In this document: piece after piece, positions 1 to 64,000 of the stretch
Layout of the letters: each line of letters begins with the position of its first letter
Numbering within the stretch: position 1 is the first letter of the stretch
IMG/VR virus record: IMGVR_UViG_3300030110_003594
Span: 55,869 to 119,868 of that record
From: a virus
Strand: one strand, 5' to 3'
DNA length: 64,000 nt
Made by a program: the position numbers and the translations under genes
The notes under the pieces: generated by a model
The model's database searches: none
What the model was told of the DNA's origin: nothing
Seen by the model: only the letters and a program-made list of their open reading frames with translations

Positions 1-2051
1 GCTCCTTTTGTAGGTCTGTATCTTGATTCCTGTATACTATTATATGGTTGTTCAAAATTTAACATCATATTAAGAAGATCTATTCTTTCTTTATATGATA
101 CTTCTAATCCTTTATTTATATCTGGATTTGATTTCAATGCTTCATCTATATTAGCTCTTTTTTGTTCTAGATTACCATAAAGACCTGCTTCTATAACTCT
201 ATTAAAGAAATTATCATAATCATGTGGACTAATATTTTCTGCAATATTCTTTTTCATTTCATCTCTTAGCCAAGCAATCATACTAGGACCACCCATTGCA
301 GGAGTCAATATTTTATTAAGCGGGTGTTTAGGATTAATCGTTTCATTTGCATGATCATGTATTTGCCATACAGGACTTACAACATTTTTAATACCTTCAT
401 ATATTTTTTTAGCGTTTCCTTTTTCTTCTCCTCCTTCTTTCTTTTCAAATACATATCTTCCTTCATCATCTATTGTATAATACATTCTATTATATAATGA
501 TGCTGGTTGTACTCCTAATATATTTTCTTGTGCAAAATCAGAAAGTTTTTCCTTCCAACCTCCTTCATATTGATATGGAGATAAATCCCATTTATCATAG
601 TAACTAATGTATTTACCTTTTTTATCTTCTCCTTGATTTAAAGTAAAGTTACCTAAAACGGAACCATAAAATCCACCAGACTGACCAGTTCCCTCTTCTT
701 CATTTCCAGCTGTTGTTAAAAAAGTTTCAAAATCAGGAAACTCAACCCAGCTATAATTATCCTCTATTTGTTTTTTTGTTTCCTTTTCCCATTTTTTATA
801 ATTACTACTATTTACAAAATCTTTGTGTTCTTGTATATCTTTATAGTATATGTACTTATCTGGCTCATCTTCTGCTTTATATTTTAATGTTGTTGCTTGT
901 TTACCATTCCACATATATGGATCATTCTCTGGATCATTGCTTTTCTTAAGATCAATTAGCCTATAAAAAAGCTCATAATCAAATTCCTCTTCTAAATTTT
1001 CTTCCCAAGCTTTATCTATATCTTCTGGATCACCCCGCTCATCTAACAAATAATCCCTATACCAAATGTCTTTTTCAGTTTTTCCTATCCTATTAATATT
1101 TTCTTCAATTTCCTGTTCAGTGTATGGTGAGGAATAATATATATCTCCTTTGTTATGACCTTGAGTAGGAACGTATGTAGTTTGTTGTGGTATTGAATTA
1201 CCTTCTTGATCAAGACCCATTAACAAATGTAATAAATCTCTTCTTTCACCAGTTGCATCTTCACCTATATCTCCAAAATCATATTTTTTATCTTCTTTGG
1301 TAAAAATAGCATCATAAAGTCTATCATATGCATCTTCATATCCCCATGGATCTATATTATCTGCTATTTTATTTTTTACCCAATCCACACCTTTATCAAC
1401 TAGATAACTAGTAGTAGGCATAAGAGGACCTAGTAAATTTATCATGCCTAATCCATCCTGTGCTTTTGGTAGTGAACCTCCATCTTTAAATCTATGTTGT
1501 AAAGATATTTTAGGTTTAAATTGTAATGGTAGTTTTTGTACATTTTGATTTACAAAATATTCATGAGGATCATTTAAGATTGGTGAACCAATATTTAAAG
1601 CTAGATCTGTATTTCCAAAATTCTGTCTAATACCTAAATCAAACGCACCTTTAAATATAGGATCATTATCCATTGGTAAAATACCAGTTGCATTAAACTG
1701 TGTACCTGTTGGAAAAGTATATCCTGCACCACCTATCAATTGATTTTCTGCAGGATTATGATGTAAGAATGCACCAATATTTTTTCTTTGTCCTGGATCC
1801 CAACTAAAAGTATTTTTTAATGGTATCTCTTTAACTTTTGTTGTACCCATATTATGTATACCAGAATTAGGAGGTAATAATCTACCATTAGCTAATAATG
1901 GAATACTAACATTTGTCATATCTATTTCACCTGTTGGTGTATCAATATCTATGTAAGGTCTACTCTTAAAAGGAGAATCATCCCTATATCCAAACTTTGA
2001 TATAAGTTCATTACTTGAAGGTATTTTATATTTTATTTTTGGTTCACTCAT
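1..2051 (-). CDS. Large virion cargo/ejection-type protein, truncated by window edge (MSEPKIKYKIPSSNELISKFGYRDDSPF...)
   Basis: Not in the ORF track because it has no stop inside the window. ATG at 2049-2051 overlaps the upstream TAA (TAATG). The frame was open wherever I checked. Contains FKDGGSLPKAQDG and KKEGG motifs. Position after the muzzle gene matches crAss cargo proteins. Confidence 0.7.
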   Translation of the reverse strand, partial: MSEPKIKYKIPSSNELISKFGYRDDSPFKSRPYIDIDTPTGEIDMTNVSIPLLANGRLLPPNSGIHNMGTTKVKEIPLKNTFSWDPGQRKNIGAFLHHNPAENQLIGGAGYTFPTGTQFNATGILPMDNDPIFKGAFDLGIRQNFGNTDLALNIGSPILNDPHEYFVNQNVQKLPLQFKPKISLQHRFKDGGSLPKAQDGLGMINLLGPLMPTTSYLVDKGVDWVKNKIADNIDPWGYEDAYDRLYDAIFTKEDKKYDFGDIGEDATGERRDLLHLLMGLDQEGNSIPQQTTYVPTQGHNKGDIYYSSPYTEQEIEENINRIGKTEKDIWYRDYLLDERGDPEDIDKAWEENLEEEFDYELFYRLIDLKKSNDPENDPYMWNGKQATTLKYKAEDEPDKYIYYKDIQEHKDFVNSSNYKKWEKETKKQIEDNYSWVEFPDFETFLTTAGNEEEGTGQSGGFYGSVLGNFTLNQGEDKKGKYISYYDKWDLSPYQYEGGWKEKLSDFAQENILGVQPASLYNRMYYTIDDEGRYVFEKKEGGEEKGNAKKIYEGIKNVVSPVWQIHDHANETINPKHPLNKILTPAMGGPSMIAWLRDEMKKNIAENISPHDYDNFFNRVIEAGLYGNLEQKRANIDEALKSNPDINKGLEVSYKERIDLLNMMLNFEQPYNSIQESRYRPTKG

Positions 2052-5000
2052 TATCTAAAAGATGCATTAATTTTTGTATTAGCTAATTTTAATATCATTT
2101 TTCTATCAGCAGATATATTTTTTCTAAGTATAACTTTATTCCAGTAATGTCTAAATTTCTTACGTTGTAGCTCTGGTTTATTATAATCTAAGTTTGCTTG
2201 ATTTAAATCTTTTATATAACCATTTAATTGTGTTATAAATATTGGCAGATTCCAGTTAGGATCAAACTCACCTCTATCTCTTGTAATATCCCAGAACTGA
2301 TTAAATCTATATTTCTGTTCTACTTTACTATATAGTATTCTTATCTCATTACCTGTAATAAAAGGGAATTGTGTAATTAAAGGTACATTGTTTTTAGGAT
2401 CTAGTGTTAATGCAAGTTCCCCTGATACTTGTTCAGTGTTGTGTATTATTGCATGATCAAAATTCCAATCTAAATCATGGAATCTATCACCACAATTATC
2501 ATCTAAGTTTCCTCTATAGATATAAGATTCTAATTGATACTCTACACTTCTAATTGTATTAACAGTTTGACCTACAGCTTCAACCCATTCTATTTCCCAT
2601 GGATAATTTTCTCCATAATAGTTTGCATATAAATCACATCTATCATTATGTTTCCATATACCACCTTTTGTAAATGTTCCATCTAAACAACATTCATAAT
2701 CATAATGACACATTTTAGGATTAGAGTTAACCCATAAAGGATCTCCAACACCTGTGGTTGTATTATACCATTTTGCTATACCATTCATAATATCTGAAGG
2801 ACATATTCCTGTTGTTGTTACAGGTATTGATGGAAATGGTAATTGAGTTGGATCACATTCACATTCCATTTTTCTACATACACCATTTTTACCCTCAACT
2901 ACACAACTTTCATTTAATCCTAAAACTTGATGAGGAGGTGCTGTACCATCTGTTAATTGAGTTATTCTTTCGTATCCTGCAGGACATGAACATACTGGAG
3001 GTAATGTACATAAATTATTAGCTAATGTAGTTGCAAAATCAGTAACAGTAGCTGGAGTTAAACTTAAGTTTTGATAATTTGTATCACCAGCTGTTACTAT
3101 ATCAAAATCAGCCTGATTAGCAGTTCCAGTTGGATGACAATATAATCCCCAGCTTTCTGAAGAAATAGTTGCTAATCCTGCAGTCTCAGCTGCATTAGCA
3201 TAACCAACATTAAAACCAGGATTATTTGGATTTCCACTTGCATCATTATTAGGAAAGCTTGAAGGCATAGCTCCTTGTAAAGATTGATAATATTGAGAAG
3301 CGTGAGCTCCACCACCATTATCACCACCATCTGCCATTATAATACAAATACGTTTATAAGCTGAATGATCTGTTCTATCTCCTAAAGTAGAATTAAGTAC
3401 ACCAGATAACTGTTGTTGTGCATCATCAAATGCACAAAAGAAACCAGTAGTACCACCATCACCTGGTATATAATCACTTCCCCAAGTTGTTGAAACTGTA
3501 TAATTAGACATATTTACTTCACCCTCAAGTACCCCTCCTGATCCATCTGGAGATGGTGTATGGTTATAATAATCACCACAACTATCCCATGAAGCTAATC
3601 CTATTTGAACATCTCCACTATCCATATCAGTTTTAAATGCCAATACAAAATCATCAACAAAACTTCTAAAATGGTGTAGAAAATCTTCTGTAGAACCTGA
3701 TTTATCAATAGCAAGTACAATATCTAATTGACAATCAAGTTGCTCTATATAAAATTCAACAGGTACTTCATCAACAATTACATCTGCTTCATAACTACCT
3801 TGAAATACTTGACAACATGTTTGTGTTGATGGATTCCAAGTAAAGCCAGGAGGACAATTTGGTTCAGCCTCAAGATCTTCATAACTATTAGTTGTGAAGA
3901 AATGATTTAAACTTGGTATCATTAATTCAGGATGCCAATCGTGGAATGACATCCAAGCTTCATATTTAGGATCATAACTTATTGTCCATGATACATCTTC
4001 AAAATATGTTTCATCTTGTAATGAAACTGGCGTTGTATTATCTAACATTTCAACAGGAGCATATTCTCTACATTCACACATATATTGTCCAGCAGAATTT
4101 GTTATTAAATCACATGTAGGATCTGCACATGAATATGTTGGTGGAGGTGTTACATCATCTATTATTTCAGTTGCTACAGCTATTATATCTGCAACATCTG
4201 CAAAAGCTCCTCCATATGCATTACCAGAATTTGCAAATTCTTCACCATAATTTAAATGTAGATTTGTTGGAGCATTACCACCTGGATCAACAACAACTGA
4301 ATAACTTTTTTGAGCATATGGTGCATTCATATAATCAGGATTATTTAATACATTAGTATTAAACCATGTACATTCATAATCACCTACACTCCAAGTAGTA
4401 GTTGTAGTTGGATCACCTGGCCAAACAACATCAGGAGTTAATGGACTTACACTCATTCCTTTGTATATATCAGTACCTGTAATACCAGCTTCACTATATG
4501 AACTACTTACATAAGATATACCTGGACCTCCGTTTGCTTGTAATATTGAAATACTACCTTCAGCTACTTGACCTCCATCAAATAATGAAATTAAAACTTT
4601 AGGAACTGATCTAGAACCTGTTCCATATAATAAATTTTGTCCATTCCATACTCCTCCTAATATATCTGTTCCATAAGGATTGTCATCACCTTGACCTAAA
4701 CCTGTAGAAGTTGATACTCCTCTATCTGCTGCTATTCCATATGTAGATGTTACATCAGGTTGATAACCTGTATTAGCACCATTCCAATCAAATGTTATTC
4801 CTGGTGTACCAACCCATTGATTAATAAGTGTCATATCACTAGTTAATTCTTGTTGTTCTCCCCAATTCATAAAAGTATCCGGAGAAGAACAATCTGGACA
4901 ATTACCTGGATTGTTACAATCTGCTGATGTTTGACCATGATCTGACATTGGAATATCTGAACATCTACCACCACCAAAATGAGTTAATCCAATTCTAATG

Positions 5001-8000
5001 TTTCCACTTCCTATTTGAGTTGCTAATTGGTCAATCATTACTTTTATAAAATTCTGCATATTACCAATATTATTATTGCTATCTACAGAATTTGATGCAT
5101 CAACTACAAATACAATATCTACTTGACCACCTTCTTGATCTTCTATTGCAGGATATAAATTTATTTTTTCACACTCTTCACCAACAGGATTTCCAGGATT
5201 ATATGTAAATCCATCTGGACAACAAGGAGTTGCAGGAACATTATTACAAGCCGTATTATTATAAACAAATCCTTCACATGGAACAAAATCTATACATTCT
5301 GGTAATATACAATTATAATCTTTTTTACTAAAATATATTAAATCATAATTTGGATCATATACTGATTGACATCCAATTCCTGCAACAGGATTATCTACCC
5401 AGTTATTACAACCTTCCATTCCAGGATATTGGTTTAAAAGAAAAGATGGTAAGTATTTATTAAACCATTGTTTCATTCCTTTATTAGCAATATTTTCTAA
5501 AGATTGTCCATTATATTTAAATACTTTTCCTTGAGCTTGAGATATATAAAATAATCCAGATGGTGTATTAATAACACTTCTTGCACTTTCACATGATCCA
5601 TATTCATATGATATATCTGTATTTACTACATTTTGCATAGGTTGACTAAATAAACCACCATCACCTATTGTAAGTTTAGTTCCTAGATCTGTTTGTAATT
5701 GATCTACTCCTTGCCACATTGCTGGTGCAAGGTTTGGAAATAATATCATTGCACCACTTTTAGATACTGGTTTAATTACATTAACTCTATTTTTAAAGTC
5801 TTTATAATTTAACGGTAAGAACACTCTCCAAAAATCTTTTTTAGCTTCAAGTTGTGCTTGTAATGAATATATAAGTCTTTTAGGATAATGCCTATAACAT
5901 TTTTCTGATACTAATGGATCATAATCTTTTGGTTGAATAAATCCAAAAGATATTAATTGACTAAAAAATCTACCTTTACTTAATGAAGAATCATATTTAT
6001 AAAAATTATCTTTTCTTATAATATCAGCATCAAATAATGCTTCTACATCTGTATACTCTAACCAATCATAATGTCTTTTTTCATCTACATCTTCCCAATC
6101 TCTTAATGCTACATTAATAGTTGATTCAACAAAAAACTCATTAACACCATTACAATGAGTATACATATATCCATTTTTAATATGAAATATAGAACTACTT
6201 CCTGTAGGCATATTAGGTGCAACTTGATTAGGAGCAGCAGTATTAACTGGTCCACTTGCTGTTGCATCTTCATCTTCACTACTTGAAGAACCAGATGAAG
6301 AACCTCCATCATCATCAGCTAAATCACCACCCGGTCTATCTAAAAAATATAAACCGCTAGGCATAGCTCCTGCTAATCCACCAGGAGTTGAACCTGTTAA
6401 AAAACTAAGATTTGTTATTTGTCTTACCATTTCTGATAATTCAAATTTCTTAGTATCCATCCAATAGATAGGACGTGGAACATTAGATCTTAATTTATAA
6501 TCATATGCAAACATATCTGGTTGACCTTTTAGAAAGTCCCAGAAGAATGGCATTATTACTTTTTCTGAATATCTATTTAAATAACAATCTCCTCCATATA
6601 TTGTAGGAGTTGTAAATCTATTAGCATTATTTATTTCACTTCCTGTTAACGGATCTGTTATAATTTCATATGTCCATGGTATAATTTCTCCACTTGAATT
6701 ATATCTTCTTTGATCTTCAAAATATGATATACATCCTGAAGGAACTTGTTTTATTTGATCTAATTGACCATACTGATTTTTAAATGCAACTTTTAATGCA
6801 GTATAATGTGCAGCTATATTTGCTTGTCTATATTGTCCAGGATTCCACCATCCACTAAAGTTACCTATAATAAATTTAGAGTTATCCATTTCTCCAACAG
6901 GTGCTGGAAAATCTGCTTCTCCAGTTGTAATTGTATTTATACAAACTGTCTTAGGTCTTTGTAAATTATTAACTCTTACATTTGCTGTTAAATTTTGCAT
7001 TGATGAACCAACATATCTAGCTTTATTAACTAATTGTCTAAATGGTGACCATCCGTCTCTTTGTTGTGTTGCCCAATATAATCCATGCCCACTATATTTC
7101 CATGCATAATCTTGCATGCTAACTAAATTATATATCATATCTATTACTACTTGTCCACCTTCTGCTGTAAATGACATAAATTGATACAAACCAAATACAA
7201 GTTGTGCTAATGATGGAAGAGCTTCAAATCTAGCTCCTTCAAATTCTACTGATGTATTTGGACCAACATGTCCAGCTGTTGCTGCTGCAGCTGCATTTTC
7301 TTCTGTTGCAAATAAAGGTTCATAGAAAAATCTTTGTGCCATCTTTGGTGCACCTACAACTGTTGATGCACTCAATACACTTTCATTAGCATTCATTCCT
7401 GCAAGTGTAGCTAAATTACCTGTTAACATAAGACCAGCATTAGCTGCTGCTGCAGCAGTAACTGCCCCAAATCCAGGAGCCATACCTGTAAGTGTTGGTT
7501 CAGGAATTTGAATTACTTCATTTGCAGTAACAAGAGTATAAATATATTCTGCTGCAGTTGCAAAAATAACACTACCTTCAAGATATGTTACAGCACCAGT
7601 AATACCTCCAAGATGCGTGTCTAAACTATATGGACCTCCTTCTCGTCCTATTGATAATGATCTTGCTCCATCCATTTTGGTATTACGTTTACCACGCATT
7701 TCTCCAATAGCATAACCAGCACCTACAAATATTGCAATCCACATACATACATTTCTAAGAAGTTTATTTTGTGGATGTTTTTCAGATGGTTTAAATCTAC
7801 CTAAAGAAGTACCTGTAACCATTCCATATGTTTTTAATTCATACGGAGATAAGAAAGGTTTATTAAAGGATGTTTCTGGTGAATGAAAAGTAAATAAATT
7901 TGTTGCTGTATATCCTGCAGAATATGGAGTATCAGCTTGTCTATTACCGTTAGCAACATATGAAAAAGTATTACTACCTGATAAATAAGGATCTGAATTA

Positions 8001-9985
8001 CAATCATTAAAAGGATAATTTGGTATAAATCCTTGTGTTCCTACAGTTTCATGACCTTGTGCGTTAGGAGGTAAATCATATCTTCTCATGTTTCTTGCTA
8101 AACCTTTTGCTATAATAGATTTATTACCTTCTCTTGAGCCAATTAATATTTCATATCCTACTATATTTGGAATAAGATTTCCTGTTGGTCTTCCATCTTC
8201 TGGGCCGCACTCTTCATCTGTTGATGCATTAAATCTTGGCCATGAAATATTCATAAATTTAACACCTAATACATTTATAAATTGATTTGGATTACCATCT
8301 GCATCTCCAGAACTTCTATCAAGATAATGATTATTTGATACTGTAACATCTGAATCTCCATCAATTAATTCTGTCCATGCTGTTGATTCATCAGGAAATT
8401 TATGATGTCTTATTGGTTTACCACAAAGATCATGGTCTGGACTACCTGTGTTTGAATTCCATCTTGTAGGATCTTGAGGGTATCTTTCTGTAGATTCCCA
8501 ATATCCCATATGACCTTCTCTAACAACTATTCCTCCATCTTCTGTTCGTTCAGCATCTTCAATATCAATATTCCAACCATTATCAGCAGTGTTGTGAACT
8601 TCAAATAATCTATCACCTTCATACGGTCCTATTTCACCATTTTGTACCCATGCTGCTGTACCTAAATCATTATTGCCAGGCCAAGGGTCTAATACATTAG
8701 GATTTGCTCCTGCACCATCTTGTATACCTGACCAGTTATAAGGAGCTCTTCCTGGAATATGATATGATGAAGATTTTTCACCTGTATTATAAACAAACCT
8801 AATAAAGAAAGAATAAACTTCATCTCTCATAAATGTAGGTTTATTTCCTCCTTTTGCATAGTAATCAGATGGAAATTGTGTAACAGTCCAATGTGTATGA
8901 ATCTGATTAGCTAAAGGTTGATAATTAAAATCAAATTGTTCAGTTGGACCTTGCCTTACTAAATAATCATTAACAACATACATTTTATCTGTTCTTTCAT
9001 ATGCTGGTGTTGTTATTGGTAATGACTCAACTGGAATTGTTTTTAATTTTTGATTTATATAATCAATATTTATATGTGTTTGTTCTGTACTATAAAAACC
9101 TAATTGTTTTGCTTGCTGTTCACCTTGATTAAAACTACAAACTACCAATTGATAATATTCAAAATTTTTATCTAAATTACTTATATTAACATCTAATCCT
9201 GATAACATGTCTTCATGATCAAATAATGGTTGTACATTTGACATACCATAATAATCACCAACTACTTGATCATTTATAACATATGCAATAAATATTTGAT
9301 ATGATCCATTTCTTAATTGTCCACCATCTGGTGATTTAGATAATTTAATACATGGAATATCAACTAATGGTGCTAATCTTATTCTTTCACAGTCAAGACA
9401 TAATGGTTGTATATCTTCATAAATTACACAATCAGCACCTTCATCTGAAATAACTTTTCTATGCCAAGGTATATTATCTAAATTTAAAGTTCTAGATGGA
9501 TTTACAGCGTCATCCCAATATATCTGCCAAGTACAATCAAAGTTTTCTTTTGCTGCTCCTGTTATTAAATGTTGTGTATTAAAGTTTAAACAAGGTGTAT
9601 ATACTGGAGTTGAATTTGGAAATTGATCTGAACATTGATAACAACTATAATCATTTACCAATGTTTCATATTTACATTCACTATCATCCCATGTACCTAT
9701 TTCACTTTGTTCATTATTAGTTGAAAATAAAACCCATTTATCTCCATATAAATGAATAGCTCCAATAATTGTAAAAGGTGCTGAAGAACATTGTTTATTT
9801 GCTGGTTCATTTCCTAATGTACCTATATCACCATCTTTAGAATTATTAATAGCATTTCTAGCATGAGTCCATTGATCCTTTCCTACTAAACTAGCATTGG
9901 GATCAGTGGTCATCCCTTTAACAAATATATCCGTATCTATATTTGTAGTATTTTGAGGTTGTGGTGTATTCTGCTTTTCAGCCAT
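2051..9985 (-). CDS. Tail muzzle/stabilization protein (crAss muzzle, P22 gp10-like) with two inserted vWA domains
   Basis: 2644 aa. crAss-type segments (FMRDEVYSFFIRF, SWTISYDP, WMSFHDWHP, GIWKHN). MIDAS motifs DASNS and DKSGS. Follows the ring genes. Confidence 0.75.
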   Translation of the reverse strand: MAEKQNTPQPQNTTNIDTDIFVKGMTTDPNASLVGKDQWTHARNAINNSKDGDIGTLGNEPANKQCSSAPFTIIGAIHLYGDKWVLFSTNNEQSEIGTWDDSECKYETLVNDYSCYQCSDQFPNSTPVYTPCLNFNTQHLITGAAKENFDCTWQIYWDDAVNPSRTLNLDNIPWHRKVISDEGADCVIYEDIQPLCLDCERIRLAPLVDIPCIKLSKSPDGGQLRNGSYQIFIAYVINDQVVGDYYGMSNVQPLFDHEDMLSGLDVNISNLDKNFEYYQLVVCSFNQGEQQAKQLGFYSTEQTHINIDYINQKLKTIPVESLPITTPAYERTDKMYVVNDYLVRQGPTEQFDFNYQPLANQIHTHWTVTQFPSDYYAKGGNKPTFMRDEVYSFFIRFVYNTGEKSSSYHIPGRAPYNWSGIQDGAGANPNVLDPWPGNNDLGTAAWVQNGEIGPYEGDRLFEVHNTADNGWNIDIEDAERTEDGGIVVREGHMGYWESTERYPQDPTRWNSNTGSPDHDLCGKPIRHHKFPDESTAWTELIDGDSDVTVSNNHYLDRSSGDADGNPNQFINVLGVKFMNISWPRFNASTDEECGPEDGRPTGNLIPNIVGYEILIGSREGNKSIIAKGLARNMRRYDLPPNAQGHETVGTQGFIPNYPFNDCNSDPYLSGSNTFSYVANGNRQADTPYSAGYTATNLFTFHSPETSFNKPFLSPYELKTYGMVTGTSLGRFKPSEKHPQNKLLRNVCMWIAIFVGAGYAIGEMRGKRNTKMDGARSLSIGREGGPYSLDTHLGGITGAVTYLEGSVIFATAAEYIYTLVTANEVIQIPEPTLTGMAPGFGAVTAAAAANAGLMLTGNLATLAGMNANESVLSASTVVGAPKMAQRFFYEPLFATEENAAAAATAGHVGPNTSVEFEGARFEALPSLAQLVFGLYQFMSFTAEGGQVVIDMIYNLVSMQDYAWKYSGHGLYWATQQRDGWSPFRQLVNKARYVGSSMQNLTANVRVNNLQRPKTVCINTITTGEADFPAPVGEMDNSKFIIGNFSGWWNPGQYRQANIAAHYTALKVAFKNQYGQLDQIKQVPSGCISYFEDQRRYNSSGEIIPWTYEIITDPLTGSEINNANRFTTPTIYGGDCYLNRYSEKVIMPFFWDFLKGQPDMFAYDYKLRSNVPRPIYWMDTKKFELSEMVRQITNLSFLTGSTPGGLAGAMPSGLYFLDRPGGDLADDDGGSSSGSSSSEDEDATASGPVNTAAPNQVAPNMPTGSSSIFHIKNGYMYTHCNGVNEFFVESTINVALRDWEDVDEKRHYDWLEYTDVEALFDADIIRKDNFYKYDSSLSKGRFFSQLISFGFIQPKDYDPLVSEKCYRHYPKRLIYSLQAQLEAKKDFWRVFLPLNYKDFKNRVNVIKPVSKSGAMILFPNLAPAMWQGVDQLQTDLGTKLTIGDGGLFSQPMQNVVNTDISYEYGSCESARSVINTPSGLFYISQAQGKVFKYNGQSLENIANKGMKQWFNKYLPSFLLNQYPGMEGCNNWVDNPVAGIGCQSVYDPNYDLIYFSKKDYNCILPECIDFVPCEGFVYNNTACNNVPATPCCPDGFTYNPGNPVGEECEKINLYPAIEDQEGGQVDIVFVVDASNSVDSNNNIGNMQNFIKVMIDQLATQIGSGNIRIGLTHFGGGRCSDIPMSDHGQTSADCNNPGNCPDCSSPDTFMNWGEQQELTSDMTLINQWVGTPGITFDWNGANTGYQPDVTSTYGIAADRGVSTSTGLGQGDDNPYGTDILGGVWNGQNLLYGTGSRSVPKVLISLFDGGQVAEGSISILQANGGPGISYVSSSYSEAGITGTDIYKGMSVSPLTPDVVWPGDPTTTTTWSVGDYECTWFNTNVLNNPDYMNAPYAQKSYSVVVDPGGNAPTNLHLNYGEEFANSGNAYGGAFADVADIIAVATEIIDDVTPPPTYSCADPTCDLITNSAGQYMCECREYAPVEMLDNTTPVSLQDETYFEDVSWTISYDPKYEAWMSFHDWHPELMIPSLNHFFTTNSYEDLEAEPNCPPGFTWNPSTQTCCQVFQGSYEADVIVDEVPVEFYIEQLDCQLDIVLAIDKSGSTEDFLHHFRSFVDDFVLAFKTDMDSGDVQIGLASWDSCGDYYNHTPSPDGSGGVLEGEVNMSNYTVSTTWGSDYIPGDGGTTGFFCAFDDAQQQLSGVLNSTLGDRTDHSAYKRICIIMADGGDNGGGAHASQYYQSLQGAMPSSFPNNDASGNPNNPGFNVGYANAAETAGLATISSESWGLYCHPTGTANQADFDIVTAGDTNYQNLSLTPATVTDFATTLANNLCTLPPVCSCPAGYERITQLTDGTAPPHQVLGLNESCVVEGKNGVCRKMECECDPTQLPFPSIPVTTTGICPSDIMNGIAKWYNTTTGVGDPLWVNSNPKMCHYDYECCLDGTFTKGGIWKHNDRCDLYANYYGENYPWEIEWVEAVGQTVNTIRSVEYQLESYIYRGNLDDNCGDRFHDLDWNFDHAIIHNTEQVSGELALTLDPKNNVPLITQFPFITGNEIRILYSKVEQKYRFNQFWDITRDRGEFDPNWNLPIFITQLNGYIKDLNQANLDYNKPELQRKKFRHYWNKVILRKNISADRKMILKLANTKINASFR

Positions 9986-9998
9986 GGTAAATTATTTT

Positions 9999-10907
9999 TT
10001 AACCTCCCAATGTAGGATGGCTTTTAAACATATTATAGTAATTATGATATTGGGCTCTCCTATTTACTTCCCACATTTTTCTCATTTCTTCAAAGTCAGG
10101 TGTATTAACAAAACCAAGAGCATTATTTCTTGCTGCTCTCAATTTACCTTGAATGAATGATAATTGGTTAGATACGTTTTCACCAGAAAATATCATGTTT
10201 TCTAAAATTCTTTCTTTTAATGCATATTCATAATATTCATTGCAATATGGATGATCTAAAACTAAAAGATTACCCTCATTATCTTCCATAGCACCTTGAT
10301 AACTTATATAAACATTTCCTGTTTTAAAATTTGTTATTAAATAATTATCTCTAATTTCAGCAATATTCATTGATTGAATATTAACATTAGGACAATCACA
10401 TAATACTTTATTTGAATTACTTATTCTTAAAGGCATATAATTTGAATAAGTTCTATATTGTTCAGCTCCTACAAATTGAACTACCATATATTCATCATAT
10501 GTTGTTGTTCCATCTTTTGTTGTAGGACATGTTTGAACAACACAAACATCTTTACATGAATCTGGTGTAAGACATTGATTAGGACCATCTGGATCTGGAA
10601 CATATTTTGTATATGTAGTATCTACAGTTGTACCTGCAGGAGGAGTATTACTAACAGTATATGATCCACAGCAAAAAGCATAATTTAATGTATAAAAATC
10701 TTCTGGTAATTGACCTTTACTATGTTCAATATCTATGACAGTTTCTTTTGTTCTATTTATTCTAAGACCTAAATCATAGTTTACTCTTGTAGCAACCTTA
10801 ATTAATTGTTGAGGTTCAATCATACCTTCTAATGCTTGAGTTGAAAAATCAACTGATACATCTTCAAGTAATTGATTAAATGTTCTATATTTATGTGATA
10901 CTGCCAT
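9999..10907 (-). CDS. Tail ring/tubular protein
   Basis: 302 aa directly upstream of the muzzle gene. The ISYQG...DNEGNLLVLDHPY segment resembles crAss tail tubular proteins. Confidence 0.6.
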   Translation of the reverse strand: MAVSHKYRTFNQLLEDVSVDFSTQALEGMIEPQQLIKVATRVNYDLGLRINRTKETVIDIEHSKGQLPEDFYTLNYAFCCGSYTVSNTPPAGTTVDTTYTKYVPDPDGPNQCLTPDSCKDVCVVQTCPTTKDGTTTYDEYMVVQFVGAEQYRTYSNYMPLRISNSNKVLCDCPNVNIQSMNIAEIRDNYLITNFKTGNVYISYQGAMEDNEGNLLVLDHPYCNEYYEYALKERILENMIFSGENVSNQLSFIQGKLRAARNNALGFVNTPDFEEMRKMWEVNRRAQYHNYYNMFKSHPTLGG

Positions 10908-11578
10908 TATCTATTAATATTTATTTTATTATCTGAATCTTCTGCAGGAACTTTCATTGTATTTAGCAATTGATTCATAACTTGTGTTTCTATTTCAGCA
11001 AATAAAAATTCTGGAATATACATATTTTGTAAATATCTTGGAGTACAGTCATCATCAGGATCACAATTCCATTTAGATATATCACCTTCAAAAATACCTT
11101 CTATTTTTATAGCATCCCACTCTACGTTTGGAACATATATATAATCATTTAACCACCAAAAATATTTTGTTTTATTGTATTTAAATGATGTTGTTTTTGT
11201 CATAGAAGCATAAGTTCCAGGATTAGTTGGTTGCATTTCAATTGAACCATCTATTGAACTTACAGTACGTATAAGTGGTCCCCAATATCCTTCCATAAAC
11301 ATTGGAAGTTTTTCTTTAGTTCTTTTTATTGTACATCCACTTTGTATTCCACTACATTTTGCTTCAACCTTATCTACTTCAATTAATTCAACAAAAGGTA
11401 GTGATTGCCATACACTATTAAACTTCATTAATTTATTGGCATTATCTTGTCTTCTCATTAATAATTGCCCGTATTTTAATATAAGACTATATAGATACCT
11501 GTCTGTTACAAATGAGTCTTGTACTTCAGCTTTTATTGATTCTCTAACTCTAGAGACTACTTGACCTATTGTTGTCAT
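10907..11578 (-). CDS. Tail ring protein
   Basis: 223 aa, translationally coupled to the next gene. Synteny and a ring-like YFWWLNDYIY motif. Confidence 0.55.
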   Translation of the reverse strand: MTTIGQVVSRVRESIKAEVQDSFVTDRYLYSLILKYGQLLMRRQDNANKLMKFNSVWQSLPFVELIEVDKVEAKCSGIQSGCTIKRTKEKLPMFMEGYWGPLIRTVSSIDGSIEMQPTNPGTYASMTKTTSFKYNKTKYFWWLNDYIYVPNVEWDAIKIEGIFEGDISKWNCDPDDDCTPRYLQNMYIPEFLFAEIETQVMNQLLNTMKVPAEDSDNKININR

Positions 11579-11583
11579 AATTA

Positions 11584-12105
11584 TTATTTATTTTTCTTAT
11601 ACATATCAGCTACCCTCTTTTTATTTTCCATTCTAATATACTTAGTCCACTTTTTAGGGTAAGACTTAGCAACAGCTCTTTTAAACTGTCTAACAGCTTT
11701 AAATTGCCAAAGCTCTCTATTTTTAAAACGGTATTTAGTAGAATAATTTGTATAAAATATTTTAGCTACTTTACCATCAGTTTCCCAGTTTTTATTCTGT
11801 AAAACTTTACCATATTTTTTAGATAGTGCATAATCCGTATTTACACTTTTTGCAGCTGGACATGTCCCTATAAAAATGTATCCCAAAGAATCAGGGAGTT
11901 CTACACCATCTCTATTTTCTATAACTTCTTTCCATATCTTCTCATTAAATAGGTTAATAACTTTTTTAAATTTATCATTATCTATTTGAGAGTATATAGG
12001 ATTCTTTTCTTTAAATTCATTAATTAAATCCGCGTTTAAAAGCCCTAATACTTTTTCTCTGTATCTTGGAGCATTCAAATTAGGTTTTTTAAAATTGTTT
12101 ATCAT
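11584..12105 (-). CDS. IHF/HU-like DNA-binding protein
   Basis: Basic. GVELPDSLGYIFI and WQFKAVRQFKRAV resemble an HU/IHF fold, and crAss-like phages carry such genes in the tail block. Start moved to ATG 12105 because the track's GTG lies in a promoter-like motif. Confidence 0.55.
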   Translation of the reverse strand: MINNFKKPNLNAPRYREKVLGLLNADLINEFKEKNPIYSQIDNDKFKKVINLFNEKIWKEVIENRDGVELPDSLGYIFIGTCPAAKSVNTDYALSKKYGKVLQNKNWETDGKVAKIFYTNYSTKYRFKNRELWQFKAVRQFKRAVAKSYPKKWTKYIRMENKKRVADMYKKNK

Positions 12106-12117
12106 ATTATTACCATA

Positions 12118-12133
12118 CACTATAATTTACAAA
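12118..12133 (-). promoter_or_regulatory. Putative late promoter motif (TTTGTAAATTATAGTG)
   Basis: One mismatch to the identical 16-mers at 17641 and 20407. Intergenic, upstream of a minus-strand gene. Confidence 0.6.
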
Positions 12134-12154
12134 AAAAAGGTGATTTATTCAAGT

Positions 12155-13336
12155 TTATTCAGGGGAATATGTCAGTTCACATATCTCACCCTTATTAGGA
12201 GTATGTAAAGATAAAACTCCTGATCTTCTTGATCCTACAAATTTATTATGATAATGCCAATAATCTGTTCTTGATAAACTAGGTAATATCTTTAACATAA
12301 ATCCTGTATTTTCCTCTGCTGTTTTGTATTCTATTTTTTTCTTATGATGTAGGTGTCCTGTATATAATGTTCTATATAAAGTATTACCCCATTCTTTTGG
12401 ATACTCCATAGAATACAACATTAATGAATTTTTTGTATTAACATCACCATGTTCAAAAGCAAAGAAGTTATCTCCATATACAAAAACTTTTCTTTCAAGA
12501 TAAACTATATCCCATATTATATTATCATCTTTAAAGCATTTTGATAGAGCATGTGCTAAATGAAATGATGATAATCTATCATGATTACCTGGAATATATA
12601 CTATTTGTAATTCATCACAAAACTGCTTAAGCCAATTTATACTCCACTGTATTGCATCAAAAGCTTGCATATAAGCATCTGTAGCTGTCATACAGTTATC
12701 TAAAGGTGTTCCACTAGTGGTAGTACCACTCCATGTATCCATGTTGATTAGATCACCTCCTATAACGTAATATAATTTTTCTAGATGATGTGATCTAGTA
12801 GCTCTATCAGCAAGATCTATTATTGTTTCTTCAAAGCATTTATCAATAGTTTCATTACCTTCCTTACCAAAATGAATATCTTGTAATGATAAAACTCCAG
12901 CTGTTTTTATTTTACCTGGAGTTTTTATTCTTTTAACTAAGTTATGTTTTTTAGGTTTAAAGTCTTTTAATAATTCAACTACATTATCAACTTCATTATC
13001 TTTTAACTTTGTAACCATTGCAGATACTCTCCAATGATCACCCATTTGTTTATTCCAATAACTAGATAATTTCCATTGTGTAGTATCAATATTTAATACC
13101 TTAATAATTTCTTCAGGAGATTTAGGTTCAGAAGAACTGATTACTTCCATCTTTGCTTCTCCTTTTTCTAAATTATACTCATATGATGTAGAATTAGATT
13201 CAATAAGTTCTTGTGATTTGACATATTCTTTTAATTTATCATAGTCTTCTACTGTGATATTTAGTTTCTCTGCACAGTATTCAGAGGTTTTTTTCCATTT
13301 AAATGATGTTTTGATTTTTTCTAGTAATGATTCCAT
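12155..13336 (-). CDS. Calcineurin-like metallophosphoesterase with N-terminal HTH-like region
   Basis: Motifs DIHFG, GDL, GNHD, HGD and GHLHH. Confidence 0.85.
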   Translation of the reverse strand: MESLLEKIKTSFKWKKTSEYCAEKLNITVEDYDKLKEYVKSQELIESNSTSYEYNLEKGEAKMEVISSSEPKSPEEIIKVLNIDTTQWKLSSYWNKQMGDHWRVSAMVTKLKDNEVDNVVELLKDFKPKKHNLVKRIKTPGKIKTAGVLSLQDIHFGKEGNETIDKCFEETIIDLADRATRSHHLEKLYYVIGGDLINMDTWSGTTTSGTPLDNCMTATDAYMQAFDAIQWSINWLKQFCDELQIVYIPGNHDRLSSFHLAHALSKCFKDDNIIWDIVYLERKVFVYGDNFFAFEHGDVNTKNSLMLYSMEYPKEWGNTLYRTLYTGHLHHKKKIEYKTAEENTGFMLKILPSLSRTDYWHYHNKFVGSRRSGVLSLHTPNKGEICELTYSPE

Positions 13337-13384
13337 AAATATATTTTAATTAAAATTGGTGGCAATATACAAAAAAATATTGTA

Positions 13385-13419
13385 TAAAAAACAGAAGCCC
13401 CAGATTTCTCTGAGGCTTC
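13385..13419 (-). terminator. Intrinsic terminator
   Basis: GAAGCC(c)CAGA/TCTG(a)GGCTTC stem with a T-rich tract on the minus strand, after the fibre genes. Confidence 0.75.
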
Positions 13420-13462
13420 AAACAATTGCAGAGTTAAAACCAACAAACTGTCTCCACTTTTG

Positions 13463-14011
13463 TTATGCTATTGTACTTAAAAACAACTCTACTGAGTCAC
13501 ATGTTGCAGTACTTGTAGTTGCTGCAACTTTAAATTTATATGCTGTACTTGGATTTAATCCTGTTAATTCATATTCTGAAATACCTCCACCTAATGGTGA
13601 AGATGTTGCTAATATATAAGCTCCTGCTGCTGTTCCATAGTACACATTTATTGAAGTTGTACCTGTAGGTACACCAGACCACATTAATTTAACTGTAGTA
13701 TTAGTAACTGTATCTGCCCATATATGTGCAATATTACTATTCCAACATGCAGGATCTTTTACAAACAAGGCCATTTTTTGTAGTATGAAATCTAATCTTT
13801 CTCCTTTATTTACACAGAAAGTTTGACCATTTGTATTTGTTACACAAAAATTATCTTGACAATATGATACACATTCTGCACATTGTAAATCTTCACATAA
13901 CTCTGTTGTTGCCTTTCTATCACAATTATTATATGAACAAGGTGTAGTCATTGCATGATCTCTACAAGCACATGGTGATGATTTAGTATTTCCACATATA
14001 TTACAAGCCAT
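13463..14011 (-). CDS. Cys-rich structural protein with C-terminal fibronectin type III domain
   Basis: 12 Cys in the first 66 aa. FN3 hallmarks VKLMW and YELTGLNPSTAYKFKV. Confidence 0.7.
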   Translation of the reverse strand: MACNICGNTKSSPCACRDHAMTTPCSYNNCDRKATTELCEDLQCAECVSYCQDNFCVTNTNGQTFCVNKGERLDFILQKMALFVKDPACWNSNIAHIWADTVTNTTVKLMWSGVPTGTTSINVYYGTAAGAYILATSSPLGGGISEYELTGLNPSTAYKFKVAATTSTATCDSVELFLSTIA

Positions 14012-14030
14012 TTTTTTTATTTTTTAATTA

Positions 14031-17000
14031 TTAGGTACATGTTCCTATATTTTTCCAATGAGGTCCTGATGATCCTGCATCATATTGTGCATAATATTTA
14101 CCTGTTGTTCCATCATGAATAGCATACCATTGATTATTAATTAATTCATTCTTTCCTTTAATGTTTTGTGCAGCTGCAGATCTAGTTGAATATGCTCTAG
14201 AATTTAATATAGTTGCAGGGAAAGGTGTTCCTGGTGGAGTATCTCCTTCAGCTGATGTATATATTGGAGCATGTGTAACTGAACCAGCTGCTGTACAAGC
14301 ACTTGGTCCATCTACTGCACTATTTCCAAATCCAACAGCTCCTGCTCCTATTTGACCATATCCTTTAGCAGTAGGTTCATTTACATTACCTGTTGGTAAC
14401 ATATTGAACATTCCTCTAAAATATGTTGTTATATCAGAATTGATAGAATTATCTAATTCTACACCAGATTCTATATAAGCATGTACTGATGTGCTAGTGT
14501 TTGTTGTATCTTTTAAACCTGCTACACTAGTATGATATGGAATATCTGGACCTGCAACTGCAGCATCTAAGTAGCCAGCAAAATTTAGTCCTGTTACTCC
14601 ATTCCATTTATATTTTCTTAATCCAGCTTTTATACCCATATATTCTTGAGGTGTTAATAATGTTTGACCCTGAACGGCTGCAAACATTTGTAATGCTGCA
14701 TTAGCTGTAACAGCTGCTTCATCTCCAACAATATTTACAATAACTTGGTCATATGTAAATGGTTTATGAGTAGCTGTCCAAGGTGAACTAGCTAATCCTT
14801 GGAAAAGACCTGCCCATGCAGATGCAGAAGTTCCGTCATTTATATCTGCAATTGCATCCCAATCTTCTTCATATTTATAAGGTATAGAACCACCTGAAGT
14901 TGTAGGCCCAAAATTTGTCCAAGATGGACTTGTTGGTACTGTTGCTAAATCAGTATATGTACCACGTGTACCAACTGATGTAACACCGTTTACAAATGAT
15001 ATAATTTTAATATCCGTTGGATATTCTGCTGTTGCTCCTGACCAATAAGCTGGAAGTGTTCCTCCACTATTCATTACATTTGTCCACCATCCTCCTACTG
15101 TAGGCCAAGTTATAGATTTGTTAGTACCATCAAATGAATCAAAAGTACCAATATTTTCAACACATGCTTTTACATGTTTTAAATAATCTCCTGATCTATT
15201 TCCATTTACAGCAACATAATAAAAATTAGGTTTAGTACTACCTACAAATGTATTTCTAATATTATTAAATGAAGCTTTAATTTTAATTGCATTAGCTTCA
15301 TTTATACTTTGTGTATCAAAGAATACTATAACATCACTACTTGTATATCTTATTGGTTTTGCTGGTAATATTGAAACAGCTCTTGATAATACTACAGTAC
15401 CACAATCATTAGTTAATGAAACAGTAAATGAATCAGCTACCATGTTTGTATTATCTTGTATATAATTATATCTTACTTGAGAAGTTGATGTTGCTAAATT
15501 TGTTAAAGAACCATGATCTGGTTGTTTAGTAATAGTCCAAGAATATGTACCAGTTCCAGAAGTATATCCTACAGCATCTACTGTTACTTCAGTATTTCCT
15601 CCTTTATTACAATAATAAACTGGTTGAGGTGTATCTAAATATAAACCTGAACAATTACATGCAAATACAACTTTATCTATTGTTTTTGTATTTGTATTAA
15701 CAGCAGCATATACATATAATAAATTTCCTATAGGATCTAATAGTGTTCCAAAATATTTGAATCCGCTATCATTATTATTTCTATTAATAGATGTAGGTGA
15801 CAATGGTGAACCAGTCATACCTGTAACAACAAGAGGTGCTGTTGCTAGTTCACTATCTATAAATGATCCATTATGTGACCATCCTGATATATCTGTAACT
15901 GATGTATCTTGAATTACAATTGGTTCATTTGTAGTATCAAAACCAACAGTCCATTTTGTTTGAGTTACTCCATCATTATAAAAAGCTAAATCCATTGTAT
16001 TAGCTCCTGCTTTTAAGAATGTACTTGGAGTAGCTGTTAAATGCCAAGTTGCATCTGATGATACTCTTGCTTTAGTTGTGCATGTTGGAGCTAATGTTGA
16101 TACTACTTGAATTGCACATTGAGTTGGTGTTGAAGATCCTTTTCTTAATACTTCTACAAAAACTTGATATTGTGATGCTCCTGATAAATTTGAAAATGTA
16201 CCACTTATTCCAGAACTAAATGCTGTATATGAACGTGAATCTAGTAATTTACCTGTAGACGTTCTAAGTACTGCTGTTATTGTATGACCTGAATTTGCAG
16301 GAATTCTTATATTACTAACAGAAAATGGAATTGAATCACTTGTAACAGCTCCTATAGTTATATCAGGACATACTAATTCATTATCTATAGTAAAGTTTTG
16401 TACCTCTTGGCACATGTTATCTGCATTAGAACTACAAAATTCTACTTTTACTGAGTAATTGCTTCCTAAATCTAAATTACCCATATTACCTGCACCTATT
16501 GTATATGCAGTATTATTTTGATAATTTCCAGATACATCTACATATTTTACTAATGAATTTAATGATGCATCTGTTATAGTTACTTTTGTTCCTTGTGGAT
16601 TACAATCAGAATATGAAGTAGGTATATTTGTTCCTTGAAAATCTAAAGCAACAGCTGAGAAAGCACCTTCTGATGTTCTTGTGATAGATCCATTAACAGA
16701 ATATGTAATATCACCACATAGAGGATTTGCTACTGTTTCTTTTATACTTTGTACAGCATTTCTTGTATCATTCAGTGTTACCCATAAATTTTGTACTGAT
16801 TGTGCTAAGTTTACTGGGTTACCTATAAATTGAGGTATTGCACTCATTGTTCCACTACCACTTAATTTATCTCTACCTCCTAATGCTGGTGCAACATTTA
16901 AAGCTGTATTTATTGCAGCTGGTGTTCCTGTTGCTCTTTCTAATTCACCTAAAGTTTGTTCTGTAGCAACTACCACTGATTCTAATCCCATTGGTACACC

Positions 17001-17603
17001 AGGTGTTCCAACATATGAAGGTATAACCATTGAATGAGGATTTTCACCACCTCCAGGTGATGTTCCATGTTCATGACAACAATGATTTTCAATATGTGTT
17101 ATTCTACCTTCGTGATTTGCTACTATTGTATTAATACTACTTATTGCACTTATATTATCACAAATTTTATTTGCAAGAAGTTGTGCATATCCAAAATTTG
17201 AATTTGCATCATATAATGGTAATTCTGTAACTAATCTACCTGTACCTTCTTCTGTATATTTTAAACATGGAGGTAATGGTATAACACATGAACAAGGATC
17301 TGTTGTTTGTCCTGAGTTTTCACAACATCTACAAAGCTTATCAACTATGTTTGTTATTAAAGTTTGTACATCATTAGCTTGTCCATATTCACTAATTAAA
17401 CATCCTTGATTAATTGTAGCTATGTCTACCCCTGGTGATACACTTGTTGTATTAAGTATTTCATCACATAACTTAGCTATTATAGTACTTATAGTATCTC
17501 CTGTGCATACATCAACACATGGCAAATCAGGACCTTGCCAAACAACGCAATTTGAAGATGTTTCATCACATCCGTTAGTATTATTTGATTTATTTGGTAT
17601 CAT
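14031..17603 (-). CDS. Tail fibre/appendage protein (Cys-rich N-terminus, FN3/Ig-like repeats, degenerate vWA-like C-terminal domain)
   Basis: 1190 aa, Thr/Gly/Ser-rich. FSNLSGASQYQV is FN3-like and ITKQPDHGSL is Ig/cadherin-like. Confidence 0.6.
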   Translation of the reverse strand: MIPNKSNNTNGCDETSSNCVVWQGPDLPCVDVCTGDTISTIIAKLCDEILNTTSVSPGVDIATINQGCLISEYGQANDVQTLITNIVDKLCRCCENSGQTTDPCSCVIPLPPCLKYTEEGTGRLVTELPLYDANSNFGYAQLLANKICDNISAISSINTIVANHEGRITHIENHCCHEHGTSPGGGENPHSMVIPSYVGTPGVPMGLESVVVATEQTLGELERATGTPAAINTALNVAPALGGRDKLSGSGTMSAIPQFIGNPVNLAQSVQNLWVTLNDTRNAVQSIKETVANPLCGDITYSVNGSITRTSEGAFSAVALDFQGTNIPTSYSDCNPQGTKVTITDASLNSLVKYVDVSGNYQNNTAYTIGAGNMGNLDLGSNYSVKVEFCSSNADNMCQEVQNFTIDNELVCPDITIGAVTSDSIPFSVSNIRIPANSGHTITAVLRTSTGKLLDSRSYTAFSSGISGTFSNLSGASQYQVFVEVLRKGSSTPTQCAIQVVSTLAPTCTTKARVSSDATWHLTATPSTFLKAGANTMDLAFYNDGVTQTKWTVGFDTTNEPIVIQDTSVTDISGWSHNGSFIDSELATAPLVVTGMTGSPLSPTSINRNNNDSGFKYFGTLLDPIGNLLYVYAAVNTNTKTIDKVVFACNCSGLYLDTPQPVYYCNKGGNTEVTVDAVGYTSGTGTYSWTITKQPDHGSLTNLATSTSQVRYNYIQDNTNMVADSFTVSLTNDCGTVVLSRAVSILPAKPIRYTSSDVIVFFDTQSINEANAIKIKASFNNIRNTFVGSTKPNFYYVAVNGNRSGDYLKHVKACVENIGTFDSFDGTNKSITWPTVGGWWTNVMNSGGTLPAYWSGATAEYPTDIKIISFVNGVTSVGTRGTYTDLATVPTSPSWTNFGPTTSGGSIPYKYEEDWDAIADINDGTSASAWAGLFQGLASSPWTATHKPFTYDQVIVNIVGDEAAVTANAALQMFAAVQGQTLLTPQEYMGIKAGLRKYKWNGVTGLNFAGYLDAAVAGPDIPYHTSVAGLKDTTNTSTSVHAYIESGVELDNSINSDITTYFRGMFNMLPTGNVNEPTAKGYGQIGAGAVGFGNSAVDGPSACTAAGSVTHAPIYTSAEGDTPPGTPFPATILNSRAYSTRSAAAQNIKGKNELINNQWYAIHDGTTGKYYAQYDAGSSGPHWKNIGTCT

Positions 17604-17640
17604 AAATATTCTTTTTACAGCTGTAAATTACTAATGTATA

Positions 17641-17656
17641 CACTATAATATACAAA
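17641..17656 (-). promoter_or_regulatory. Putative late promoter motif (TTTGTATATTATAGTG)
   Basis: Exact 16-nt match to 20407-20422. Intergenic. Confidence 0.65.
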
Positions 17657-17691
17657 TTTATTAATAAACAACCAAGTGTTTAACTTTACTA

Positions 17692-19779
17692 TTATGTTTC
17701 AGGCGTACAATCAACAGTTAATTTTGTACACACAACTTTTGTTTCTTCAGGTGTAAGTGTAATATCTATCCTTTGTTGATCACAACCGCCTGTTGTTGTG
17801 AAACAATGACATACATCTATAGAGTGTTTTGTATTAGTACTAGCAAAATACTCTGTATGAAGATAAAAACCATCTTTATCTGTCATTCCCACTTCTCTGT
17901 TATCTATATAAATTGGGTAACATTCAATAGGGTTACCCTGATCATCTTTAACATATATACTTATACATTCAGCATCATTAATACATTCTTCATCTCCTGG
18001 ATTCCAAAAGGCTTCTAAGTTTGTTACAAAATCATCTTTTTCAAAACCTGAAACTGGTTGATCAACATTATATCCCCAATTATATTGATCAAGTTTACCC
18101 TTATTTGCAGTTACATAAGGATTAGTACCAGACGTTACTGCTGTTAAAGTACTTACACCATTTGATGGTGCAGATGTTAATAAACCTGAACCAACAGGAT
18201 TATCTCCTGATGTTATTGCTCCAATTACATGTAATGGAAATGCTTTATGAGCATCTTGTACAGTTTTTGGATATGCTGGATATATAAAATAATTAGCTTT
18301 ATAATCTGATCCTTGAGCTAAAAATTTATTATGTTCAATTACAAACTTATCATAATCAGCATTCCAACATGGTGTAGTTGCTAATGTTGTTCCATCTGAT
18401 CCACCACTAGCATGTATCCATGTAGGTGTAGTACTATTTTGATCTACATGATATGGTTGTGGGTATGGTTGTGGAGATGTAGCTTCATCAGCAAATATAA
18501 CAACTAAAAGTTCTTTACTTTGATTTATAGGAGGAGGACCTTGACTTTTTACCGGTAGACCTGAAGGAGTTACTTCACTACCACTATAAGTTGCAGTAGT
18601 AACACCGTTTCCATTATCATACCATTCTATATCTAAAGTATTAATCATATAATCTAAAACCCCCCAATACTTCCATGATGATTTTGATGATGGTGGTTGA
18701 GCTGAATCAACAGCTCCTCCTGTACCACTTGACCAACTTGGATTTTGAGGTCCTATAACTCCTGGTGTTCCTAATCCGTCTGAATAAGCTCCACCACAGA
18801 ATCCAGCATTATTAAATGCTCCTGTATAAGGCATTATAGCCCAATCTAACCATCTTTCTCCATATATTGAAGTATGATATACTCTACCATTAAATGCTCC
18901 TATAGCTCTTAAACCATTTAACCATTGTTCAACTATAATATGTGTATCTTTAACTTCTGCTACACCTAATGATGTTACATCATAAAAGAAATACATATCT
19001 GGATCTTGTCTTCTTCCCTCTCCACAAAATGTACAATCTAAACTTATATTATATTTACACCATTCTACTTTTTCTCCAAAATTTGTTAAATTACGTGTAG
19101 AACCATCTACAAAAGAATTTGGATTCCATGCTCCAATAGTTGTAGTTTTTACTTGATATAATTCTGATCCATCTCCATTTTTATCTATAATTATAGTTAA
19201 TACTTCATCTTCATCAGCACCATTTTTAGGATCTGCAGCATTAGTATTTCCATAAGTTGTTATTTTAAAACTATCACCAGGTACTGCAGCAGGAACTTCA
19301 CCATAACCTACAGTAAGAAATGTAGTAGTTTGATTAGCTGATATTGTACCATCATATTTTGCTAACATATAGATCTTAGTTTTTTCACGTACTAAATATG
19401 AATCTGCGTCAATAACAGCATCACTAAATTTTATAATTTGAGTTTTAGTTGTAGTAATTACTGTAGAACTAAGAGGTGTACAAGGTCTGCATACTTTTCT
19501 AACCCAATCAGGAATAGTAGCATTTTCAAATAACCACTTATAACTTTCATATCCTGTATCTGTATGATCTGTGTATCCTTTGTCTAGGTATACTGGTAAT
19601 TTTTTATCATCCCAGTCACAAAGTTCTTTTTTAGAAGTTATCTTTTCTAATTTATCTAATGAACAACACGGAGACAAGCCATATCTTTCTGATCTCATGT
19701 TTCTAAATCTTAGATCAGCAAATTCTTGTTCTGTCTGTATTTGTTTCTCTATTTCCTCATTTGTCTTTTTGCAACTCAT
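17692..19779 (-). CDS. Tail hub/fibre-associated structural protein
   Basis: 695 aa in the tail block. Shares a Rossmann/vWA-like segment with the 1190-aa protein. Confidence 0.5.
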   Translation of the reverse strand: MSCKKTNEEIEKQIQTEQEFADLRFRNMRSERYGLSPCCSLDKLEKITSKKELCDWDDKKLPVYLDKGYTDHTDTGYESYKWLFENATIPDWVRKVCRPCTPLSSTVITTTKTQIIKFSDAVIDADSYLVREKTKIYMLAKYDGTISANQTTTFLTVGYGEVPAAVPGDSFKITTYGNTNAADPKNGADEDEVLTIIIDKNGDGSELYQVKTTTIGAWNPNSFVDGSTRNLTNFGEKVEWCKYNISLDCTFCGEGRRQDPDMYFFYDVTSLGVAEVKDTHIIVEQWLNGLRAIGAFNGRVYHTSIYGERWLDWAIMPYTGAFNNAGFCGGAYSDGLGTPGVIGPQNPSWSSGTGGAVDSAQPPSSKSSWKYWGVLDYMINTLDIEWYDNGNGVTTATYSGSEVTPSGLPVKSQGPPPINQSKELLVVIFADEATSPQPYPQPYHVDQNSTTPTWIHASGGSDGTTLATTPCWNADYDKFVIEHNKFLAQGSDYKANYFIYPAYPKTVQDAHKAFPLHVIGAITSGDNPVGSGLLTSAPSNGVSTLTAVTSGTNPYVTANKGKLDQYNWGYNVDQPVSGFEKDDFVTNLEAFWNPGDEECINDAECISIYVKDDQGNPIECYPIYIDNREVGMTDKDGFYLHTEYFASTNTKHSIDVCHCFTTTGGCDQQRIDITLTPEETKVVCTKLTVDCTPET

Positions 19780-19796
19780 ATTCTTTTATTTAAATA

Positions 19797-20375
19797 TTAG
19801 CAACACACTGAACATGTAATCTTTTTCAGTTTTGCTTTTGCAAAATTATAAAGCTCCATTCCTTCATTAGGACTTTGACAATATTCAACCTTTGCTTTTG
19901 CAGCATCAATTAATGTTCTTATATATTTCATTTCTCCCATTAAATCTTTAAATGTTGATGAAGGTTCACATGGAGTTACATCCAACTCACATAACTTTTT
20001 ATAATATGTTGTAAGTATTTCTGTAGTTCTTAAATGATTATATTCTACATAAACTTTATCATTTGGAGAAAGACTGTATTTAATTATATAAATACCATCA
20101 TTTATAGATTTTCTTGAAGTAGAACAACTTGTTGATTGTAATCCTAATGCACACGCATTTAGATTTAATCTACCAAAGCCATCCCAATCTCCTGATGCAT
20201 CTTTTACAATTGTTGTTTCAATTATTTTTGGTGCAGTGTAACCTGGTGCCGTTATTGATATTTCAGGACAACTTACTCCTAATTTGGAGTCATATGAACT
20301 TGTATCAACAATAGGTAGTATTTCACAATTTGCACTATCTGGAATGTCTAGACTTAAAATATGTTTAACTGCCAT
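19797..20375 (-). CDS. Putative tail hub protein
   Basis: 192 aa. DGIYIIKYS motif and synteny after the auxiliary capsid gene. Confidence 0.5.
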   Translation of the reverse strand: MAVKHILSLDIPDSANCEILPIVDTSSYDSKLGVSCPEISITAPGYTAPKIIETTIVKDASGDWDGFGRLNLNACALGLQSTSCSTSRKSINDGIYIIKYSLSPNDKVYVEYNHLRTTEILTTYYKKLCELDVTPCEPSSTFKDLMGEMKYIRTLIDAAKAKVEYCQSPNEGMELYNFAKAKLKKITCSVCC

Positions 20376-20406
20376 AAAAAAATTATTTAGAAAAGTATAC
20401 TCTTTA

Positions 20407-20422
20407 CACTATAATATACAAA
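20407..20422 (-). promoter_or_regulatory. Putative late promoter motif (TTTGTATATTATAGTG)
   Basis: Exact match to 17641-17656. Sits just downstream of a terminator. Confidence 0.65.
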
Positions 20423-20443
20423 ATATTCTAGATTAAATGAAAT

Positions 20444-20473
20444 AAAAAGGGAGCAGATTTTTCTGCCCCCTTT
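20444..20473 (-). terminator. Intrinsic terminator
   Basis: AAAGGGAGCAGA/TCTGCCCCCTTT hairpin with a U-tract on the minus strand. Confidence 0.75.
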
Positions 20474-20501
20474 CTAATCTATGTATATAGAGTGTTAACT
20501 A

Positions 20502-21917
20502 TTAGTAGTCACCACCTTTGTCAACTAGATCTGCAACAGTTGCAACAACACCTGAGCCATCAAGTTTCATAATTCCAGCATCAATTGCAATTGCTAACCA
20601 ATCTGCATCTAATGATGTAGTTGCAGCAGAAGCACCTGTACATTTAACATATACTTTGTAGTGATATTGATCATTATCAAATACTCCAGAAGGATTGTTA
20701 AATCTAGGAACATTGTGTAACAAGTGATAAACTCTAAAGTGACCATTACAAGAAGCTCCTGTAGCATCTCTACCTAAGTCACCAATAATTCCACTCATTC
20801 CTTCTTGCTCTCTGAATCTACTAGAGTCTCTGTTTCCTTGATTATAAGGAGATTGTCTGTAATTTTCAGTTTTAAGAATGTCATTAATTCCTGTGTCAGA
20901 AGAAGTTCTTCTTTGTTTAAACGCAGTACTTTCAGTTCCTGTTACATAACCTAAACAAGCAACACATGGTTGACCAACTTCATCTTGTAAATCAGCAGTT
21001 GATTTAAGTCCTCCCATTAAATAAAAATCTCTTGTATCAAATGAACAAGAAGAGAACTGAGTTTGTAATTCACAACTTGTGTTAAGTGTGATTCTTACTT
21101 TATACTCATTAGCAGCAACCCATTCTCCTGTAGCAGATGCAGCAGCTTGATCAGCTGTAACACCTTTTGCACCTCCTTCATAGATTTTTTCTATTTTTGC
21201 TTGAGAAGCAGCACCAAATACTGTTGGAGCACCTACAGTATTTACTAATAATGTAGCAGTACCTAATTTACTCATAATAGGATCATTATTAAAATGATCT
21301 ACAAAGTTCATAGCAACAATAGATGGAGCAATACCAGAGTGAGTTGAATCTTGTGTTACACAACACATGTCAACATTTTCTTGTCCAGCAGCTACTCTTG
21401 CAGCCCATGCTAAAGCAGGATTTGCTGCAGCATCTCCAGAACCTGGCATTGGTAATGAACCAGATAAAGATTGATAAGCATTGTGATTTAATAATCTTAA
21501 TGCAGCAGTACCTTTAACGTCTACTCTTAAAATAGGATCTGTTCCACATGGGAAACAAGACATATATTGAGCAGTAGGTTTAATAAGTACATCAAAAACT
21601 TGAGCAGTTTCATCTACACAATCAGTGATCCACATATTTGAGATATACTTTTTAAGGATCATTTTTGATTTAGTTGTTTCCTTGTAACCTCCATGTCCTG
21701 GATTGTTACCTATTGTATCATTCGCATGGAATGATGCTTGTGTTAAATAGAAGCCACCCGCTTGTCCAGCAACTGCTACAGCATTCATTACTTTGTAACC
21801 TGAATCTACAAGTGCAAAATGTCCTGAAGTTGTTAATGAGGCTGAAGTGTCTCCAATTGTTTGGTTATGCGTTTGACACCAAAAGGCTTTGTCAAAAGCA
21901 TGATTAAAATAAGCCAT
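20502..21917 (-). CDS. Auxiliary capsid / major structural protein
   Basis: 471 aa, Ala/Gly-rich. Has its own promoter-like motif and terminator. Synteny matches the crAss auxiliary capsid gene. Confidence 0.55.
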   Translation of the reverse strand: MAYFNHAFDKAFWCQTHNQTIGDTSASLTTSGHFALVDSGYKVMNAVAVAGQAGGFYLTQASFHANDTIGNNPGHGGYKETTKSKMILKKYISNMWITDCVDETAQVFDVLIKPTAQYMSCFPCGTDPILRVDVKGTAALRLLNHNAYQSLSGSLPMPGSGDAAANPALAWAARVAAGQENVDMCCVTQDSTHSGIAPSIVAMNFVDHFNNDPIMSKLGTATLLVNTVGAPTVFGAASQAKIEKIYEGGAKGVTADQAAASATGEWVAANEYKVRITLNTSCELQTQFSSCSFDTRDFYLMGGLKSTADLQDEVGQPCVACLGYVTGTESTAFKQRRTSSDTGINDILKTENYRQSPYNQGNRDSSRFREQEGMSGIIGDLGRDATGASCNGHFRVYHLLHNVPRFNNPSGVFDNDQYHYKVYVKCTGASAATTSLDADWLAIAIDAGIMKLDGSGVVATVADLVDKGGDY

Positions 21918-22015
21918 AATTTCTAATTTTTGTGTTGAGCTTTACCTCAACTGGTTAATATTGATATTTATATACACTAATAATATACTACTTTTTCTTT
22001 ATTTAAACTAATATA

Positions 22016-22762
22016 TTAATTATTTTTTTCTGCTGATCCTGATCCTCTAATATACTGATTTGCATCATTTATATCCCCTGCAATGATAGAACATGCTTCA
22101 TCAATTAATAGTTCAACTATATCATCTTTGAATTCACATATAACATCTGCAGGTGATTGAACCAGTGTATAAGGATCTGTACAGCCTTCTATTTCTATTT
22201 CTCTAGGTCTTCTATAATAAGTAAATACAGGATTAATTATATTAAAATCTCTCTGATATATCCTTATATTATTATCTTGTAAAGTACAATAAGTTTCCCC
22301 CCATTCAAAATCTGGTCTTTTAAGAGGATCTCTCATTATTAGATCTACATTAGCAACCTCAGATAAATAGACTGTCATAGACCTTCCTCTTGTTACTGGT
22401 CCACCTGCTATTCCATCATCAGCAGGTACAGCAGGACAGCATTCTGTCACTGCTTCTGCAGATACTCTTTTATATTCAAGATAGTCTTCAGGAAAATTAG
22501 TTGACTCAATAAAAGTATCTCCTTGAGTAGTTATAAGTCCTAAATTTATTAATAAAGGTTGGAGATCATCTATACGTCTCTTAGACATCTCATCCCCTTC
22601 TTTATACATATTGTTTCCATGTAATTGTCTTCTACACCACTCAATTTGAGCTTTATTAAAAGATTCAACAATTTGCCAGCATTCTATATTATCATAATCA
22701 TTACTAGCTAATTTATTTAACCTTTGTCTAAACTTTATTTGTAGTGTAGTATTATTAATCAT
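22016..22762 (-). CDS. Ring/head-tail connector protein
   Basis: Likely start MINNTTL. FNKAQ and CEFKDDIVELLIDEA segments. Second gene after the MCP, as in crAss-like phages. Confidence 0.6.
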   Translation of the reverse strand: MINNTTLQIKFRQRLNKLASNDYDNIECWQIVESFNKAQIEWCRRQLHGNNMYKEGDEMSKRRIDDLQPLLINLGLITTQGDTFIESTNFPEDYLEYKRVSAEAVTECCPAVPADDGIAGGPVTRGRSMTVYLSEVANVDLIMRDPLKRPDFEWGETYCTLQDNNIRIYQRDFNIINPVFTYYRRPREIEIEGCTDPYTLVQSPADVICEFKDDIVELLIDEACSIIAGDINDANQYIRGSGSAEKNN

Positions 22763-22764
22763 AA

Positions 22765-23847
22765 TTACATATTCCAATAATATTCAACTTGACTTAAAAG
22801 ACCCATTAAATGTTCTTCATTTAAAGGATTTTTTAGCCACTCTAAACATTGTTCTGATGTTTTACCCATTCTAACAGATCCAAAGTATATAAAGCCATCT
22901 GCTTTATTTGTTATTAAACTATAACCACTTGCATCTTTTAAAACAGCTTTTAATTTTAAATCTTCCATACTAAGTCTAGAAGCATCTAAAAAAGCTTGTG
23001 CTGATCTTCTTTGATTTCTATCGTGTCCTTCACCATGTATAAAAGAATCCATAGCTTCATAAATAATATCATTAGCTGTTGATTTATTATATTGTGTACT
23101 ATTTGCATCACAAACTTTAGCTACATAGAATAATTTAGTATTCTCTGAATCATACATAGATGTTAATGAAGCAAGAGCTCTATTTCTTAATTTAGATAAT
23201 TCTGTTCTTGTACTTACAGTATCTTCTAGTTTATCTAAATAAAATTTACAGCCGTTTTTACCTTTTGCTTCTCTTAAATTTTTTGCTACAAGTGAAAAAC
23301 CACCTGCTTCAATTGCATATATTTTAATTAAATCATACGGATCTGCTGCTGGATCTAAATATATTGGATCATTACCTACCCTTAATTTAATTTTACTCCA
23401 GAATTCATGATTATCATGTCTAAGTAATTTTACTTTATTCCAAAATTCTGGATCTTCTGGATCAATTATATTTGCTGCTAAATCTCTTTCAAGAACTGCT
23501 ACAGCTTTTCTTATTTCTTTTATTTTTGCTATTCTCTTTTCAGAAGATAACTTTTTTATTTCAGGTGCAAATTCATTCAATCCTGTTACATATCTTTTAA
23601 TTCCGTTTATTTCTAAACAAGATAATTCTTCTTCATGCATTACACCTTCAAATAGTGACATACCATAATTTTCTAGACCCATATTTTCCATATCTCCATC
23701 AAAGTATGTACGTATTGCAATAGATTGATCTTTACCTTCTTGGTATTTTTCAATCATTGTTAATTCTTTAATTGCAGTATCTGTATACGTTGGTGCAACA
23801 GATTCAGCAACTACTTCTTCTACTGTTTCTTTTTTCTTTTTTGCCAT
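22765..23847 (-). CDS. Conserved crAss-like protein downstream of MCP (gene 75-like)
   Basis: 360 aa. Call rests on synteny. Confidence 0.5.
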   Translation of the reverse strand: MAKKKKETVEEVVAESVAPTYTDTAIKELTMIEKYQEGKDQSIAIRTYFDGDMENMGLENYGMSLFEGVMHEEELSCLEINGIKRYVTGLNEFAPEIKKLSSEKRIAKIKEIRKAVAVLERDLAANIIDPEDPEFWNKVKLLRHDNHEFWSKIKLRVGNDPIYLDPAADPYDLIKIYAIEAGGFSLVAKNLREAKGKNGCKFYLDKLEDTVSTRTELSKLRNRALASLTSMYDSENTKLFYVAKVCDANSTQYNKSTANDIIYEAMDSFIHGEGHDRNQRRSAQAFLDASRLSMEDLKLKAVLKDASGYSLITNKADGFIYFGSVRMGKTSEQCLEWLKNPLNEEHLMGLLSQVEYYWNM

Positions 23848-23882
23848 TTTTAGTTTGGTTTTTATTGGTTTTTAAAATGTTT

Positions 23883-23928
23883 TAATGATATAAGAGGGAG
23901 GAATGACCCTCCCTCTCTATCATATTAA
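23883..23928 (-). terminator. Hairpin terminator after MCP
   Basis: AGAGGGAGG/CCTCCCTCT stem immediately after the MCP stop. Confidence 0.7.
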
Positions 23929-23931
23929 GTA

Positions 23932-25566
23932 TTAGAATGATCCTCCTGTTACAGGATTCTTCATTACAATCTTCAATACCTTAGTTGGATCTTTCACCCA
24001 AATAGAAGGCATTGTTTGAGTCATCATCACTCGGTATCCATTAAAGTTACCAGATGAAGCAAACCCTTGAGTTCTTCCCATATAGTCCATAGTACCATTT
24101 TGGTAGAACCATTTTAATTGATTATCCCAAGATAATTTCAATAAGTGAATATTGTCATTACCTGACTCAGTGATGTCAAAGATAATAAAGCTATAAGAGC
24201 TTAATGGTCTTCCATCAATAAGTGGATTTTCAATATCATTAGTATGTAAATTGTCAAATGCAGGATTTAATACAAATCTTACGTTTGCCAAGAATGGAAT
24301 TACATAAGAAGTGAATGCATATCCAAATCCTAAGTCCATACCTGATCCAGATACAATTCCGTTTGAATCAGCATTGATTACGTAGTTAGTACCTAATCCA
24401 GCTGCTTCTGCTGCAATTGCGTCATTAACAAGTTTCATACCACCAATACCAGTCTGTACAATTAATGTACGTTGTGGATCTGGTCCTTCTAATTCAACTT
24501 TACCTTGGTAGAAGTTGTAAAGCTCAGTTTTAAACATATCTAAGCTGAAAGAAGACTTATTATAGATTCTCTTGTAAGAGTTATCTAATTGCTTCCAAAG
24601 ACCAACTGACATTCTGATGTCATCCGGCCCATCTTGTTTAACTCTACCACCGTGACCCCACATTAAGTAAGTCTCAATGTCACTTGCAATTTTATTCAAG
24701 TGAGCAGCTTCTAAGTTAGTTAAGAAAGTTCTTGATAAGCTTCCATTATCAAATGCTCTACGTACGTAGTCAGCACCCATAATTTCAACCATACTTTCTA
24801 ATGAAGAAACTGAAGGATCAACGTCTTGGTCAAATGTTCTCCAAATCTCTGTTACAGGAATAGAACCATCAGCATTCATTCCTCCTTTAAGCATTAAGTC
24901 TGCTCTTGAAGAAATAGAATAATGAACGTGTGCTTCTGCTCCTCCTACAAAGTTGTAGAATTCACGGAAACCTGTTCCTGTTGTTAGATCTGAGAATCTT
25001 TCACCATACTCACCACGTGCAGAACCTTTTCTAAAGAATTTAGTTCCTGATGCTAAGTACTTGTCTGCTAGACCTGCTGTATTATTACTGTTTACAAGTT
25101 GTACAGTATAAACAAATCCGTCACCTGATGGTAAAATATCATCAGCAGTAACGTAAAGTTCTTTACCATTGTACTTGTCATAAGTAATAATGTCACCATG
25201 TCCAAATGCTCTCTTACTTAAGAGAATTTTGAATGTTTGTCCATCCACACCTCTTGATGTTCCTGAAGCGTCAGTAACGCCATCAATTTTACCAAGTGAA
25301 TATGGAAGGTCTTGTGCAACGGGAGTTTGCCATTTATACTCACCACGTGCGTTGTCCACCATAATTGTATTGTTACCACCAAATGAAGCTAATTGATACA
25401 AAGGCATTTCTACCTTTTGTGTCATAGCCCACAAGTCAACTGGACCCATATCCATAGGTTCAGCAGAACCCAATAATTGAGTTAAGTGGTAAGAATCAAC
25501 GTGAGAACTAGCTTTGTAGTTTGTATCTCTAAGGAAAATCCCATTATTTAATACTGGAGTTGCCAT
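23932..25566 (-). CDS. Major capsid protein
   Basis: 544 aa. Order TerL-portal-scaffold-MCP, highly-expressed codon bias (AAC/TAC/TTC), followed by a strong hairpin. Confidence 0.85.
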   Translation of the reverse strand: MATPVLNNGIFLRDTNYKASSHVDSYHLTQLLGSAEPMDMGPVDLWAMTQKVEMPLYQLASFGGNNTIMVDNARGEYKWQTPVAQDLPYSLGKIDGVTDASGTSRGVDGQTFKILLSKRAFGHGDIITYDKYNGKELYVTADDILPSGDGFVYTVQLVNSNNTAGLADKYLASGTKFFRKGSARGEYGERFSDLTTGTGFREFYNFVGGAEAHVHYSISSRADLMLKGGMNADGSIPVTEIWRTFDQDVDPSVSSLESMVEIMGADYVRRAFDNGSLSRTFLTNLEAAHLNKIASDIETYLMWGHGGRVKQDGPDDIRMSVGLWKQLDNSYKRIYNKSSFSLDMFKTELYNFYQGKVELEGPDPQRTLIVQTGIGGMKLVNDAIAAEAAGLGTNYVINADSNGIVSGSGMDLGFGYAFTSYVIPFLANVRFVLNPAFDNLHTNDIENPLIDGRPLSSYSFIIFDITESGNDNIHLLKLSWDNQLKWFYQNGTMDYMGRTQGFASSGNFNGYRVMMTQTMPSIWVKDPTKVLKIVMKNPVTGGSF

Positions 25567-25629
25567 AATTGATTGTTTTTAAAAATTAATAATTATTGTT
25601 ATTGTTGTTGTTGTTTTCTTTTATTTTTC

Positions 25630-26034
25630 TTATTCAGCTGTACCTAAGAAATATCCCACTCTAATCTGTAGCATATCTTGTGCAGTACCTGCTCCACCTG
25701 GATCTGATACAGCGTGTGATACGTGTAATCCTATATCAGCAGCAGATGTAGTTTTAGCACCTCCAACAGGTGCAGCACCCATGTTTGTTACTACAGCTTC
25801 ATCTGTAAGATCAGCCTTAGCTATTGTACCTGTTAGATCTACACCTCCTCCAGTAACTTTAAGTACTAAAGCACCACTAGAAGTAACAGCTTGTTGACAG
25901 TAAATACTTACCTCGTTAACTATTGCATTATCTGGCAGTTTTGTTGTATTTGCCAAAGTTTGTGCACCAGTTCCTGAAAAATCAGCAAACTTAGCAGTTG
26001 CACCTGCATAGTATTTTTTCAAATTTAGTCCCAT
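25630..26034 (-). CDS. Putative capsid decoration/cement protein
   Basis: 134 aa, beta-rich with small residues (LPDNAIVNEV). Lies between scaffold and MCP, with a leader duplicated from the MCP leader. Confidence 0.45.
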   Translation of the reverse strand: MGLNLKKYYAGATAKFADFSGTGAQTLANTTKLPDNAIVNEVSIYCQQAVTSSGALVLKVTGGGVDLTGTIAKADLTDEAVVTNMGAAPVGGAKTTSAADIGLHVSHAVSDPGGAGTAQDMLQIRVGYFLGTAE

Positions 26035-26084
26035 GATTCAAATTGTTTTAATGATTAATAATAATTGTTATTGTTGTTTTCTAT

Positions 26085-27383
26085 TTATATTCTTTTAAAA
26101 ATGTTTTTATTTCCTCTTGCAATTTTTCTTTTAGGTCTTTCAGCTGGAGCTTCTTCAACTGGTGCTGCAGAAGATCTATTGCTTTGTGCAGTCTTTAATT
26201 TTCTAACAGTTTGCTCAACAGCTGTGTTTGCTCCTTTTTTCATTATTTGTGCTTTATATCCATTTGGATCTGCAAGCAACCATAATGCTTCTGTTACTAA
26301 GTTATAGTTTGGTTCAACAAACTGATATTTTTCTAACAGATGACCTAATAGGTTTGTATTCTGTCCATTAATTGATGGATAAGCTGGATTAACTAATCCG
26401 TTATAAAGAAGTGATTGTACTTTTTTATCTACTTTCATATCACCTACTTTACCATCTTTTAATGTATTATATACATTTTGCATATAGTTTTGTGATGCTT
26501 GTTCTTGTTGCTTTCTTTTCATATCTTGTTCTTGCAACTTTCTTGCAACAACTTTTTCTTGCATCTTATCTAATTTTGGTTTAAACTTGTTTGCTTGAGT
26601 TTCAAGCTTTCCAAGATCTTTCCAAACTTCTATTTCTTCAGAGATTTCTTCTTGAGTTCCATATCCTGTAGCTCCTAAATATTCTCTAATTATATGTTCC
26701 TGATCTTTTTCATTTTTAACATCTAAATCTCTAGTTTCTTCAACTACAGATAATGCTTTAAATATTCCTTTTAGATCAGTTCCTCCATCTGCAACATATC
26801 TTGCTGCAATCTGAAGTTCTTGTGGTAAACTTTCAAAGAACTGTTTTGGAGTTTCTCTCCTTACTGAATTTGCTTTTTCATCTAAATTAGCCTGAATAAG
26901 TTCTTGCCAATCTTTTGCACTATACTCCTCTAAATCTTTTCCATCATCAAAAGCTAATATTTTTTCCTCATCTATGAGTTTTCTAAAAACATCAGAAACT
27001 CCTGTTATAGCTTTTCTTCCTCTTTTTTTAGTTTCTGTTTTTTCTTCTTCATTTTCTTCAACTTCATTATCTCCTAGGATTTCATTAAGTTGTTCTTCAG
27101 AAACTTTAGTTTCAGTATCTTTTGCTTTTACTTCTTCTTCTTTTTTAGCAGTTTCAGCAACAGTTGGTTCAACTTCTTCAGTTTTTTCTTCAACTTTCTC
27201 TTCTGCTGGTTTATCAATAAAAGACATATCAATATCTTTTTTTCTACTAAATACATTTGGTTTTTTTGATTCATCTTCTGGTAACGTAATTGAATCTGCT
27301 CCAGGAGCACCGTTAAAGATTTCATCAAGGTTAACCTCTACCTTTTCTACTTTAGTTTCAATTGTTTTTGATTCTTCTGACAT
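26085..27383 (-). CDS. Putative scaffolding protein
   Basis: 432 aa, acidic/coiled-coil with a basic C-terminus. Between portal and MCP. Confidence 0.6.
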   Translation of the reverse strand: MSEESKTIETKVEKVEVNLDEIFNGAPGADSITLPEDESKKPNVFSRKKDIDMSFIDKPAEEKVEEKTEEVEPTVAETAKKEEEVKAKDTETKVSEEQLNEILGDNEVEENEEEKTETKKRGRKAITGVSDVFRKLIDEEKILAFDDGKDLEEYSAKDWQELIQANLDEKANSVRRETPKQFFESLPQELQIAARYVADGGTDLKGIFKALSVVEETRDLDVKNEKDQEHIIREYLGATGYGTQEEISEEIEVWKDLGKLETQANKFKPKLDKMQEKVVARKLQEQDMKRKQQEQASQNYMQNVYNTLKDGKVGDMKVDKKVQSLLYNGLVNPAYPSINGQNTNLLGHLLEKYQFVEPNYNLVTEALWLLADPNGYKAQIMKKGANTAVEQTVRKLKTAQSNRSSAAPVEEAPAERPKRKIARGNKNIFKRI

Positions 27384-27494
27384 AATATTTTTGGTTTTAT
27401 TGGTTTTAATATTTGTTGTTTACATATACAATATAATAAAGTTTTTTTTAATAAACCTTAGAAATTTTATATAATATTAAGTTTTTTGGTAGTA

Positions 27495-27504
27495 TATAGC
27501 TATC
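27495..27504 (-). promoter_or_regulatory. GATAGCTATA motif
   Basis: The same 10-mer occurs in intergenic DNA at 39525 and 43572. Confidence 0.5.
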
Positions 27505-27505
27505 C

Positions 27506-30280
27506 TTATTTTTTCTTCTTCTTTTTAGTTTCACTTTCCTTTTTTGGAACATCATATTTGTTTTTATTTTCACGTGCAATCTCAAGATTTGTATTAGCAA
27601 TTTCACGTTGAGTAGCTAATTTTTGTCTATCAACATCTATCTTAGATTGATCAAGTGAAGATTTTCTTGCTGACTCTTCTCTTTTAAAATCCATTTGATC
27701 TCTATATTGATCTCTTTGCTCCATATCTTTCATTGCATCACGGAAATCACTTTGTTGATTTTGATCAATATCTGTTTGTGCACCATAACCTGCAGCTCTA
27801 ATTTCAGCAACCATAAGATCATTTTTACGTTCTTCAGCATTTTGTTGAGCTTGGAAGTCACGTTCAGCTTGTTTTTCTTTAGCTTGTGCTTCAAGTTGTT
27901 GTTGTTGCATTTCTTGCTGTTGTTGCATTTGAGCTTGTTTTTCTGCTTGTGTTTTCTCTTCTGCAGATTTAAGAATGTTTGAAACCTCAGCAATTGATTC
28001 AGCTTTAATAACACCTCCAAGATCATAAATACTTGCTCCTGTAGTATTATTAGTAAGTGCCATTTGTTTTAATTGATCTAGAATAGCTCTATGATTTGTT
28101 TTAGTTGTACAGAATATATTAAAATCTCTCATTAATAATTCTGTCCCATTAATAGTAAAGTTTACTTTTTCTGCTTCACTGGATATATAGTTTAATCTTA
28201 CACTTGGCATTTTACTATGATAGTATTGTGAAAGATCAGTTCTCATTTGATGTACCCTTGGCATAAGATTATCTGAATGTTGAATAAAGTACATCTCTGT
28301 TTGTGCATAAGAAGCTTGTATAGCTTGTTGTACACCTGTTGCAGTTTGTCTTGCAACTTCTTGCCCCATTCTTTGTGGATTAACACCAATTGCTTCAAAT
28401 GCTTGATTCTTGAAATGATTTGCTAATTGAATTCTTGACATTAATCTTCCTGACTGTTCAAGATTTAAAGTTTGATAATGATTAAAGTTTGTAGCATTTT
28501 CTGTATTAGTAATTGAAGTATCTAATGGTAACATACCAAAATCCTTCATTGCTACATAAGCTTTAGCCATATTATTTTTACCCCAGTCTTCACCCATTGA
28601 ATGACGTGGTAATGCATTTTGATCAAACATAATAACAGTTCCCAACTCATCTACTAGAATATCTGCTATTTGATTATTAACCATATTATAACCTACTTGA
28701 TAAGGTTTCATTAAATCAACAAGTGATGTTGATCTTGTATTTCTATCTGAAAATACTCTTCCTTCAATTGGAAGTTTAACTCCATATAAGTTGTTATCTC
28801 CTTTAAATTGGAATTGTACTCTACCTGGAGTTGCTTTATTTATGCCTAAGTATATTGGATTAAAGTCTGTTCCTGATTCTGTTCTCCAAGAATTAGGTAA
28901 ATTTCTTCCTATTTTAACTCCACCCCAAACTTCATTTACCCAGATCCAATCTACATGTTCTCCTTCTGCAAGATTATCTTTTGTTTTATTTTTAAACAGG
29001 TTTGTATTATAAATAGGTTTATGTGTTGTTTTAAAATTTTCATCAACTATTAATTGTTCTACTTCTCCATCTGTATGTACTCTTGTAAGATGTCCCACCT
29101 TTCTTTGTGTCTTCCAATAAATAGTGGAAACTCTTAACATGTCTGTTGTACCCCATGCGTTAATATCTTCTCCTTGACTTAATATTTCACTTACTACATC
29201 TCCTCCACCTCCTGGATTAGTTGCCCAGTTTGTCATAAATTGTCTATATGCTAATGAAGGTGCATTAGTATTCCACTTATGAGATTTAGTAGCATCATAG
29301 AATGAACCATCATTTTGTACTGGATAATTCATATAAATAGCTGATTTAGCTGGATGGATAGCCTCTAATGACTCTAATTGTTTTTTAGTCATTAAATATC
29401 CATATGTATCTATAACATCTGAAATAGTTAACATTTCACATTTACCACCATAATTAGAATCTGATATATATCTTACATCTGGAGACTTTTGATAAAAGGT
29501 GAGAACAGGATTCCATAATTCAACATCATAGTCATCTTCTAACATACGGAAGTGCCAGAACTCTCTATCACAAATAAGCATATCACGGAATGCTCTTTCT
29601 TCAAGTTCCTGCATTTTAAATCTTTCTTCATCAACTCTCATTTGATGGGAAGCCCATTCTTCTACAAGACTTCTATAATCTTTTGTAAAAAATTCTTCTA
29701 TTTCAGGTAATGACTTAAGTCTTTCCGGTGCTAACTGTTCTTGTGCATCAGCTGCATTAGGATCCATTCCCATCTCAATCATTTGTTGAGTAACTTTAGC
29801 TTGTGCATCATTTAATAGATTTTCCTCTATTAACTTTCTTTTATCTTCCATCATTTCATTATATGAAAGATCATCTACTGCTCTAAACTGAACTCTTGAA
29901 AATCTTTTAGAAAATTCTCCTGAAAGAACATTAATAACATTTGGAATTATAGGATAGAATTTAAGTTCTAAAGCAGACTCATCCTCTTTAGTTAGAACTT
30001 CCATTAATTCTTTATATTGATTATCTTCTTCAATTATATAATCAGATTTATCAATAATACCTTTTGCAAGTTTATAGTTTTTTAATAATTTTCTTGAATT
30101 TCTTCTAAGAAAGTTTATACCTTGTTCTTCTAACCAATCCAAATTCCAAGCAGCCCAATCTAAATTCTTTTTCTTTGATGACAAGAATTGAATAGGTTGT
30201 GTTAAGCTTGATGTAGCTGGATACTTAGATTGTTTGGCTTTAGCACCATTCTTCAGTTGAAGAGCATTAAGTATTTGCAT
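27506..30280 (-). CDS. Portal protein
   Basis: 924 aa after TerL. YPIIPNVINVLSGE, SLVDLMKPYQ, GVNPQRMG, and a Gln-rich coiled-coil barrel. Confidence 0.9.
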   Translation of the reverse strand: MQILNALQLKNGAKAKQSKYPATSSLTQPIQFLSSKKKNLDWAAWNLDWLEEQGINFLRRNSRKLLKNYKLAKGIIDKSDYIIEEDNQYKELMEVLTKEDESALELKFYPIIPNVINVLSGEFSKRFSRVQFRAVDDLSYNEMMEDKRKLIEENLLNDAQAKVTQQMIEMGMDPNAADAQEQLAPERLKSLPEIEEFFTKDYRSLVEEWASHQMRVDEERFKMQELEERAFRDMLICDREFWHFRMLEDDYDVELWNPVLTFYQKSPDVRYISDSNYGGKCEMLTISDVIDTYGYLMTKKQLESLEAIHPAKSAIYMNYPVQNDGSFYDATKSHKWNTNAPSLAYRQFMTNWATNPGGGGDVVSEILSQGEDINAWGTTDMLRVSTIYWKTQRKVGHLTRVHTDGEVEQLIVDENFKTTHKPIYNTNLFKNKTKDNLAEGEHVDWIWVNEVWGGVKIGRNLPNSWRTESGTDFNPIYLGINKATPGRVQFQFKGDNNLYGVKLPIEGRVFSDRNTRSTSLVDLMKPYQVGYNMVNNQIADILVDELGTVIMFDQNALPRHSMGEDWGKNNMAKAYVAMKDFGMLPLDTSITNTENATNFNHYQTLNLEQSGRLMSRIQLANHFKNQAFEAIGVNPQRMGQEVARQTATGVQQAIQASYAQTEMYFIQHSDNLMPRVHQMRTDLSQYYHSKMPSVRLNYISSEAEKVNFTINGTELLMRDFNIFCTTKTNHRAILDQLKQMALTNNTTGASIYDLGGVIKAESIAEVSNILKSAEEKTQAEKQAQMQQQQEMQQQQLEAQAKEKQAERDFQAQQNAEERKNDLMVAEIRAAGYGAQTDIDQNQQSDFRDAMKDMEQRDQYRDQMDFKREESARKSSLDQSKIDVDRQKLATQREIANTNLEIARENKNKYDVPKKESETKKKKKK

Positions 30281-30283
30281 ATC

Positions 30284-30352
30284 TTATTTTTTTAGTATAT
30301 ATACTACAGGAATATCTCCCCATGTTGTTGTTGTTGTCCAATAATTTTTCAT
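30284..30352 (-). CDS. 22-aa micro-ORF MKNYWTTTTTWGDIPVVYILKK
   Basis: ATG overlaps the TerL stop (ATGA). Its stop is 3 nt before the portal ATG. Confidence 0.5.
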   Translation of the reverse strand: MKNYWTTTTTWGDIPVVYILKK

Positions 30353-32541
30353 TTTATATTTTTAAAAGGTGACTTTTTAAATTTTTTACTATTTGACAAT
30401 TTTCTATTTCTCCCTAAATTCTTAAAAGGGTTCATAGATAATTTATACAAATTTTGTGAATTATCCAAGTTATTTGCTGACTTATCACTCTCTTTACGTT
30501 TTAAATAGCCTCTATTTGACTGTTGAACTCTTGCAAATGCTATTAATGAAGAAAATGCTACTAGTCTATCCACGTTTAATCCTGGATAATATTGTGACAT
30601 TTCAGTTAGTAACATTGGATCAGGAATTCTTTCTATTCCAAAAGTTTGTTTAACTACTTCACCATTGTCATCTAACTCTTCGTCTATTGCTTCTCTTATA
30701 TATTCTATTGCATAAGAGATTAAATGATTTTTAAATAATGTACCTGTATTTTTCCAACCATATTCTTGATATACTGTTCTATTTGAACCAAGGTCTTTTA
30801 GAAATAAAACTTGTTGTTTAGGTACAAGATATTTTTGTTTTCTTCTTGCAATCATATGTTGTATAAACAAAGATATATTATTTTCAACAATAGTCCAAGC
30901 TTTATACCATTCTATGATCATTTCTAATCTTTCATGAGTTTTGTTTATATCATCAAATCTACCACACCATGCTGCAACAATTTTATCTTTCTCAATAAAT
31001 GTTTCCTTACCATCTGGAGTTTCTCTTGTAATTTCTACAGGATTTTTATAAACAAATATACTACATAATGAATCTGATGTAGTTGTCTTACCTTCTGATA
31101 CAGGGTCAATAGATGCATAATACATTCCAAAGTCTGGATTCTTAACAGGTCTTTCCCATACAACTATTGATCCTGTTTTATCCTCCATTTTTTTCTTTAC
31201 AGGAAAATGAGATATAGGTAATTTTTTTGTTCTACTTGCTACTATTCCTTTTTCATCTCTTTCTAATTTTATAAACTCATATGAATATTCTTTATCCTCA
31301 ATTTTTTTCATTTGTCTTGCAATTAGATTTTGAGGAAAAACGGCTTCTTGTCTATAAGCAAATGCTTCTGCTATATTAACTGGTTTCTGAGATATACGTA
31401 ATTGATATTGCTCAGGTGCTAAATCTTTTTGCCATTGTGCTCTTTCATCTTCAATTGCTTTGAGAGATTCTTTAATTAATGAATTTCCATATTTATCAAT
31501 ATGTGGAGGCATAGACCATTGTTCTGGAATAAATAATCCTGCAACACCTATACCACCTTTATCATCCATAAGATCAGTTTCTACAGCATATATATCATTT
31601 GATTGTGGATTAAGAATAAATTCTTTTAATGGATTACATTGATTAAGATCACCTACTGATCCTGCTGCAATAAACATACCTGTTGTCATCATACCTGATG
31701 TCATAGCTGGTCTGATATACTCATATGTTTGATCCATCTTTGGAGCAATACCAGCTTCTTCATGAAAAAAGAAAGTACAAGGTCCACCTACACCTGTTGT
31801 TGCATTTTTTTCAAAAGATGCACCTTGTATTTTAGACATAAGTCCTTTGTTGGTTTTTCTATTATTTATTCTTACTTCTATCTTTTGTTCCCAAAGTAAT
31901 ACTTTTTCTGGAGTACATGGTCTATACCATGCTGTATGTTCATTAAGAAATGTTTTATATTCATCTAAGAATTTCCAGGATCCTTTATCATTTATATAAT
32001 CTTTAAGTGATGCTCCTATTTTACATATTGATCCTTCTTCAAACCAAAATTGATTTATGATTTTTCCCATATGAAAGTATGAAGAAGCTATTTGTCTTTT
32101 TTTTAGAATTGCTGCATGTTTATAATGTAATTCAGCTAGTATTTCATATAAAGCCATATGATATTGAGCATCTCTTACTTTTGCAAAACCATATTTTTTT
32201 TCTTCTTTATCAAAAATTGGTAAGAAGTTTAACCACATATAATAATCTCTGGTTAAATAAAATACATTCTTTTTACCATGAAAGAACACACCATTTTTAC
32301 ATTTATCTTTTTGATCTTCCCAATATTTTATATAATCTTTAGATCTAAATGGTTTATCACAATAAAATCCTTGTTTATCAAAATTTTTTGCTTGTTCATT
32401 AAACAGTAAAGCTGCATCATCAAATTCATATTGTCCAGGTTCTTTAAAAAGATCAATAAGATACTTAGTGAATTCTTCTCTTGTTTCAAATTCAGTAGTA
32501 TCCCATTTACCATCTTTATATGTTGGAACTGTTTTATACAT
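30349..32541 (-). CDS. terL: Terminase large subunit
   Basis: Walker A-like KRQIASS, Walker B FFHEEAG, nuclease YASIDPV...VDRLVA. Adjacent to the portal gene. Confidence 0.9.
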   Translation of the reverse strand: MYKTVPTYKDGKWDTTEFETREEFTKYLIDLFKEPGQYEFDDAALLFNEQAKNFDKQGFYCDKPFRSKDYIKYWEDQKDKCKNGVFFHGKKNVFYLTRDYYMWLNFLPIFDKEEKKYGFAKVRDAQYHMALYEILAELHYKHAAILKKRQIASSYFHMGKIINQFWFEEGSICKIGASLKDYINDKGSWKFLDEYKTFLNEHTAWYRPCTPEKVLLWEQKIEVRINNRKTNKGLMSKIQGASFEKNATTGVGGPCTFFFHEEAGIAPKMDQTYEYIRPAMTSGMMTTGMFIAAGSVGDLNQCNPLKEFILNPQSNDIYAVETDLMDDKGGIGVAGLFIPEQWSMPPHIDKYGNSLIKESLKAIEDERAQWQKDLAPEQYQLRISQKPVNIAEAFAYRQEAVFPQNLIARQMKKIEDKEYSYEFIKLERDEKGIVASRTKKLPISHFPVKKKMEDKTGSIVVWERPVKNPDFGMYYASIDPVSEGKTTTSDSLCSIFVYKNPVEITRETPDGKETFIEKDKIVAAWCGRFDDINKTHERLEMIIEWYKAWTIVENNISLFIQHMIARRKQKYLVPKQQVLFLKDLGSNRTVYQEYGWKNTGTLFKNHLISYAIEYIREAIDEELDDNGEVVKQTFGIERIPDPMLLTEMSQYYPGLNVDRLVAFSSLIAFARVQQSNRGYLKRKESDKSANNLDNSQNLYKLSMNPFKNLGRNRKLSNSKKFKKSPFKNIK

Positions 32542-32806
32542 CTTCTATAGCCCAAACATCTTGTTGTTTAAGTAATATGTGATCTTCATCCATATGTGTT
32601 ACTTTAACTGGTTGTATAAATTGATTAAACAATACAATTTCACCTTCATATATTCCTTTTACATCTTCACCTATACCTACTACAGTTCCTCTATCTTCTT
32701 TTTCTTGATTAGATTCTGGAATATAAATTCCTGTATCACCATAGGTTTCTTTTGCTTTGTGTTGTCTAATTAGGAGTCTATCTCCCACTGGTCTAATTTT
32801 GCTCAT
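32534..32806 (-). CDS. groES: Co-chaperonin GroES
   Basis: IRPVGDRLLI, TGIYIP, GTVVGIG and ILLKQQDVWAI. Confidence 0.9.
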   Translation of the reverse strand: MSKIRPVGDRLLIRQHKAKETYGDTGIYIPESNQEKEDRGTVVGIGEDVKGIYEGEIVLFNQFIQPVKVTHMDEDHILLKQQDVWAIEDV

Positions 32807-32825
32807 TTTAATTTGGTTTTAATTA

Positions 32826-33344
32826 TTACATTTGGTCATAAGCCAAGCCTTGTCCACCACGTACTTGACTTTTTTGTTCATCTTTCATATCATTATACGC
32901 TCCTTTAAATGATTGTCTTATACTATCAAACTTAGCAGCTGTATTTACTAATGCTGTAAGATTACCATCTCTCCCATGCTCTATTTGAGTTTTTTCCATA
33001 TATCTTGCTAATCTATCTAACATTGTCTTAATACCTTTATATGCTCTATATGTTGGTGTATGATAAAGTTCTTCACAAAGTTTAATAGCATTTCTTATAG
33101 TTTCATCTTCTGGAGATTCTTCTAAACCTACTTCATCTATTATTAATTCTTCTTTTTCATGTTCTGTCATATTAAAAAAAGGATTCATATCTGGATCTGG
33201 ACAAGTCATATAAAATATAAATAAATATACCTCCATATATGTATCTGGATATTTATCCATAATACCTTTAAGTGTTTTTATAGAGTAACAGTGTTCTGAT
33301 GGAATCACTTTACCATTTTGTACATCAAATAATTTTACTAACAT
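32826..33344 (-). CDS. Hypothetical helical protein (possible terminase small subunit)
   Basis: 172 aa upstream of TerL/GroES. Function is inferred from position only. Confidence 0.4.
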   Translation of the reverse strand: MLVKLFDVQNGKVIPSEHCYSIKTLKGIMDKYPDTYMEVYLFIFYMTCPDPDMNPFFNMTEHEKEELIIDEVGLEESPEDETIRNAIKLCEELYHTPTYRAYKGIKTMLDRLARYMEKTQIEHGRDGNLTALVNTAAKFDSIRQSFKGAYNDMKDEQKSQVRGGQGLAYDQM

Positions 33345-34171
33345 TGTGGATTATCTTTAAGCCACATAACAAGACTATTAACTTCATCTTTTAAATATGG
33401 CAATTCATACATTTTAATTTCTTTAATAATTGGTTCTCCTTGATCATTATACTTAGTGATAGGATAACCAAACTTGTTTTCACCTTCTTTTTCAAATGAT
33501 ACATGCTGTATTTGTAATTTACCTATTTTTAATTTAGGATTATGTTTTTTGATTATATATGCATATAAACTTAATTGCAAATTATAATGTTTTAAATTAC
33601 AATCATCAAGGTTATTAACAGGATTATACATTTTAGCTGTTATACCCTCCCAATTTGTAAATCCTTTTTCTTTAATTTCTTTATTAGTTTTATAATCTAA
33701 AATATTTATTTTACCATTAACAATACTAACAAGATCAGCCTGTCCACATATACCTAATGATTTTAAATAAACAAAATGTTCAGGGTATACACCATCTTTT
33801 AATTTTTGTTCAGGTGCAATCTTTATACCATTATCATCTGTTATTGGTCTTACAATTGGAACTTCAGTTCCGTCTCTTTCAATAGTATCCCATTCACATA
33901 AATTTTCTTCTCTCTGATCATGGTACCAATTACCAAGTTTAATTGCTCTCTGTGTTTCAGTATCCCAGGCATCAGTAATTTCTTTAGGTGTCATACCATA
34001 CCATTTAGATCTTTTGTTCTTAGATGATTTCTTAGCTTGACCATCTCTATCAAATTTGGGTTTAAACATACCTACAAAACTAGTAACACTAGTCCATTTA
34101 ATTTGATCTTTTTCTAGATCTTCATTAAGGCTTTCATATATATGTCCTTTTTCTTTAAATATTACCGGCAT
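33338..34171 (-). CDS. PD-(D/E)XK exonuclease (Cas4/RecB-like)
   Basis: SVT, G..H, E, GQADL, ILDYKT and YNLQLSLYA. Confidence 0.85.
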   Translation of the reverse strand: MPVIFKEKGHIYESLNEDLEKDQIKWTSVTSFVGMFKPKFDRDGQAKKSSKNKRSKWYGMTPKEITDAWDTETQRAIKLGNWYHDQREENLCEWDTIERDGTEVPIVRPITDDNGIKIAPEQKLKDGVYPEHFVYLKSLGICGQADLVSIVNGKINILDYKTNKEIKEKGFTNWEGITAKMYNPVNNLDDCNLKHYNLQLSLYAYIIKKHNPKLKIGKLQIQHVSFEKEGENKFGYPITKYNDQGEPIIKEIKMYELPYLKDEVNSLVMWLKDNPQC

Positions 34172-34574
34172 CTCTCTTTTTTTGTTGTTCTTTTAATTTT
34201 TTAAAATGTTCTTCCTTCAATTTATTTATTTTTGCATCATAAGCTTTTTTAGCTTCATGACTTAGATACACTTGTTTTTTTAATTTATCTTCCATTTCTG
34301 GTGTCATAATTGCATCCCATCTTCCTTTTGGACAATCAGAAGACATAGCTCTTATTTTAAGACCAATACTACAACCACAATCTGAACAGCAAGGTTGTGT
34401 TTTAGGAACTGCACAACTTTTTCCTTCTCTATCTAATAAAGGACATATTTTACATTCTTGCCATCTTAATTTAGCAACAGCTTCTATATCATCATTTTTA
34501 AAAATTTTATTTTTTATACCTTCAGCAATTTGATCTAAATTACCTAATGCACTTAATAGTTTACTTATTCTCAT
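34155..34574 (-). CDS. Cys-rich putative zinc-binding protein
   Basis: CKICP...C...CCSDCGC...CPKGRW. Likely start MRISKLL. Confidence 0.6.
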   Translation of the reverse strand: MRISKLLSALGNLDQIAEGIKNKIFKNDDIEAVAKLRWQECKICPLLDREGKSCAVPKTQPCCSDCGCSIGLKIRAMSSDCPKGRWDAIMTPEMEDKLKKQVYLSHEAKKAYDAKINKLKEEHFKKLKEQQKKRDAGNI

Positions 34575-34920
34575 CTTTAAACTTTTTTTTATTCTCAATA
34601 TTTTTTTCAATTGTCTCTAATAAATCTTCCATAGCTTTTAATTTTTGTTTTACTGGTATAGATTTATCATATCCATCAAATGTCATTTTTTCTAAATTAC
34701 CTAATATATCTTTATTTCTTTTAATATTGTTTTTCAATTTACCAACTCTAATTGAAAAGGTACCAAGATTAGGTATGTTAATCTTGGGATGTTTTAAATC
34801 TGATAAATTTTTTCTAACTCTATCATAGAAAAAAAATATAAAATCAGATACTAAATCTTTATGAACCTTTGCTTCTTCAGCAATGTCATCATAGAAGGAT
34901 TTATAATTCTTGGGATTCAA
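34561..34920 (-). CDS. IHF/HU-like protein
   Basis: IAEEAKV...KINIPNLGTFSI matches the HU/IHF pattern. Confidence 0.55.
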   Translation of the reverse strand: MNPKNYKSFYDDIAEEAKVHKDLVSDFIFFFYDRVRKNLSDLKHPKINIPNLGTFSIRVGKLKNNIKRNKDILGNLEKMTFDGYDKSIPVKQKLKAMEDLLETIEKNIENKKKFKDENK

Positions 34921-35272
34921 TTCCTAAAATTTTAAAATCTAAAAACAATGTACCTTCAATCTGTATATCCATAGCAGGATTAAGAGATATTGTTTTTTTA
35001 TTATTTCCTTTTTTTACTATTAGTCCTTTCTTTTCTGCTTTTGATAAAGCATTTCTACAAGATTGAGGACTTTTAAATATTCCTAATTCAGATATTTTTT
35101 CACAAAATAAAGTTAATTCAATTCCTTCCATTAAAGCTAAAGAGTATAGACAATTCAGATCAGATGTGCTTATTTGAATATTATTAAAGAAGCAGTAGGT
35201 AAGGATTTGGTATTGTATAACCTCATCCTTACTTACTTTAATCTTTTTATCTATTTTATTAACTAAAGCCAT
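34901..35272 (-). CDS. Winged-helix protein
   Basis: SPQSCRNALSKAEKKGLIVK recognition helix and wing. Confidence 0.55.
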   Translation of the reverse strand: MALVNKIDKKIKVSKDEVIQYQILTYCFFNNIQISTSDLNCLYSLALMEGIELTLFCEKISELGIFKSPQSCRNALSKAEKKGLIVKKGNNKKTISLNPAMDIQIEGTLFLDFKILGIESQEL

Positions 35273-35883
35273 GTTGTTGGAATATCATCACTATCAAGCA
35301 AAGTATATGTAAAGTTATTACTCCAAGTATCTCTTGCTTTTCTCATTATTTTCATAAACTTAGTCCAATCATCATTAGCTGCAATTACTTGACAACCTGC
35401 TGACCATTTATCTACTTGACTAGATTTTTTACCAGCATATTTAGTTGCTCTATGAATATTAATACCAAATAATCCTGTATCTGTATTCTCTGTATTAAGA
35501 TTATACATATCATCTCTATTATTATCACGGTAAACTGTTACATTGTTTTGTTGTCCTAATGCTTCATATCTACCTTGATGTTTTCTAATTTTATGAGATT
35601 TTGGATATTGTCCAGGTTTTAAAATTGCAGTACCTTTACTTTTTAAAATAGGACTATCCATATAATGAGTTCCTGGATCAGTGGTGCAATCAAATTCATG
35701 ATATTGCCACTCACCATTTATCTTATATGATAGAGTCATTAAATCATCAAATGCGTTTGTAACCTTATTCTTAGTTAAAGAATTTCTCACTCCAACTATA
35801 TTTACGTTATAGTCACCAGATTCAAAAAACTTGTACCCCTTAGTTTCTAGTGCTCTCTTTATATGATCTACACTATACTTCAT
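35263..35883 (-). CDS. Putative peptidoglycan hydrolase (YkuD/L,D-transpeptidase-like), candidate endolysin
   Basis: GINIHRA...WSAGCQV His/Ser-x-Gly-Cys catalytic pattern. True start likely MKYSVDH. Confidence 0.6.
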   Translation of the reverse strand: MKYSVDHIKRALETKGYKFFESGDYNVNIVGVRNSLTKNKVTNAFDDLMTLSYKINGEWQYHEFDCTTDPGTHYMDSPILKSKGTAILKPGQYPKSHKIRKHQGRYEALGQQNNVTVYRDNNRDDMYNLNTENTDTGLFGINIHRATKYAGKKSSQVDKWSAGCQVIAANDDWTKFMKIMRKARDTWSNNFTYTLLDSDDIPTTWL

Positions 35884-36238
35884 TGCTTTGTCTTTTAAGG
35901 GTTCTTTTAATTTGTTCTGCTGCTTCAGAACCTGATACTTTACTTGTATCAAATGACATTTTTTGTTCCTGTGTTGCAGGATTAGCAGGTGCTTCTTCAC
36001 CATCTTCTGGTGGTGTAGCCATTGTTTGAGCAATAAACATTTGTGCTTGTAATCTTTCAGCACGTGTTTTCTCAATGTCTCTTAAAAGTTCTTCATACTC
36101 TTTTTGAACTTTAAGGTGAGGAATATTTTCTTCATAATATGAAGTAATTTCCTTTCTTCTGTTATCTAAATCTTCTTTAGATATGTTTTCTCCACTTGAG
36201 TCTTCAACTGGAGATGTTGATTTTTTAGATTTTGCCAT
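35873..36238 (-). CDS. Hypothetical coiled-coil protein
   Basis: 121-aa ORF downstream of a TAnnTTTG promoter. Confidence 0.6.
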   Translation of the reverse strand: MAKSKKSTSPVEDSSGENISKEDLDNRRKEITSYYEENIPHLKVQKEYEELLRDIEKTRAERLQAQMFIAQTMATPPEDGEEAPANPATQEQKMSFDTSKVSGSEAAEQIKRTLKRQSNEV

Positions 36239-36273
36239 CTTTTAAAATTTTAAATTAATAATTAAATTCTTGG

Positions 36274-36281
36274 CAAATATA
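36274..36281 (-). promoter_or_regulatory. Bacteroidota -7 promoter element TATATTTG
   Basis: Matches TAnnTTTG. Intergenic. Confidence 0.55.
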
Positions 36282-36328
36282 TAAAAAAAGTTTAAATAAA
36301 AAAAGTTTAAAGGTTTTTTTTATTTTTT

Positions 36329-36988
36329 TTAATGATACCCGTTCAAAAGTTCTAAAAGATTATCTATTGCACTATGTCTATGAGAATCTTCTAATACAGT
36401 TTTAAATACATAATCTGAATTAGTTAATTTAGCCATATCATGATATGCAGACCAATTTTTATCTTTTAGATCTATTTGGTATGAATCACCACAAAATATC
36501 ATCTTTGAATCTTTACCAAGTCTACCTATACACATAGCAAGTTGTGATCTTGTTAGATTTTGAAACTCATCTACTATTACCACACTATTATCAAAGGTTC
36601 TTCCACGGAAATGAGCTAAAGATACAAGTTCTATACTTTCTTCTTTTTCCATTTTTTCAAGAAGATTAGGTTTATTATAGATTTTACGCATATTAGAACG
36701 TATAGGTACAAGCCACGGTTCCATTTTTTCACGTTCAGATCCTGGTAAGAAACCATTATCTTCAGTTGATACAGTAGGTCTTGTAATTATTATCTTGTTA
36801 AATTGGCGTTTAAAGAATTGATCAAGGGCTATTTGAACAGCTAATAATGTTTTACCTGATCCTGCTTTACCAACTACAAAGTTAAAAGGATGTTTTAATA
36901 TTTCTGTCTTAGCTTTCTTCTGTTCTTCAGAAAGGCTAAGAGAGAATCTTACAGACCCTTTAGGAGGAGTCTTTTGTTTATTTGTCAT
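36329..36988 (-). CDS. phoH: PhoH-like ATPase
   Basis: GKAGSGKT, GFLPG, RGRTF, VDEFQN and GDSYQ. Confidence 0.95.
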   Translation of the reverse strand: MTNKQKTPPKGSVRFSLSLSEEQKKAKTEILKHPFNFVVGKAGSGKTLLAVQIALDQFFKRQFNKIIITRPTVSTEDNGFLPGSEREKMEPWLVPIRSNMRKIYNKPNLLEKMEKEESIELVSLAHFRGRTFDNSVVIVDEFQNLTRSQLAMCIGRLGKDSKMIFCGDSYQIDLKDKNWSAYHDMAKLTNSDYVFKTVLEDSHRHSAIDNLLELLNGYH

Positions 36989-36994
36989 AAATGA

Positions 36995-37210
36995 TTATTT
37001 AGATTTAACCTTTTCAAATGTACTAATACCAAAACAACCCAGTGTTACTAACACAAAAGAATTGTAAATAGTATTATTAATGATAAGCTCTTGACCACAA
37101 AGACCGGTTATTAAATCTGTAATAGCAAATAATACCATAAGAACAAAAGATGCAAAGCCTACAATAGCTTTCTCATTAATGTCATTTTGATCTTTGAACA
37201 ATTTCCACAT
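36995..37210 (-). CDS. Two-TM membrane protein, holin candidate
   Basis: 71 aa with two hydrophobic helices and a basic C-terminus. Confidence 0.5.
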   Translation of the reverse strand: MWKLFKDQNDINEKAIVGFASFVLMVLFAITDLITGLCGQELIINNTIYNSFVLVTLGCFGISTFEKVKSK

Positions 37211-37212
37211 AA

Positions 37213-37371
37213 TTAAAGTACATTATTAGGTCCCATTTCCATACCGTAAGGACATCCACATCCTTGCACTTGAGGGCTTTTTACTTGTGTGTTTTTAACT
37301 GCTCCTCCTTTTTTGTATAAGCTCTTAGGCATAGTCCCTTTTTTTGTTGCAGGTTTAATTTTTTTTGCCAT
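37213..37371 (-). CDS. Small basic protein (52 aa, MAKKIKPATKKGTMPKSLYKKGG...)
   Basis: Translated by hand. Packs tightly between its neighbours. Confidence 0.6.
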   Translation of the reverse strand: MAKKIKPATKKGTMPKSLYKKGGAVKNTQVKSPQVQGCGCPYGMEMGPNNVL

Positions 37372-37373
37372 AA

Positions 37374-37589
37374 TTATTTCTTTTTACGTTTTTTCCAACT
37401 AATTCTTTTTGAACTAGTTTTCTTTTTAGCTGCAGATGTACATTGTGCTTTAGTTGGTCTACAAGCAGGATACGGTCTTTTAGATCCGCCTTTTGCTGAC
37501 TTTCTTCCACAAGCTTTACCAGTCTTGCAATCTATCCAACCTTTACCTTTGTTTCTACTAAACCATTTATGTAAGCTTTCTTTAGCCAT
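37374..37589 (-). CDS. Small basic Cys-containing protein
   Basis: 71 aa, K/R-rich, with RPYPACRP. Resembles small ORFs of aquatic phages. Confidence 0.7.
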   Translation of the reverse strand: MAKESLHKWFSRNKGKGWIDCKTGKACGRKSAKGGSKRPYPACRPTKAQCTSAAKKKTSSKRISWKKRKKK

Positions 37590-37747
37590 TATTTTTTCTT
37601 TTTAGACTTGTTGCCCCAATTGGCAGCCCCCACTTTTCTACATCTTACTAGTGCCCCGGATGCATAAGCTGATGGCCATACACTATATCTTGATCTTACT
37701 TTACTATAGCAAGCGTCTCTTTTTGCTTTCTTCTTTTTCTTTGCCAT
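37589..37747 (-). CDS. Small basic protein (52 aa, ...RDACYSKVRSRYSVWPSAYASGALVRCRK...)
   Basis: Translated by hand. TAATG coupling to the next gene. Confidence 0.7.
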   Translation of the reverse strand: MAKKKKKAKRDACYSKVRSRYSVWPSAYASGALVRCRKVGAANWGNKSKKKK

Positions 37748-37757
37748 AATTACTGTT

Positions 37758-38021
37758 TTAACATTTCCAACGTCTACGTGCTTTACAAATTCTTTTATCT
37801 GGAGTTTTACTACAGCTTATATTGTGCATTTTCATTTGACCTCTAGATCTAGCACAATATGATTTCTTACGTTTACCTCCTCCTGGCTGTGGTGCTTTAA
37901 GTTTAGAGCCTGTTTTTTTGTTGATCATTCTACGACCCTTAGCTGTAAGCCCACCTTTTTTACTTTTACAACCATTCTTGATAGAACAGCCTTTCATTGC
38001 ACCTTTATTTTTTCTTGCCAT
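37758..38021 (-). CDS. Small basic protein (GGLTAKGR...SYCARS...RRRWKC)
   Basis: 87 aa, extremely basic. Resembles a family I recall as DUF6321 (unverified). Confidence 0.7.
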   Translation of the reverse strand: MARKNKGAMKGCSIKNGCKSKKGGLTAKGRRMINKKTGSKLKAPQPGGGKRKKSYCARSRGQMKMHNISCSKTPDKRICKARRRWKC

Positions 38022-38024
38022 AAT

Positions 38025-38387
38025 CTATCTTTTTCCACCGTGGTATTCCACGGCATGACCCATTTCTATTAATTTATCATTCACGCAACATTCTTTTTCT
38101 TCTACAACTATATGTAGTTTACCAAGAACTCTTCCAAACTTACCCACCTTCTCACTCTCTATTACAAAATATTTCTCTTCATTTGTTTTTTCCAGTAGAT
38201 CTATTAACGCTTGCTTTGCAGCAAGACCACGTTTCTTTTCTTCTAGATCCCGTGTTCTTGATTCCGGTGTATTGATCCCTGCTAATCTAATTCTCTTATG
38301 AACTGTAATATCAAACCCCAGGTCAATGATGGCATCTAAGGTATCCCCATCAACCACTCTATCTAGTTTTGCTTTATAAACGTACAT
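38025..38387 (-). CDS. Thermonuclease (SNase-like)
   Basis: RVVDGDT, IRLAGINTPE and KFGRVLG. Confidence 0.9.
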   Translation of the reverse strand: MYVYKAKLDRVVDGDTLDAIIDLGFDITVHKRIRLAGINTPESRTRDLEEKKRGLAAKQALIDLLEKTNEEKYFVIESEKVGKFGRVLGKLHIVVEEKECCVNDKLIEMGHAVEYHGGKR

Positions 38388-38715
38388 CTGGTATTATCTC
38401 TTTTAATTCATTATCTATTTCCGTCTTGTTGATTATATCACGGATCTTAGCACATTTCTCATACTCCTCTTGTTCCACGAAGTAACCCATCATATTTTCC
38501 AACGTTTCTATTGACGGCTCTTCTTCCGGTTTATGAGCCATGAGAGCACTCATACCATTTCCTGTTTTCTCATCCATTAAATCTTGAAACTTTTTTTCTT
38601 TTGTTATTATCATGAATGAATTTCTGAATGCCGTGTCCACTATTAGATCCTCTAGTTCTAATCTCTGTGCATACGTTAATCCATTAAATTCATCCTCATT
38701 ATATTCTTCTGACAT
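38374..38715 (-). CDS. Acidic protein with UvrB/C-like motif
   Basis: EEYEKCAKIRD matches the UVR hairpin. Confidence 0.6.
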   Translation of the reverse strand: MSEEYNEDEFNGLTYAQRLELEDLIVDTAFRNSFMIITKEKKFQDLMDEKTGNGMSALMAHKPEEEPSIETLENMMGYFVEQEEYEKCAKIRDIINKTEIDNELKEIIPDVRL

Positions 38716-38877
38716 AATTAATTATTTTTTGGTGAGCACTATTTAATTTGGTTCCTTTTTGTAAAGGATTTATATACCCAATATACAAAAAATTTTTGGG
38801 TAATTAAAATGTTTTATGTGTCAAGTGCTTGAAACCTTCTAACTATCAGCTCCCCGGTTTACTCTTGACGTGTTGTC

Positions 38878-38898
38878 ACCCCCTGTAATATCAGGGGT
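38878..38898. promoter_or_regulatory. GC-rich hairpin at the strand-switch point
   Basis: CCCCTG-TAATAT-CAGGGG, ending about 27 nt upstream of the first plus-strand ATG. Confidence 0.45.
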
Positions 38899-38924
38899 AA
38901 TTTTAACCTTAAAAAATTTTTATT

Positions 38925-39215
38925 ATGAAAAATGTTTTTTTCCACAAGATAGTAAACAATACTATCGTTGTAAAGAGTCAACCATTGTCAGTCACTAAGA
39001 CTGAAATCAATGGTGTACAAGTGTTCACAAGAGAACAAGGTCAGGTGACCTATGGTCTATTGTGTCTCCTTGATGACAAGGGTAATTCCCTTGACCCTTC
39101 TTCACTTGGTCTTAAATTAAACCAAGAGATGAAAGGATTCCGTTTCTCTGAGTCTCCAGTCCTTGACCAAGAGACTAATGAAGAAACTGGAATGTATTGG
39201 GTGGAGTCTTATTAA
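38925..39215 (+). CDS. First early gene, hypothetical (96 aa, no alanine)
   Basis: ATG with an AT-rich leader. A hairpin covers the stop. Confidence 0.75.
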   Translation: MKNVFFHKIVNNTIVVKSQPLSVTKTEINGVQVFTREQGQVTYGLLCLLDDKGNSLDPSSLGLKLNQEMKGFRFSESPVLDQETNEETGMYWVESY

Positions 39216-39690
39216 AGACTTCTCCTAATCCTTAAAGACTGATTATACTTACCTGTATAATAAACTCACTCAAACTATGAATACATACTGACTGTGAAGA
39301 ATCAACTCTATCTTGACTGATATGAGTTCATCCACCATAAGATATGTATTCATACTGTGGGTTACATCCACATCCACAACCATTATGGTTACACAACCAT
39401 GATAAATGAAAAGAATGTGGTTAAAAAAATTAAAATGTGTGTTAATTTGTGAGAGTGTGGTCAATTATACCACAAAACACCACTTATTACCACATTGACA
39501 ACTGTTATTGACAGTAATATATAATATAGCTATCATGAGAGTAATGAACATAGGATGAGTAGAAATACAATTGTCTACCTATAATATGATCTCCTTGACA
39601 TACTCTTATGTATAGTTATTATGTTATCTCTCTATAGGATGAGAGTATTAATCACCGTAACATTAATAAAATCCAGTGGATAATACTGGT
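39200..39690. other. Non-coding hairpin-dense region (possible ncRNA, origin or ssDNA signals)
   Basis: At least 8 inverted repeats, including the perfect 12-bp TATGAATACATA/TATGTATTCATA pair. Confidence 0.5.
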
Positions 39691-39698
39691 ATAATAAA

Positions 39699-39920
39699 TT
39701 GAACAAAGAAAAAAAATTTACATCTTATGATTCACAAGGACCAACAGATTTTGATATTGTTGGATTCCATTCAGATACAATAGAAGACATATTAAAACTA
39801 ATAGATTTATTACAAATACTAAAGTTTGAATCTTTAACTATACCATCTGAAAAACTAGATGAGATAAAACATTACACATTAAAGTTACAAAGATATGTAG
39901 ATCCATCTATAAAACAGTAA
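39699..39920 (+). CDS. Early hypothetical protein (no alanine)
   Basis: 73 aa, TTG start. Confidence 0.5.
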   Translation: MNKEKKFTSYDSQGPTDFDIVGFHSDTIEDILKLIDLLQILKFESLTIPSEKLDEIKHYTLKLQRYVDPSIKQ

Positions 39921-39961
39921 AACAACTCACTTAAATTATTAATCAATTAAATTAAACTGAC

Positions 39962-40315
39962 ATGAAAAAATTCATTAAATATAGTATCCTTAACGTATTG
40001 GGAAGAGATATTATGATTCACATCGTATTACCTGTATCAATGGTAGTATTAGGAATATTAGGTTACACTTGTAATTTACATACTGATCATTATATGATAG
40101 GTATGTTTAGTACATTAGTAGTTGCACTTGGAACAATAAACTATTTCAATTACACATCGTATCCAAAAAATCACAGAATGGAACTCCACTTTGAGTGGTT
40201 ACCAGTATTTGGTTTAGGAATAGTATTTGATAAAATGGTTGGTATTATACTACCATTTTGTATGATTGGAATAAACTTTAGTAATTTGTATAACTATAAA
40301 CGTAAATTAATATGA
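39962..40315 (+). CDS. Early membrane protein
   Basis: 117 aa with 3-4 hydrophobic segments. Confidence 0.65.
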   Translation: MKKFIKYSILNVLGRDIMIHIVLPVSMVVLGILGYTCNLHTDHYMIGMFSTLVVALGTINYFNYTSYPKNHRMELHFEWLPVFGLGIVFDKMVGIILPFCMIGINFSNLYNYKRKLI

Positions 40316-40560
40316 AAAAAATAAAAGAAATGGTGGCACCTGTGAAGATATTCATGAGTGTCATCGTCTCAGTTTTACTGGGATTAGGAACTGTAACGGT
40401 ATTAATTCCTGTTACATATCTATACAATATAGATATTGATACAGCAAGAATGATATACCTAATGATTACAATAGTATATTTTATATCAACAATTTTATAT
40501 GTATTCAATTTTAAATTGATGTATGAAAGATATAAATATAATAAAACACGTGGAAAATGA
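40312..40560 (+). CDS. Early two-TM membrane protein
   Basis: 82 aa, ATGA coupling on both sides. Confidence 0.65.
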   Translation: MKKIKEMVAPVKIFMSVIVSVLLGLGTVTVLIPVTYLYNIDIDTARMIYLMITIVYFISTILYVFNFKLMYERYKYNKTRGK

Positions 40561-41168
40561 TAGAGGTTATTAAGAGGTTATTTAATAATGAGAAGGAGGA
40601 TACTAATCTTCCTTCTCTTTCTAATCTAGATCAGAGTGGAGCGTGGAATATGGAAAATCTAAAATTACAAGTTGATGATGAAAAGGAAGGAATTAATATG
40701 AAAAGAATTATGACATTTGAAAATGGTAAATTATTTAGAGGTCATGGTGGTGGTATTCATAAAATAGGAAATTCATTATCACTTGTAAATTGTTACTGGA
40801 CGGATGTAGTTGTACAAAACTATTGTACAAAAACTAATGTAACTAACACTGAATATAGTGTAGATTCTGGTAGTCATCCAAAATATATAAGAAAAATTAT
40901 GGATAATTTAAATCATGATTATTATAAATTTGAATTGGATGATGTTACTATAAATGTTTATGATTGGTCAATTAGAGTTACTAAAAAAGTTAAATATGAT
41001 GGATTAGAGTTTAAAGATCATTGGGATAATATCAATGAACTTAAACAATTAAGATTTTTTATAAGGAGAATTAAAGATGTAATGAAAAATCACCATAATA
41101 TATTTGATAAAATAGGTAAATTAAATAATGACAGAAATTGTGTAATAATAAATGATCTAAACATATGA
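40557..41168 (+). CDS. Early hypothetical protein
   Basis: 203 aa, ATGA-coupled, with a single Ala. Confidence 0.7.
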   Translation: MIEVIKRLFNNEKEDTNLPSLSNLDQSGAWNMENLKLQVDDEKEGINMKRIMTFENGKLFRGHGGGIHKIGNSLSLVNCYWTDVVVQNYCTKTNVTNTEYSVDSGSHPKYIRKIMDNLNHDYYKFELDDVTINVYDWSIRVTKKVKYDGLEFKDHWDNINELKQLRFFIRRIKDVMKNHHNIFDKIGKLNNDRNCVIINDLNI

Positions 41169-41269
41169 TAGATAAAAGAAGATACAGAAATGCAATGATA
41201 GGAGCAGCAGTAGGATATGTAGGATTAATATTAACACTTGTAGTTATAATAATAATGGCTCAATTGTGA
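41165..41269 (+). CDS. 34-aa single-TM peptide (MIDKRRYRNAMIGAAVGYVGLILTLVVIIIMAQL)
   Basis: Translated by hand. ATGA overlap with the upstream stop. Confidence 0.5.
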   Translation: MIDKRRYRNAMIGAAVGYVGLILTLVVIIIMAQL

Positions 41270-41350
41270 CCTACATAACAACACAAGTATATTTTATTAG
41301 ATATACTTGTATTAGATTTAGTAGTCAGTATGATTATTAAGTTTGAGTGA

Positions 41351-41398
41351 GAGGAAATAAGGAAGTGGTATTAAGTTATCACTTCCTATTTCTATTTT
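41351..41398 (+). terminator. Hairpin/terminator
   Basis: GAAATAAGGAAGTGGTA...TATCACTTCCTATTTC stem followed by T-rich sequence. Confidence 0.55.
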
Positions 41399-41423
41399 AT
41401 TAACCAAAACAAGTATTACGGCT

Positions 41424-41651
41424 ATGGCAGAATTACAATATAATGAATTATTTAATTGGTGTGTTGAACTATTATTATGGTTAGCATACATGACAGGAAC
41501 TACATATGAAGAGATAAATGTGATAATATTTATAATTGTTGGACCAATTATCTTCTCATTATTAGTAATGTATTCAATATTTATAACATATAAATACCAA
41601 CAACTTAAAAAGGATCTAGACTTAGATGATGGAGGATTATATAAAATGTAA
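41424..41651 (+). CDS. Small membrane protein
   Basis: GTTYEEINVIIF followed by a TM helix. Confidence 0.65.
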   Translation: MAELQYNELFNWCVELLLWLAYMTGTTYEEINVIIFIIVGPIIFSLLVMYSIFITYKYQQLKKDLDLDDGGLYKM

Positions 41652-41653
41652 AT

Positions 41654-41806
41654 ATGGAAGACTTAAAAGAAAAATATAAACCAGAAGTTTTAAAGACAGT
41701 TGGTCAACCCAAACCTAATTGGTTATATAAACCAGAGGTTAAACCAAGGATTTGGGTTACCAAAGAGTCTTTGAAACATCTTAAAAAAAATAAAAAAAAT
41801 GTTTAA
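41654..41806 (+). CDS. 50-aa basic hypothetical protein
   Basis: Translated by hand (MEDLKEKYKPEV...YKPEVKP...). Fills the gap between ORFs. Confidence 0.45.
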   Translation: MEDLKEKYKPEVLKTVGQPKPNWLYKPEVKPRIWVTKESLKHLKKNKKNV

Positions 41807-42032
41807 AGAATTATTAAAATGGTTAGGTGCTTACTATTTGGTGTTATTAGGAGCAGGAATTATGTTATGTATGACATCATGTGGAATGAGCCAATTAACT
41901 ATTCAACAACAAAGAGATCTAATAAAAATAGATAGGGAATTAAGTGAACTATGGAATGATTATGAATACGCATCTGATAGTTTATGGATTGAAAGAGATA
42001 AAATATTAAAATCTAATAAAATTAAGAAATAA
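41799..42032 (+). CDS. Putative lipoprotein
   Basis: Hydrophobic N-terminus ending in MTSC (lipobox-like). Confidence 0.55.
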   Translation: MFKELLKWLGAYYLVLLGAGIMLCMTSCGMSQLTIQQQRDLIKIDRELSELWNDYEYASDSLWIERDKILKSNKIKK

Positions 42033-42250
42033 TGGCAAAGAAAATAAATGAAGTGTGGTATGCATATAATGCAAAGGGACAAAAAATACCACCATATAAG
42101 AGTACTTATACAGATCGTGGTCCTAAAACCTTAATAGGTAAAATGTGGAAAGTATATAAACAAAACTGGATTGAATTAACAGTAACATTTATAGTTGGAA
42201 TTTTAATACTTAGTGCATTAATGTATGGATTTTTACAATTAATCTCATGA
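42032..42250 (+). CDS. Small membrane protein
   Basis: C-terminal TM helix. Confidence 0.6.
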   Translation: MAKKINEVWYAYNAKGQKIPPYKSTYTDRGPKTLIGKMWKVYKQNWIELTVTFIVGILILSALMYGFLQLIS

Positions 42251-42723
42251 GTAGGAATATAACACTTGATGATAATAAAATTAAATTATTAATCAAGAAA
42301 ATATTCAGTAAAGATTATAAAGATACAGTAATTGTTGATGCATTAGTTAAAATGTTAGGTGATTCATCTTTAGATATGTTAATACATATTATGTTTAACA
42401 CTGATTATAAACTTTTAGAAGTTGGTGATATTGTAAAGTTTAAACCTGGTAAGTATGATTATGAAAATCATGATAAAGATATTATGATTGATAAAGGTAT
42501 TATGTCTAAAGATGGATTTATGTATGGTGAAATAATAGGTGACAGTGGATATGGTGATGATTTTAATCCAACTCATTATAAAATGAAAGTTTGTGTTTTT
42601 TTATGTGATGGAGATCAAATAATAATGAAAGATAATGAAGTAAAAACATTAGATTGTATAAAAATTGATCCAAATAATATAAAATATAATAAATTAATGA
42701 ATATTTATAATGAAAAAGTTTAG
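42247..42723 (+). CDS. Hypothetical protein
   Basis: 158 aa, coupled to its neighbours. Confidence 0.65.
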   Translation: MSRNITLDDNKIKLLIKKIFSKDYKDTVIVDALVKMLGDSSLDMLIHIMFNTDYKLLEVGDIVKFKPGKYDYENHDKDIMIDKGIMSKDGFMYGEIIGDSGYGDDFNPTHYKMKVCVFLCDGDQIIMKDNEVKTLDCIKIDPNNIKYNKLMNIYNEKV

Positions 42724-42958
42724 GTTTGGTATAGTATCGTATGATGTAATTAGTGATCCAGAATTATCAAGAAATGCAAAAGCAATTTATACTGTATTAG
42801 CAGTACATTGTAACAAAGAACGTACTTGTTTTCCTTCAAATAGTACTATGGCTGATTTACTTAATGTTAGTTATAGTACTATTAAAAGGGGAATAAAAGA
42901 ATTAAAACAAGCAAAGTGTATAACAAGAGATGGTAAAATAATAAAATTAATCAAATGA
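42710..42958 (+). CDS. Winged HTH DNA-binding protein
   Basis: LSRNAKAIYTVL, FPSNSTMADLLNVSYSTIKRGIKEL. Confidence 0.8.
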   Translation: MKKFRFGIVSYDVISDPELSRNAKAIYTVLAVHCNKERTCFPSNSTMADLLNVSYSTIKRGIKELKQAKCITRDGKIIKLIK

Positions 42959-43566
42959 AAAAAATAATTAAATCAGTTGGCTTCTTTATATTAGGAGCAT
43001 TAAGTATAACAATATGGTATGGTTGTGAAACAATGACAGTTAATGAACCTACTACGTGTCTAATATATGGTGACACAAGAGAATTAACAGATACAGTATA
43101 TTTATATGACAATGGAAGACATGTAGATATAATATTAGATGAAGGAAATGGAAGATTTGCAGGATTTGGATGGGGATCAGAAACATTTTATTTAAAAGTT
43201 CCAACTTGGGATGATTTAACATATAGAGCAGTTTACAATGCAACAAAGAAAAATAATAAAACATTAATGCATGTAAAAGAAAATCTTATAAAATCTGAAG
43301 ATTGGGTAGCTATACCTGTTACTGAAGAACAAGTTGATGAATTATGGGATAATATATTTAGATCATTTGATCTAGATAGTGTTGGTAAATTAAAATTTGT
43401 ACAAAATGGATATGGTGAACATGATAAATTTTATAAAGCAAAAGGATCCTATAGTTTAAACTATACTTGCAATAGTTGGGCTAATGATATGTTGAAAAAA
43501 AGTGGCATTTATGCAAGAAAACACGCAATATTTAGTGAAGAAGTAATAGATATTCATAGAAAATAA
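42955..43566 (+). CDS. DUF2459-like exported protein
   Basis: Signal/lipobox-like N-terminus, NGRHVDIIL, FGWGSETFY, YSLNYTCNSW. Confidence 0.65.
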   Translation: MKKIIKSVGFFILGALSITIWYGCETMTVNEPTTCLIYGDTRELTDTVYLYDNGRHVDIILDEGNGRFAGFGWGSETFYLKVPTWDDLTYRAVYNATKKNNKTLMHVKENLIKSEDWVAIPVTEEQVDELWDNIFRSFDLDSVGKLKFVQNGYGEHDKFYKAKGSYSLNYTCNSWANDMLKKSGIYARKHAIFSEEVIDIHRK

Positions 43567-43571
43567 CTATG

Positions 43572-43649
43572 GATAGCTATACTTCTCACAACTAATTTTA
43601 TTGAGGGAGTAAAATTAGGTAAAAGGGACATGTATTTTTCTTACTTTTG
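43572..43649 (+). promoter_or_regulatory. GATAGCTATA motif plus TACTTTTG (-7 box)
   Basis: Motif at 43572-43581 and TAnnTTTG at 43642-43649, upstream of ATG 43654. Confidence 0.55.
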
Positions 43650-43653
43650 TTGA

Positions 43654-43944
43654 ATGATTTATCAATTACCAAACGGAAGAATAATACACATGTCTCTTGA
43701 ACAATATCTTGATCTTACAGATGAAGATATTCAAGAGTTGAACTGTTTAGGTAATGAATTTACAAGTGAAGTAAATGATCCTTTCTTTAGATCAGAACTT
43801 TCAAAAGGAACAACTAGAAGCCCTAAGAATATTCAATACACAGCTGATGAACAATATCCTGCTAAAGAACATGAACCGGATCTATCAGAGATTCCTGACA
43901 TAGATAAATTAGAAGATACATATTTTCATCCTGATGATATTTAA
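43654..43944 (+). CDS. Acidic hypothetical protein
   Basis: MIYQLPNGRII..., 96 aa. Confidence 0.7.
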   Translation: MIYQLPNGRIIHMSLEQYLDLTDEDIQELNCLGNEFTSEVNDPFFRSELSKGTTRSPKNIQYTADEQYPAKEHEPDLSEIPDIDKLEDTYFHPDDI

Positions 43945-43991
43945 TATATAATCAAAACAATTTTATTAATTAATTTAAAAACCAATTTGAC

Positions 43992-44606
43992 ATGACAGAA
44001 AATGGTAAAGTTACTATTGTGCCTGATGAGCACGGTAGTGTAATTAGAGTATCTAAAAATAACCCAGAATTTGGGCACGTTAGACTAACTCAAGAAAAAG
44101 TAGCATTTGGAGCCCAAGGATGGGTAAATAAAAAAACAAGAAGTACATTAATACATGGTACTGTAGAAGATTTACAATCAATAGGTATTGCTGATAAAAC
44201 AGAACTACCTGGACATATTGTTATAAGAGAACAATTTGAAGCATTTAGTAATGATAATCCTGATAGAGATTTAAAAATAGCAGGTGATACTGGTGTTGTA
44301 TGTATAGGAACAAACATTGAGACAGGAGAAATAGATGCTCCTATATATAGAAAAACATTTTATTCAATGGATCTTAATGAACAAGATACTTTAATAGCAC
44401 ATACTAATAGTGATGCAATAAGAGCAGCTAATGGTAATGAGTCAAAGAAAGTAACTATTACTAAAGATCAGTTAGATGAAATGACTTCTAATGATGAAGA
44501 AGAAAAACCTAAATCAACTAGAAGAAATAAAAAAGAAGAAACTGAAGACTTAGAAGAAACTCCAACTGAAGAAGTTGAAGTAGAAGATAGTTCATTTGAA
44601 CTTTAA
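43992..44606 (+). CDS. Hypothetical protein with acidic tail (possible ssDNA-binding)
   Basis: Beta-rich core and an acidic C-terminus ending SSFEL. Confidence 0.6.
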   Translation: MTENGKVTIVPDEHGSVIRVSKNNPEFGHVRLTQEKVAFGAQGWVNKKTRSTLIHGTVEDLQSIGIADKTELPGHIVIREQFEAFSNDNPDRDLKIAGDTGVVCIGTNIETGEIDAPIYRKTFYSMDLNEQDTLIAHTNSDAIRAANGNESKKVTITKDQLDEMTSNDEEEKPKSTRRNKKEETEDLEETPTEEVEVEDSSFEL

Positions 44607-44628
44607 ACCATCTTCAATACTTGTTTTG

Positions 44629-44663
44629 AAAGAGAGGCCTTAATTGGTCTCTCTTTTTTTTTT
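44629..44663 (+). terminator. Intrinsic terminator
   Basis: AGAGAGGCC/GGTCTCTCT stem plus a long T-tract. Confidence 0.85.
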
Positions 44664-44700
44664 AACTCACTTAATAATAACTTAATAACAACTTAAAATT

Positions 44701-45177
44701 ATGTTTACTGATGAACAACTTACAAAATTAAAAAAGTCACAGGATACTGTGCAACTTCATAGACTAGGTATATTAGATCAATATAATAGTTATGATTTTA
44801 AAATTGATTATAGCAAATTAAATCCTCAACAACATTTCTTATTTAAAAGAGTGTTACATGGATTAAAGTTATATAAAAAAGAAGAAATTGATAAAATGCA
44901 TTGGGACAAGAAGAGAAGGATAATTAAAGTATGGAAAAGATCCCAAAATGTTATCAACAAATGGAAACAATGGTTAAATCATAAGAAAGCTAATGCAATT
45001 TTTGCTATATTTGAAAATAGTAAAGATGCACAGGCTTTAATAAAAGTTCCATTTGAATATATGCCAGATTATAAGAACAAAATGAGTCTTAAACAATGTG
45101 GTATAGAATATGAGCATCTTATAGTAAAGTTTATTGATGAGGGATTATTACCTCGTAATTATTTTGAAATAAAATGA
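44701..45177 (+). CDS. Hypothetical protein
   Basis: 158-aa basic ORF. Confidence 0.7.
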   Translation: MFTDEQLTKLKKSQDTVQLHRLGILDQYNSYDFKIDYSKLNPQQHFLFKRVLHGLKLYKKEEIDKMHWDKKRRIIKVWKRSQNVINKWKQWLNHKKANAIFAIFENSKDAQALIKVPFEYMPDYKNKMSLKQCGIEYEHLIVKFIDEGLLPRNYFEIK

Positions 45178-45437
45178 ATAATCAATCTAAAAAGATGTCT
45201 AAGAAGAATAGAGAATATTCTAAACTTAGAAAAGTGTTTCTTACAGATAAACCTAATTGCATGGCCAGCATACCTGGCTGTGCATTAAGGGCATCTGAAG
45301 TACATCACAAAAAAGGGCGTGGTGAATACCATAATGATATGTCAACATGGTTATCTGTTTGTAGATCATGTCATGATTGGATAGAAACACATCCTGAACA
45401 AGCAATAGAATTAGGTTTATCAATAAAAAGAAATTAA
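45174..45437 (+). CDS. HNH-type nuclease
   Basis: C...C, EVHHKKGR, CRSCHDWIE. Confidence 0.8.
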   Translation: MNNQSKKMSKKNREYSKLRKVFLTDKPNCMASIPGCALRASEVHHKKGRGEYHNDMSTWLSVCRSCHDWIETHPEQAIELGLSIKRN

Positions 45438-46531
45438 TGAGAGAAGAAGTTCAAGAAAAGGCATTAGATTTAGCCATAAATAATAAAAGATGTGGGTTAG
45501 GTATATCAATGGGTGTTGGTAAAACTAGAATAGCAATACAACACTTAATGAAAAACTACAATCCCTTTATACAAGTATTAGTAGTTGTTCCAAAGTTAAC
45601 TGTAAAAGAATCTTGGGAAAAAGAGTTAATTAAAATGGAATTGTTTATGCAATTAGATGAACATATTACATTTAGTACATATTTATCTATTAATAAACAT
45701 AATCCTAATGATTATGATATTGTTTATTTAGATGAATGTCATAGTTTATTGGAAAATCATGAAGAGTTTTTATCAAGTTTTAAAGGTAAAATATTAGGTT
45801 TAACTGGTACTCCACCTAGAAAAGGAACTGAAAAATATAAAATGGTCAATAAATATTGTCCTATTGTATATAATTTTAGTGTTGATGAAGCAACAGATGG
45901 TGATATATTAAATGATTATCAAATTGTAGTTCATGAATTACAACTATCAAAATTAAAAACACATCCAAAGAAAAATAAGGATGGTGGCAAATGGTATACA
46001 TCAGAGAAAGCAGACTATGATTATTTCACAGCAAGAGTTGGAGATGCACAAACTCAAAAACAAAAACAATTCTCATCTATTATGAGAATGAAAGCTATGA
46101 TGGATTATGGTACTAAAGAAGCTTATGCTAAAGGTTTATTAAAAAATATTAATCAGAAATGTTTAGTATTTGCTAATACACAAAAGCAAGCTGATAGAAT
46201 GTGTACACATAGTTATCACTCAGGTAATAAAAAATCTGAAGATAACTTACAACTATTTAGTGATGGAAGAATAGATAAAATGTCATGCGTACTTCAATTA
46301 AGTGAAGGTGTTACTATACCAGGACTTAAACAAGGTATAATTATGCATGCATATGGTAATGAAAGAAAAACTTCTCAAAGAATTGGAAGACTTTTAAGAT
46401 TATTACCAAATGAGAAAGCAACATGTCATATATTATGTTATAAAAACACAATAGATGTTAAATGGGTTAACTCAGCATTATCTACATTTGATCAAGAAAA
46501 GATTAAATATTATAATCCATTAGAAAGATAA
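45437..46531 (+). CDS. SF2 (DExH) helicase
   Basis: MGVGKT, DECH, LTGT and QRIGRLLR. Confidence 0.9.
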   Translation: MREEVQEKALDLAINNKRCGLGISMGVGKTRIAIQHLMKNYNPFIQVLVVVPKLTVKESWEKELIKMELFMQLDEHITFSTYLSINKHNPNDYDIVYLDECHSLLENHEEFLSSFKGKILGLTGTPPRKGTEKYKMVNKYCPIVYNFSVDEATDGDILNDYQIVVHELQLSKLKTHPKKNKDGGKWYTSEKADYDYFTARVGDAQTQKQKQFSSIMRMKAMMDYGTKEAYAKGLLKNINQKCLVFANTQKQADRMCTHSYHSGNKKSEDNLQLFSDGRIDKMSCVLQLSEGVTIPGLKQGIIMHAYGNERKTSQRIGRLLRLLPNEKATCHILCYKNTIDVKWVNSALSTFDQEKIKYYNPLER

Positions 46532-46547
46532 ATTAAAAATAATTAAA

Positions 46548-46751
46548 ATGATTAAAGATAGAATGGGCAAAATGAAACAACTACAACAAGCAATGCTTGA
46601 AGATAATTGGAAAGGAACTCCTGAAGATTATCTTAAATGGTGGATCAATAAAGAATCCAAAAAAATTGATAAAAGAAATGAAAATAATAATAGCAATACT
46701 GATTCTAATAATAATATTTGTAATGAATCAGAAAGAAAATCTATAAAATAA
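46548..46751 (+). CDS. Hypothetical protein
   Basis: 67 aa with an A-rich leader. Confidence 0.5.
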   Translation: MIKDRMGKMKQLQQAMLEDNWKGTPEDYLKWWINKESKKIDKRNENNNSNTDSNNNICNESERKSIK

Positions 46752-47149
46752 TGGAAGTATATTATATTATAGGTTTTGTCATAGTTTATATAGTAGGAAT
46801 AACAACAGGTATGTATGCAGCATCTCAAGTGGAAAAGAAAATAGAAAAAAGAATTAAAAGAGATGTGCATATACCTCGTTATATAAGTGTATCTTATATA
46901 GAACAAGCACCTCAATGGTTTTATGGAATGTATTTATATTCTAGTAAAAACACGGGACATTATAAAAAATTCAGTGATATTAAAGAAGCAAATATAGTTT
47001 TAGAAGCTATGGGTTGTGATATTAAATTACCTGAATATTTTTATAAAAATGATGGAGAAAAGAAGTTACAGATAATTAAAACAAAGTTTAATAAAGCAAA
47101 TCATGGTGAATGTGTATTTGACTATGATGATTGCATGGATATATCTTAA
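46751..47149 (+). CDS. Membrane-anchored hypothetical protein
   Basis: N-terminal TM helix. Confidence 0.6.
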   Translation: MEVYYIIGFVIVYIVGITTGMYAASQVEKKIEKRIKRDVHIPRYISVSYIEQAPQWFYGMYLYSSKNTGHYKKFSDIKEANIVLEAMGCDIKLPEYFYKNDGEKKLQIIKTKFNKANHGECVFDYDDCMDIS

Positions 47150-47159
47150 ATAAATAATT

Positions 47160-47726
47160 ATGAAAAAGAATCTTATAGTAGTATTTACAACAGTATTTGT
47201 CTTAGGAGTATTAAATGTATTTCAAGATAATCATAGAGAGAAAGTTATAAAAAATAAAGTTATTCAATTTTATTATAAGCAAGCAATTAAAACAGACTCA
47301 TTATATCAAAATTGTATAGATTCTTTAACAATAAATAGAGATTCATTATTAATTATAAATGATTCTTTAAGAAGAGTAATTTCAAAATTAGAATCTAATA
47401 CTATAACTGTTACTGCAACTATGTATCATCCTGTTCTTGGACAGTGTGATGCTACACCAGATATAACAGCTGATCAGTCAAAAATACCTGATGTAGATAG
47501 TTGTAGTCATTTAAATTGGATTGCAGTGAGTCAAGATCTTTTATGGTTCAATGGTGGACCATTTCGTTATGGAGATAGAGTTGTTGTAAGTAATGCGGGA
47601 CATAAAAATGGTGTATATACAATACGTGATGCAATGAATAAAAGATTTACATATAAAATAGATTTTTTAGAAAGTGTAAATACACGTGGTTATAGATATG
47701 ATGATGTAGTAATGGCAAAATTATGA
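47160..47726 (+). CDS. 3D-domain (MltA-like) cell wall hydrolase with signal anchor
   Basis: VTATMY, ITAD, IAVSQD, IRD...KIDF pattern after a TM segment and coiled coil. Confidence 0.75.
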   Translation: MKKNLIVVFTTVFVLGVLNVFQDNHREKVIKNKVIQFYYKQAIKTDSLYQNCIDSLTINRDSLLIINDSLRRVISKLESNTITVTATMYHPVLGQCDATPDITADQSKIPDVDSCSHLNWIAVSQDLLWFNGGPFRYGDRVVVSNAGHKNGVYTIRDAMNKRFTYKIDFLESVNTRGYRYDDVVMAKL

Positions 47727-48109
47727 GTAAACAAAATTTATTCTCTAATCTTACAAAAAAAGAAGGTAAACTTGTGTATAATATAAAAGCACAAGAAACT
47801 ATATATAATAAATTTGTAGAAGATTTACCTGAAGGAACAAAAGTAGAAATATTTGTTAGTGTATCTGGTGATAACGGAACCTCTGCACAAATTGCAAAGA
47901 TTCATGTTATGATCAGACAACTAGCAAATGAAATTGGATATACTTTTGGTGAAATGAAGCTACAAATAAAAAGAAGAGCAGGACTCTGTTTTAATAATAA
48001 TGGATCAGAATACTGTAAATCTTTTGGTGATTGTAGTAAAGATGAATTAAGTTCAGTAATACAAGAAATATTAGAGTTAGGAGATAACTTTGGATCTAAT
48101 CTTCGTTAG
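47723..48109 (+). CDS. NinB/Orf-like recombination accessory protein
   Basis: TSAQIAKIHVMIRQLANEIGYT...KSFGDCSKDELS pattern. Confidence 0.5.
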   Translation: MSKQNLFSNLTKKEGKLVYNIKAQETIYNKFVEDLPEGTKVEIFVSVSGDNGTSAQIAKIHVMIRQLANEIGYTFGEMKLQIKRRAGLCFNNNGSEYCKSFGDCSKDELSSVIQEILELGDNFGSNLR

Positions 48110-48578
48110 TTTTTGTTAACTTTATTTCTCCTCCTGTAGGATCTATAATTCCTTTAAAATCTTCAGGTTTTTTACCTGTTTTATCTGCTGCAGCTTGAAC
48201 AATTTTTGAAATTTTATCATTAAGTGGTTCATCTGTTATGATCATTTTACCTTGTTGAGCAGCTTGTCTATTTATTTCTGTCATTAAAGTCATTAAGCAC
48301 CATACTGTATTCATATAACCATCATATGGTGCATCTTTTTTAACATTTTTAAAATTAGATTGAATGTGTTGCATAACTTGAACAGTTTCTTCATCTGTCT
48401 TTAAAGTAAATATATAATTTAAAGCTTCACCAATATATTCTCTAAAAGCTCCAAGTATAGGTAGATTTATAATTGCATCTGTATCAATTTTTACTATTTT
48501 ATTATCTTTAATAGCATCTTGATACTTATTGTAATTATCTAATTCTTTCTGTTGTTTTTTTGTTAATTTTTTTGCCAT
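48096..48578 (-). CDS. Hypothetical protein, counter-strand gene in the early block
   Basis: 160 aa with normal codon usage. A promoter box lies upstream. Confidence 0.7.
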   Translation of the reverse strand: MAKKLTKKQQKELDNYNKYQDAIKDNKIVKIDTDAIINLPILGAFREYIGEALNYIFTLKTDEETVQVMQHIQSNFKNVKKDAPYDGYMNTVWCLMTLMTEINRQAAQQGKMIITDEPLNDKISKIVQAAADKTGKKPEDFKGIIDPTGGEIKLTKTNED

Positions 48579-48693
48579 GATTTTTAAATTTTAATAGTTC
48601 AGGTGAAATACTCACCTTTAATTTTTTTATTGAAGGTTCTTCAAATATTTTATATATATCAGCAAATTGATAAGTATAATTAATTCTTGTCAT
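48535..48693 (-). CDS. Possible 52-aa ORF (MTRINYTYQF...)
   Basis: ATG just after a TATATTTG box. Overlaps the next gene. Confidence 0.3.
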   Translation of the reverse strand: MTRINYTYQFADIYKIFEEPSIKKLKVSISPELLKFKNHGKKINKKTTERIR

Positions 48694-48697
48694 AATG

Positions 48698-48771
48698 CAA
48701 ATATATAAAAAATATTCATACAAATAAAATAAGAAAATATTTTTATTTTATATACCAATTTGTTATCTTTG
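48698..48771. promoter_or_regulatory. Divergent Bacteroidota promoters
   Basis: TATATTTG on the minus strand (48698-48705) and TATCTTTG on the plus strand (48764-48771). Confidence 0.65.
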
Positions 48772-48794
48772 TAAACCTTTAAAAAACCAATAAA

Positions 48795-49304
48795 ATGATA
48801 GATGATATACAGTCTTTTATAGACACATTTGAAAAAAAATATGATAAAAAATTACAAATATTTGTAATAAATAATGATGATAAGTTTAATATTCCTGATG
48901 AGAATACAATACAAATATTAGAAAAAATTGTAATTGATACAATGCATGAAAATAATCCTGAATTATCATATATAAAATCTTTTGAAAATATAAAAACAAG
49001 ATTAAGAAAAATTCTGCTATGGACATCAGTTTATTCATATTTAGCAGTAAAATTAGGTTATAGCAAATCATATGTTGCTAGATCTATGAATAGAAATCAT
49101 GCAACAGTTATACATAGAATAAAGGTTGTTGAAAATTTATTATCTGTAGGTGATAAAGAATTAAAAGAAGTTTATAATGCAGTAAAAAAATCAATAAAAG
49201 AATATGTGGGAATTATTTCAACAAATCCTGAAGGAAAAGATGACACCAGATCAATTCTTAGTGCTCTACGGGATAAAAAAGAGTCTATCATTACCGTTAG
49301 ATAA
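48795..49304 (+). CDS. DnaA domain IV-like HTH protein
   Basis: SYVARSMNRNHATVIHRIKVV resembles the DnaA RDHTTV signature. Confidence 0.7.
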   Translation: MIDDIQSFIDTFEKKYDKKLQIFVINNDDKFNIPDENTIQILEKIVIDTMHENNPELSYIKSFENIKTRLRKILLWTSVYSYLAVKLGYSKSYVARSMNRNHATVIHRIKVVENLLSVGDKELKEVYNAVKKSIKEYVGIISTNPEGKDDTRSILSALRDKKESIITVR

Positions 49305-49785
49305 TGTTAATAAACAAGTTGAACAACTTGTAAAAATAGGAATGCTTGAAGATGGAAAATTAACAACTAAAGGTAAAAGAGTTATAGTAAAATTTGAAAA
49401 TTATTTTATCAAAGCAAAGAAAAGAACAAATATCCAATTAATGGGTAAAAACTTTGTTAAAAGATTAAATGAATATAGAGAAGTATTTCCTGCAGGTAAA
49501 ATACCAAGTGGTAAACCTGCAAGAGTAAATATTAAAACATTAGAGAACTCATTTAGATGGTTCTTTGAAAATTATGACTTCAGTTGGGATGAAGTTATTG
49601 ATGCAACAAAAATGTATGTTAATGAATACAGAGATAAAGAATACATGTATATGAAAACAAGTCAATATTTTATAGCAAAAGAAGATAAAAATAAAGTTAA
49701 ATCCTCAGACTTAGCAGACTATTGTGATATGATAAGAGATGGTGTTGAACCAGAAGATAACCACTTTAAAGAAAAAGTTGTATGA
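49204..49785 (+). CDS. Putative replication initiator / helicase loader
   Basis: wHTH-like N-terminus. Directly upstream of DnaB. Confidence 0.45.
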   Translation: MWELFQQILKEKMTPDQFLVLYGIKKSLSLPLDNVNKQVEQLVKIGMLEDGKLTTKGKRVIVKFENYFIKAKKRTNIQLMGKNFVKRLNEYREVFPAGKIPSGKPARVNIKTLENSFRWFFENYDFSWDEVIDATKMYVNEYRDKEYMYMKTSQYFIAKEDKNKVKSSDLADYCDMIRDGVEPEDNHFKEKVV

Positions 49786-50729
49786 GTAAGGCGTGGAATG
49801 GACAATATCAATCCTTTAATGAAGCCCTTAAATATATGCTTGATAGGCAAAGTGGTAAAGAAAAATCAATACAAACTCCTTGGCCTAAATTTAATGATGC
49901 TGTAACAGATGGATTAGAGTGGAATACTCTTACTGTTATTGGTGGTAGACCTGGATCAGGTAAAACTTTAATTAAAGATCAAATAATAAGAGAATCTTTT
50001 GTACTAAATCCTGCAGAAGAATATAGAGTTTTAGAATTTCAATTTGAAATGGTGGGAAGAACCTCAGCATTAAGAGAATTTAGTTCTATTACAGGTAAAA
50101 CATATAAAGAACTGTGTAGTGCAGGAACTGTATTAACTACAGAAACATTTAATAAATGTCATTTATATGCTAAAGATAGAGTTAAAAATCCTGTTGATAT
50201 TATAAGTACTCCAATGACTGTCAATCAAATGCGTGAGCAAATTGATATGTATATGGAAGAACATAAAGGTCAAAAAACTATTATAACTCTTGATCATAGT
50301 ATACTTGTTAAAAGAGCACCATATCAGAATAGCAGATTAGATATGTTATTTGAATTAGGTGAATTTTTTACACAATGTAAACGTGAATATCCTTGTATGT
50401 TTATATGTTTATCACAATTAAATAGAAATATAGATAATCCTGACAGAGCAGTGGATGGTAAGTATGGTAATTATGTATTAGAATCAGATATATTTGGTTC
50501 AGATGCAATGTTACAACATGCTGATACTTTAATTGGTATTAACCGGCCTGCTAAACAAAAGATTAGATTCTATGGACCTGATAGATATATAATACAAGAT
50601 GATAAAACATTAGTATTACATTTTCTTAAAGCAAGAAATGGTGATACAAGAATGAGTTTCTTTAAAGCTCAATTTGAAATGATGAAAATAATTGAGATGG
50701 ACACACCACCTCAGCAAGAAAGAAGATAA
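49782..50729 (+). CDS. dnaB: DnaB-like replicative helicase (C-terminal ATPase domain only)
   Basis: GGRPGSGKT, FEM, LSQLNR and KARNG. Confidence 0.9.
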   Translation: MSKAWNGQYQSFNEALKYMLDRQSGKEKSIQTPWPKFNDAVTDGLEWNTLTVIGGRPGSGKTLIKDQIIRESFVLNPAEEYRVLEFQFEMVGRTSALREFSSITGKTYKELCSAGTVLTTETFNKCHLYAKDRVKNPVDIISTPMTVNQMREQIDMYMEEHKGQKTIITLDHSILVKRAPYQNSRLDMLFELGEFFTQCKREYPCMFICLSQLNRNIDNPDRAVDGKYGNYVLESDIFGSDAMLQHADTLIGINRPAKQKIRFYGPDRYIIQDDKTLVLHFLKARNGDTRMSFFKAQFEMMKIIEMDTPPQQERR

Positions 50730-50731
50730 TT

Positions 50732-51265
50732 ATGATAACTACTAAAATAAAATGTAATGTTATGACTCCAGCTGAACGTAAAGCAAAAGTAAAAGAACTT
50801 AGAGAGGAGCATGAAGAATATTTCCAAAGTGTTGGAAAAACTAATGCTCTATATATACCAAAAATGGCTTATAGACCAACCGGTAAGGATGATTTACATG
50901 TTTCTTTTTTTCCTAGTGAATTAGAGAAAGGTAAAGATATTTACACAGAGTTTGTAAGCATTAAATATGAATCAGAAGATCCTAAAAGAACTTTGTATTT
51001 AATTAAACATAATCCGCATTGGAAAGAGGAATATGAATTAATTACAAGTAGCTCAGGATTTGAAAGACATATTATTCCTGTATCTGAATTAAAGGTAATA
51101 AATGATGTAACAGATAGAAGTAAAGAAATTAAAATAGATGATTTTACTTCTGAAGAAAAAGATTTCTTTAAATTACCTAATCCAGAAACAGAAAGAGACA
51201 TGTTAGATGTGCTAAAAGGAATTGAGAGAGCACTATTAAGTATAAGTAATAAATTAAATAAATAA
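50732..51265 (+). CDS. Hypothetical protein
   Basis: 177-aa ORF in the replication operon. Confidence 0.65.
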   Translation: MITTKIKCNVMTPAERKAKVKELREEHEEYFQSVGKTNALYIPKMAYRPTGKDDLHVSFFPSELEKGKDIYTEFVSIKYESEDPKRTLYLIKHNPHWKEEYELITSSSGFERHIIPVSELKVINDVTDRSKEIKIDDFTSEEKDFFKLPNPETERDMLDVLKGIERALLSISNKLNK

Positions 51266-51267
51266 TT

Positions 51268-51948
51268 ATGGCACAAAGTGTTTTAGTAATTGCTGATTCA
51301 GGATCCGGCAAATCAACTTCAATGAGAAATTTAGATCCTAAAGAAACATTTATAATAAATATTGCAAATAAACCTTTACCATTTAAAGGTTGGAAGAAAA
51401 ACTATACTAATATTTCAAAGGATAATCCTAAAGGAAATATGACATCAGCAGCTTCCGCTAATGGTATTATTAAAGCAATAAAACATGTAAATGATAAAAT
51501 GCCTCATATAACTAATTTAGTTATAGATGACTGGCAATATATGAGTTCATTTGAATATTTTGATAGAGCAAGTGAAAAAGGTTATGATAAATTTACTCAA
51601 ATTGCAGCTAACTTAGCGCAAGTTGCTAAGATGCCTAAAGATTTGAGAGATGATTTATTTGTATTCTTTTTAACTCACTCTGAAGAATCAACAGATGTAA
51701 ATGGCCATAGAAAAGTTAAAGCTAAAACTATTGGTAAAATGATAGATAATACTTTAACATTAGAGGGATTATTCTCTATAGTTCTATTTGGTAGAGTTAA
51801 AAAAATGGAAGATAGTTTAGAATATGGATTTGATACACAGAACAATGGTGAAAATACTTGTAAATCACCAATGGGAATGTTTGAAGAATCCTTTATAGAC
51901 AATGATCTACAGCTCGTAAAAGACTGTATTAAATCTTATGAAAATTAA
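51268..51948 (+). CDS. P-loop ATPase (Sak4/AAA_24-like recombination protein)
   Basis: ADSGSGKST, VIDD and CKSPMGMF. Confidence 0.8.
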   Translation: MAQSVLVIADSGSGKSTSMRNLDPKETFIINIANKPLPFKGWKKNYTNISKDNPKGNMTSAASANGIIKAIKHVNDKMPHITNLVIDDWQYMSSFEYFDRASEKGYDKFTQIAANLAQVAKMPKDLRDDLFVFFLTHSEESTDVNGHRKVKAKTIGKMIDNTLTLEGLFSIVLFGRVKKMEDSLEYGFDTQNNGENTCKSPMGMFEESFIDNDLQLVKDCIKSYEN

Positions 51949-51965
51949 TCAAAAATTATTTAGAA

Positions 51966-52667
51966 ATGAGTGAATTAAATTTAAAAAGTAAAGTTATGTT
52001 AAACACAAAAGACATGTCTGCAGGAAGTGGCAGACCAAAGCCAGTATTAGGACCAGGAAATCATGTAATTAAAATAAATTCTGTTACATTTGATAAAACT
52101 CCTTATGATTCAGAAGCATATAATATTATGTTACATGTAGAAACTGAACCAGTTAAAGGAGAATTTGAAGGTTTCTACAAAGATATGCAAGATCAATCTA
52201 AAGGTAGATATGAAGGTCAAGTAGGAAGAGTTAGAATGAGTCCATATCCTTATAAAGATGCTACATTGCCAAGCGGGCGTGAAGTAAATAGAGATCAAGA
52301 AGTTCTTAAATCAATGATATTCTTATCTGAGCAATTAAATAAAAGAGATGAGTTAGATTCAATTGAAGCTGACACAATAGAATCTTTTATGAATCAAGCA
52401 TCAAAAGTATTTTCAAATACTGATTTCTTTAATGCTTGTATAGGTTCAAGAGAATGGGAAAGTAAAGAAGGTTATACAAATGATGACCTTTACTTACCTA
52501 GAGTATCTAAAGATGGAGTTCCTGTTGAAACAATGAATGTAGAAAATTCTAGATTAATGAGTTTTGATAGAGCTACTCATGTTAGAGAATTAGTGAAGAA
52601 AGAAACACCAAAAGCTGACAATCAATTTGAGGGTCAAAATGGAAGTGGTTCTGACTTTGAACTGTAA
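51966..52667 (+). CDS. Putative ssDNA-binding protein
   Basis: PGNHVIKI start of an OB-like fold. Follows the Sak4-like gene. Acidic tail ending SDFEL. Confidence 0.6.
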   Translation: MSELNLKSKVMLNTKDMSAGSGRPKPVLGPGNHVIKINSVTFDKTPYDSEAYNIMLHVETEPVKGEFEGFYKDMQDQSKGRYEGQVGRVRMSPYPYKDATLPSGREVNRDQEVLKSMIFLSEQLNKRDELDSIEADTIESFMNQASKVFSNTDFFNACIGSREWESKEGYTNDDLYLPRVSKDGVPVETMNVENSRLMSFDRATHVRELVKKETPKADNQFEGQNGSGSDFEL

Positions 52668-52745
52668 TAATATAAACATGAAGGGGAGGATGAAAAGGTT
52701 TAATTGGCCTGCATAAACTTCCCCTTCCTCTGTTTATTTTTAATT

Positions 52746-53723
52746 ATGATAAGTACAAAGAATCTAGAACTTGATGAAAATAATGTTCCTAGTGCTTGGG
52801 TATTCCAATACTATTTAGATCTACCAGAAAGATTAACAGGACAGAATGTTAGAATACATTCTATTTTTAATCCGGGTGAGAGAACACCTAGTATGTGGAT
52901 ATTTGTGGATAATGGAACAAGAGAATATAAATATAAAGATTTTTCTACTGGAAACTACGGTAATAAAATAGATCTTGTAAAAGAGTTGTATAATATAGAC
53001 TTCTCAAAAGCAATATTTAAAATAATAAATGATTACAATAAGTTTACTTTAGAAGAGGGTAAGTATTCTATAGAAGTTAAAAATCATGCTAAGTATAAAG
53101 TAGATTATTGCCATCCACGTGAATGGAATAAACTTGATCAAGTATTTTGGTTAAAGTTTAATATTGGCAAAACTTTGCTTACTAAGTATAATATAAAACC
53201 TTTAGAATACTATAAAATGTCTAAAGAAGATGATGAGGGTCTTAAATCTATTAAGATTACACAACCTAAATTATATGGATATTTTGATAAAGATGATAAT
53301 ATTTATAAAATATATCAACCAAGTCAAAAAAAATATAAATTCATCAAAGTAAAAGCCCATTTACAGGGATTTGATCAGTTACAATATAATCAACCATATC
53401 TTATTATATGTTCATCATTAAAAGATGCAATGTGTTTAAAATCATTTGGATATAATGTTGAGGTTATTGCTCCTGACTCAGAAAATACTGTAATTAAACC
53501 ATATATTATTGAAAATCTTAAGTCTAAATATAAAAAAGTTATAACTTTGTTTGATAATGATGCAGCAGGGGTCAACGCAATATCTAAATATAAACAAATG
53601 TTTAATGTTGATGGTTGTCGTCTAACTTTAAGTAAAGACATATCAGATGCTGTAAGTAATTATGGCTTTGATAAAGTGCATCATAAATTAAAACAATTAT
53701 TAATTGAAACTTTAAGATCATGA
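52746..53723 (+). CDS. DNA primase (Toprim)
   Basis: ERTPSM...YKDFSTG (degenerate zinc-binding domain), SLKDAM, FDNDAAG and KDISD. Likely start MISTK. Confidence 0.8.
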   Translation: MISTKNLELDENNVPSAWVFQYYLDLPERLTGQNVRIHSIFNPGERTPSMWIFVDNGTREYKYKDFSTGNYGNKIDLVKELYNIDFSKAIFKIINDYNKFTLEEGKYSIEVKNHAKYKVDYCHPREWNKLDQVFWLKFNIGKTLLTKYNIKPLEYYKMSKEDDEGLKSIKITQPKLYGYFDKDDNIYKIYQPSQKKYKFIKVKAHLQGFDQLQYNQPYLIICSSLKDAMCLKSFGYNVEVIAPDSENTVIKPYIIENLKSKYKKVITLFDNDAAGVNAISKYKQMFNVDGCRLTLSKDISDAVSNYGFDKVHHKLKQLLIETLRS

Positions 53724-54148
53724 AATGGTGGATACCGGGTAATGTACCCTCAAGTAAAAATGGAAAAAGATGGACAGGTAAATATTTGATTTCAAGTAAG
53801 ACTGTAATGAAATATCGTAAGGATACTACTAAAGTCTACAAGAAGCTTGCTGCTTCTTTTAAAAAAGAATTAGCTAAACATGATTTACCTGTTATAATAT
53901 CTTTTAAATTTTTCAGAGGGAGTAGGCATAAGTTTGATTATATAAACCCTGCACAAACGGTGCAAGATGATATGGTAAAACATGGATGGATTGAAGATGA
54001 TAACATGACATTTATGATACCACATTTTGAACCTTATGAATATAATAAGGAAAAACCAGGTGTAGAAATTAAAATATTAAAAAATGGACAAATTAACAAT
54101 AAAACACAGACTAGAGCTAAGAAAACTAAAAGATCAAAACGTATCTAA
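53720..54148 (+). CDS. RusA-like Holliday junction resolvase
   Basis: VPSSKN, DYIN...VQDDM...WIEDDN. Confidence 0.75.
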   Translation: MKWWIPGNVPSSKNGKRWTGKYLISSKTVMKYRKDTTKVYKKLAASFKKELAKHDLPVIISFKFFRGSRHKFDYINPAQTVQDDMVKHGWIEDDNMTFMIPHFEPYEYNKEKPGVEIKILKNGQINNKTQTRAKKTKRSKRI

Positions 54149-54497
54149 AGTTGAAATATCTTATAGTGGTGGTGGTGATGATGGTTGTATAGATATTTAT
54201 GAAGCATGGACAGTAGATGTTTATGGAAAAGAAAAATATGATAAAGACATAGATCTTACATCTTTTTCTGATGCATTTGATGATTATATATATGAATTAT
54301 TATCTGATACTATTGAGTGGGATTGGGTAAATAATGAAGGTGGTTATGGTATGTTAGAAATTGATGTAGAAAATGGAAAAGCAACTATACATCATAATCA
54401 AAGAGTTATAGAAGAATTTCACTATCATCAAGAAAATCATGAAGCACTAAAAAATCTATCTAAAAACTTAAATCATGGCTCACCCATTACTGCATAG
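54084..54497 (+). CDS. DUF6878-like acidic protein
   Basis: YSGGGDDGCI and WDWVNNEGGYG. Family recalled from memory, not verified. Confidence 0.6.
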   Translation: MDKLTIKHRLELRKLKDQNVSKVEISYSGGGDDGCIDIYEAWTVDVYGKEKYDKDIDLTSFSDAFDDYIYELLSDTIEWDWVNNEGGYGMLEIDVENGKATIHHNQRVIEEFHYHQENHEALKNLSKNLNHGSPITA

Positions 54498-54822
54498 TAA
54501 ATCATCAGTTAGAAAATGGGGAGGTAAAGTTGAAGATTATAATCATATACATGAATGGTTTGATGAGAGTAAAGGTTGGTTAGCAACTATGATGCATAGA
54601 ATGTTTAGACATCACTCTGAAGGTATTTTTGAATGTGAAAAAAGATTTGGTAAAAGCTTTACTAACTCAGACGGTAAAACCGTCTATACAAGATATGTTG
54701 GTGAACAACATGTAAAGGAGGATTGTAATAATTACATACCTACTGCTAAAGAATGGATAGATATAATGTCTAGTAAAAAAATGCCTAAGTGGGCACTTAA
54801 AACAGCAAAAATAAATGATTAA
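54475..54822 (+). CDS. DUF6915-like His-rich protein
   Basis: MAHPLLHSKSSVRKWGG, IHEWFDESK, HRMFRHHSEG and EQHVKED. Confidence 0.7.
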   Translation: MAHPLLHSKSSVRKWGGKVEDYNHIHEWFDESKGWLATMMHRMFRHHSEGIFECEKRFGKSFTNSDGKTVYTRYVGEQHVKEDCNNYIPTAKEWIDIMSSKKMPKWALKTAKIND

Positions 54823-55213
54823 ATTAACATTAAAACTTTATTTAGATAATAAAAAATTATTAGCAGGATCAGAGGAGGACTTAGCAATAGGTGTTTCCAA
54901 TATAATGAATACAGATATTACTGATGTAGGAATAATAGCATTAGCTAAATCTTTAAATGGACGCAATAGATCTATGTTTTTACGTTTAGTAGCAGAACAT
55001 GAATTTGATAATCAAGAGGAAATGATTTCAAGATTAAACAAATTATCAGAAGATTGTAAGCCTTGGATGGAATTATTTAAGAATATTAAAAAGAAATCCA
55101 CTGAAATAGATAAAGAAATAATAGAATATGAAATATCTAATCTTTATTTTAATACTATTACTGAAGGTAAAAAAGGATTTATTAAAAAAATAAACTTAAA
55201 ATTAGCATGGTAA
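54815..55213 (+). CDS. Helical hypothetical protein
   Basis: 132 aa. N-terminal motif is shared with the two genes after the AAA ATPase. Confidence 0.6.
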   Translation: MIKLTLKLYLDNKKLLAGSEEDLAIGVSNIMNTDITDVGIIALAKSLNGRNRSMFLRLVAEHEFDNQEEMISRLNKLSEDCKPWMELFKNIKKKSTEIDKEIIEYEISNLYFNTITEGKKGFIKKINLKLAW

Positions 55214-56367
55214 CAGCAGATAACCTGGCAAAAGCAGGTAAAACATTAATATTAAAGGAGCCCTTCTACGGGCTCTTTTTAATTGGGTTAAATAAAACCT
55301 TTAGAAAAGATATACCTACAGCAGGTGTAAGTAAAAATGGTATAGGAGTACAATTATCAGTAAATCCTGAATTCTTTGATAATTTAAATGAGTTACATAG
55401 AATAGGATTACTTAAACATGAATTACTTCATATATCATTTGGACATTTAGTTCTTAGAGACAGGTTTTCAAATCATAAATTATTTAATATAGCAGCTGAT
55501 CTAGAAATTAATCAATACATATCAGATAGTTATCTTCCTGAAGGTGGTGTAACAATGGAAATGTTTAAAGATTTAAATCTAAATAAAAAAGCAGGTACTA
55601 TATATTATTATGAAAAACTTGAACAAGCTCAAAAAGATGGTAATTGCCCTTCTTTGGAGAGTTTACTCAGTCAAATGGATGGTGATAGTCAATATTGTCA
55701 TAAAACTTGGGAAGAGTTTGATAAATTAACTGAAGCAGATAAAAAACTTATTCAAAAGCAAGTTGAGCATCAGTTAAAAGAAACTGCAGAACAAACTGAA
55801 AAAAGACAAGGTAATGTTCCTGGGGAATTAGCAGAACTTATTAATAGACTTAGAAATATAGAACCTCCATCATTTGATTGGAAAGGTTATCTTAGAAGAT
55901 TTGTTGGGAATTCTAGTGTATCATATACTAAAAAGTTAAGACGTAAGTATAACAAAAGATATGTAGGAAACCCGGGTCTTAAAATAAAGTTTAAAAATAA
56001 TATTCTTGTTGGTGTTGACACAAGTGGATCAGTATCTAACAGTGAATTAAAAGAATTTATGAATGAGTTATGTCATATGCATAAAACTGGTCATAAAATT
56101 ACAGTTGCCCAATGTGACACTCAAATAAATTCTGTAGAAGAATTCAATCCAAAAAAGGATTGGGAGATCAAAGGTAGAGGTGGTACAGACTTTCAACCGG
56201 TTATAGATCTATTTAATAAAAAGAAAGGAGTTTATACAGCTCTTATATACTTAACAGATGGTGAAGCATATACTCCAGAAGACTGTCCAAAAAATACTCT
56301 TTGGGTACACAGTACAAGATGTGAGATAAATGAAGAATTACCAGGACTAAAAATTCAAATAAATTAA
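55207..56367 (+). CDS. HEXXH metallopeptidase-like + vWA protein (DUF2201-type)
   Basis: HELLH, NIAADLEIN, MIDAS VDTSGS, GRGGTDF and LTDG. Confidence 0.9.
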   Translation: MVTADNLAKAGKTLILKEPFYGLFLIGLNKTFRKDIPTAGVSKNGIGVQLSVNPEFFDNLNELHRIGLLKHELLHISFGHLVLRDRFSNHKLFNIAADLEINQYISDSYLPEGGVTMEMFKDLNLNKKAGTIYYYEKLEQAQKDGNCPSLESLLSQMDGDSQYCHKTWEEFDKLTEADKKLIQKQVEHQLKETAEQTEKRQGNVPGELAELINRLRNIEPPSFDWKGYLRRFVGNSSVSYTKKLRRKYNKRYVGNPGLKIKFKNNILVGVDTSGSVSNSELKEFMNELCHMHKTGHKITVAQCDTQINSVEEFNPKKDWEIKGRGGTDFQPVIDLFNKKKGVYTALIYLTDGEAYTPEDCPKNTLWVHSTRCEINEELPGLKIQIN

Positions 56368-56371
56368 AAAA

Positions 56372-57631
56372 ATGGCACAAGTAAATTTAAACATTGATGA
56401 AGTAAAAGATTTTACAAATCACATTATCAAAAATAATAGATTTTTACAAGAAGGTGGTAAAAATCCAGTAGCAGTAGAAATAGTTGGTGAATCAGGTATT
56501 GGTAAAACTTCTGCAGTAATTGACTTAGCTAAAGAAAACAAATTAAATTTTGTTAAGTTAAATTTAGCTCAGATAGAAGAATTAGGAGATTTAGTTGGAT
56601 TTCCTGTGAGACAATTTCAAATGTATAGAGAACAAAAAATCAAAAAGAAAATTGATGATTTAAACTATACAGCAGCACAAAAAGCAGCAGCATCAGCGCA
56701 GTTAAGCAATGTTACCACTAAAAAAGTGGGACAATGGGTTGATGAACTTGCAGTTGAGGAATATCTTAAGCAAGGTTGGAAGATGACCGGTAAGAATAGA
56801 ATGTCTTATTGTGCTCCAGAATGGATCTCAGATAAAAAAGATGGAGGTATCCTACTTCTTGATGACTGGAACCGTGCAGATATGAGATTTATTCAAGCGG
56901 TTATGGAATTAGTGGACAGACAACAATATATTTCTTGGAGTCTTCCAAAAGATTGGCATATAATTTTAACATCTAATCCAGATAATGGTGATTATATGGT
57001 TAATTCAATTGACTCAGCACAAAAAACTAGATATATTACAGCAAATCTAAAGTTTGATGTAAATGTTTGGGCACGTTGGGCAGAGGAAGCAGGAATAGAC
57101 ACTAGATGTATTAACTTCTTATTATTAAACCCGGAATTAGTAACACAGGAGACTAATGCAAGATCTATTACAGCATTCTTTAATGCTATATCTAGTTTTG
57201 AATCTTTTGAGGATAATTTAACTATGATCCAAATGATTGGTGAAGGTAGTGTGGGTGATGAATTTGCATCTATGTTCACTACATTTATTAATAATAAACT
57301 GGACAAACTGGTTACTCCAAAAGATTTATTAACTCATGATAATGAGCAATATATCCTTGGGGAACTTAAAGGTTGTATTGGTGAAGGTGATTCTTATAGA
57401 GCAGACATTGCATCAACATTAGCTACAAGATTAGCAAACTATGCCGTGGTCTACTCAAAAGAGAATACTGTAAATCAAAAAATTACTGATAGATTGATTG
57501 CACTGTGCACTAAAGATTATTTTACTAATGATCTTAAGTATTTAGTTGTACGTACAATCTTTAATGGTAACAAACAAAAGTTTAATAAAATGATGATGAA
57601 TCCGGACATCATTAAAATGACAATTAAATAA
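56372..57631 (+). CDS. MoxR-like AAA+ ATPase
   Basis: GESGIGKT, DLVGFP, LLLDDWNRA, TSNP and IDSAQKTR. Confidence 0.9.
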   Translation: MAQVNLNIDEVKDFTNHIIKNNRFLQEGGKNPVAVEIVGESGIGKTSAVIDLAKENKLNFVKLNLAQIEELGDLVGFPVRQFQMYREQKIKKKIDDLNYTAAQKAAASAQLSNVTTKKVGQWVDELAVEEYLKQGWKMTGKNRMSYCAPEWISDKKDGGILLLDDWNRADMRFIQAVMELVDRQQYISWSLPKDWHIILTSNPDNGDYMVNSIDSAQKTRYITANLKFDVNVWARWAEEAGIDTRCINFLLLNPELVTQETNARSITAFFNAISSFESFEDNLTMIQMIGEGSVGDEFASMFTTFINNKLDKLVTPKDLLTHDNEQYILGELKGCIGEGDSYRADIASTLATRLANYAVVYSKENTVNQKITDRLIALCTKDYFTNDLKYLVVRTIFNGNKQKFNKMMMNPDIIKMTIK

Positions 57632-58686
57632 TGGCAAGCAAATCAATATTTCAAAAATTTAATGATGATGCTATTGCACATTTTGGTATTAGTTGTGATC
57701 CCTATGGGATCATGACTAGTGCTACAAATGGTACAATAGAAACAGTATATTTAGATGAGTCTGACGGTATATATAATAAAATTGAAGATATACTTGAAAG
57801 CTCAAAAACTAAAAATCTATCTTCTTATAAAAAGGCATATTTATTACCTAATTGTAGAGTTTCTGCTGACAGAGTAAAATCTGCATTAAAAGAGCATGGA
57901 GTTGTATTAACCGGTGATTATATGAAAGCTGAAATTTATATAACACATGATTTTATATCTACTCGTAATGAAAATAGTGAAAATATAAGTACTAGATTTT
58001 TATTATGTCAGCTATGGAATTATGAGGCCTTAGAAGATGGTTGTAATTCTATAAATAAATATTGTGAAGACAATATGAGAAACGGTGAAAGAGCTAGAGT
58101 TATCTATGATCCTAAATGTGAAGGTTGGGTTAGTAGATATAATACAGATTTTCATGCAATGCCTTATGAAGGATGGATGATGACCGGTATGGCTGTTAAT
58201 ATTGCACATAGGATTGATACAGGTGAAGCAACTACAATGGATGTTGATGCTGTATTACATAGTAGTGCAAACAAGGTTGAAATTACAAAAGAACTCATAG
58301 AACAATTATCAAATATGATGAATACTTATGATGATGAAAATCTTGAAATGGCAGGAAAAATATTACCAACAATTGATTATACTAAGAAAAAACATTTAAT
58401 GTGGAAACTTGGTCAAGAAATTGGATCTAATATTTATAGAATAAGTCGTAATAAAGATGTGGACTATTGGAAAAAAATTTCTAAAGTAGAAGACTATTAT
58501 CATAAAAGTGCATTAGATATGATCAAGTTTTTAGAACAACGTGATCAATTAGATAAAGAAGCTTTTAAGTATTTAGAACCTACTGTTAGAAAAGAAATAA
58601 GAATAGAAAACAGAGATCTTTATGTATTTAAAGTAGAAGTTAAACCAGAATATAAAAAATATTTAAAAAATGAAAACACTGATTAG
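57631..58686 (+). CDS. Hypothetical protein with BRCT-like segment
   Basis: YLLPNCRVSADRV...LTGDYMKAEIYI. Paralogous to the next gene. Confidence 0.6.
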   Translation: MASKSIFQKFNDDAIAHFGISCDPYGIMTSATNGTIETVYLDESDGIYNKIEDILESSKTKNLSSYKKAYLLPNCRVSADRVKSALKEHGVVLTGDYMKAEIYITHDFISTRNENSENISTRFLLCQLWNYEALEDGCNSINKYCEDNMRNGERARVIYDPKCEGWVSRYNTDFHAMPYEGWMMTGMAVNIAHRIDTGEATTMDVDAVLHSSANKVEITKELIEQLSNMMNTYDDENLEMAGKILPTIDYTKKKHLMWKLGQEIGSNIYRISRNKDVDYWKKISKVEDYYHKSALDMIKFLEQRDQLDKEAFKYLEPTVRKEIRIENRDLYVFKVEVKPEYKKYLKNENTD

Positions 58687-59923
58687 TATAGAATATGATT
58701 ATTTAGACAATGAAATTACAAATCCATCTCTTTCAGATGATTATTTTTCTTTTAAAAAAGCCGGTATATTTGCATATAGCGGAGATTGGAATACACAACA
58801 AATTGAAACAGACAATGTAATTGAAAAAGTATTAAATAATAAATTTGATAAAAACTATTTTACTAATAATGTAAATAGTTTATATAGATTACCAAATCTT
58901 ACATTATCTAGAGATAAAGTTGCAAACTTTAAAGATGAATGTAATTTTAAAGTAACTAGAGATAAAAATAAGGCTGATATTTGTGTAATTGGTAAAAAAA
59001 CTATTACAAAATTAACTGAAAGTACTTATAGAAATCCTATAACACTTAATGAACTTAAAAGGAACGCAGAAAATTTAATTCATAAACATAAGTTAAGACA
59101 AAATGAAATAGATGTTCTTAAAAATCTTATTTTTAATATAAGAAATGAATTTGGTGAAGATGTAATAATTCATAGATTTTCAAACAATTATTGGTATAAC
59201 CATGATTGTGTTGATCCATATACAAAAAAGATAAATAATACTTTAGAACATCTATTTGAATATGATTCATCATCTAATCATAGATCTAGAAATCATCATT
59301 ATACTTATTATGTAAAAAATGAAAATATAGAATTATATAAATGGTTATATGATAATACTGATAAAATGATTTTAGATACTGAACTTAATAAACTTTGTGT
59401 TGAGGATTCAGTAGTTTTATCTAAAGATGAATTTGAAAGATTAACTGATTTAGTTAGATCAACAGATGAAGAGAATGTTAATATAGGACTTACATTAATG
59501 GCTAATTGTAATGTAGAAGAATCTAAAACTTATTTATCATTATTATTTGCTTTTAATTCAGATAATATGAAAGGTAGAAAAGTTTGGAATCATGTTAATT
59601 TCAAATATCTTAGAACTTTATTTAATAAATATATTAATATGAGTTTATCAAATTGGGGTCATGCATATGATAATTTAATAAAATGTATGGTTGAAGACAA
59701 ATGTTTAACATTATGGTCATCTAGATATATTGCAACTAGAATGTTTACAAATGTATTGGAAAATAATTTTGGAATTAAACAAAATGATACAGTATTTACA
59801 ATATCTGTTAATGATCTAAAGTTAAAACCTGAATTTGAAGAACAATTAGTAGGAGAACATGATGATAAATTAAGTGAATTAATAACAGCTGGAGTAAGCC
59901 ATAATGATGATTTACCTTTTTAG
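58670..59923 (+). CDS. Hypothetical protein with BRCT-like segment and SSB-like DDLPF tail
   Basis: YRLPNLTLSRDKV...VTRDKNKADICV. Ends NDDLPF. Confidence 0.6.
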   Translation: MKTLISIEYDYLDNEITNPSLSDDYFSFKKAGIFAYSGDWNTQQIETDNVIEKVLNNKFDKNYFTNNVNSLYRLPNLTLSRDKVANFKDECNFKVTRDKNKADICVIGKKTITKLTESTYRNPITLNELKRNAENLIHKHKLRQNEIDVLKNLIFNIRNEFGEDVIIHRFSNNYWYNHDCVDPYTKKINNTLEHLFEYDSSSNHRSRNHHYTYYVKNENIELYKWLYDNTDKMILDTELNKLCVEDSVVLSKDEFERLTDLVRSTDEENVNIGLTLMANCNVEESKTYLSLLFAFNSDNMKGRKVWNHVNFKYLRTLFNKYINMSLSNWGHAYDNLIKCMVEDKCLTLWSSRYIATRMFTNVLENNFGIKQNDTVFTISVNDLKLKPEFEEQLVGEHDDKLSELITAGVSHNDDLPF

Positions 59924-60014
59924 GTAAATAACCAGCTTTGTGTGTGGAAAGTACGGGTAAGGTTAAAATATCTTGTGGAAGCCCGTGCTTCCTTCACACT
60001 TTAAAATTAAAAAA

Positions 60015-60995
60015 ATGAAAAAAGACCCAATAAAAGAAGAAGAATTTTATAACAAGGAGTTTAGCTTTAGTTACTCCTCTATAAATAAGATGCTTTTTTC
60101 ACCAAAACTTTTTTATAAAGATTATATTCTTAAAGAAAGGGAACTCAAGACTGATAAACATTTAATTGAAGGTAAATTACTTCATTTAATGTTATTACAG
60201 CCTGAAAAGCTCCATGATGAATTTAGTATCGTACCTAGTAAGATACCATCAGATAATGTTCGTAAAGTCTTAAATGATCTTAAAAACTATGGTAAAGAAA
60301 ATTTAGAAGACCTTGAACCAGAAATTATGACTACATTAAAAAATCATAATTTATATCAATCTTTTAAAGATGATAGTAAGAGACTTTCTAAAATTCAAAC
60401 ACCTGAAAATGAAGAATATTTCAAATTCTTACTTGAAAGTGGTAAAGATATTATAGATAATGATATGTTAGCTAAAGCTACTGAAAGAGTTGAGTTATTA
60501 AAACAAAACAAAGATGTAGCATCTTTAATGGAGGAGCAGGTAACAGATTTTGAAATGGATCCTGTTGAAATATATAATGAAAAATATCTTGAATGTAAAC
60601 TTAATGATTATAGATTTGGTTTAAAAGGATATATAGATAGATATATAATTGATCATGAGTCAAAAGAAATAACTATCATAGATTTTAAAACAACATCTAA
60701 AGGTATTGAAAAGTTTGCAGAAACTGTAGATTATTATAATTATTGGATGCAGGCATGTATATATATTATACTTGTTATGAAAAATGTTGATGAAAAAGTT
60801 GAAAATTACAAAATTAATTTTAAATTTGTCACCATAGATAATTATGATCAAATTTATATCTTTGATACATTAGAAGAAACTAGAACAAAATGGTCTATAG
60901 GATTTAAAGACATTCTAGATAAAGTTAATTATCATTGGAAAGAAAGAGATTATAGTTTACCATATGAATTCGCAAAAGGTAATGTAATTTTATAG
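60015..60995 (+). CDS. PD-(D/E)XK exonuclease (RecE/ExoVIII-like)
   Basis: SYSSI, GKLLH, KGYIDR, IDFKT and YWMQACIY. Likely start MKKDP. Confidence 0.85.
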   Translation: MKKDPIKEEEFYNKEFSFSYSSINKMLFSPKLFYKDYILKERELKTDKHLIEGKLLHLMLLQPEKLHDEFSIVPSKIPSDNVRKVLNDLKNYGKENLEDLEPEIMTTLKNHNLYQSFKDDSKRLSKIQTPENEEYFKFLLESGKDIIDNDMLAKATERVELLKQNKDVASLMEEQVTDFEMDPVEIYNEKYLECKLNDYRFGLKGYIDRYIIDHESKEITIIDFKTTSKGIEKFAETVDYYNYWMQACIYIILVMKNVDEKVENYKINFKFVTIDNYDQIYIFDTLEETRTKWSIGFKDILDKVNYHWKERDYSLPYEFAKGNVIL

Positions 60996-61552
60996 TGGAA
61001 AAAATATATAGAGAATATTTTCAAAAAAGTAAAGTGTTTCTTTATCCATTATTAGGAATAAAGAAAGGAGTGAGATTTGTCCCTGTTCAAACATATGTAT
61101 CATGGAATGATATATATCCAATGGATAAGGACAAATTACTTTGCTTTTATACAGTAGATCCTAAATGGAAAAAAGAATTTAAATTGTTTTCAGAATTATT
61201 TCTAGAAACAAATATTCTTTTTGAAGAAATGCATACTATTGAAAAAAATAATTTCTTATATATATTTGACATAAGTCCTTATAAGACAGATTTAAAAAAA
61301 TTTAGAAAAGGTAAATATTCAAAATTCAGAAAAAAAACAAAGGAACAAATAATGGCATTCTTTGGAGAAACTGGTAAAATATCAGAATACATAGAAAGCT
61401 ATTTATATCCTGAATTTTATTATGAAGATTATGCTGAAATATTAAATGTAAATGAAAAAGATTTAATGTCAGTAGGAGAATTATGTAGTTTACCTGATTT
61501 AGAAAAAGAAGATTTTAAAAAAGATTTAGCAATTGTAAAAGAATTAAAATAA
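60995..61552 (+). CDS. Hypothetical protein
   Basis: 185 aa, GTG start overlapping TAG. GKYSK motif. Confidence 0.65.
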   Translation: MEKIYREYFQKSKVFLYPLLGIKKGVRFVPVQTYVSWNDIYPMDKDKLLCFYTVDPKWKKEFKLFSELFLETNILFEEMHTIEKNNFLYIFDISPYKTDLKKFRKGKYSKFRKKTKEQIMAFFGETGKISEYIESYLYPEFYYEDYAEILNVNEKDLMSVGELCSLPDLEKEDFKKDLAIVKELK

Positions 61553-61557
61553 TTTTT

Positions 61558-61565
61558 TATATTTG
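61558..61565 (+). promoter_or_regulatory. Bacteroidota -7 box TATATTTG
   Basis: TAnnTTTG ending 24 nt before ATG 61589. Confidence 0.6.
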
Positions 61566-61588
61566 TAAATTAATTAAATAAAACTGAT

Positions 61589-62038
61589 ATGGCAAAAAAA
61601 ATGAAAAAGCATGTAGAGGAAAACCCAAAGACTATGATGTTAATCAAAAGTGCATTTGGCTCTATGAAAAGTTTTAAATTAATACCTATAAGTAATGATT
61701 GTCCTTATGTTGAGTGTTTATTTTCACCTGAACAAAAAATGATGGTTGTTATAGGAAAATTTATGAAACAAAGTTATCATATGGTACAAAGAATAGATGA
61801 TAATGGAGACCCATTACCTGTTAAAGGTAAACCAAGACCAAACGGTAAAGACGTTAGAGAAGAAAGAAGATTGGTTGACACTTGTTCAGAACACTATGTA
61901 GTTACTGAAGAAGAAATAAGAGAAATGATTCAAATGTTTGCTGTTAATCCAGATGCATTTGATTTAGATGAATTCTTTTTAGTGGAAAGTGAATTAGTAG
62001 GTTCTACAAATACTCCACCTATCTTAGAAAAAGTATAA
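61589..62038 (+). CDS. Hypothetical protein
   Basis: 149 aa with its own promoter and terminator. Confidence 0.7.
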   Translation: MAKKMKKHVEENPKTMMLIKSAFGSMKSFKLIPISNDCPYVECLFSPEQKMMVVIGKFMKQSYHMVQRIDDNGDPLPVKGKPRPNGKDVREERRLVDTCSEHYVVTEEEIREMIQMFAVNPDAFDLDEFFLVESELVGSTNTPPILEKV

Positions 62039-62058
62039 ATATTAACCCTTCTAAAATT

Positions 62059-62086
62059 AAAGGGAGCTTCTGGCTCCCTTTTTTTT
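62059..62086 (+). terminator. Intrinsic terminator
   Basis: AAGGGAGC-TTCTG-GCTCCCTT plus a T-tract. Confidence 0.85.
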
Positions 62087-62104
62087 GGATCAAACTGACA
62101 TGAC

Positions 62105-64000
62105 ATGAATCATTGGATAATGGATTATGAAACTTTGTCAAATTGTTTTGTAGCTGTATTCAAACATTACAAAACAGATGAGACACATATATTTTCTGTA
62201 TGTTCATTACAGAATGATTATGAAAAATTTTCAGAATTCCTAAAACAAAATGTTGAAAATAATGAATGGCACATATCCTATAATGGATTAGCATTTGATG
62301 CTCAAATAACTCATAATATAATAAAAGATCATGAGAATCTAATGTTAATGGACGGAGAAAGTGCAGCAGAAGAAATATATAGTTATGCTCAAGAAGCAAT
62401 TAAAAGATCTAGCAATAAAGAATTTCAAACTTTTGCTGAATGGCATATGACTATTAAACAAATAGATGTTTTTAAACTTAATCATTGGGATAATATGGCT
62501 AAGTTATCTAGTTTAAAGTGGATACAATATAGTATGGATTGGGAAAATATTATTGATATGCCTCTAGAACATACTACAAAAATAGATAAACAAGAACAGT
62601 TAGATTTAATTATTAAATATTGTATTAATGATGTTGAGTCAACAAAAGAAATTTTTGAAAGATCAAAACCATTAATAGCTTTAAGAAAAAACTTAACAAA
62701 TCAATATAATATAAATCTTTATAATGCATCTGAACCAAGGATTAGTAAAGAGTTATTTGCTTATTACTTAAGTAAAGAACTAAGTATACCTAAATATGAT
62801 CTTAAAAAATTAAGAACTTTTAGAAATGTTATTAAGATTAAAGATCTTATACTTGATTATATTAAGTTTGAGACACCTGAATTTAATAATTTACTTGAAA
62901 AATTTAAAACAGTAGAAATTAATCCTAATCAAACAAAAGGTGGATTTAAATATAATGTGAAGTATAAAGGAGTGAAAACACACTTTGGATTAGGCGGTGC
63001 TCACGGAGCAATGCAGCCAGGAGTGTATGAGTCTGATAATGAGAACGTTATAATGTCTTCAGATGTTGCCAGTTTTTATCCTAACTTAGCAATTATGAAT
63101 AAAATTTCACCTGCACATTTAGATAAGAAAGCATTCTGTCATCTATATGAATGGTTTTTCACAGAAAGAAAAAAGATTCCTAAAAGTGATCCTATGAATT
63201 ATGTATATAAGATTATTCTTAATAGTACGTATGGTCTTTCTAATGATAAAAACTCATTTTTATATGATCCTCAGTTTACTATGTTCATTACAGTTAATGG
63301 ACAGCTTACTTTGATGATGCTATATGAAATGATTATGGAAGCAATTCCTGAAGCAACACCTTTGTTACAAAATACAGATGGTGTTGAGACAATTATACCT
63401 AGATCTAAAATTGATTTATATATGGAAGTATGTAAGAAATGGGAAGAAATAACTAATCTTGTTCTTGAACATGATCAATATAAAAAATTAATATTAGCAG
63501 ATGTAAACAACTATATAGCAATTGATAATAATGGTAAAGCAAAATGTAAGGGACGTTTTGAATTTGAAAACTTGGCCCTTCATAAGAATAAGTCTAAACT
63601 TATTATACCAAAAGCTATATACGCCTACTTTGTTGATGGTACTTTACCAGAAGATACACTTAAAAATAATAATAATATACTTGATTATTGTATAGGTGGT
63701 AAATCTAAAGGTAACTGGAAACAAGTTGCTAGGTATATAAAAGATGGCAAAGGTCATGAAGATGAACTCCAAAAAATAAATAGATATTTTATTTCAAATA
63801 ATGGTGTTAAGATAATTAAAGTTAATAAAAATGATAACCGGGAAATACAGTTAGAATCAGGTAGATGGATGCAAACAATCTATAATGATACTAAAGTAAA
63901 AAAATGGGGATCATATGATATTAATGAAAAATATTATCTTGATGCAATAGAGAAAGAAATCAATAATATTATAGGAATTAAGTCTAATCAACTATTGCTA
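62105..64000 (+). CDS. Family B DNA polymerase, truncated by window edge
   Basis: Translated by hand: exonuclease MDYE, SYNGLAFD, YCINDV; polymerase SSDVASFYPN, KIILNSTYG, QNTDG. Confidence 0.92.
   Translation, partial: MNHWIMDYETLSNCFVAVFKHYKTDETHIFSVCSLQNDYEKFSEFLKQNVENNEWHISYNGLAFDAQITHNIIKDHENLMLMDGESAAEEIYSYAQEAIKRSSNKEFQTFAEWHMTIKQIDVFKLNHWDNMAKLSSLKWIQYSMDWENIIDMPLEHTTKIDKQEQLDLIIKYCINDVESTKEIFERSKPLIALRKNLTNQYNINLYNASEPRISKELFAYYLSKELSIPKYDLKKLRTFRNVIKIKDLILDYIKFETPEFNNLLEKFKTVEINPNQTKGGFKYNVKYKGVKTHFGLGGAHGAMQPGVYESDNENVIMSSDVASFYPNLAIMNKISPAHLDKKAFCHLYEWFFTERKKIPKSDPMNYVYKIILNSTYGLSNDKNSFLYDPQFTMFITVNGQLTLMMLYEMIMEAIPEATPLLQNTDGVETIIPRSKIDLYMEVCKKWEEITNLVLEHDQYKKLILADVNNYIAIDNNGKAKCKGRFEFENLALHKNKSKLIIPKAIYAYFVDGTLPEDTLKNNNNILDYCIGGKSKGNWKQVARYIKDGKGHEDELQKINRYFISNNGVKIIKVNKNDNREIQLESGRWMQTIYNDTKVKKWGSYDINEKYYLDAIEKEINNIIGIKSNQLLL

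What the first reader, a model, noticed from the sequence alone, without database searches (positions are those of the whole stretch)
38851..41191. Sharp-edged GpC-free leader that makes the first early proteins nearly alanine-free
Seen: by hand I count no GC dinucleotide in 38851-39528 and only 5 in 38851-41191 (39529, 40124, 40336, 40444, 40641). For comparison, 62101-62500 has 12 in 400 bp. The void starts right at the strand switch, with GCs at 38827 and 38849 just before it. It covers coding and non-coding DNA. The 96-aa and 73-aa proteins have 0 Ala, and the 117-, 82- and 203-aa proteins have 1, 2 and 1. G and C, CpG and GATC are still present, so this is not simple AT-richness. The only GC in the first 1.27 kb is inside the GATAGCTATA motif. 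Established: first-injected DNA of T5/T7-type phages avoids restriction sites until anti-restriction functions act. Inference: this is the first-entering DNA, purged of a whole dinucleotide. That could evade many GC-core restriction systems at once (AGCT, GGCC, TGCA, GCGC, GCNGC, RGCY) or an unknown GpC-directed host defence. The genes inside it are then candidate inhibitors that protect the rest of the genome.
Basis: partly seen in the sequence, partly recalled or inferred. Interest (0 to 1): 0.88.

Follow-up and report, generated by a model that had tools for sequence, protein, structure and literature searches.

The report
GpC-free early leader of marine crAss-like phage
A marine crAss-like phage keeps the first 2.3 kb of its early genes almost free of the two-letter DNA step G-then-C, which strips alanine from the proteins made there and suggests that something in the host reads that step early in infection.

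Summary
Window 38851-41191 holds 5 GpC against 47 expected. The three longest GpC-free gaps of the 119,868-bp record lie side by side here.

The loss is at nucleotide level. Alanine codons, the other codon positions and non-coding DNA are all depleted, while intergenic DNA elsewhere has o/e 1.02.

A 87-93% identical metagenome contig (L117) has the same void with the same two edges. Its 177 substitutions made 4 GpC differences against 18 expected.

In 4 of 4 complete relatives the genome-wide GpC minimum sits at the same early leader, but more weakly. Other relatives and Cellulophaga phage phi14:2 show none.

The void starts at a box, GCTCCC, present in all 14 relatives that reach it. It holds the genome's only two near-consensus sigma-70-like promoters on that strand.

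My best reading is an immediate-early module kept GpC-free by selection, to escape an unidentified GC-reading host factor. "First-entering DNA" could not be tested: the record is a circular permutation and only contigs were available.

The scan has noted GpC-free early genes before, in unrelated giant freshwater phages (unchecked).

The parts
38757..38856 (+). Conserved divergent-switch intergenic DNA ending in the box GCTCCCCGG (38848-38856). The last GpC before the void is the GC of this box (38849).
   Evidence: The core GCTCCC is present in 14 of 14 relatives that reach this place (GCTCCCC in 13), about 75 nt upstream of the first early ATG. GCTCCCC[AG]G occurs once in the 119,868-bp record. 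In run X3 an abundant relative's contig stops matching at 38884 (table 8).
38851..41191 (.). The GpC void: 5 GpC in 2341 bp (o/e 0.11).
   Evidence: The same void with the same edges is in L117.
38880..38897 (+). Hairpin CCCCTG-TAATAT-CAGGGG between the box and the first gene.
   Evidence: Found as a terminator-like site. By my reading of the alignment, relatives keep a hairpin around an ACCCCC motif with changed stem letters; no covariation test was run.
38925..39215 (+). First early gene, 96 aa, 0 Ala, 0 GpC. Conserved small all-beta protein, possibly an S1/OB-like nucleic-acid binder.
   Evidence: 13 homologues from loci were aligned. AlphaFold2 pLDDT 93. The top VIA-align rows are S1/OB domains at Z 5-6, 59-69 residues aligned, below the tool's trust level of 8. 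The L117 copy differs by 1 residue of 96.
39216..39698 (+). Non-coding stretch with two near-consensus sigma-70-like promoters (39508-39536, 39595-39622). It holds the void's only non-coding GpC (39529, in a promoter spacer).
   Evidence: Both promoter-like sites match 11 of 12 positions. They are the only such sites on this strand in the whole genome apart from one inside a minus-strand gene. 39495-39700 is 96.6% identical to G001, against 66% for the gene beside it. No Rfam match.
39699..39920 (+). 73-aa ORF (TTG start), 0 Ala, acidic (net charge -3). L117 has no ORF of 60 aa or more (ATG start) at this place.
39962..40315 (+). 117-aa ORF with two long hydrophobic stretches, 1 Ala.
   Evidence: Kyte-Doolittle 19-mers of 1.6 or more at residues 12-39 and 79-106. 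Between window and L117, 18 letters differ in codons whose residue changed and 6 in codons that kept it.
40312..40560 (+). 82-aa ORF with two hydrophobic stretches, 2 Ala.
   Evidence: 14 letters differ in codons whose residue changed and 3 in codons that kept it.
40557..41168 (+). 203-aa ORF, 1 Ala, of no known family. Its five database homologues (47-85% identical) also have 0-2 Ala.
   Evidence: AlphaFold2 pLDDT 76. Only weak YbjN/type-III-chaperone-like resemblance: Z 6.4, TM under 0.5.
41165..41269 (+). 34-aa hydrophobic ORF overlapping the stop of the 203-aa gene (ATGA). Its Ala codons are the first GpCs after the void (41192, 41204, 41207, 41258), so the right edge lies inside a coupled gene pair.
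   Evidence: Read from the sequence. GpC positions.
41360..41387 (+). Terminator-like hairpin about 170 bp past the right edge. Homology to G001 resumes at 41250-41398 (83%).
42247..42776 (+). Weaker second GpC-poor patch: a 158-aa protein with 1 Ala and the 436-bp GpC-free gap 42340-42776.

Best explanation
The 2.3-kb stretch is the immediate-early leader module of a marine crAss-like phage. It runs from a clade-wide conserved box (GCTCCCCGG) through a conserved first gene, a promoter-rich non-coding stretch and a fast-changing four-gene cassette, ending about 170 bp before a terminator-like hairpin.

Shown: purifying selection at nucleotide level keeps this module nearly free of GpC, at the price of alanine-poor proteins.

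Inferred: some host factor reads the bare GC step, or a broad set of GC-containing short words, and acts in the first minutes of infection. At that time only this module is exposed or needed. Once the module's products are made, the rest of the genome, with normal GpC, is protected or no longer at risk.

I favour a DNA-level agent, a nuclease or restriction-like system. The logic is that of the first-step-transfer DNA of T5 and of the first-injected region of Murciavirus, stretched from a recognition site to a whole dinucleotide.
For: Nucleotide-level depletion:
- All classes of GpC are depleted. Ala codons: 4 against 18.8. Codon positions 2-3: 0 against 6.0. Positions 3-1: 0 against 8.7. Non-coding: 1 against about 14.
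- The genome's other intergenic DNA has 84 against 82.6, and other ORFs have o/e 0.77-0.99. Poisson P runs from 2e-4 to 2e-6 per class.

Ongoing constraint:
- L117 has the same void and the same edges (38849, 41192) and shares 4 of the 5 surviving GpC.
- Its 177 substitutions in 2024 aligned columns gave 4 GpC differences. Random substitution gave a mean of 18 gains (P <= 0.0002, 5000 simulations).
- The flank 37652-38850 gave 8 differences against 13.5.
- Among 29 synonymous differences, none makes a GpC (2.6-2.9 expected, P about 0.05).

Place-specific recurrence:
- The genome-wide minimum of GpC o/e in 2-kb windows lies at the early leader in 4 of 4 complete genomes: 0.12 here, 0.55-0.65 in G001, G004 and G005.
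- Within the first-gene family, depleted and undepleted members alternate: window 0/10.5 against L092 11/12; L030 1/11.4 against L086 8/12.4.
- On the TerL tree, depletion sits in two ingroup clades, with none in the outgroup.

Early character:
- The void lies at the head of the rightward replication module.
- In phi14:2 that module is the early class, transcribed by the injected virion RNA polymerase (10.1101/2020.03.07.982082, passages).
- The genome's only two near-consensus sigma-70-like promoters on this strand lie inside it.

This clade does respond to restriction:
- TCGA occurs 0-1 times in each of 4 genomes.
- CCGG occurs 0 times in G004 and G005 (11-13 expected) but 39 and 34 times in G000 and G001.

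Precedent:
- Motif position in the first-injected DNA decides sensitivity (PMC12455610, abstract; PMC10644984, passages).
Against: - No physical genome end could be mapped. Some crAss-like phages package by headful and so have no fixed leading end (PMC8042965).
- No known nuclease reads a bare GpC.
- One AGCT, one TGCA and one AGCA survive in the void and are conserved. No single 4-bp enzyme that cuts at one site can therefore be the agent.
- The right edge falls inside a translationally coupled gene pair, about 170-200 bp before the terminator-like hairpin. That is not an obvious stop for DNA entry.
- The leader proteins match no anti-restriction family.
- Several close relatives (G003, L092, L094, L081, L073) and phi14:2 manage without any void.
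- GC is its own reverse complement, so the data cannot separate a DNA reader from an RNA reader.
Confidence: 0.45

Rival explanations
1. RNA-level escape. The earliest mRNAs, rather than the DNA, are kept free of GC to evade a host enzyme that cuts or modifies single-stranded RNA at a two- or three-letter word. Only the ORFs that must be translated under attack need to be clean.
For: - A defence enzyme that reads a dinucleotide in mRNA exists: CmdT ADP-ribosylates GA in single-stranded RNA (10.1101/2024.02.24.581662, passages).
- The right edge lies within an operon just after the 203-aa gene. That is easier to explain for RNA than for DNA entry.
- The void starts about 75 nt before the first ATG, at a conserved box that could mark a transcript start.
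- The only non-coding GpC sits upstream of the presumed start of a promoter-like site.
- A GCU-specific mRNA interferase (MqsR) is recalled from memory, not from a call.
Against: - The 480-bp non-coding stretch is as clean as the genes.
- The sense-strand GCA:GCT ratio among survivors (3:1 in the window, 7:1 in L117) does not depart from the early-module baseline of 225:117, so there is no sign of a strand-specific trinucleotide target.
- The small coupled ORF at 41165-41269 carries four GpC on the same putative transcript.
Confidence: 0.2
2. Local mutation pressure rather than selection. GpC in this stretch decays fast, for example by cytosine methylation or deamination in a GC context acting on DNA that is single-stranded or exposed first. 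This would mirror CpG decay in vertebrates.
For: - Against the same-strand early-module baseline, the missing 44 GpC are matched mainly by the two transition products: AC +30 and GT +27, against GG +12, CC +8, GA +6 and TC +4.
- At 11 GpC sites of G001 the window has GT 5 times, AC 3, GC 1, TT 1 and TC 1.
- Val is raised 1.61-fold.
- GC-context dsDNA deaminases and a GpC methyltransferase (M.CviPI) are recalled from memory, not from a call.
Against: - The transition excess fits the ordinary spectrum: 102 of 177 substitutions between window and L117 are transitions.
- The edges are sharp and coincide with functional landmarks shared by two strains.
- No C5 or N4/N6 DNA methyltransferase family is found in 5 of 5 phage records.
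- Ala positions of relatives are replaced here by Q, D, S, L and V, not only by V or T.
- A purely mutational process would have to spare five conserved GpC.
Confidence: 0.12
3. A requirement of the phage's own machinery. The virion RNA polymerase, DNA ejection or packaging may need a leader without GC steps. Alternatively the leader must stay free of any host GC-core methylation so that it works after growth in any host.
For: - The phi14:2 virion RNA polymerase transcribes only single-stranded or denatured DNA in vitro, and its early promoters have no common motif.
- The leader holds a hairpin and a conserved box.
Against: - Relatives with the same box, first gene and layout have normal GpC: L092 34/35, L094 31/35, L081 40/33 in the first kb. 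phi14:2 has none of it. The machinery therefore does not need it.
- The G+C content of 39001-39500 is 36%, above the genome mean of 30%, so easy melting is not the aim.
Confidence: 0.1
4. Protein-level or trivial causes: the early proteins avoid alanine for their own reasons, the stretch was imported from a GpC-poor donor, or it is chance.
For: - 80% of coding GpC in this genome are Ala codons: 56.9 against 4.3 and 9.9 per 1000 codons.
- The cassette 39897-41250 has no homologue in G001.
- All five database homologues of the 203-aa protein are Ala-poor.
Against: - Non-Ala GpC is absent too: 0 against about 13 in codon positions 2-3 and 3-1, and 1 against about 14 in non-coding DNA.
- Both the part homologous to G001 and the non-homologous cassette are depleted.
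- Overall P = 8e-15.
- I know of no genome with GpC o/e near 0.1 that could be a donor (recalled).
Confidence: 0.03

Closest known systems
First-step-transfer (pre-early) DNA of T5/BF23, and the first-injected region of Murciavirus (Autographiviridae)
   Same: A bounded stretch at the head of the early genes lacks a word that is common in the rest of the genome. The stretch is variable and full of small ORFs of unknown function. In those systems, sites count only if they lie in the first-injected DNA (PMC10644984, passages; PMC12455610, abstract).
   Different: There the avoided words are 4-13-bp recognition sites of identified systems, and DNA entry order is measured. Here a whole self-complementary dinucleotide is purged, with loss of an amino acid. 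The agent is unknown and the entry order is unmeasured.
Early module of the crAss-like Cellulophaga phage phi14:2
   Same: The same genome layout: a rightward replication/early module and a leftward structural module. Long non-coding stretches lie near the head of the early module. Sigma-70-like promoters are used (10.1101/2020.03.07.982082, passages; annotation).
   Different: phi14:2 has no GpC trough at its switch (500-bp bins at 98001-100001 have o/e of 1 or more). Its CpG o/e is 0.46 against 0.18 here. TerL identity to any cultured crAss-like phage is only 24-26%.
CmdTAC, an mRNA ADP-ribosyltransferase that reads GA dinucleotides
   Same: A defence that reads only two letters. This shows that such short specificity exists (10.1101/2024.02.24.581662, passages).
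   Different: It reads GA, in RNA, in E. coli, and is triggered late by capsid protein. Its authors judged escape by motif loss implausible. Here a phage has removed a dinucleotide, but only from 2.3 kb.
Whole-genome restriction-site avoidance
   Same: It operates in this same clade: TCGA occurs 0-1 times in each of 4 genomes, and CCGG 0 times in 2 of 4.
   Different: Those are 4-bp palindromes avoided genome-wide. GpC is normal genome-wide (o/e 1.04) and absent only locally.
Vertebrate-type CpG decay by methylation and deamination
   Same: Loss of a self-complementary dinucleotide with a gain of the two transition products (AC and GT here).
   Different: It is confined to 2.3 kb with sharp edges. 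No methyltransferase was found in the phage. Five sites are conserved.

Membership tests
Leading-region (first-step-transfer type) motif avoidance | The word is absent from one bounded stretch but at normal frequency in the rest of the genome. | tested here: met
   5 against 47 expected in the void; genome o/e 1.04. The void holds the three longest gaps of the record.
Leading-region (first-step-transfer type) motif avoidance | The stretch is the first DNA to enter the cell (a physical end next to it, staged entry). | not testable with these tools
   The record is a circular permutation. The ends of G000-G005 differ. All 20 runs listed are contigs only, and the four laid show no molecule ends.
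Leading-region (first-step-transfer type) motif avoidance | The stretch encodes pre-early functions that protect the later DNA. | tested here: inconclusive
   None of 5 leader proteins matches PHROGs or PADLOC, or Pfam over its cut-off. The folds give only weak S1/OB-like and YbjN-like resemblance.
Leading-region (first-step-transfer type) motif avoidance | A host system that recognises the avoided word. | not testable with these tools
   The host is unknown. No known enzyme reads a bare GpC (recalled). Survivors include AGCT, TGCA and AGCA.
Crassvirales-like phage | crAss-type terminase, portal and major head protein, and the muzzle protein. | tested here: met
   PHROG hits for TerL (1e-61), portal (3e-93) and major head protein (1e-32). 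TerL is 24-26% identical to crAss-like and Flavobacterium phages. PF25731 crAss_MUZ scores 8e-23 in the 2644-aa protein.
Crassvirales-like phage | A virion RNA polymerase with the DFDxD motif. | not tested
It would lie outside or at the edge of the window.
Methylation-deamination decay of a dinucleotide | A methyltransferase of matching specificity. | tested here: not met
   PF00145 and PF01555 were found in 0 of 5 phage records, and the control genomes rang. Host enzymes could not be tested.
Methylation-deamination decay of a dinucleotide | An excess of the two transition products. | tested here: met
   AC +30 and GT +27 against GC -44. This is also expected under selection with an ordinary transition bias.
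Dinucleotide-reading RNA-targeting defence (CmdT-like) as the agent | A sense-strand-specific signal. | tested here: inconclusive
   GC is self-complementary. The GCA:GCT ratio among survivors does not differ from the baseline.
S1/OB-fold nucleic-acid-binding protein (96-aa first gene) | A five-stranded beta-barrel that superposes on S1 domains. | tested here: inconclusive
   The top 20 or so VIA-align rows are S1/OB domains at Z 4.8-6.0, rmsd 2.4-3.6, 59-69 residues aligned. That is below the Z 8 the tool asks for. Foldseek against PDB gave nothing at E <= 0.001.

The most novel reading that the evidence does not exclude
Marine Bacteroidota carry an immune factor, not yet described, that reads the bare GpC step in incoming phage DNA or in its first transcripts. 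This lineage of crAss-like phages evades it by keeping the immediate-early module GpC-free and alanine-poor. The fast-changing 117-, 82- and 203-aa leader proteins then switch the factor off. With the scan's unchecked notes of GpC-, GG/CC- and TG/CA-free early cassettes in unrelated phages, this would point to a general, unrecognised class of dinucleotide-reading defences and a matching 'clean leader' counter-strategy.
Probability: 0.3. Interest if true: 0.9.

Novelty: new variant of a known kind. Interest (0 to 1): 0.78.

Why it matters
Motif avoidance in first-exposed phage DNA is known for recognition sites of 4 bp or more. Here a phage gives up a whole dinucleotide, and with it almost all alanine, over five genes and 600 bp of control DNA. 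It keeps doing so through about 9% sequence divergence.

That cost implies a strong agent with two-letter specificity acting in the first minutes of infection. No such agent is described for GpC.

The finding supplies:
- a sharply delimited candidate immediate-early module for an uncultured marine crAss-like lineage;
- a short list of candidate counter-defence genes;
- a conserved box and promoter set to test as early signals;
- a simple genome-scan signature (local dinucleotide voids at module heads) that could reveal similar conflicts elsewhere.

I found no paper describing such voids in two full-text searches.

Tried and rejected
Physical ends:
- The look-up of sequencing runs listed 20 runs, all kept as Logan contigs.
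- Laying X2, X3, X6 and X20 gave no places where molecules begin or end (table 6). It told only that X2 holds the identical sequence and that X3 and X6 hold variants a few per cent apart.
- The RNA run X20 covered 12 of 30 bins, none of them convincingly inside the void. I draw nothing from that.
- 271 of the listed base differences were not shown, so the variants in X3 and X6 could not be used for the GpC-gain test.

Relatives of the cassette:
- The 203-aa protein found nothing in viral contigs and one locus, L117, in metagenome contigs.
Only their Ala counts were used.
- The 31-nt promoter word found only G001.

Strand-specific target: GCA against GCT and AGC against TGC among the survivors and in partly depleted relatives showed no departure from the baseline.

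GC-core palindrome avoidance genome-wide: not seen, AGCT 510/501 and TGCA 597/605.

Easy-melting idea: rejected because G+C content is above average in the first 700 bp.

Phage-encoded GpC methylation: PF00145 and PF01555 are absent in 5 of 5 records. Other modification families were not searched.

Function of the leader proteins:
- PHROGs, Pfam and PADLOC gave nothing over a cut-off.
- Foldseek against PDB gave nothing at E <= 0.001 for either model.
- The ESM Atlas gave no usable feature hit, and TM under 0.5 by structure.
- tblastn of the 96-aa protein against INPHARED phages found no match.
- BFVD gave one uncharacterised relative, Virus NIOZ-UU157.

Other checks:
- Rfam found no match in 38600-41600.
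- The crAss001 record is annotated circular and shows no terminal-repeat feature in its first 7 kb, so it gave no guide to where the ends lie.
- PMC9610469 was read in passages and added nothing.
- The synonymous-only test is weak: 0 against 2.6-2.9, P about 0.05.
- The control region is coding, so part of its shortfall (8 against 13.5) reflects protein constraint. The same caveat applies, less strongly, to the void.

Full report
**What the DNA is.** The window is bases 55869-119868 of a 119,868-bp virus record that CheckV rates complete.
- Minus-strand genes up to 38715 include the major head protein, portal and large terminase. Plus-strand genes from 38925 include a helicase, an HNH endonuclease and a DNA polymerase.
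- The terminase is 24-26% identical to those of crAss-like and Flavobacterium phages. A 2644-aa protein carries the Crassvirus muzzle domain.
- The runs that hold the stretch are marine, seawater, sponge or aquatic metagenomes.
- The DNA polymerase frame stays open across the junction of the record's two ends, so the record is a circular permutation and its ends are not physical ends.
- The finding therefore sits at the divergent switch between the structural module and the replication module. In the crAss-like Cellulophaga phage phi14:2 the replication module is the early class, transcribed by the injected virion RNA polymerase (10.1101/2020.03.07.982082, passages).

- In 38851-41191 GpC occurs five times (39529, 40124, 40336, 40444, 40641) against 47.07 expected (P = 8e-15).
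- The three longest GpC-free gaps of the whole record (680, 595 and 551 bp) are adjacent here.
- In 2341-bp windows the o/e minimum is 0.13 here, against a 5th percentile of 0.75. Apart from CpG, which is low genome-wide (0.18), no other dinucleotide has a comparable local hole; the next lowest minimum is GG at 0.55.
- No 3- or 4-letter word lacking GC is comparably depleted.

**It is a nucleotide-level effect.**
- In this genome 80% of coding GpC are alanine codons: 56.9 per 1000 codons, against 4.3 and 9.9 at positions 2-3 and 3-1.
- In the five void ORFs (571 codons) there are 4 Ala codons against 18.8 expected from position-specific composition, 0 against 6.0 at positions 2-3 and 0 against 8.7 at positions 3-1. 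All other ORFs have o/e 0.90, 0.77 and 0.99.
- The void's long non-coding stretch (39216-39961 by my crude gene call, which missed the TTG-start 73-aa ORF) has 1 against 14.7. Its three true non-coding pieces have 1 against 13.8. Intergenic DNA elsewhere has 84 against 82.6.
- Alanine avoidance by the proteins themselves therefore cannot be the cause. Alanine loss is the consequence.

**It is maintained.**
- A 3336-nt metagenome contig (L117) is 93% identical over 37652-39536 and 87% over 39913-41267.
- It has the same void with the same edges, and it shares 4 of the window's 5 surviving GpC.
- In 2024 aligned void columns the two differ by 177 substitutions. Only 4 of these make a GpC difference, all as extra GpC in L117.
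- Placing 177 substitutions at random with the observed transition share gave a mean of 18 gains, and at most 0.02% of 5000 trials gave 4 or fewer.
- The flank 37652-38850 has 87 substitutions and 8 GpC differences, against 13.5 simulated gains plus losses.
- Of 29 synonymous differences none creates a GpC (2.6-2.9 expected, P about 0.05).
- The 96-aa protein differs by 1 residue of 96.
- In the 117-, 82- and 203-aa genes, 18, 14 and 43 letters differ in codons whose residue changed. Only 6, 3 and 10 differ in codons that kept it. That is a rough sign of fast protein change.

**Relatives.**
- The terminase found 596 relatives in IMG/VR, of which the best 80 loci were kept.
- The first kilobase of the leader has these GpC observed/expected values: window 1/27, L003 7/23, L030 11/32, G001 12/31, G004 15/30, L025 22/30, G005 25/33, G003 31/36, L094 31/35, L092 34/35, L080 36/27, L081 40/33, L073 42/33.
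- In the four complete genomes examined, the genome-wide minimum in 2-kb windows lies at the leader in 4 of 4. In 1-kb windows it does so in 3 of 4 and is second in G004. The values are 0.55-0.65 in the relatives against 0.12 here.
- On a TerL tree of 14 rows, the window and G001 are sisters (0.04, 0.37). A second clade has 0.33-0.75, three rows have about 0.9, and the outgroup has 1.15-1.32.
- Within subfamilies of the first gene, depleted and undepleted members alternate. That argues for repeated, lineage-specific pressure.
- phi14:2 shows no trough at its switch.
- The five database homologues of the 203-aa protein (47-85% identical) have 0-2 Ala each.

**Anatomy.**
- The left edge is the GC of a box, GCTCCCCGG. 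Its core GCTCCC is present in 14 of 14 relatives that reach this place, about 75 nt before the first ATG. The box occurs once in the genome.
- A hairpin follows. By my reading, relatives keep one with changed stem letters; I ran no covariation test.
- Next comes the conserved 96-aa gene. Its model has pLDDT 93, is all-beta, and has S1/OB domains as top VIA-align rows at Z 5-6, below the tool's trust level.
- Then comes a 480-bp non-coding stretch. Its core, 39495-39700, is 96.6% identical to G001, while the neighbouring gene is 66% identical.
- That stretch holds two promoter-like sites matching 11 of 12 positions. A stricter pattern finds only three sites in the 120-kb genome: these two, and one inside a minus-strand gene.
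- Then comes a cassette of 73-, 117-, 82- and 203-aa ORFs, two of them hydrophobic. It has no homologue in G001, and L117 has no ORF of 60 aa or more at the place of the 73-aa gene.
- The right edge (41192) is the first Ala codon of a 34-aa ORF that overlaps the 203-aa stop. A terminator-like hairpin lies at 41360-41387, where homology to G001 resumes.
- In run X3 an abundant relative stops matching at 38884. The box is therefore also a recombination joint in the population.

**What drives it.**
- Against the same-strand early-module baseline the void lacks 44 GpC and has 30 extra AC and 27 extra GT, with smaller gains in GG, CC, GA and TC. At G001's 11 GpC sites the window has GT 5 times and AC 3 times.
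- This fits either decay by deamination or selection working through the ordinary transition-rich spectrum (102 of 177 substitutions). It does not decide between them.
- Selection is favoured by the sharp, shared edges at functional landmarks, the five conserved survivors and the varied replacements of alanine. So is the absence of C5 and N4/N6 methyltransferase families in 5 of 5 phage records.
- The clade does show classic restriction avoidance. TCGA occurs 0-1 times in each of four genomes. CCGG occurs 0 times in G004 and G005 (11-13 expected) but 39 and 34 times in G000 and G001.
- GC-core palindromes are at expectation outside the void (AGCT 510/501, TGCA 597/605). One each of AGCT, TGCA and AGCA survives inside it. 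The agent is therefore not an ordinary single 4-bp enzyme.
- GC is self-complementary, and GCA against GCT shows no bias beyond the baseline. A DNA reader and an RNA reader cannot be told apart.
- A defence enzyme with dinucleotide specificity in RNA is on record: CmdT, which reads GA.

**Comparison with what is known.**
- The nearest concept is motif avoidance in first-exposed DNA. T5 and BF23 are sensitive to restriction only through sites in the first-step-transfer region (PMC10644984, passages). Murciavirus phages escape a type I system when the motif is missing from the first-injected region (PMC12455610, abstract).
- This case shares the bounded void at the head of a variable early region. 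It differs in that a whole dinucleotide is purged, with loss of an amino acid, and in that both entry order and agent are unknown.
- crAss-like phages are reported with both short terminal repeats (crAss001) and headful packaging (crAss002) (PMC8042965, passages). A fixed leading end cannot be assumed.
- These items are recalled, not taken from calls: T7's three host promoters within the first 750 bp and its transcription-driven entry; N4's hairpin promoters and staged entry.
- Two full-text searches found no paper on dinucleotide-free early phage genes. Supplements were closed.
- The scan's own earlier notes report a GpC-free, alanine-free early block in giant freshwater phages, and GG/CC-free and TG/CA-free early cassettes in other phages. 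These are unchecked AI notes, used as leads only.

**Verdict.**
It is shared by a sister strain, held by ongoing constraint, and echoed at the same place in relatives.
- 'First-entering DNA' and 'many GC-core restriction enzymes' remain untested and doubtful, respectively.
- Rivals are an RNA-level reader (0.2), local hypermutation (0.12) and a need of the phage's own machinery (0.1).

Noticed in passing
whole record G000 and relatives G001, G004, G005: CpG is very low genome-wide: o/e 0.18 here and 0.11-0.29 in 80 related loci, against 0.46 in phi14:2. TCGA occurs 0-1 times per roughly 120-kb genome in all four genomes. CCGG occurs 0 times in G004 and G005 (11-13 expected) but 39 and 34 times in G000 and G001. 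This is lineage-specific whole-genome site avoidance.
   Followed up: partly
window 39439-39735: The non-coding core is 94.6% identical to G001 (96.6% over 39495-39700), while the flanking genes are 66-73% identical. It carries tandem promoter-like sites, each followed by ATGAGAGTA. Public runs hold forms that skip 75-85 bp between the two copies (joints 39533/39543 to 39619). It may give an abundant early non-coding RNA, as reported for phi14:2.
   Followed up: partly
window 38757-38900: The switch intergenic DNA has several clade-wide conserved blocks: a TCCTTT..AAAGGA palindrome, ATACAAAAAATTTTTGGG, the GCTCCCC box, and an ACCCCC hairpin whose stem letters change between relatives. They are candidates for early-promoter, packaging or origin signals.
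   Followed up: partly
window 38025-38387 (minus strand): An endonuclease gene (PHROG 452, 2e-40) is 73% identical at DNA level to genes of cyanophages P-RSM4 and S-TIM4. Local CpG o/e is 0.65-0.83 in 38001-39000 against 0.18 genome-wide. This looks like a recent import, perhaps a homing endonuclease.
   Followed up: no
window 62105-64000 and the start of the record: The DNA polymerase frame runs across the junction of the record's ends (668 aa open, ending 102 nt into the start), with no terminal overlap of 11-200 nt. The 'linear' record is a trimmed circular assembly.
   Followed up: yes
window 39962-41168 compared with L117:2072-3237: In the 117-, 82- and 203-aa leader genes, letters differing in residue-changing codons outnumber those in residue-keeping codons about 3-5 to 1 between two strains. 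In the 96-aa first gene the ratio is 2 to 10. This is a rough sign of fast or diversifying change in the cassette.
   Followed up: partly
window 2051-9985 (minus strand): A 2644-aa protein carries a Crassvirus muzzle domain plus a von Willebrand A domain.
   Followed up: no
window 42955-43566: A 203-aa early protein matches DUF2459 strongly (4e-33), just downstream of the leader.
   Followed up: no

Follow-up and report, generated by a model that had tools for sequence, protein, structure and literature searches.

A conserved five-gene block of uncultured marine phages encodes a divergent AAA+ ATPase, a zincin-vWA protein and helical and BRCT-like partners

Seven consecutive ORFs, designated g1 to g7, lie at positions 54084–59923 on the + strand of a 64,000-nt viral sequence (the window; positions 55,869 to 119,868 of IMG/VR record IMGVR_UViG_3300030110_003594) and raise the question of which of them belong together and what they may do jointly. 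The run described in a first-pass annotation of the letters was recovered in full, with each ORF at the same position and on the same strand, and with neighbours overlapping by 1–23 nt or sitting 4 nt apart (Table 1). The calls of g1 and g2 as DUF6878- and DUF6915-like also stood, both exceeding the curated Pfam gathering cut-offs (43.5 bits against 24.3 for g1, 134.9 bits against 27 for g2), and g2 shared about 70% DNA identity with Bacillus phages across 194 nt. However, the seven genes had been taken as one unit, and this did not hold: g1 had a tblastn match in 29 and g2 was found in 30 of 80 close loci. Because these two genes occur in only about 30 of the 80, the conserved unit comprises five genes, g3-g4-g5-g6-g7 (hereafter the module), and g1 and g2 are facultative neighbours outside the conserved core.

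Table 1. Positions of the ORFs, domains and motifs within the window.
Feature	Position	Strand	Basis
g1, DUF6878-family protein, 137 aa	54084..54497	+	Pfam PF21798, E 3.6e-11
g2, DUF6915-family protein, 115 aa	54475..54822	+	Pfam PF21866, E 1.3e-39; phrog_8143
g3, stand-alone ARM/HEAT-like helical domain, 132 aa	54815..55213	+	Profile match to g7 family
g4, zincin-like metallopeptidase (DUF2201_N) fused to vWA-like domain (DUF2201), 386 aa	55207..56367	+	Pfam
g4, HELLH zinc-binding motif, residues 71–75	55417..55431	+	H71, E72, H75 invariant in alignment
g4, MIDAS motif DTSGS of vWA domain, residues 271–275	56017..56031	+	Invariant in g4 alignment
g5, divergent MoxR/AAA_5-like AAA+ ATPase, 419 aa	56372..57631	+	phrog_1297 ('ATPase'), 2e-35
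g5, Walker A GESGIGKT, residues 39–46	56486..56509	+	In 61/61 unique sequences
g5, enlarged DLVGFP-to-Walker B region, residues 79–159	56606..56848	+	Spacing vs N4 gp24
g5, Walker B region ILLLDDWNR, residues 160–168	56849..56875	+	61/61 unique sequences
g6, N-terminal beta region + BRCT-like + ARM/HEAT-like, 351 aa	57631..58686	+	AlphaFold2 model, pLDDT 89
g6, BRCT-like domain with insertion, about residues 62–215	57814..58275	+	Fold matches
g7, g6 paralog, 417 aa	58670..59923	+	AlphaFold2 model, pLDDT 85
g7, BRCT-like domain with larger insertion, about residues 60–247	58847..59410	+	Fold matches

The order g3-like/g4/g5/g6/g7 was kept in all 80 close loci as far as the contig extends, with g6 present in 77/77 and g7 in 69/69 of those with room for each. 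Under a strict rule, an ORF of 95–157 aa abutted g4 in 76 of 79 loci and was found nearby in the other three. The full five-gene set was also present in eight of 11 distant viral loci, the remaining three (L091, L092 and L093) having a contig end or missing DNA on one side; in five of the 11, g6 took a short form of 159–169 aa that comprises the helical domain alone. Linkage of the accessory genes to the AAA+/vWA pair in relatives, which had been set beforehand as a test, was thus strict. The three refuting conditions named in advance and examined here, this one included, all spoke for the first-pass reading. Of 75 canonical homologs of g4, taken from bacterial or MAG loci, none was accompanied by g3-, g6- or g7-type partners, and an ATPase detected with the g5 HMM adjoined 56 of them. 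The module is a single conserved five-gene block, carried by a large, uncultured group of marine phages that are distant relatives of the crAss-like phages. We found 395 relatives of g5 in IMG/VR. This abundant phage group was also present in metagenome runs of marine, aquatic and sponge origin from seven studies other than the likely source study. Conservation within the block was graded, with median identities across loci of 83% for g5 (range over the 80 loci 81–95%), 73% for g4 (69–89%), 43% for g6 and 27.6% for g7. The last is the fastest-evolving gene of the block, being 49% identical to its nearest relative versus 89–95% for g4, g5 and g6, with the divergence concentrated in residues 1–60 and 116–235. 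The module lies on the + strand between primase/RusA genes and those of a PD-(D/E)XK nuclease and DNA polymerase, the virion genes (portal, terminase, major head protein) being on the opposite strand. Other neighbours vary among loci, namely DUF6878/DUF6915, a 128-aa ORF, homing endonucleases and an SPL-like gene.

The identification of g4 as an HEXXH/vWA protein was borne out by both Pfam domains, which scored above their gathering cut-offs in the order DUF2201_N (residues 6–253; E 3e-21, 76.7 bits against 23.2) and then DUF2201 (residues 267–374; E 7.7e-17, 62.0 bits against 26.4), and by a match to phrog_1314 at 5.2e-65. An HExxH motif, HELLH or HEILH, was found in all 58 unique g4 sequences, as was DTSGS; the MIDAS residues D271, S273, S275, T327 and D351 are invariant, so that the metal-binding site of the vWA domain is, by its motif residues, intact.

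Assignment of g5 was less direct, its Pfam AAA, AAA_3 and AAA_5 matches all falling below cut-off (AAA_5, 16.1 bits against 22; AAA_3, 16.2 bits against 27). N4 gp24 itself is also just under the Pfam cut-off, at 20.4 bits. BLASTP matched g5 to a Moorella phage ATPase (1e-8) and, collinearly, to N4 gp24 (0.004). Two departures from the canonical ATPase that had been noticed by eye were confirmed. In the Walker B motif, D164-D165 replaces D-E in 61/61 unique sequences as well as in the distant loci, whereas all 54 canonical relatives carry DE (LFLDELN). In the family of N4 gp24, Walker B typically has the form hhhhDE followed by xNR(A), and the ILLLDDWNRA of g5 retains the NRA portion with Glu replaced by Asp. 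With Asp where Walker B normally has Glu, ATP hydrolysis may be weak or absent. Further, 79–88 residues separate DLVGFP from Walker B, versus about 30 in N4 gp24, and the distance between Walker A and Walker B is about 114 residues in g5 against 54–60 in the 54 canonical relatives. In this enlarged region a conserved segment is accompanied by a variable Lys/Gln/Ala-rich linker, whose length in distant loci runs from almost nothing to about 90 residues; we read the region as occupying the position of the helix-2 insert of the AAA+ clade of g5. The DD Walker B and the g3/g6/g7 partners co-occur, whereas canonical DE relatives lack the partners.

Both members of the proposed MoxR AAA+/vWA pair were confirmed, although their membership of the known N4 gp24/gp25 family had gone unrecognised. 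Matches to g4 were obtained by tblastn in 411 phage records of the collection searched, including N4 gp25, which aligns over 90% of the g4 length at 25% identity and likewise contains DUF2201_N and DUF2201, and several large-genome phages (287–378 kb, e.g. PA5oct, G17 and CBB). The collinear alignment of g5 with N4 gp24 spans Walker A, DL.G.P, Walker B and an Arg-containing motif. In N4, as here, one strand carries both genes side by side. On these alignments, g4/g5 is a derived form of the gp25/gp24 pair. It differs from N4, Moorella phage MTATph1 and cyanophage S-TIM5 in its reversed gene order, and from N4 gp24 in the DD of Walker B and in a spacing from DLVGFP to Walker B that is ~50 residues longer. 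Unlike the module, the N4 pair has no ARM-like or BRCT-like neighbours, and N4 gp22 gave no match to the g3 profile. In the accessible text of the sources, gp24 and gp25 are among 17 proteins conserved in Schitoviridae (PMC7650795) and have no assigned function (PMC2784036, PMC6992544), and the literature searched yielded no experimental function for the ATPase/peptidase-vWA pair. A metallopeptidase fused N-terminally to vWA beside a MoxR ATPase, the same architecture as g4/g5, is described for group 2.2 jumbo phages, where the accessible part of the article proposes a role in virion assembly and mentions neither BRCT nor ARM partners (Iyer et al. 2021, Viruses 13:63, PMC7824862).

The resemblance reported between the 351- and 417-aa proteins was reproduced both by BLASTP (g6 49–104 against g7 49–106, E 0.001) and by hhalign of the family alignments, which matched the C-terminal halves at E 2.5e-5 and 75% probability; on this alignment evidence g6 and g7 are paralogs. 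In the models, a small N-terminal beta region of g6 is followed by the BRCT-like domain and an ARM/HEAT-like helical domain at about residues 215–351, the corresponding helical domain of g7 beginning at about residue 247. A BRCT-like fold had been suspected in both proteins, and their models gave middling matches to it. Foldseek matched them to the PARP1 BRCT domain with a probability of 0.84–0.96, but with E 0.2–0.55, and VIA-align matched them to many BRCT domains with Z 5.6–7.3, all below the tool's caution line of 8 (about 13 for helical repeats). For g6, a second-look structure search placed 38 of the 50 listed matches on residues ~61–215, nearly all of them BRCT entries (BRCT matches with Z 5.0–7.3 and 66–84 residues aligned), and a wide search placed about 22 of the 50 listed matches on the BRCT-like residues; BRCT matches of g7 had Z 5.6–6.0. 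Examples across the two proteins are PARP4 (Z 7.1, 77/97 residues aligned), MCPH1 (Z 7.3) and PARP1 (Z 6.2, 76/113 aligned, 22% identity). The predicted fold of these regions probably resembles the BRCT domains of PARP1, PARP4, XRCC1, RFC1, bacterial LigA, MCPH1 and Dbf4, from which g6 and g7 differ in large insertions inside the domain and in lacking a Pfam BRCT match; the Pfam scan returned neither BRCT nor ARM families at E <= 0.1. For the helical domains, g7 247–324 matched beta-catenin and AP2 (Z 6.7) and g6 215–292 matched STAG1 (Z 6.9), all under the helical-repeat line.

A motif common to g3, g6 and g7 had also been proposed. Pairwise BLASTP of g3 against g6 and g7 detected no shared motif, and g3, g6 and g7 had no Pfam or PADLOC matches. 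Profile comparison by hhalign, in turn, aligned g3 2–44 with g7 248–294 at E 5e-6 and 86% probability, covering exactly the motif that had been named; the g3–g6 comparison was weak (E 0.0097, 4% probability) and fell at the same location. A scan of 2,697 ORFs with the g3 HMM gave 93 matches, none outside the module, against 0 on reversed sequences. The 93 comprised 87 of g3 type and six that scored best with the g7 or a distant-family profile, the listed positions of the six falling inside the g7-like helical domain in three of four of the distant-family group and one of two of the g7 group. As far as the profiles can tell, g3 consists of the helical domain of g6 and g7 standing on its own, and the shared motif accordingly reflects real homology. 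We take it to resemble an ordinary ARM/HEAT-type repeat signature and not a special docking peptide. Because signatures of this kind are generic, some of the similarity between the profile of g3 and those of g6 and g7 could be convergent. D22 of g3 was invariant across 47 sequences, and D236, as well as S264 with D266, were invariant or nearly so in g7. As a separate observation, g3 is fast-evolving.

Pairing of a MoxR-type AAA+ ATPase with a MIDAS-bearing vWA protein relates the module to RavA-ViaA, CbbQ-CbbO and NorQ-NorD. The accessible text on the MoxR-vWA-VMAP ternary conflict systems describes a constant MoxR-vWA core to which variable partners are added, the vWA protein often bearing fused HEAT or TPR repeats (Kaur et al. 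2020, PMC7159879). In the module, unlike these cellular MoxR-vWA and VMAP systems, the repeats belong to proteins of their own, two of which also have a BRCT-like domain; the peptidase is of the zincin type and keeps an intact HExxH; and the genes are those of a phage, within a replication module.

Taken together, we tentatively favour, with a probability of roughly 0.4, an ATP-driven remodelling/proteolysis machine acting in the replication phase of infection. What the data show is the gene set with its linkage, the homologies among the proteins, catalytic motifs that are intact, and predicted folds; mutual binding of the module proteins, the identity of the target and the occurrence of proteolysis are what we infer. 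The MoxR-like ATPase and the zincin-vWA peptidase would form the core, and g3, g6 and g7 would be dedicated subunits or substrate receptors attached to it through their common helical domain. Target choice, among DNA-bound or replication-associated proteins, would fall to the BRCT-like domains together with the hypervariable parts of g7; the ATPase would remodel these proteins and the peptidase would then presumably cleave them. With gene context and the BRCT-like fold as its basis, such a machine might dismantle host defence or replisome complexes. Against the machine count the weakness of gene position as a guide to function in phages and the fact that virion assembly is the only published proposal that we found for the pair in phages, in the accessible part of PMC7824862. 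The middling fold matches, the weak g3–g6 profile match and the Asp in Walker B speak against it as well.

According to that proposal, which was made by analogy with the MoxR-vWA of Acidianus two-tailed virus, MoxR-vWA would help to fold or assemble structural proteins while the zincin trims them; applied to the module, it would make the helical proteins scaffolds for assembly. In its favour, the S-TIM5 pair adjoins an Hsp20 gene and is near a 'virion structural protein and packaging' gene. We consider it unlikely, given the placement of the module in the replication block on the strand opposite portal, terminase and major head protein, and of the N4 pair among the RNA polymerase II and dCTP deaminase genes. 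Moreover, BRCT-like domains are generally associated with DNA replication and repair proteins, not with virions. Their presence here and the location of the module among replication genes speak for a DNA-linked role over virion assembly. Doubtful, too, is that g3, g6 and g7 are substrates or regulated clients, whose helical motif would offer its conserved acidic residue to the MIDAS and which would be unfolded, activated or destroyed by the machine, for example as a timing switch. Metal coordination in a MIDAS is completed by an acidic residue of the ligand, and the conserved acidic positions of g3 and g7, together with a MIDAS intact in 58/58 sequences, fit this idea; receptors nevertheless fit better than clients with three paralogs kept over a long divergence, one of which is diversifying fast.

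MoxR-vWA pairs commonly activate metalloenzymes, and the N4 and S-TIM5 pairs are near dCTP deaminase and thymidylate synthase genes. The module may hence be viewed as a chaperone for cofactor insertion or enzyme activation, like CbbQ/CbbO, NorQ/NorD and the chelatases, serving a phage or host enzyme of replication or nucleotide metabolism with the helical proteins as scaffolds. This we hold to be very unlikely, as a fused HExxH peptidase, conserved throughout, has no role in such chaperones and no candidate client enzyme was consistently adjacent in the 91 viral loci. It is just as improbable that the five genes are conserved neighbours with no common function, their synteny being that of a single phage lineage in which gene order is frozen. 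All five-gene loci do come from related phages, the flanking primase, RusA and PD-(D/E)XK genes are also syntenic, and the g5 of distant loci retains very high similarity (E 1e-128 to 1e-194). Yet the other flanking content varies, the five genes are adjacent and overlapping throughout, and three of them share a domain seen nowhere else in the 2,697 ORFs.

Returning to the remodelling/proteolysis machine, a more specific and quite doubtful version would make it a DNA-directed 'segregase-protease', in which diversifying BRCT-ARM receptors aim a slow, switch-like MoxR ATPase with the DD Walker B and a vWA-zincin peptidase at DNA-bound proteins, stripping and cleaving them. Host nucleoid or defence proteins and stalled replication complexes are examples of targets. 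It would be a functional analogue of Cdc48-Wss1/SPRTN, or else of the proteasome lid, which combines a vWA receptor with a metalloprotease and solenoid scaffolds. If true, a DNA-related role would be indicated for the long-unexplained N4 gp24/gp25 core genes.

A core gene pair of N4-like phages has been elaborated in this marine group by three dedicated partners, and the module gives experiments concrete points of attack, among them the binding preference of each partner and a possible link between hosts and the hypervariable parts of g7. Should the partners be target receptors, the module would constitute a modular, retargetable proteolysis system in phages.

All seven plus-strand open reading frames (ORFs; g1–g7) that the first-pass annotation had placed between window positions 54084 and 59923 were recovered there, overlapping or abutting. 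Pfam matches above the curated cut-offs were obtained for g1 (DUF6878, E 3.6e-11), g2 (DUF6915, E 1.3e-39) and the 386-residue zincin/vWA protein g4, which matched both the "putative metallopeptidase" DUF2201_N (E 3e-21) and the "vWA-like" DUF2201 (E 7.7e-17). The 419-residue AAA+ protein g5 matched Pfam AAA families below threshold only, and phrog_1297 at 2e-35, while g4 matched phrog_1314 at 5.2e-65, whose label "HNH endonuclease" was considered a mislabel. Searches of NCBIfam and PADLOC returned nothing meaningful, and profile searches of PDB sequences with the alignments of g4 and of the remaining proteins g3 (132 residues), g6 (351 residues) and g7 (417 residues) gave nothing below E 0.07; for g5, the Walker A region alone matched FtsH or paraplegin (best E 0.0012). 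The ESM Atlas search yielded no usable match for g7 and, for g3, scores of 0.84–0.86 to unnamed or LRR clusters, under the tool's 0.9 line. As listed, the DUF6878 gene begins 65 nt within the RusA-like gene, and a later codon may be its true start. The DUF6915 gene shares ~70% nucleotide identity over 194 nt with Bacillus phages of the Tsamsa group (13 records); for phages whose hosts differ so much, such conservation is unusual.

A g5 scan of IMG/VR retrieved 395 relatives, the best 80 of which were taken as close loci. Both g4 and g5 were found in all 80, g6 in 77 and g7 in 69, each absence corresponding to a locus that ends too early. The start of g4 is abutted by an ORF of 95–157 residues in 76 of 79 loci and accompanied by a nearby ORF in the other three; tblastn recognised this g3-position ORF in only 10/80 close loci because of its fast evolution. 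Between RusA and g3 lie DUF6878 and DUF6915 as facultative insertions, detected by tblastn in 29 and 30 of the 80, respectively. Of the seven-gene coupled operon originally proposed, the ORFs are thus all present, and the conserved core comprises the five genes g3–g7. Conservation falls steeply from core to partners: median identity to the window's proteins is 83% for g5, 73% for g4, 43% for g6 and 28% for g7. In the nearest relative (L002), g4, g5 and g6 are 89–95% identical and g7 only 49%, its differences clustering in residues 1–60 and 116–235.

Several related loci carry additional ORFs (Table). Those of LAGLIDADG type split g4 and those with GIY-YIG and NUMOD1 domains split g5 (Pfam E 1e-9 to 2e-7); they are probably intron-borne homing endonucleases in the block's two most conserved genes. 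A 128-residue ORF without a Pfam match lies between g4 and g5 in ~14/80 close loci, and one of 277–281 residues separates g7 from the PD-(D/E)XK nuclease gene in L019, L023 and L028. The L019 copy, the only one scanned, gave a match to PF20903 (E 2.4e-16), the family of spore photoproduct lyase, which is a radical-SAM enzyme of DNA repair.

Residues 49–104 of g6 align with residues 49–106 of g7 (BLASTP, E 0.001), and the C-terminal halves of their family alignments (A1 for g6, 36 sequences; A2 for g7, 41 sequences) match with an hhalign E-value of 2.5e-5 and a probability of 75%. The A1 profile retrieved 268 clusters at E ≤ 0.001 from 1.84 billion representative proteins, among which 37 more distant proteins of 354–395 residues form a group of their own. 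The g7 profile also matches 31 of these 37 at E ≤ 0.001, many of them collinearly from about position 38, so that g6 and g7 are members of a single superfamily along their whole length. The g3 family alignment (A3, 47 sequences) matched that of g7 (E 5e-6, probability 86%) precisely at the motif that the first-pass annotation had reported as common to the 132-residue protein and g7, bearing out that claim; the match of g3 to g6, at the same position, is weak (E 0.0097). A specificity control for the g3 HMM covered 2,697 ORFs of 92 loci, with reversed sequences as decoys. It matched 93 ORFs (87 of g3 type and six for which the top-scoring profile was that of g7 or of the distant family), no ORF outside the module and none of the reversed sequences. 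Among the matches with listed coordinates, three of four in the distant family and one of two in the g7 group fall in the g7-like helical domain, one of them spanning ~115 profile positions. Given the g3/g7 profile match and the confinement of the HMM to the module, g3 corresponds to the helical domain that forms the C-terminal part of g6 and g7, here standing alone. The shared signature, approximately ML.S.D.EN..LA.E.L.NC(N/D)...S, resembles an ordinary ARM-type repeat. No match was found by tblastn with g7 or with the distant relative P0141 among 50,697 phage records.

AlphaFold2 models computed from the family alignments were confident, with pLDDT values of 89 for g6 and 85 for g7. Each independently matched PARP1 BRCT in Foldseek (probability 0.84–0.96, ~50 columns, 27–30% identity), with E-values of only 0.2–0.55. 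Together with the VIA-align comparisons (Table), the models consistently indicate, though they do not prove, a BRCT-like fold in both proteins; the predicted likeness of the downstream domain to ARM/HEAT solenoids is weaker still. In a viral structure library, the g6 model matched four uncharacterised proteins with probability 1.00, one from a "CrAss-like virus" and two from a single "Podoviridae sp." genome, a pattern reminiscent of the g6/g7 pair.

Positions of predicted domains, ORFs and metatranscriptome contigs; all VIA-align Z values for the BRCT and ARM/HEAT matches lie below the tool's caution line
Feature	Position	Rows	Match or remark
g6, representative PDB search (VIA-align)	residues ~62–215	~22/50	PARP4 Z 7.1 (77/97 residues); also XRCC1, TopBP1, MDC1, Dbf4, RFC p140
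g6, second look (VIA-align)	residues ~62–215	38/50	MCPH1 Z 7.3; PARP1 Z 6.2 (76/113 residues, 22% identity); bacterial LigA model
g7 (VIA-align)	residues 60–247		BRCT domains, Z 5.6–6.0
Downstream domain (VIA-align)	g6 215–292; g7 247–324		ARM/HEAT solenoids, Z 6–7
2,644-residue ORF	window 2051–9985 (-)		phrog_37948 5e-48; phrog_15100 5e-35
RusA-like gene	window 53720–54148		
DUF6878 gene	window 54084–54497		
DUF6915 gene	window 54475–54822		
Metatranscriptome contigs	window 57462–57603; 57574–57762		second contig crosses the g5/g6 junction
ORFs splitting g4	L080 3763–4599; L089 1933–2772		LAGLIDADG type
ORFs splitting g5	L084 5830–6645; L090 2802–3566		GIY-YIG + NUMOD1
128-residue ORF (examples)	L020 5398–5784; L025 5588–5974		
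277–281-residue ORF	L019 9654–10487		

The HExxH and MIDAS (DTSGS) motifs of g4 are intact, each being present in 58/58 unique relatives. In g5, Walker A (GESGIGKT), DLVGFP and the Walker B region (ILLLDDWNR) each occur in 61/61 unique sequences, so the DD in place of DE to which attention had been drawn is real and fixed. The ATPase g5 is highly conserved, yet carries Asp instead of the catalytic Glu; by our reading of AAA+ topology, its enlarged region sits at the helix-2 insert position.

The ATPase/peptidase-vWA pair is already known: g4 and g5 are homologs of phage N4 gp25 and gp24, respectively, which belong to 17 proteins conserved in Schitoviridae (excerpts of PMC7650795) and are listed with unknown function in excerpts of PMC2784036 and PMC6992544. 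With g4, tblastn matched 411 phage records, including N4-like phages, several phages of 287–378 kb, cyanophage S-TIM5 and Moorella phage MTATph1; with g5, it found among 50,697 phage records only eight Bacillus jumbo-phage ATPases, at ~21% identity. The ATPase gene precedes its partner in N4, MTATph1 and S-TIM5, where the pair lacks g3-, g6- or g7-like neighbours; in the window's module, the order is reversed. Two candidate counterparts were rejected: neither g6 nor g7 is related to the 353-residue gene that follows the pair in MTATph1, and N4 gp22 bears no relation to g3. No description of the five-gene arrangement was found in the literature searched, supplements aside, in which the BRCT-like/ARM-like paralogs, the reversed order and the DD Walker B likewise appear undescribed.

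Related loci were searched with A6, a 10-sequence subset of the 37-sequence alignment A5; the same search with P0183 gave no match. The order g3-like/g4/g5/g6-like/g7-like is kept, wherever the DNA extends, in eleven viral loci of greater divergence, some of them on contigs of 96–128 kb. The full set is present in eight, the others (L091, L092 and L093) being cut by a contig end or short of DNA on one side. Five of the eleven carry a short g6 of 159–169 residues, consisting of the helical domain alone, and in one locus g4 is preceded by two helical-domain ORFs. Their g5 proteins also have DD in Walker B, and the linker after the DLVGFP-type motif varies from almost none to ~90 residues. For comparison, 80 loci from bacterial and archaeal assemblies were analysed, five of which are this phage clade binned into metagenome-assembled genomes (MAGs) under inconsistent taxon labels. 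In the remaining 75, the g4 homolog is of the canonical type (25–41% identity); an ATPase was detected beside it in 56, upstream of g4 in all loci listed. Walker B reads DE in 54/54 of these ATPases, at a normal distance from Walker A, and a helical-domain partner was found in 0/75. The reversed order and the DD Walker B thus represent a derived state, travelling with the partners.

The window is the final 64 kb of a 119,868-bp IMG/VR virus record, complete according to CheckV, and has a G+C content of ~29%. Virion genes (portal, large terminase, major head protein and a 2,644-residue structural protein) occupy the minus strand from 1 to ~39 kb, and replication genes (DnaB-like ATPase, primase, RusA-like resolvase, PD-(D/E)XK nuclease and DNA polymerase) the plus strand from ~40 kb to the end. 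Among named phages, the terminase is closest, at 24–26% identity, to those of crAss-like phages of Bacteroides and Flavobacterium, and we therefore read the phage as a distant marine relative of that group. Given this terminase, the 2,644-residue ORF, whose PHROG matches are "virion structural proteins" of ~1,800–2,300 residues, may represent the type of giant virion protein carried by crAss-like phages. A promoter scan (77 promoter-like sites versus 67.8 ± 8.8 expected) and a terminator scan, with no plus-strand terminator within the block, are uninformative in such AT-rich DNA. Two contigs identical to the window in one marine metatranscriptome library are a weak hint of expression rather than evidence that establishes transcription, as DNA carry-over is possible; gaps in coverage carry no meaning. 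Contigs of this clade found in MAGs (L096–L100, one of 120,283 bp) are labelled Rickettsiales, Pseudomonadales, Flavobacteriales and Campylobacteraceae; these labels were rejected as host evidence, since they are mutually contradictory and the contigs look like binning artefacts.

Overall, the observation underlying the first-pass annotation was confirmed and partly strengthened, and its interpretation as an ATP-driven machine with interchangeable adaptors is plausible but unproven. A virion-assembly role has been proposed for the MoxR AAA+/metallopeptidase-vWA pair of group 2.2 jumbo phages (Iyer et al. 2021, excerpts of PMC7824862), and the module might likewise be a virion-assembly chaperone-protease; it lies within the replication block, and we regard this as rather unlikely. 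Somewhat less likely still, the helical proteins might be clients, bound to the MIDAS site through a conserved acidic residue. A complex prediction of g4 with g3 and Mg, run without controls, scored 0.00, which is neutral as to binding. An enzyme-activation chaperone seems improbable, as does, to the same degree, the notion that the five are mere conserved neighbours; the five tightly packed genes remain together.

In the adaptor reading, to which we assign a probability of about 0.4, the helical domain would serve as a common handle joining g3, g6 and g7 to the ATPase-vWA-peptidase, and the BRCT-like domains, together with the hypervariable regions of g7, would pick DNA-associated targets, which would then be remodelled and cut.
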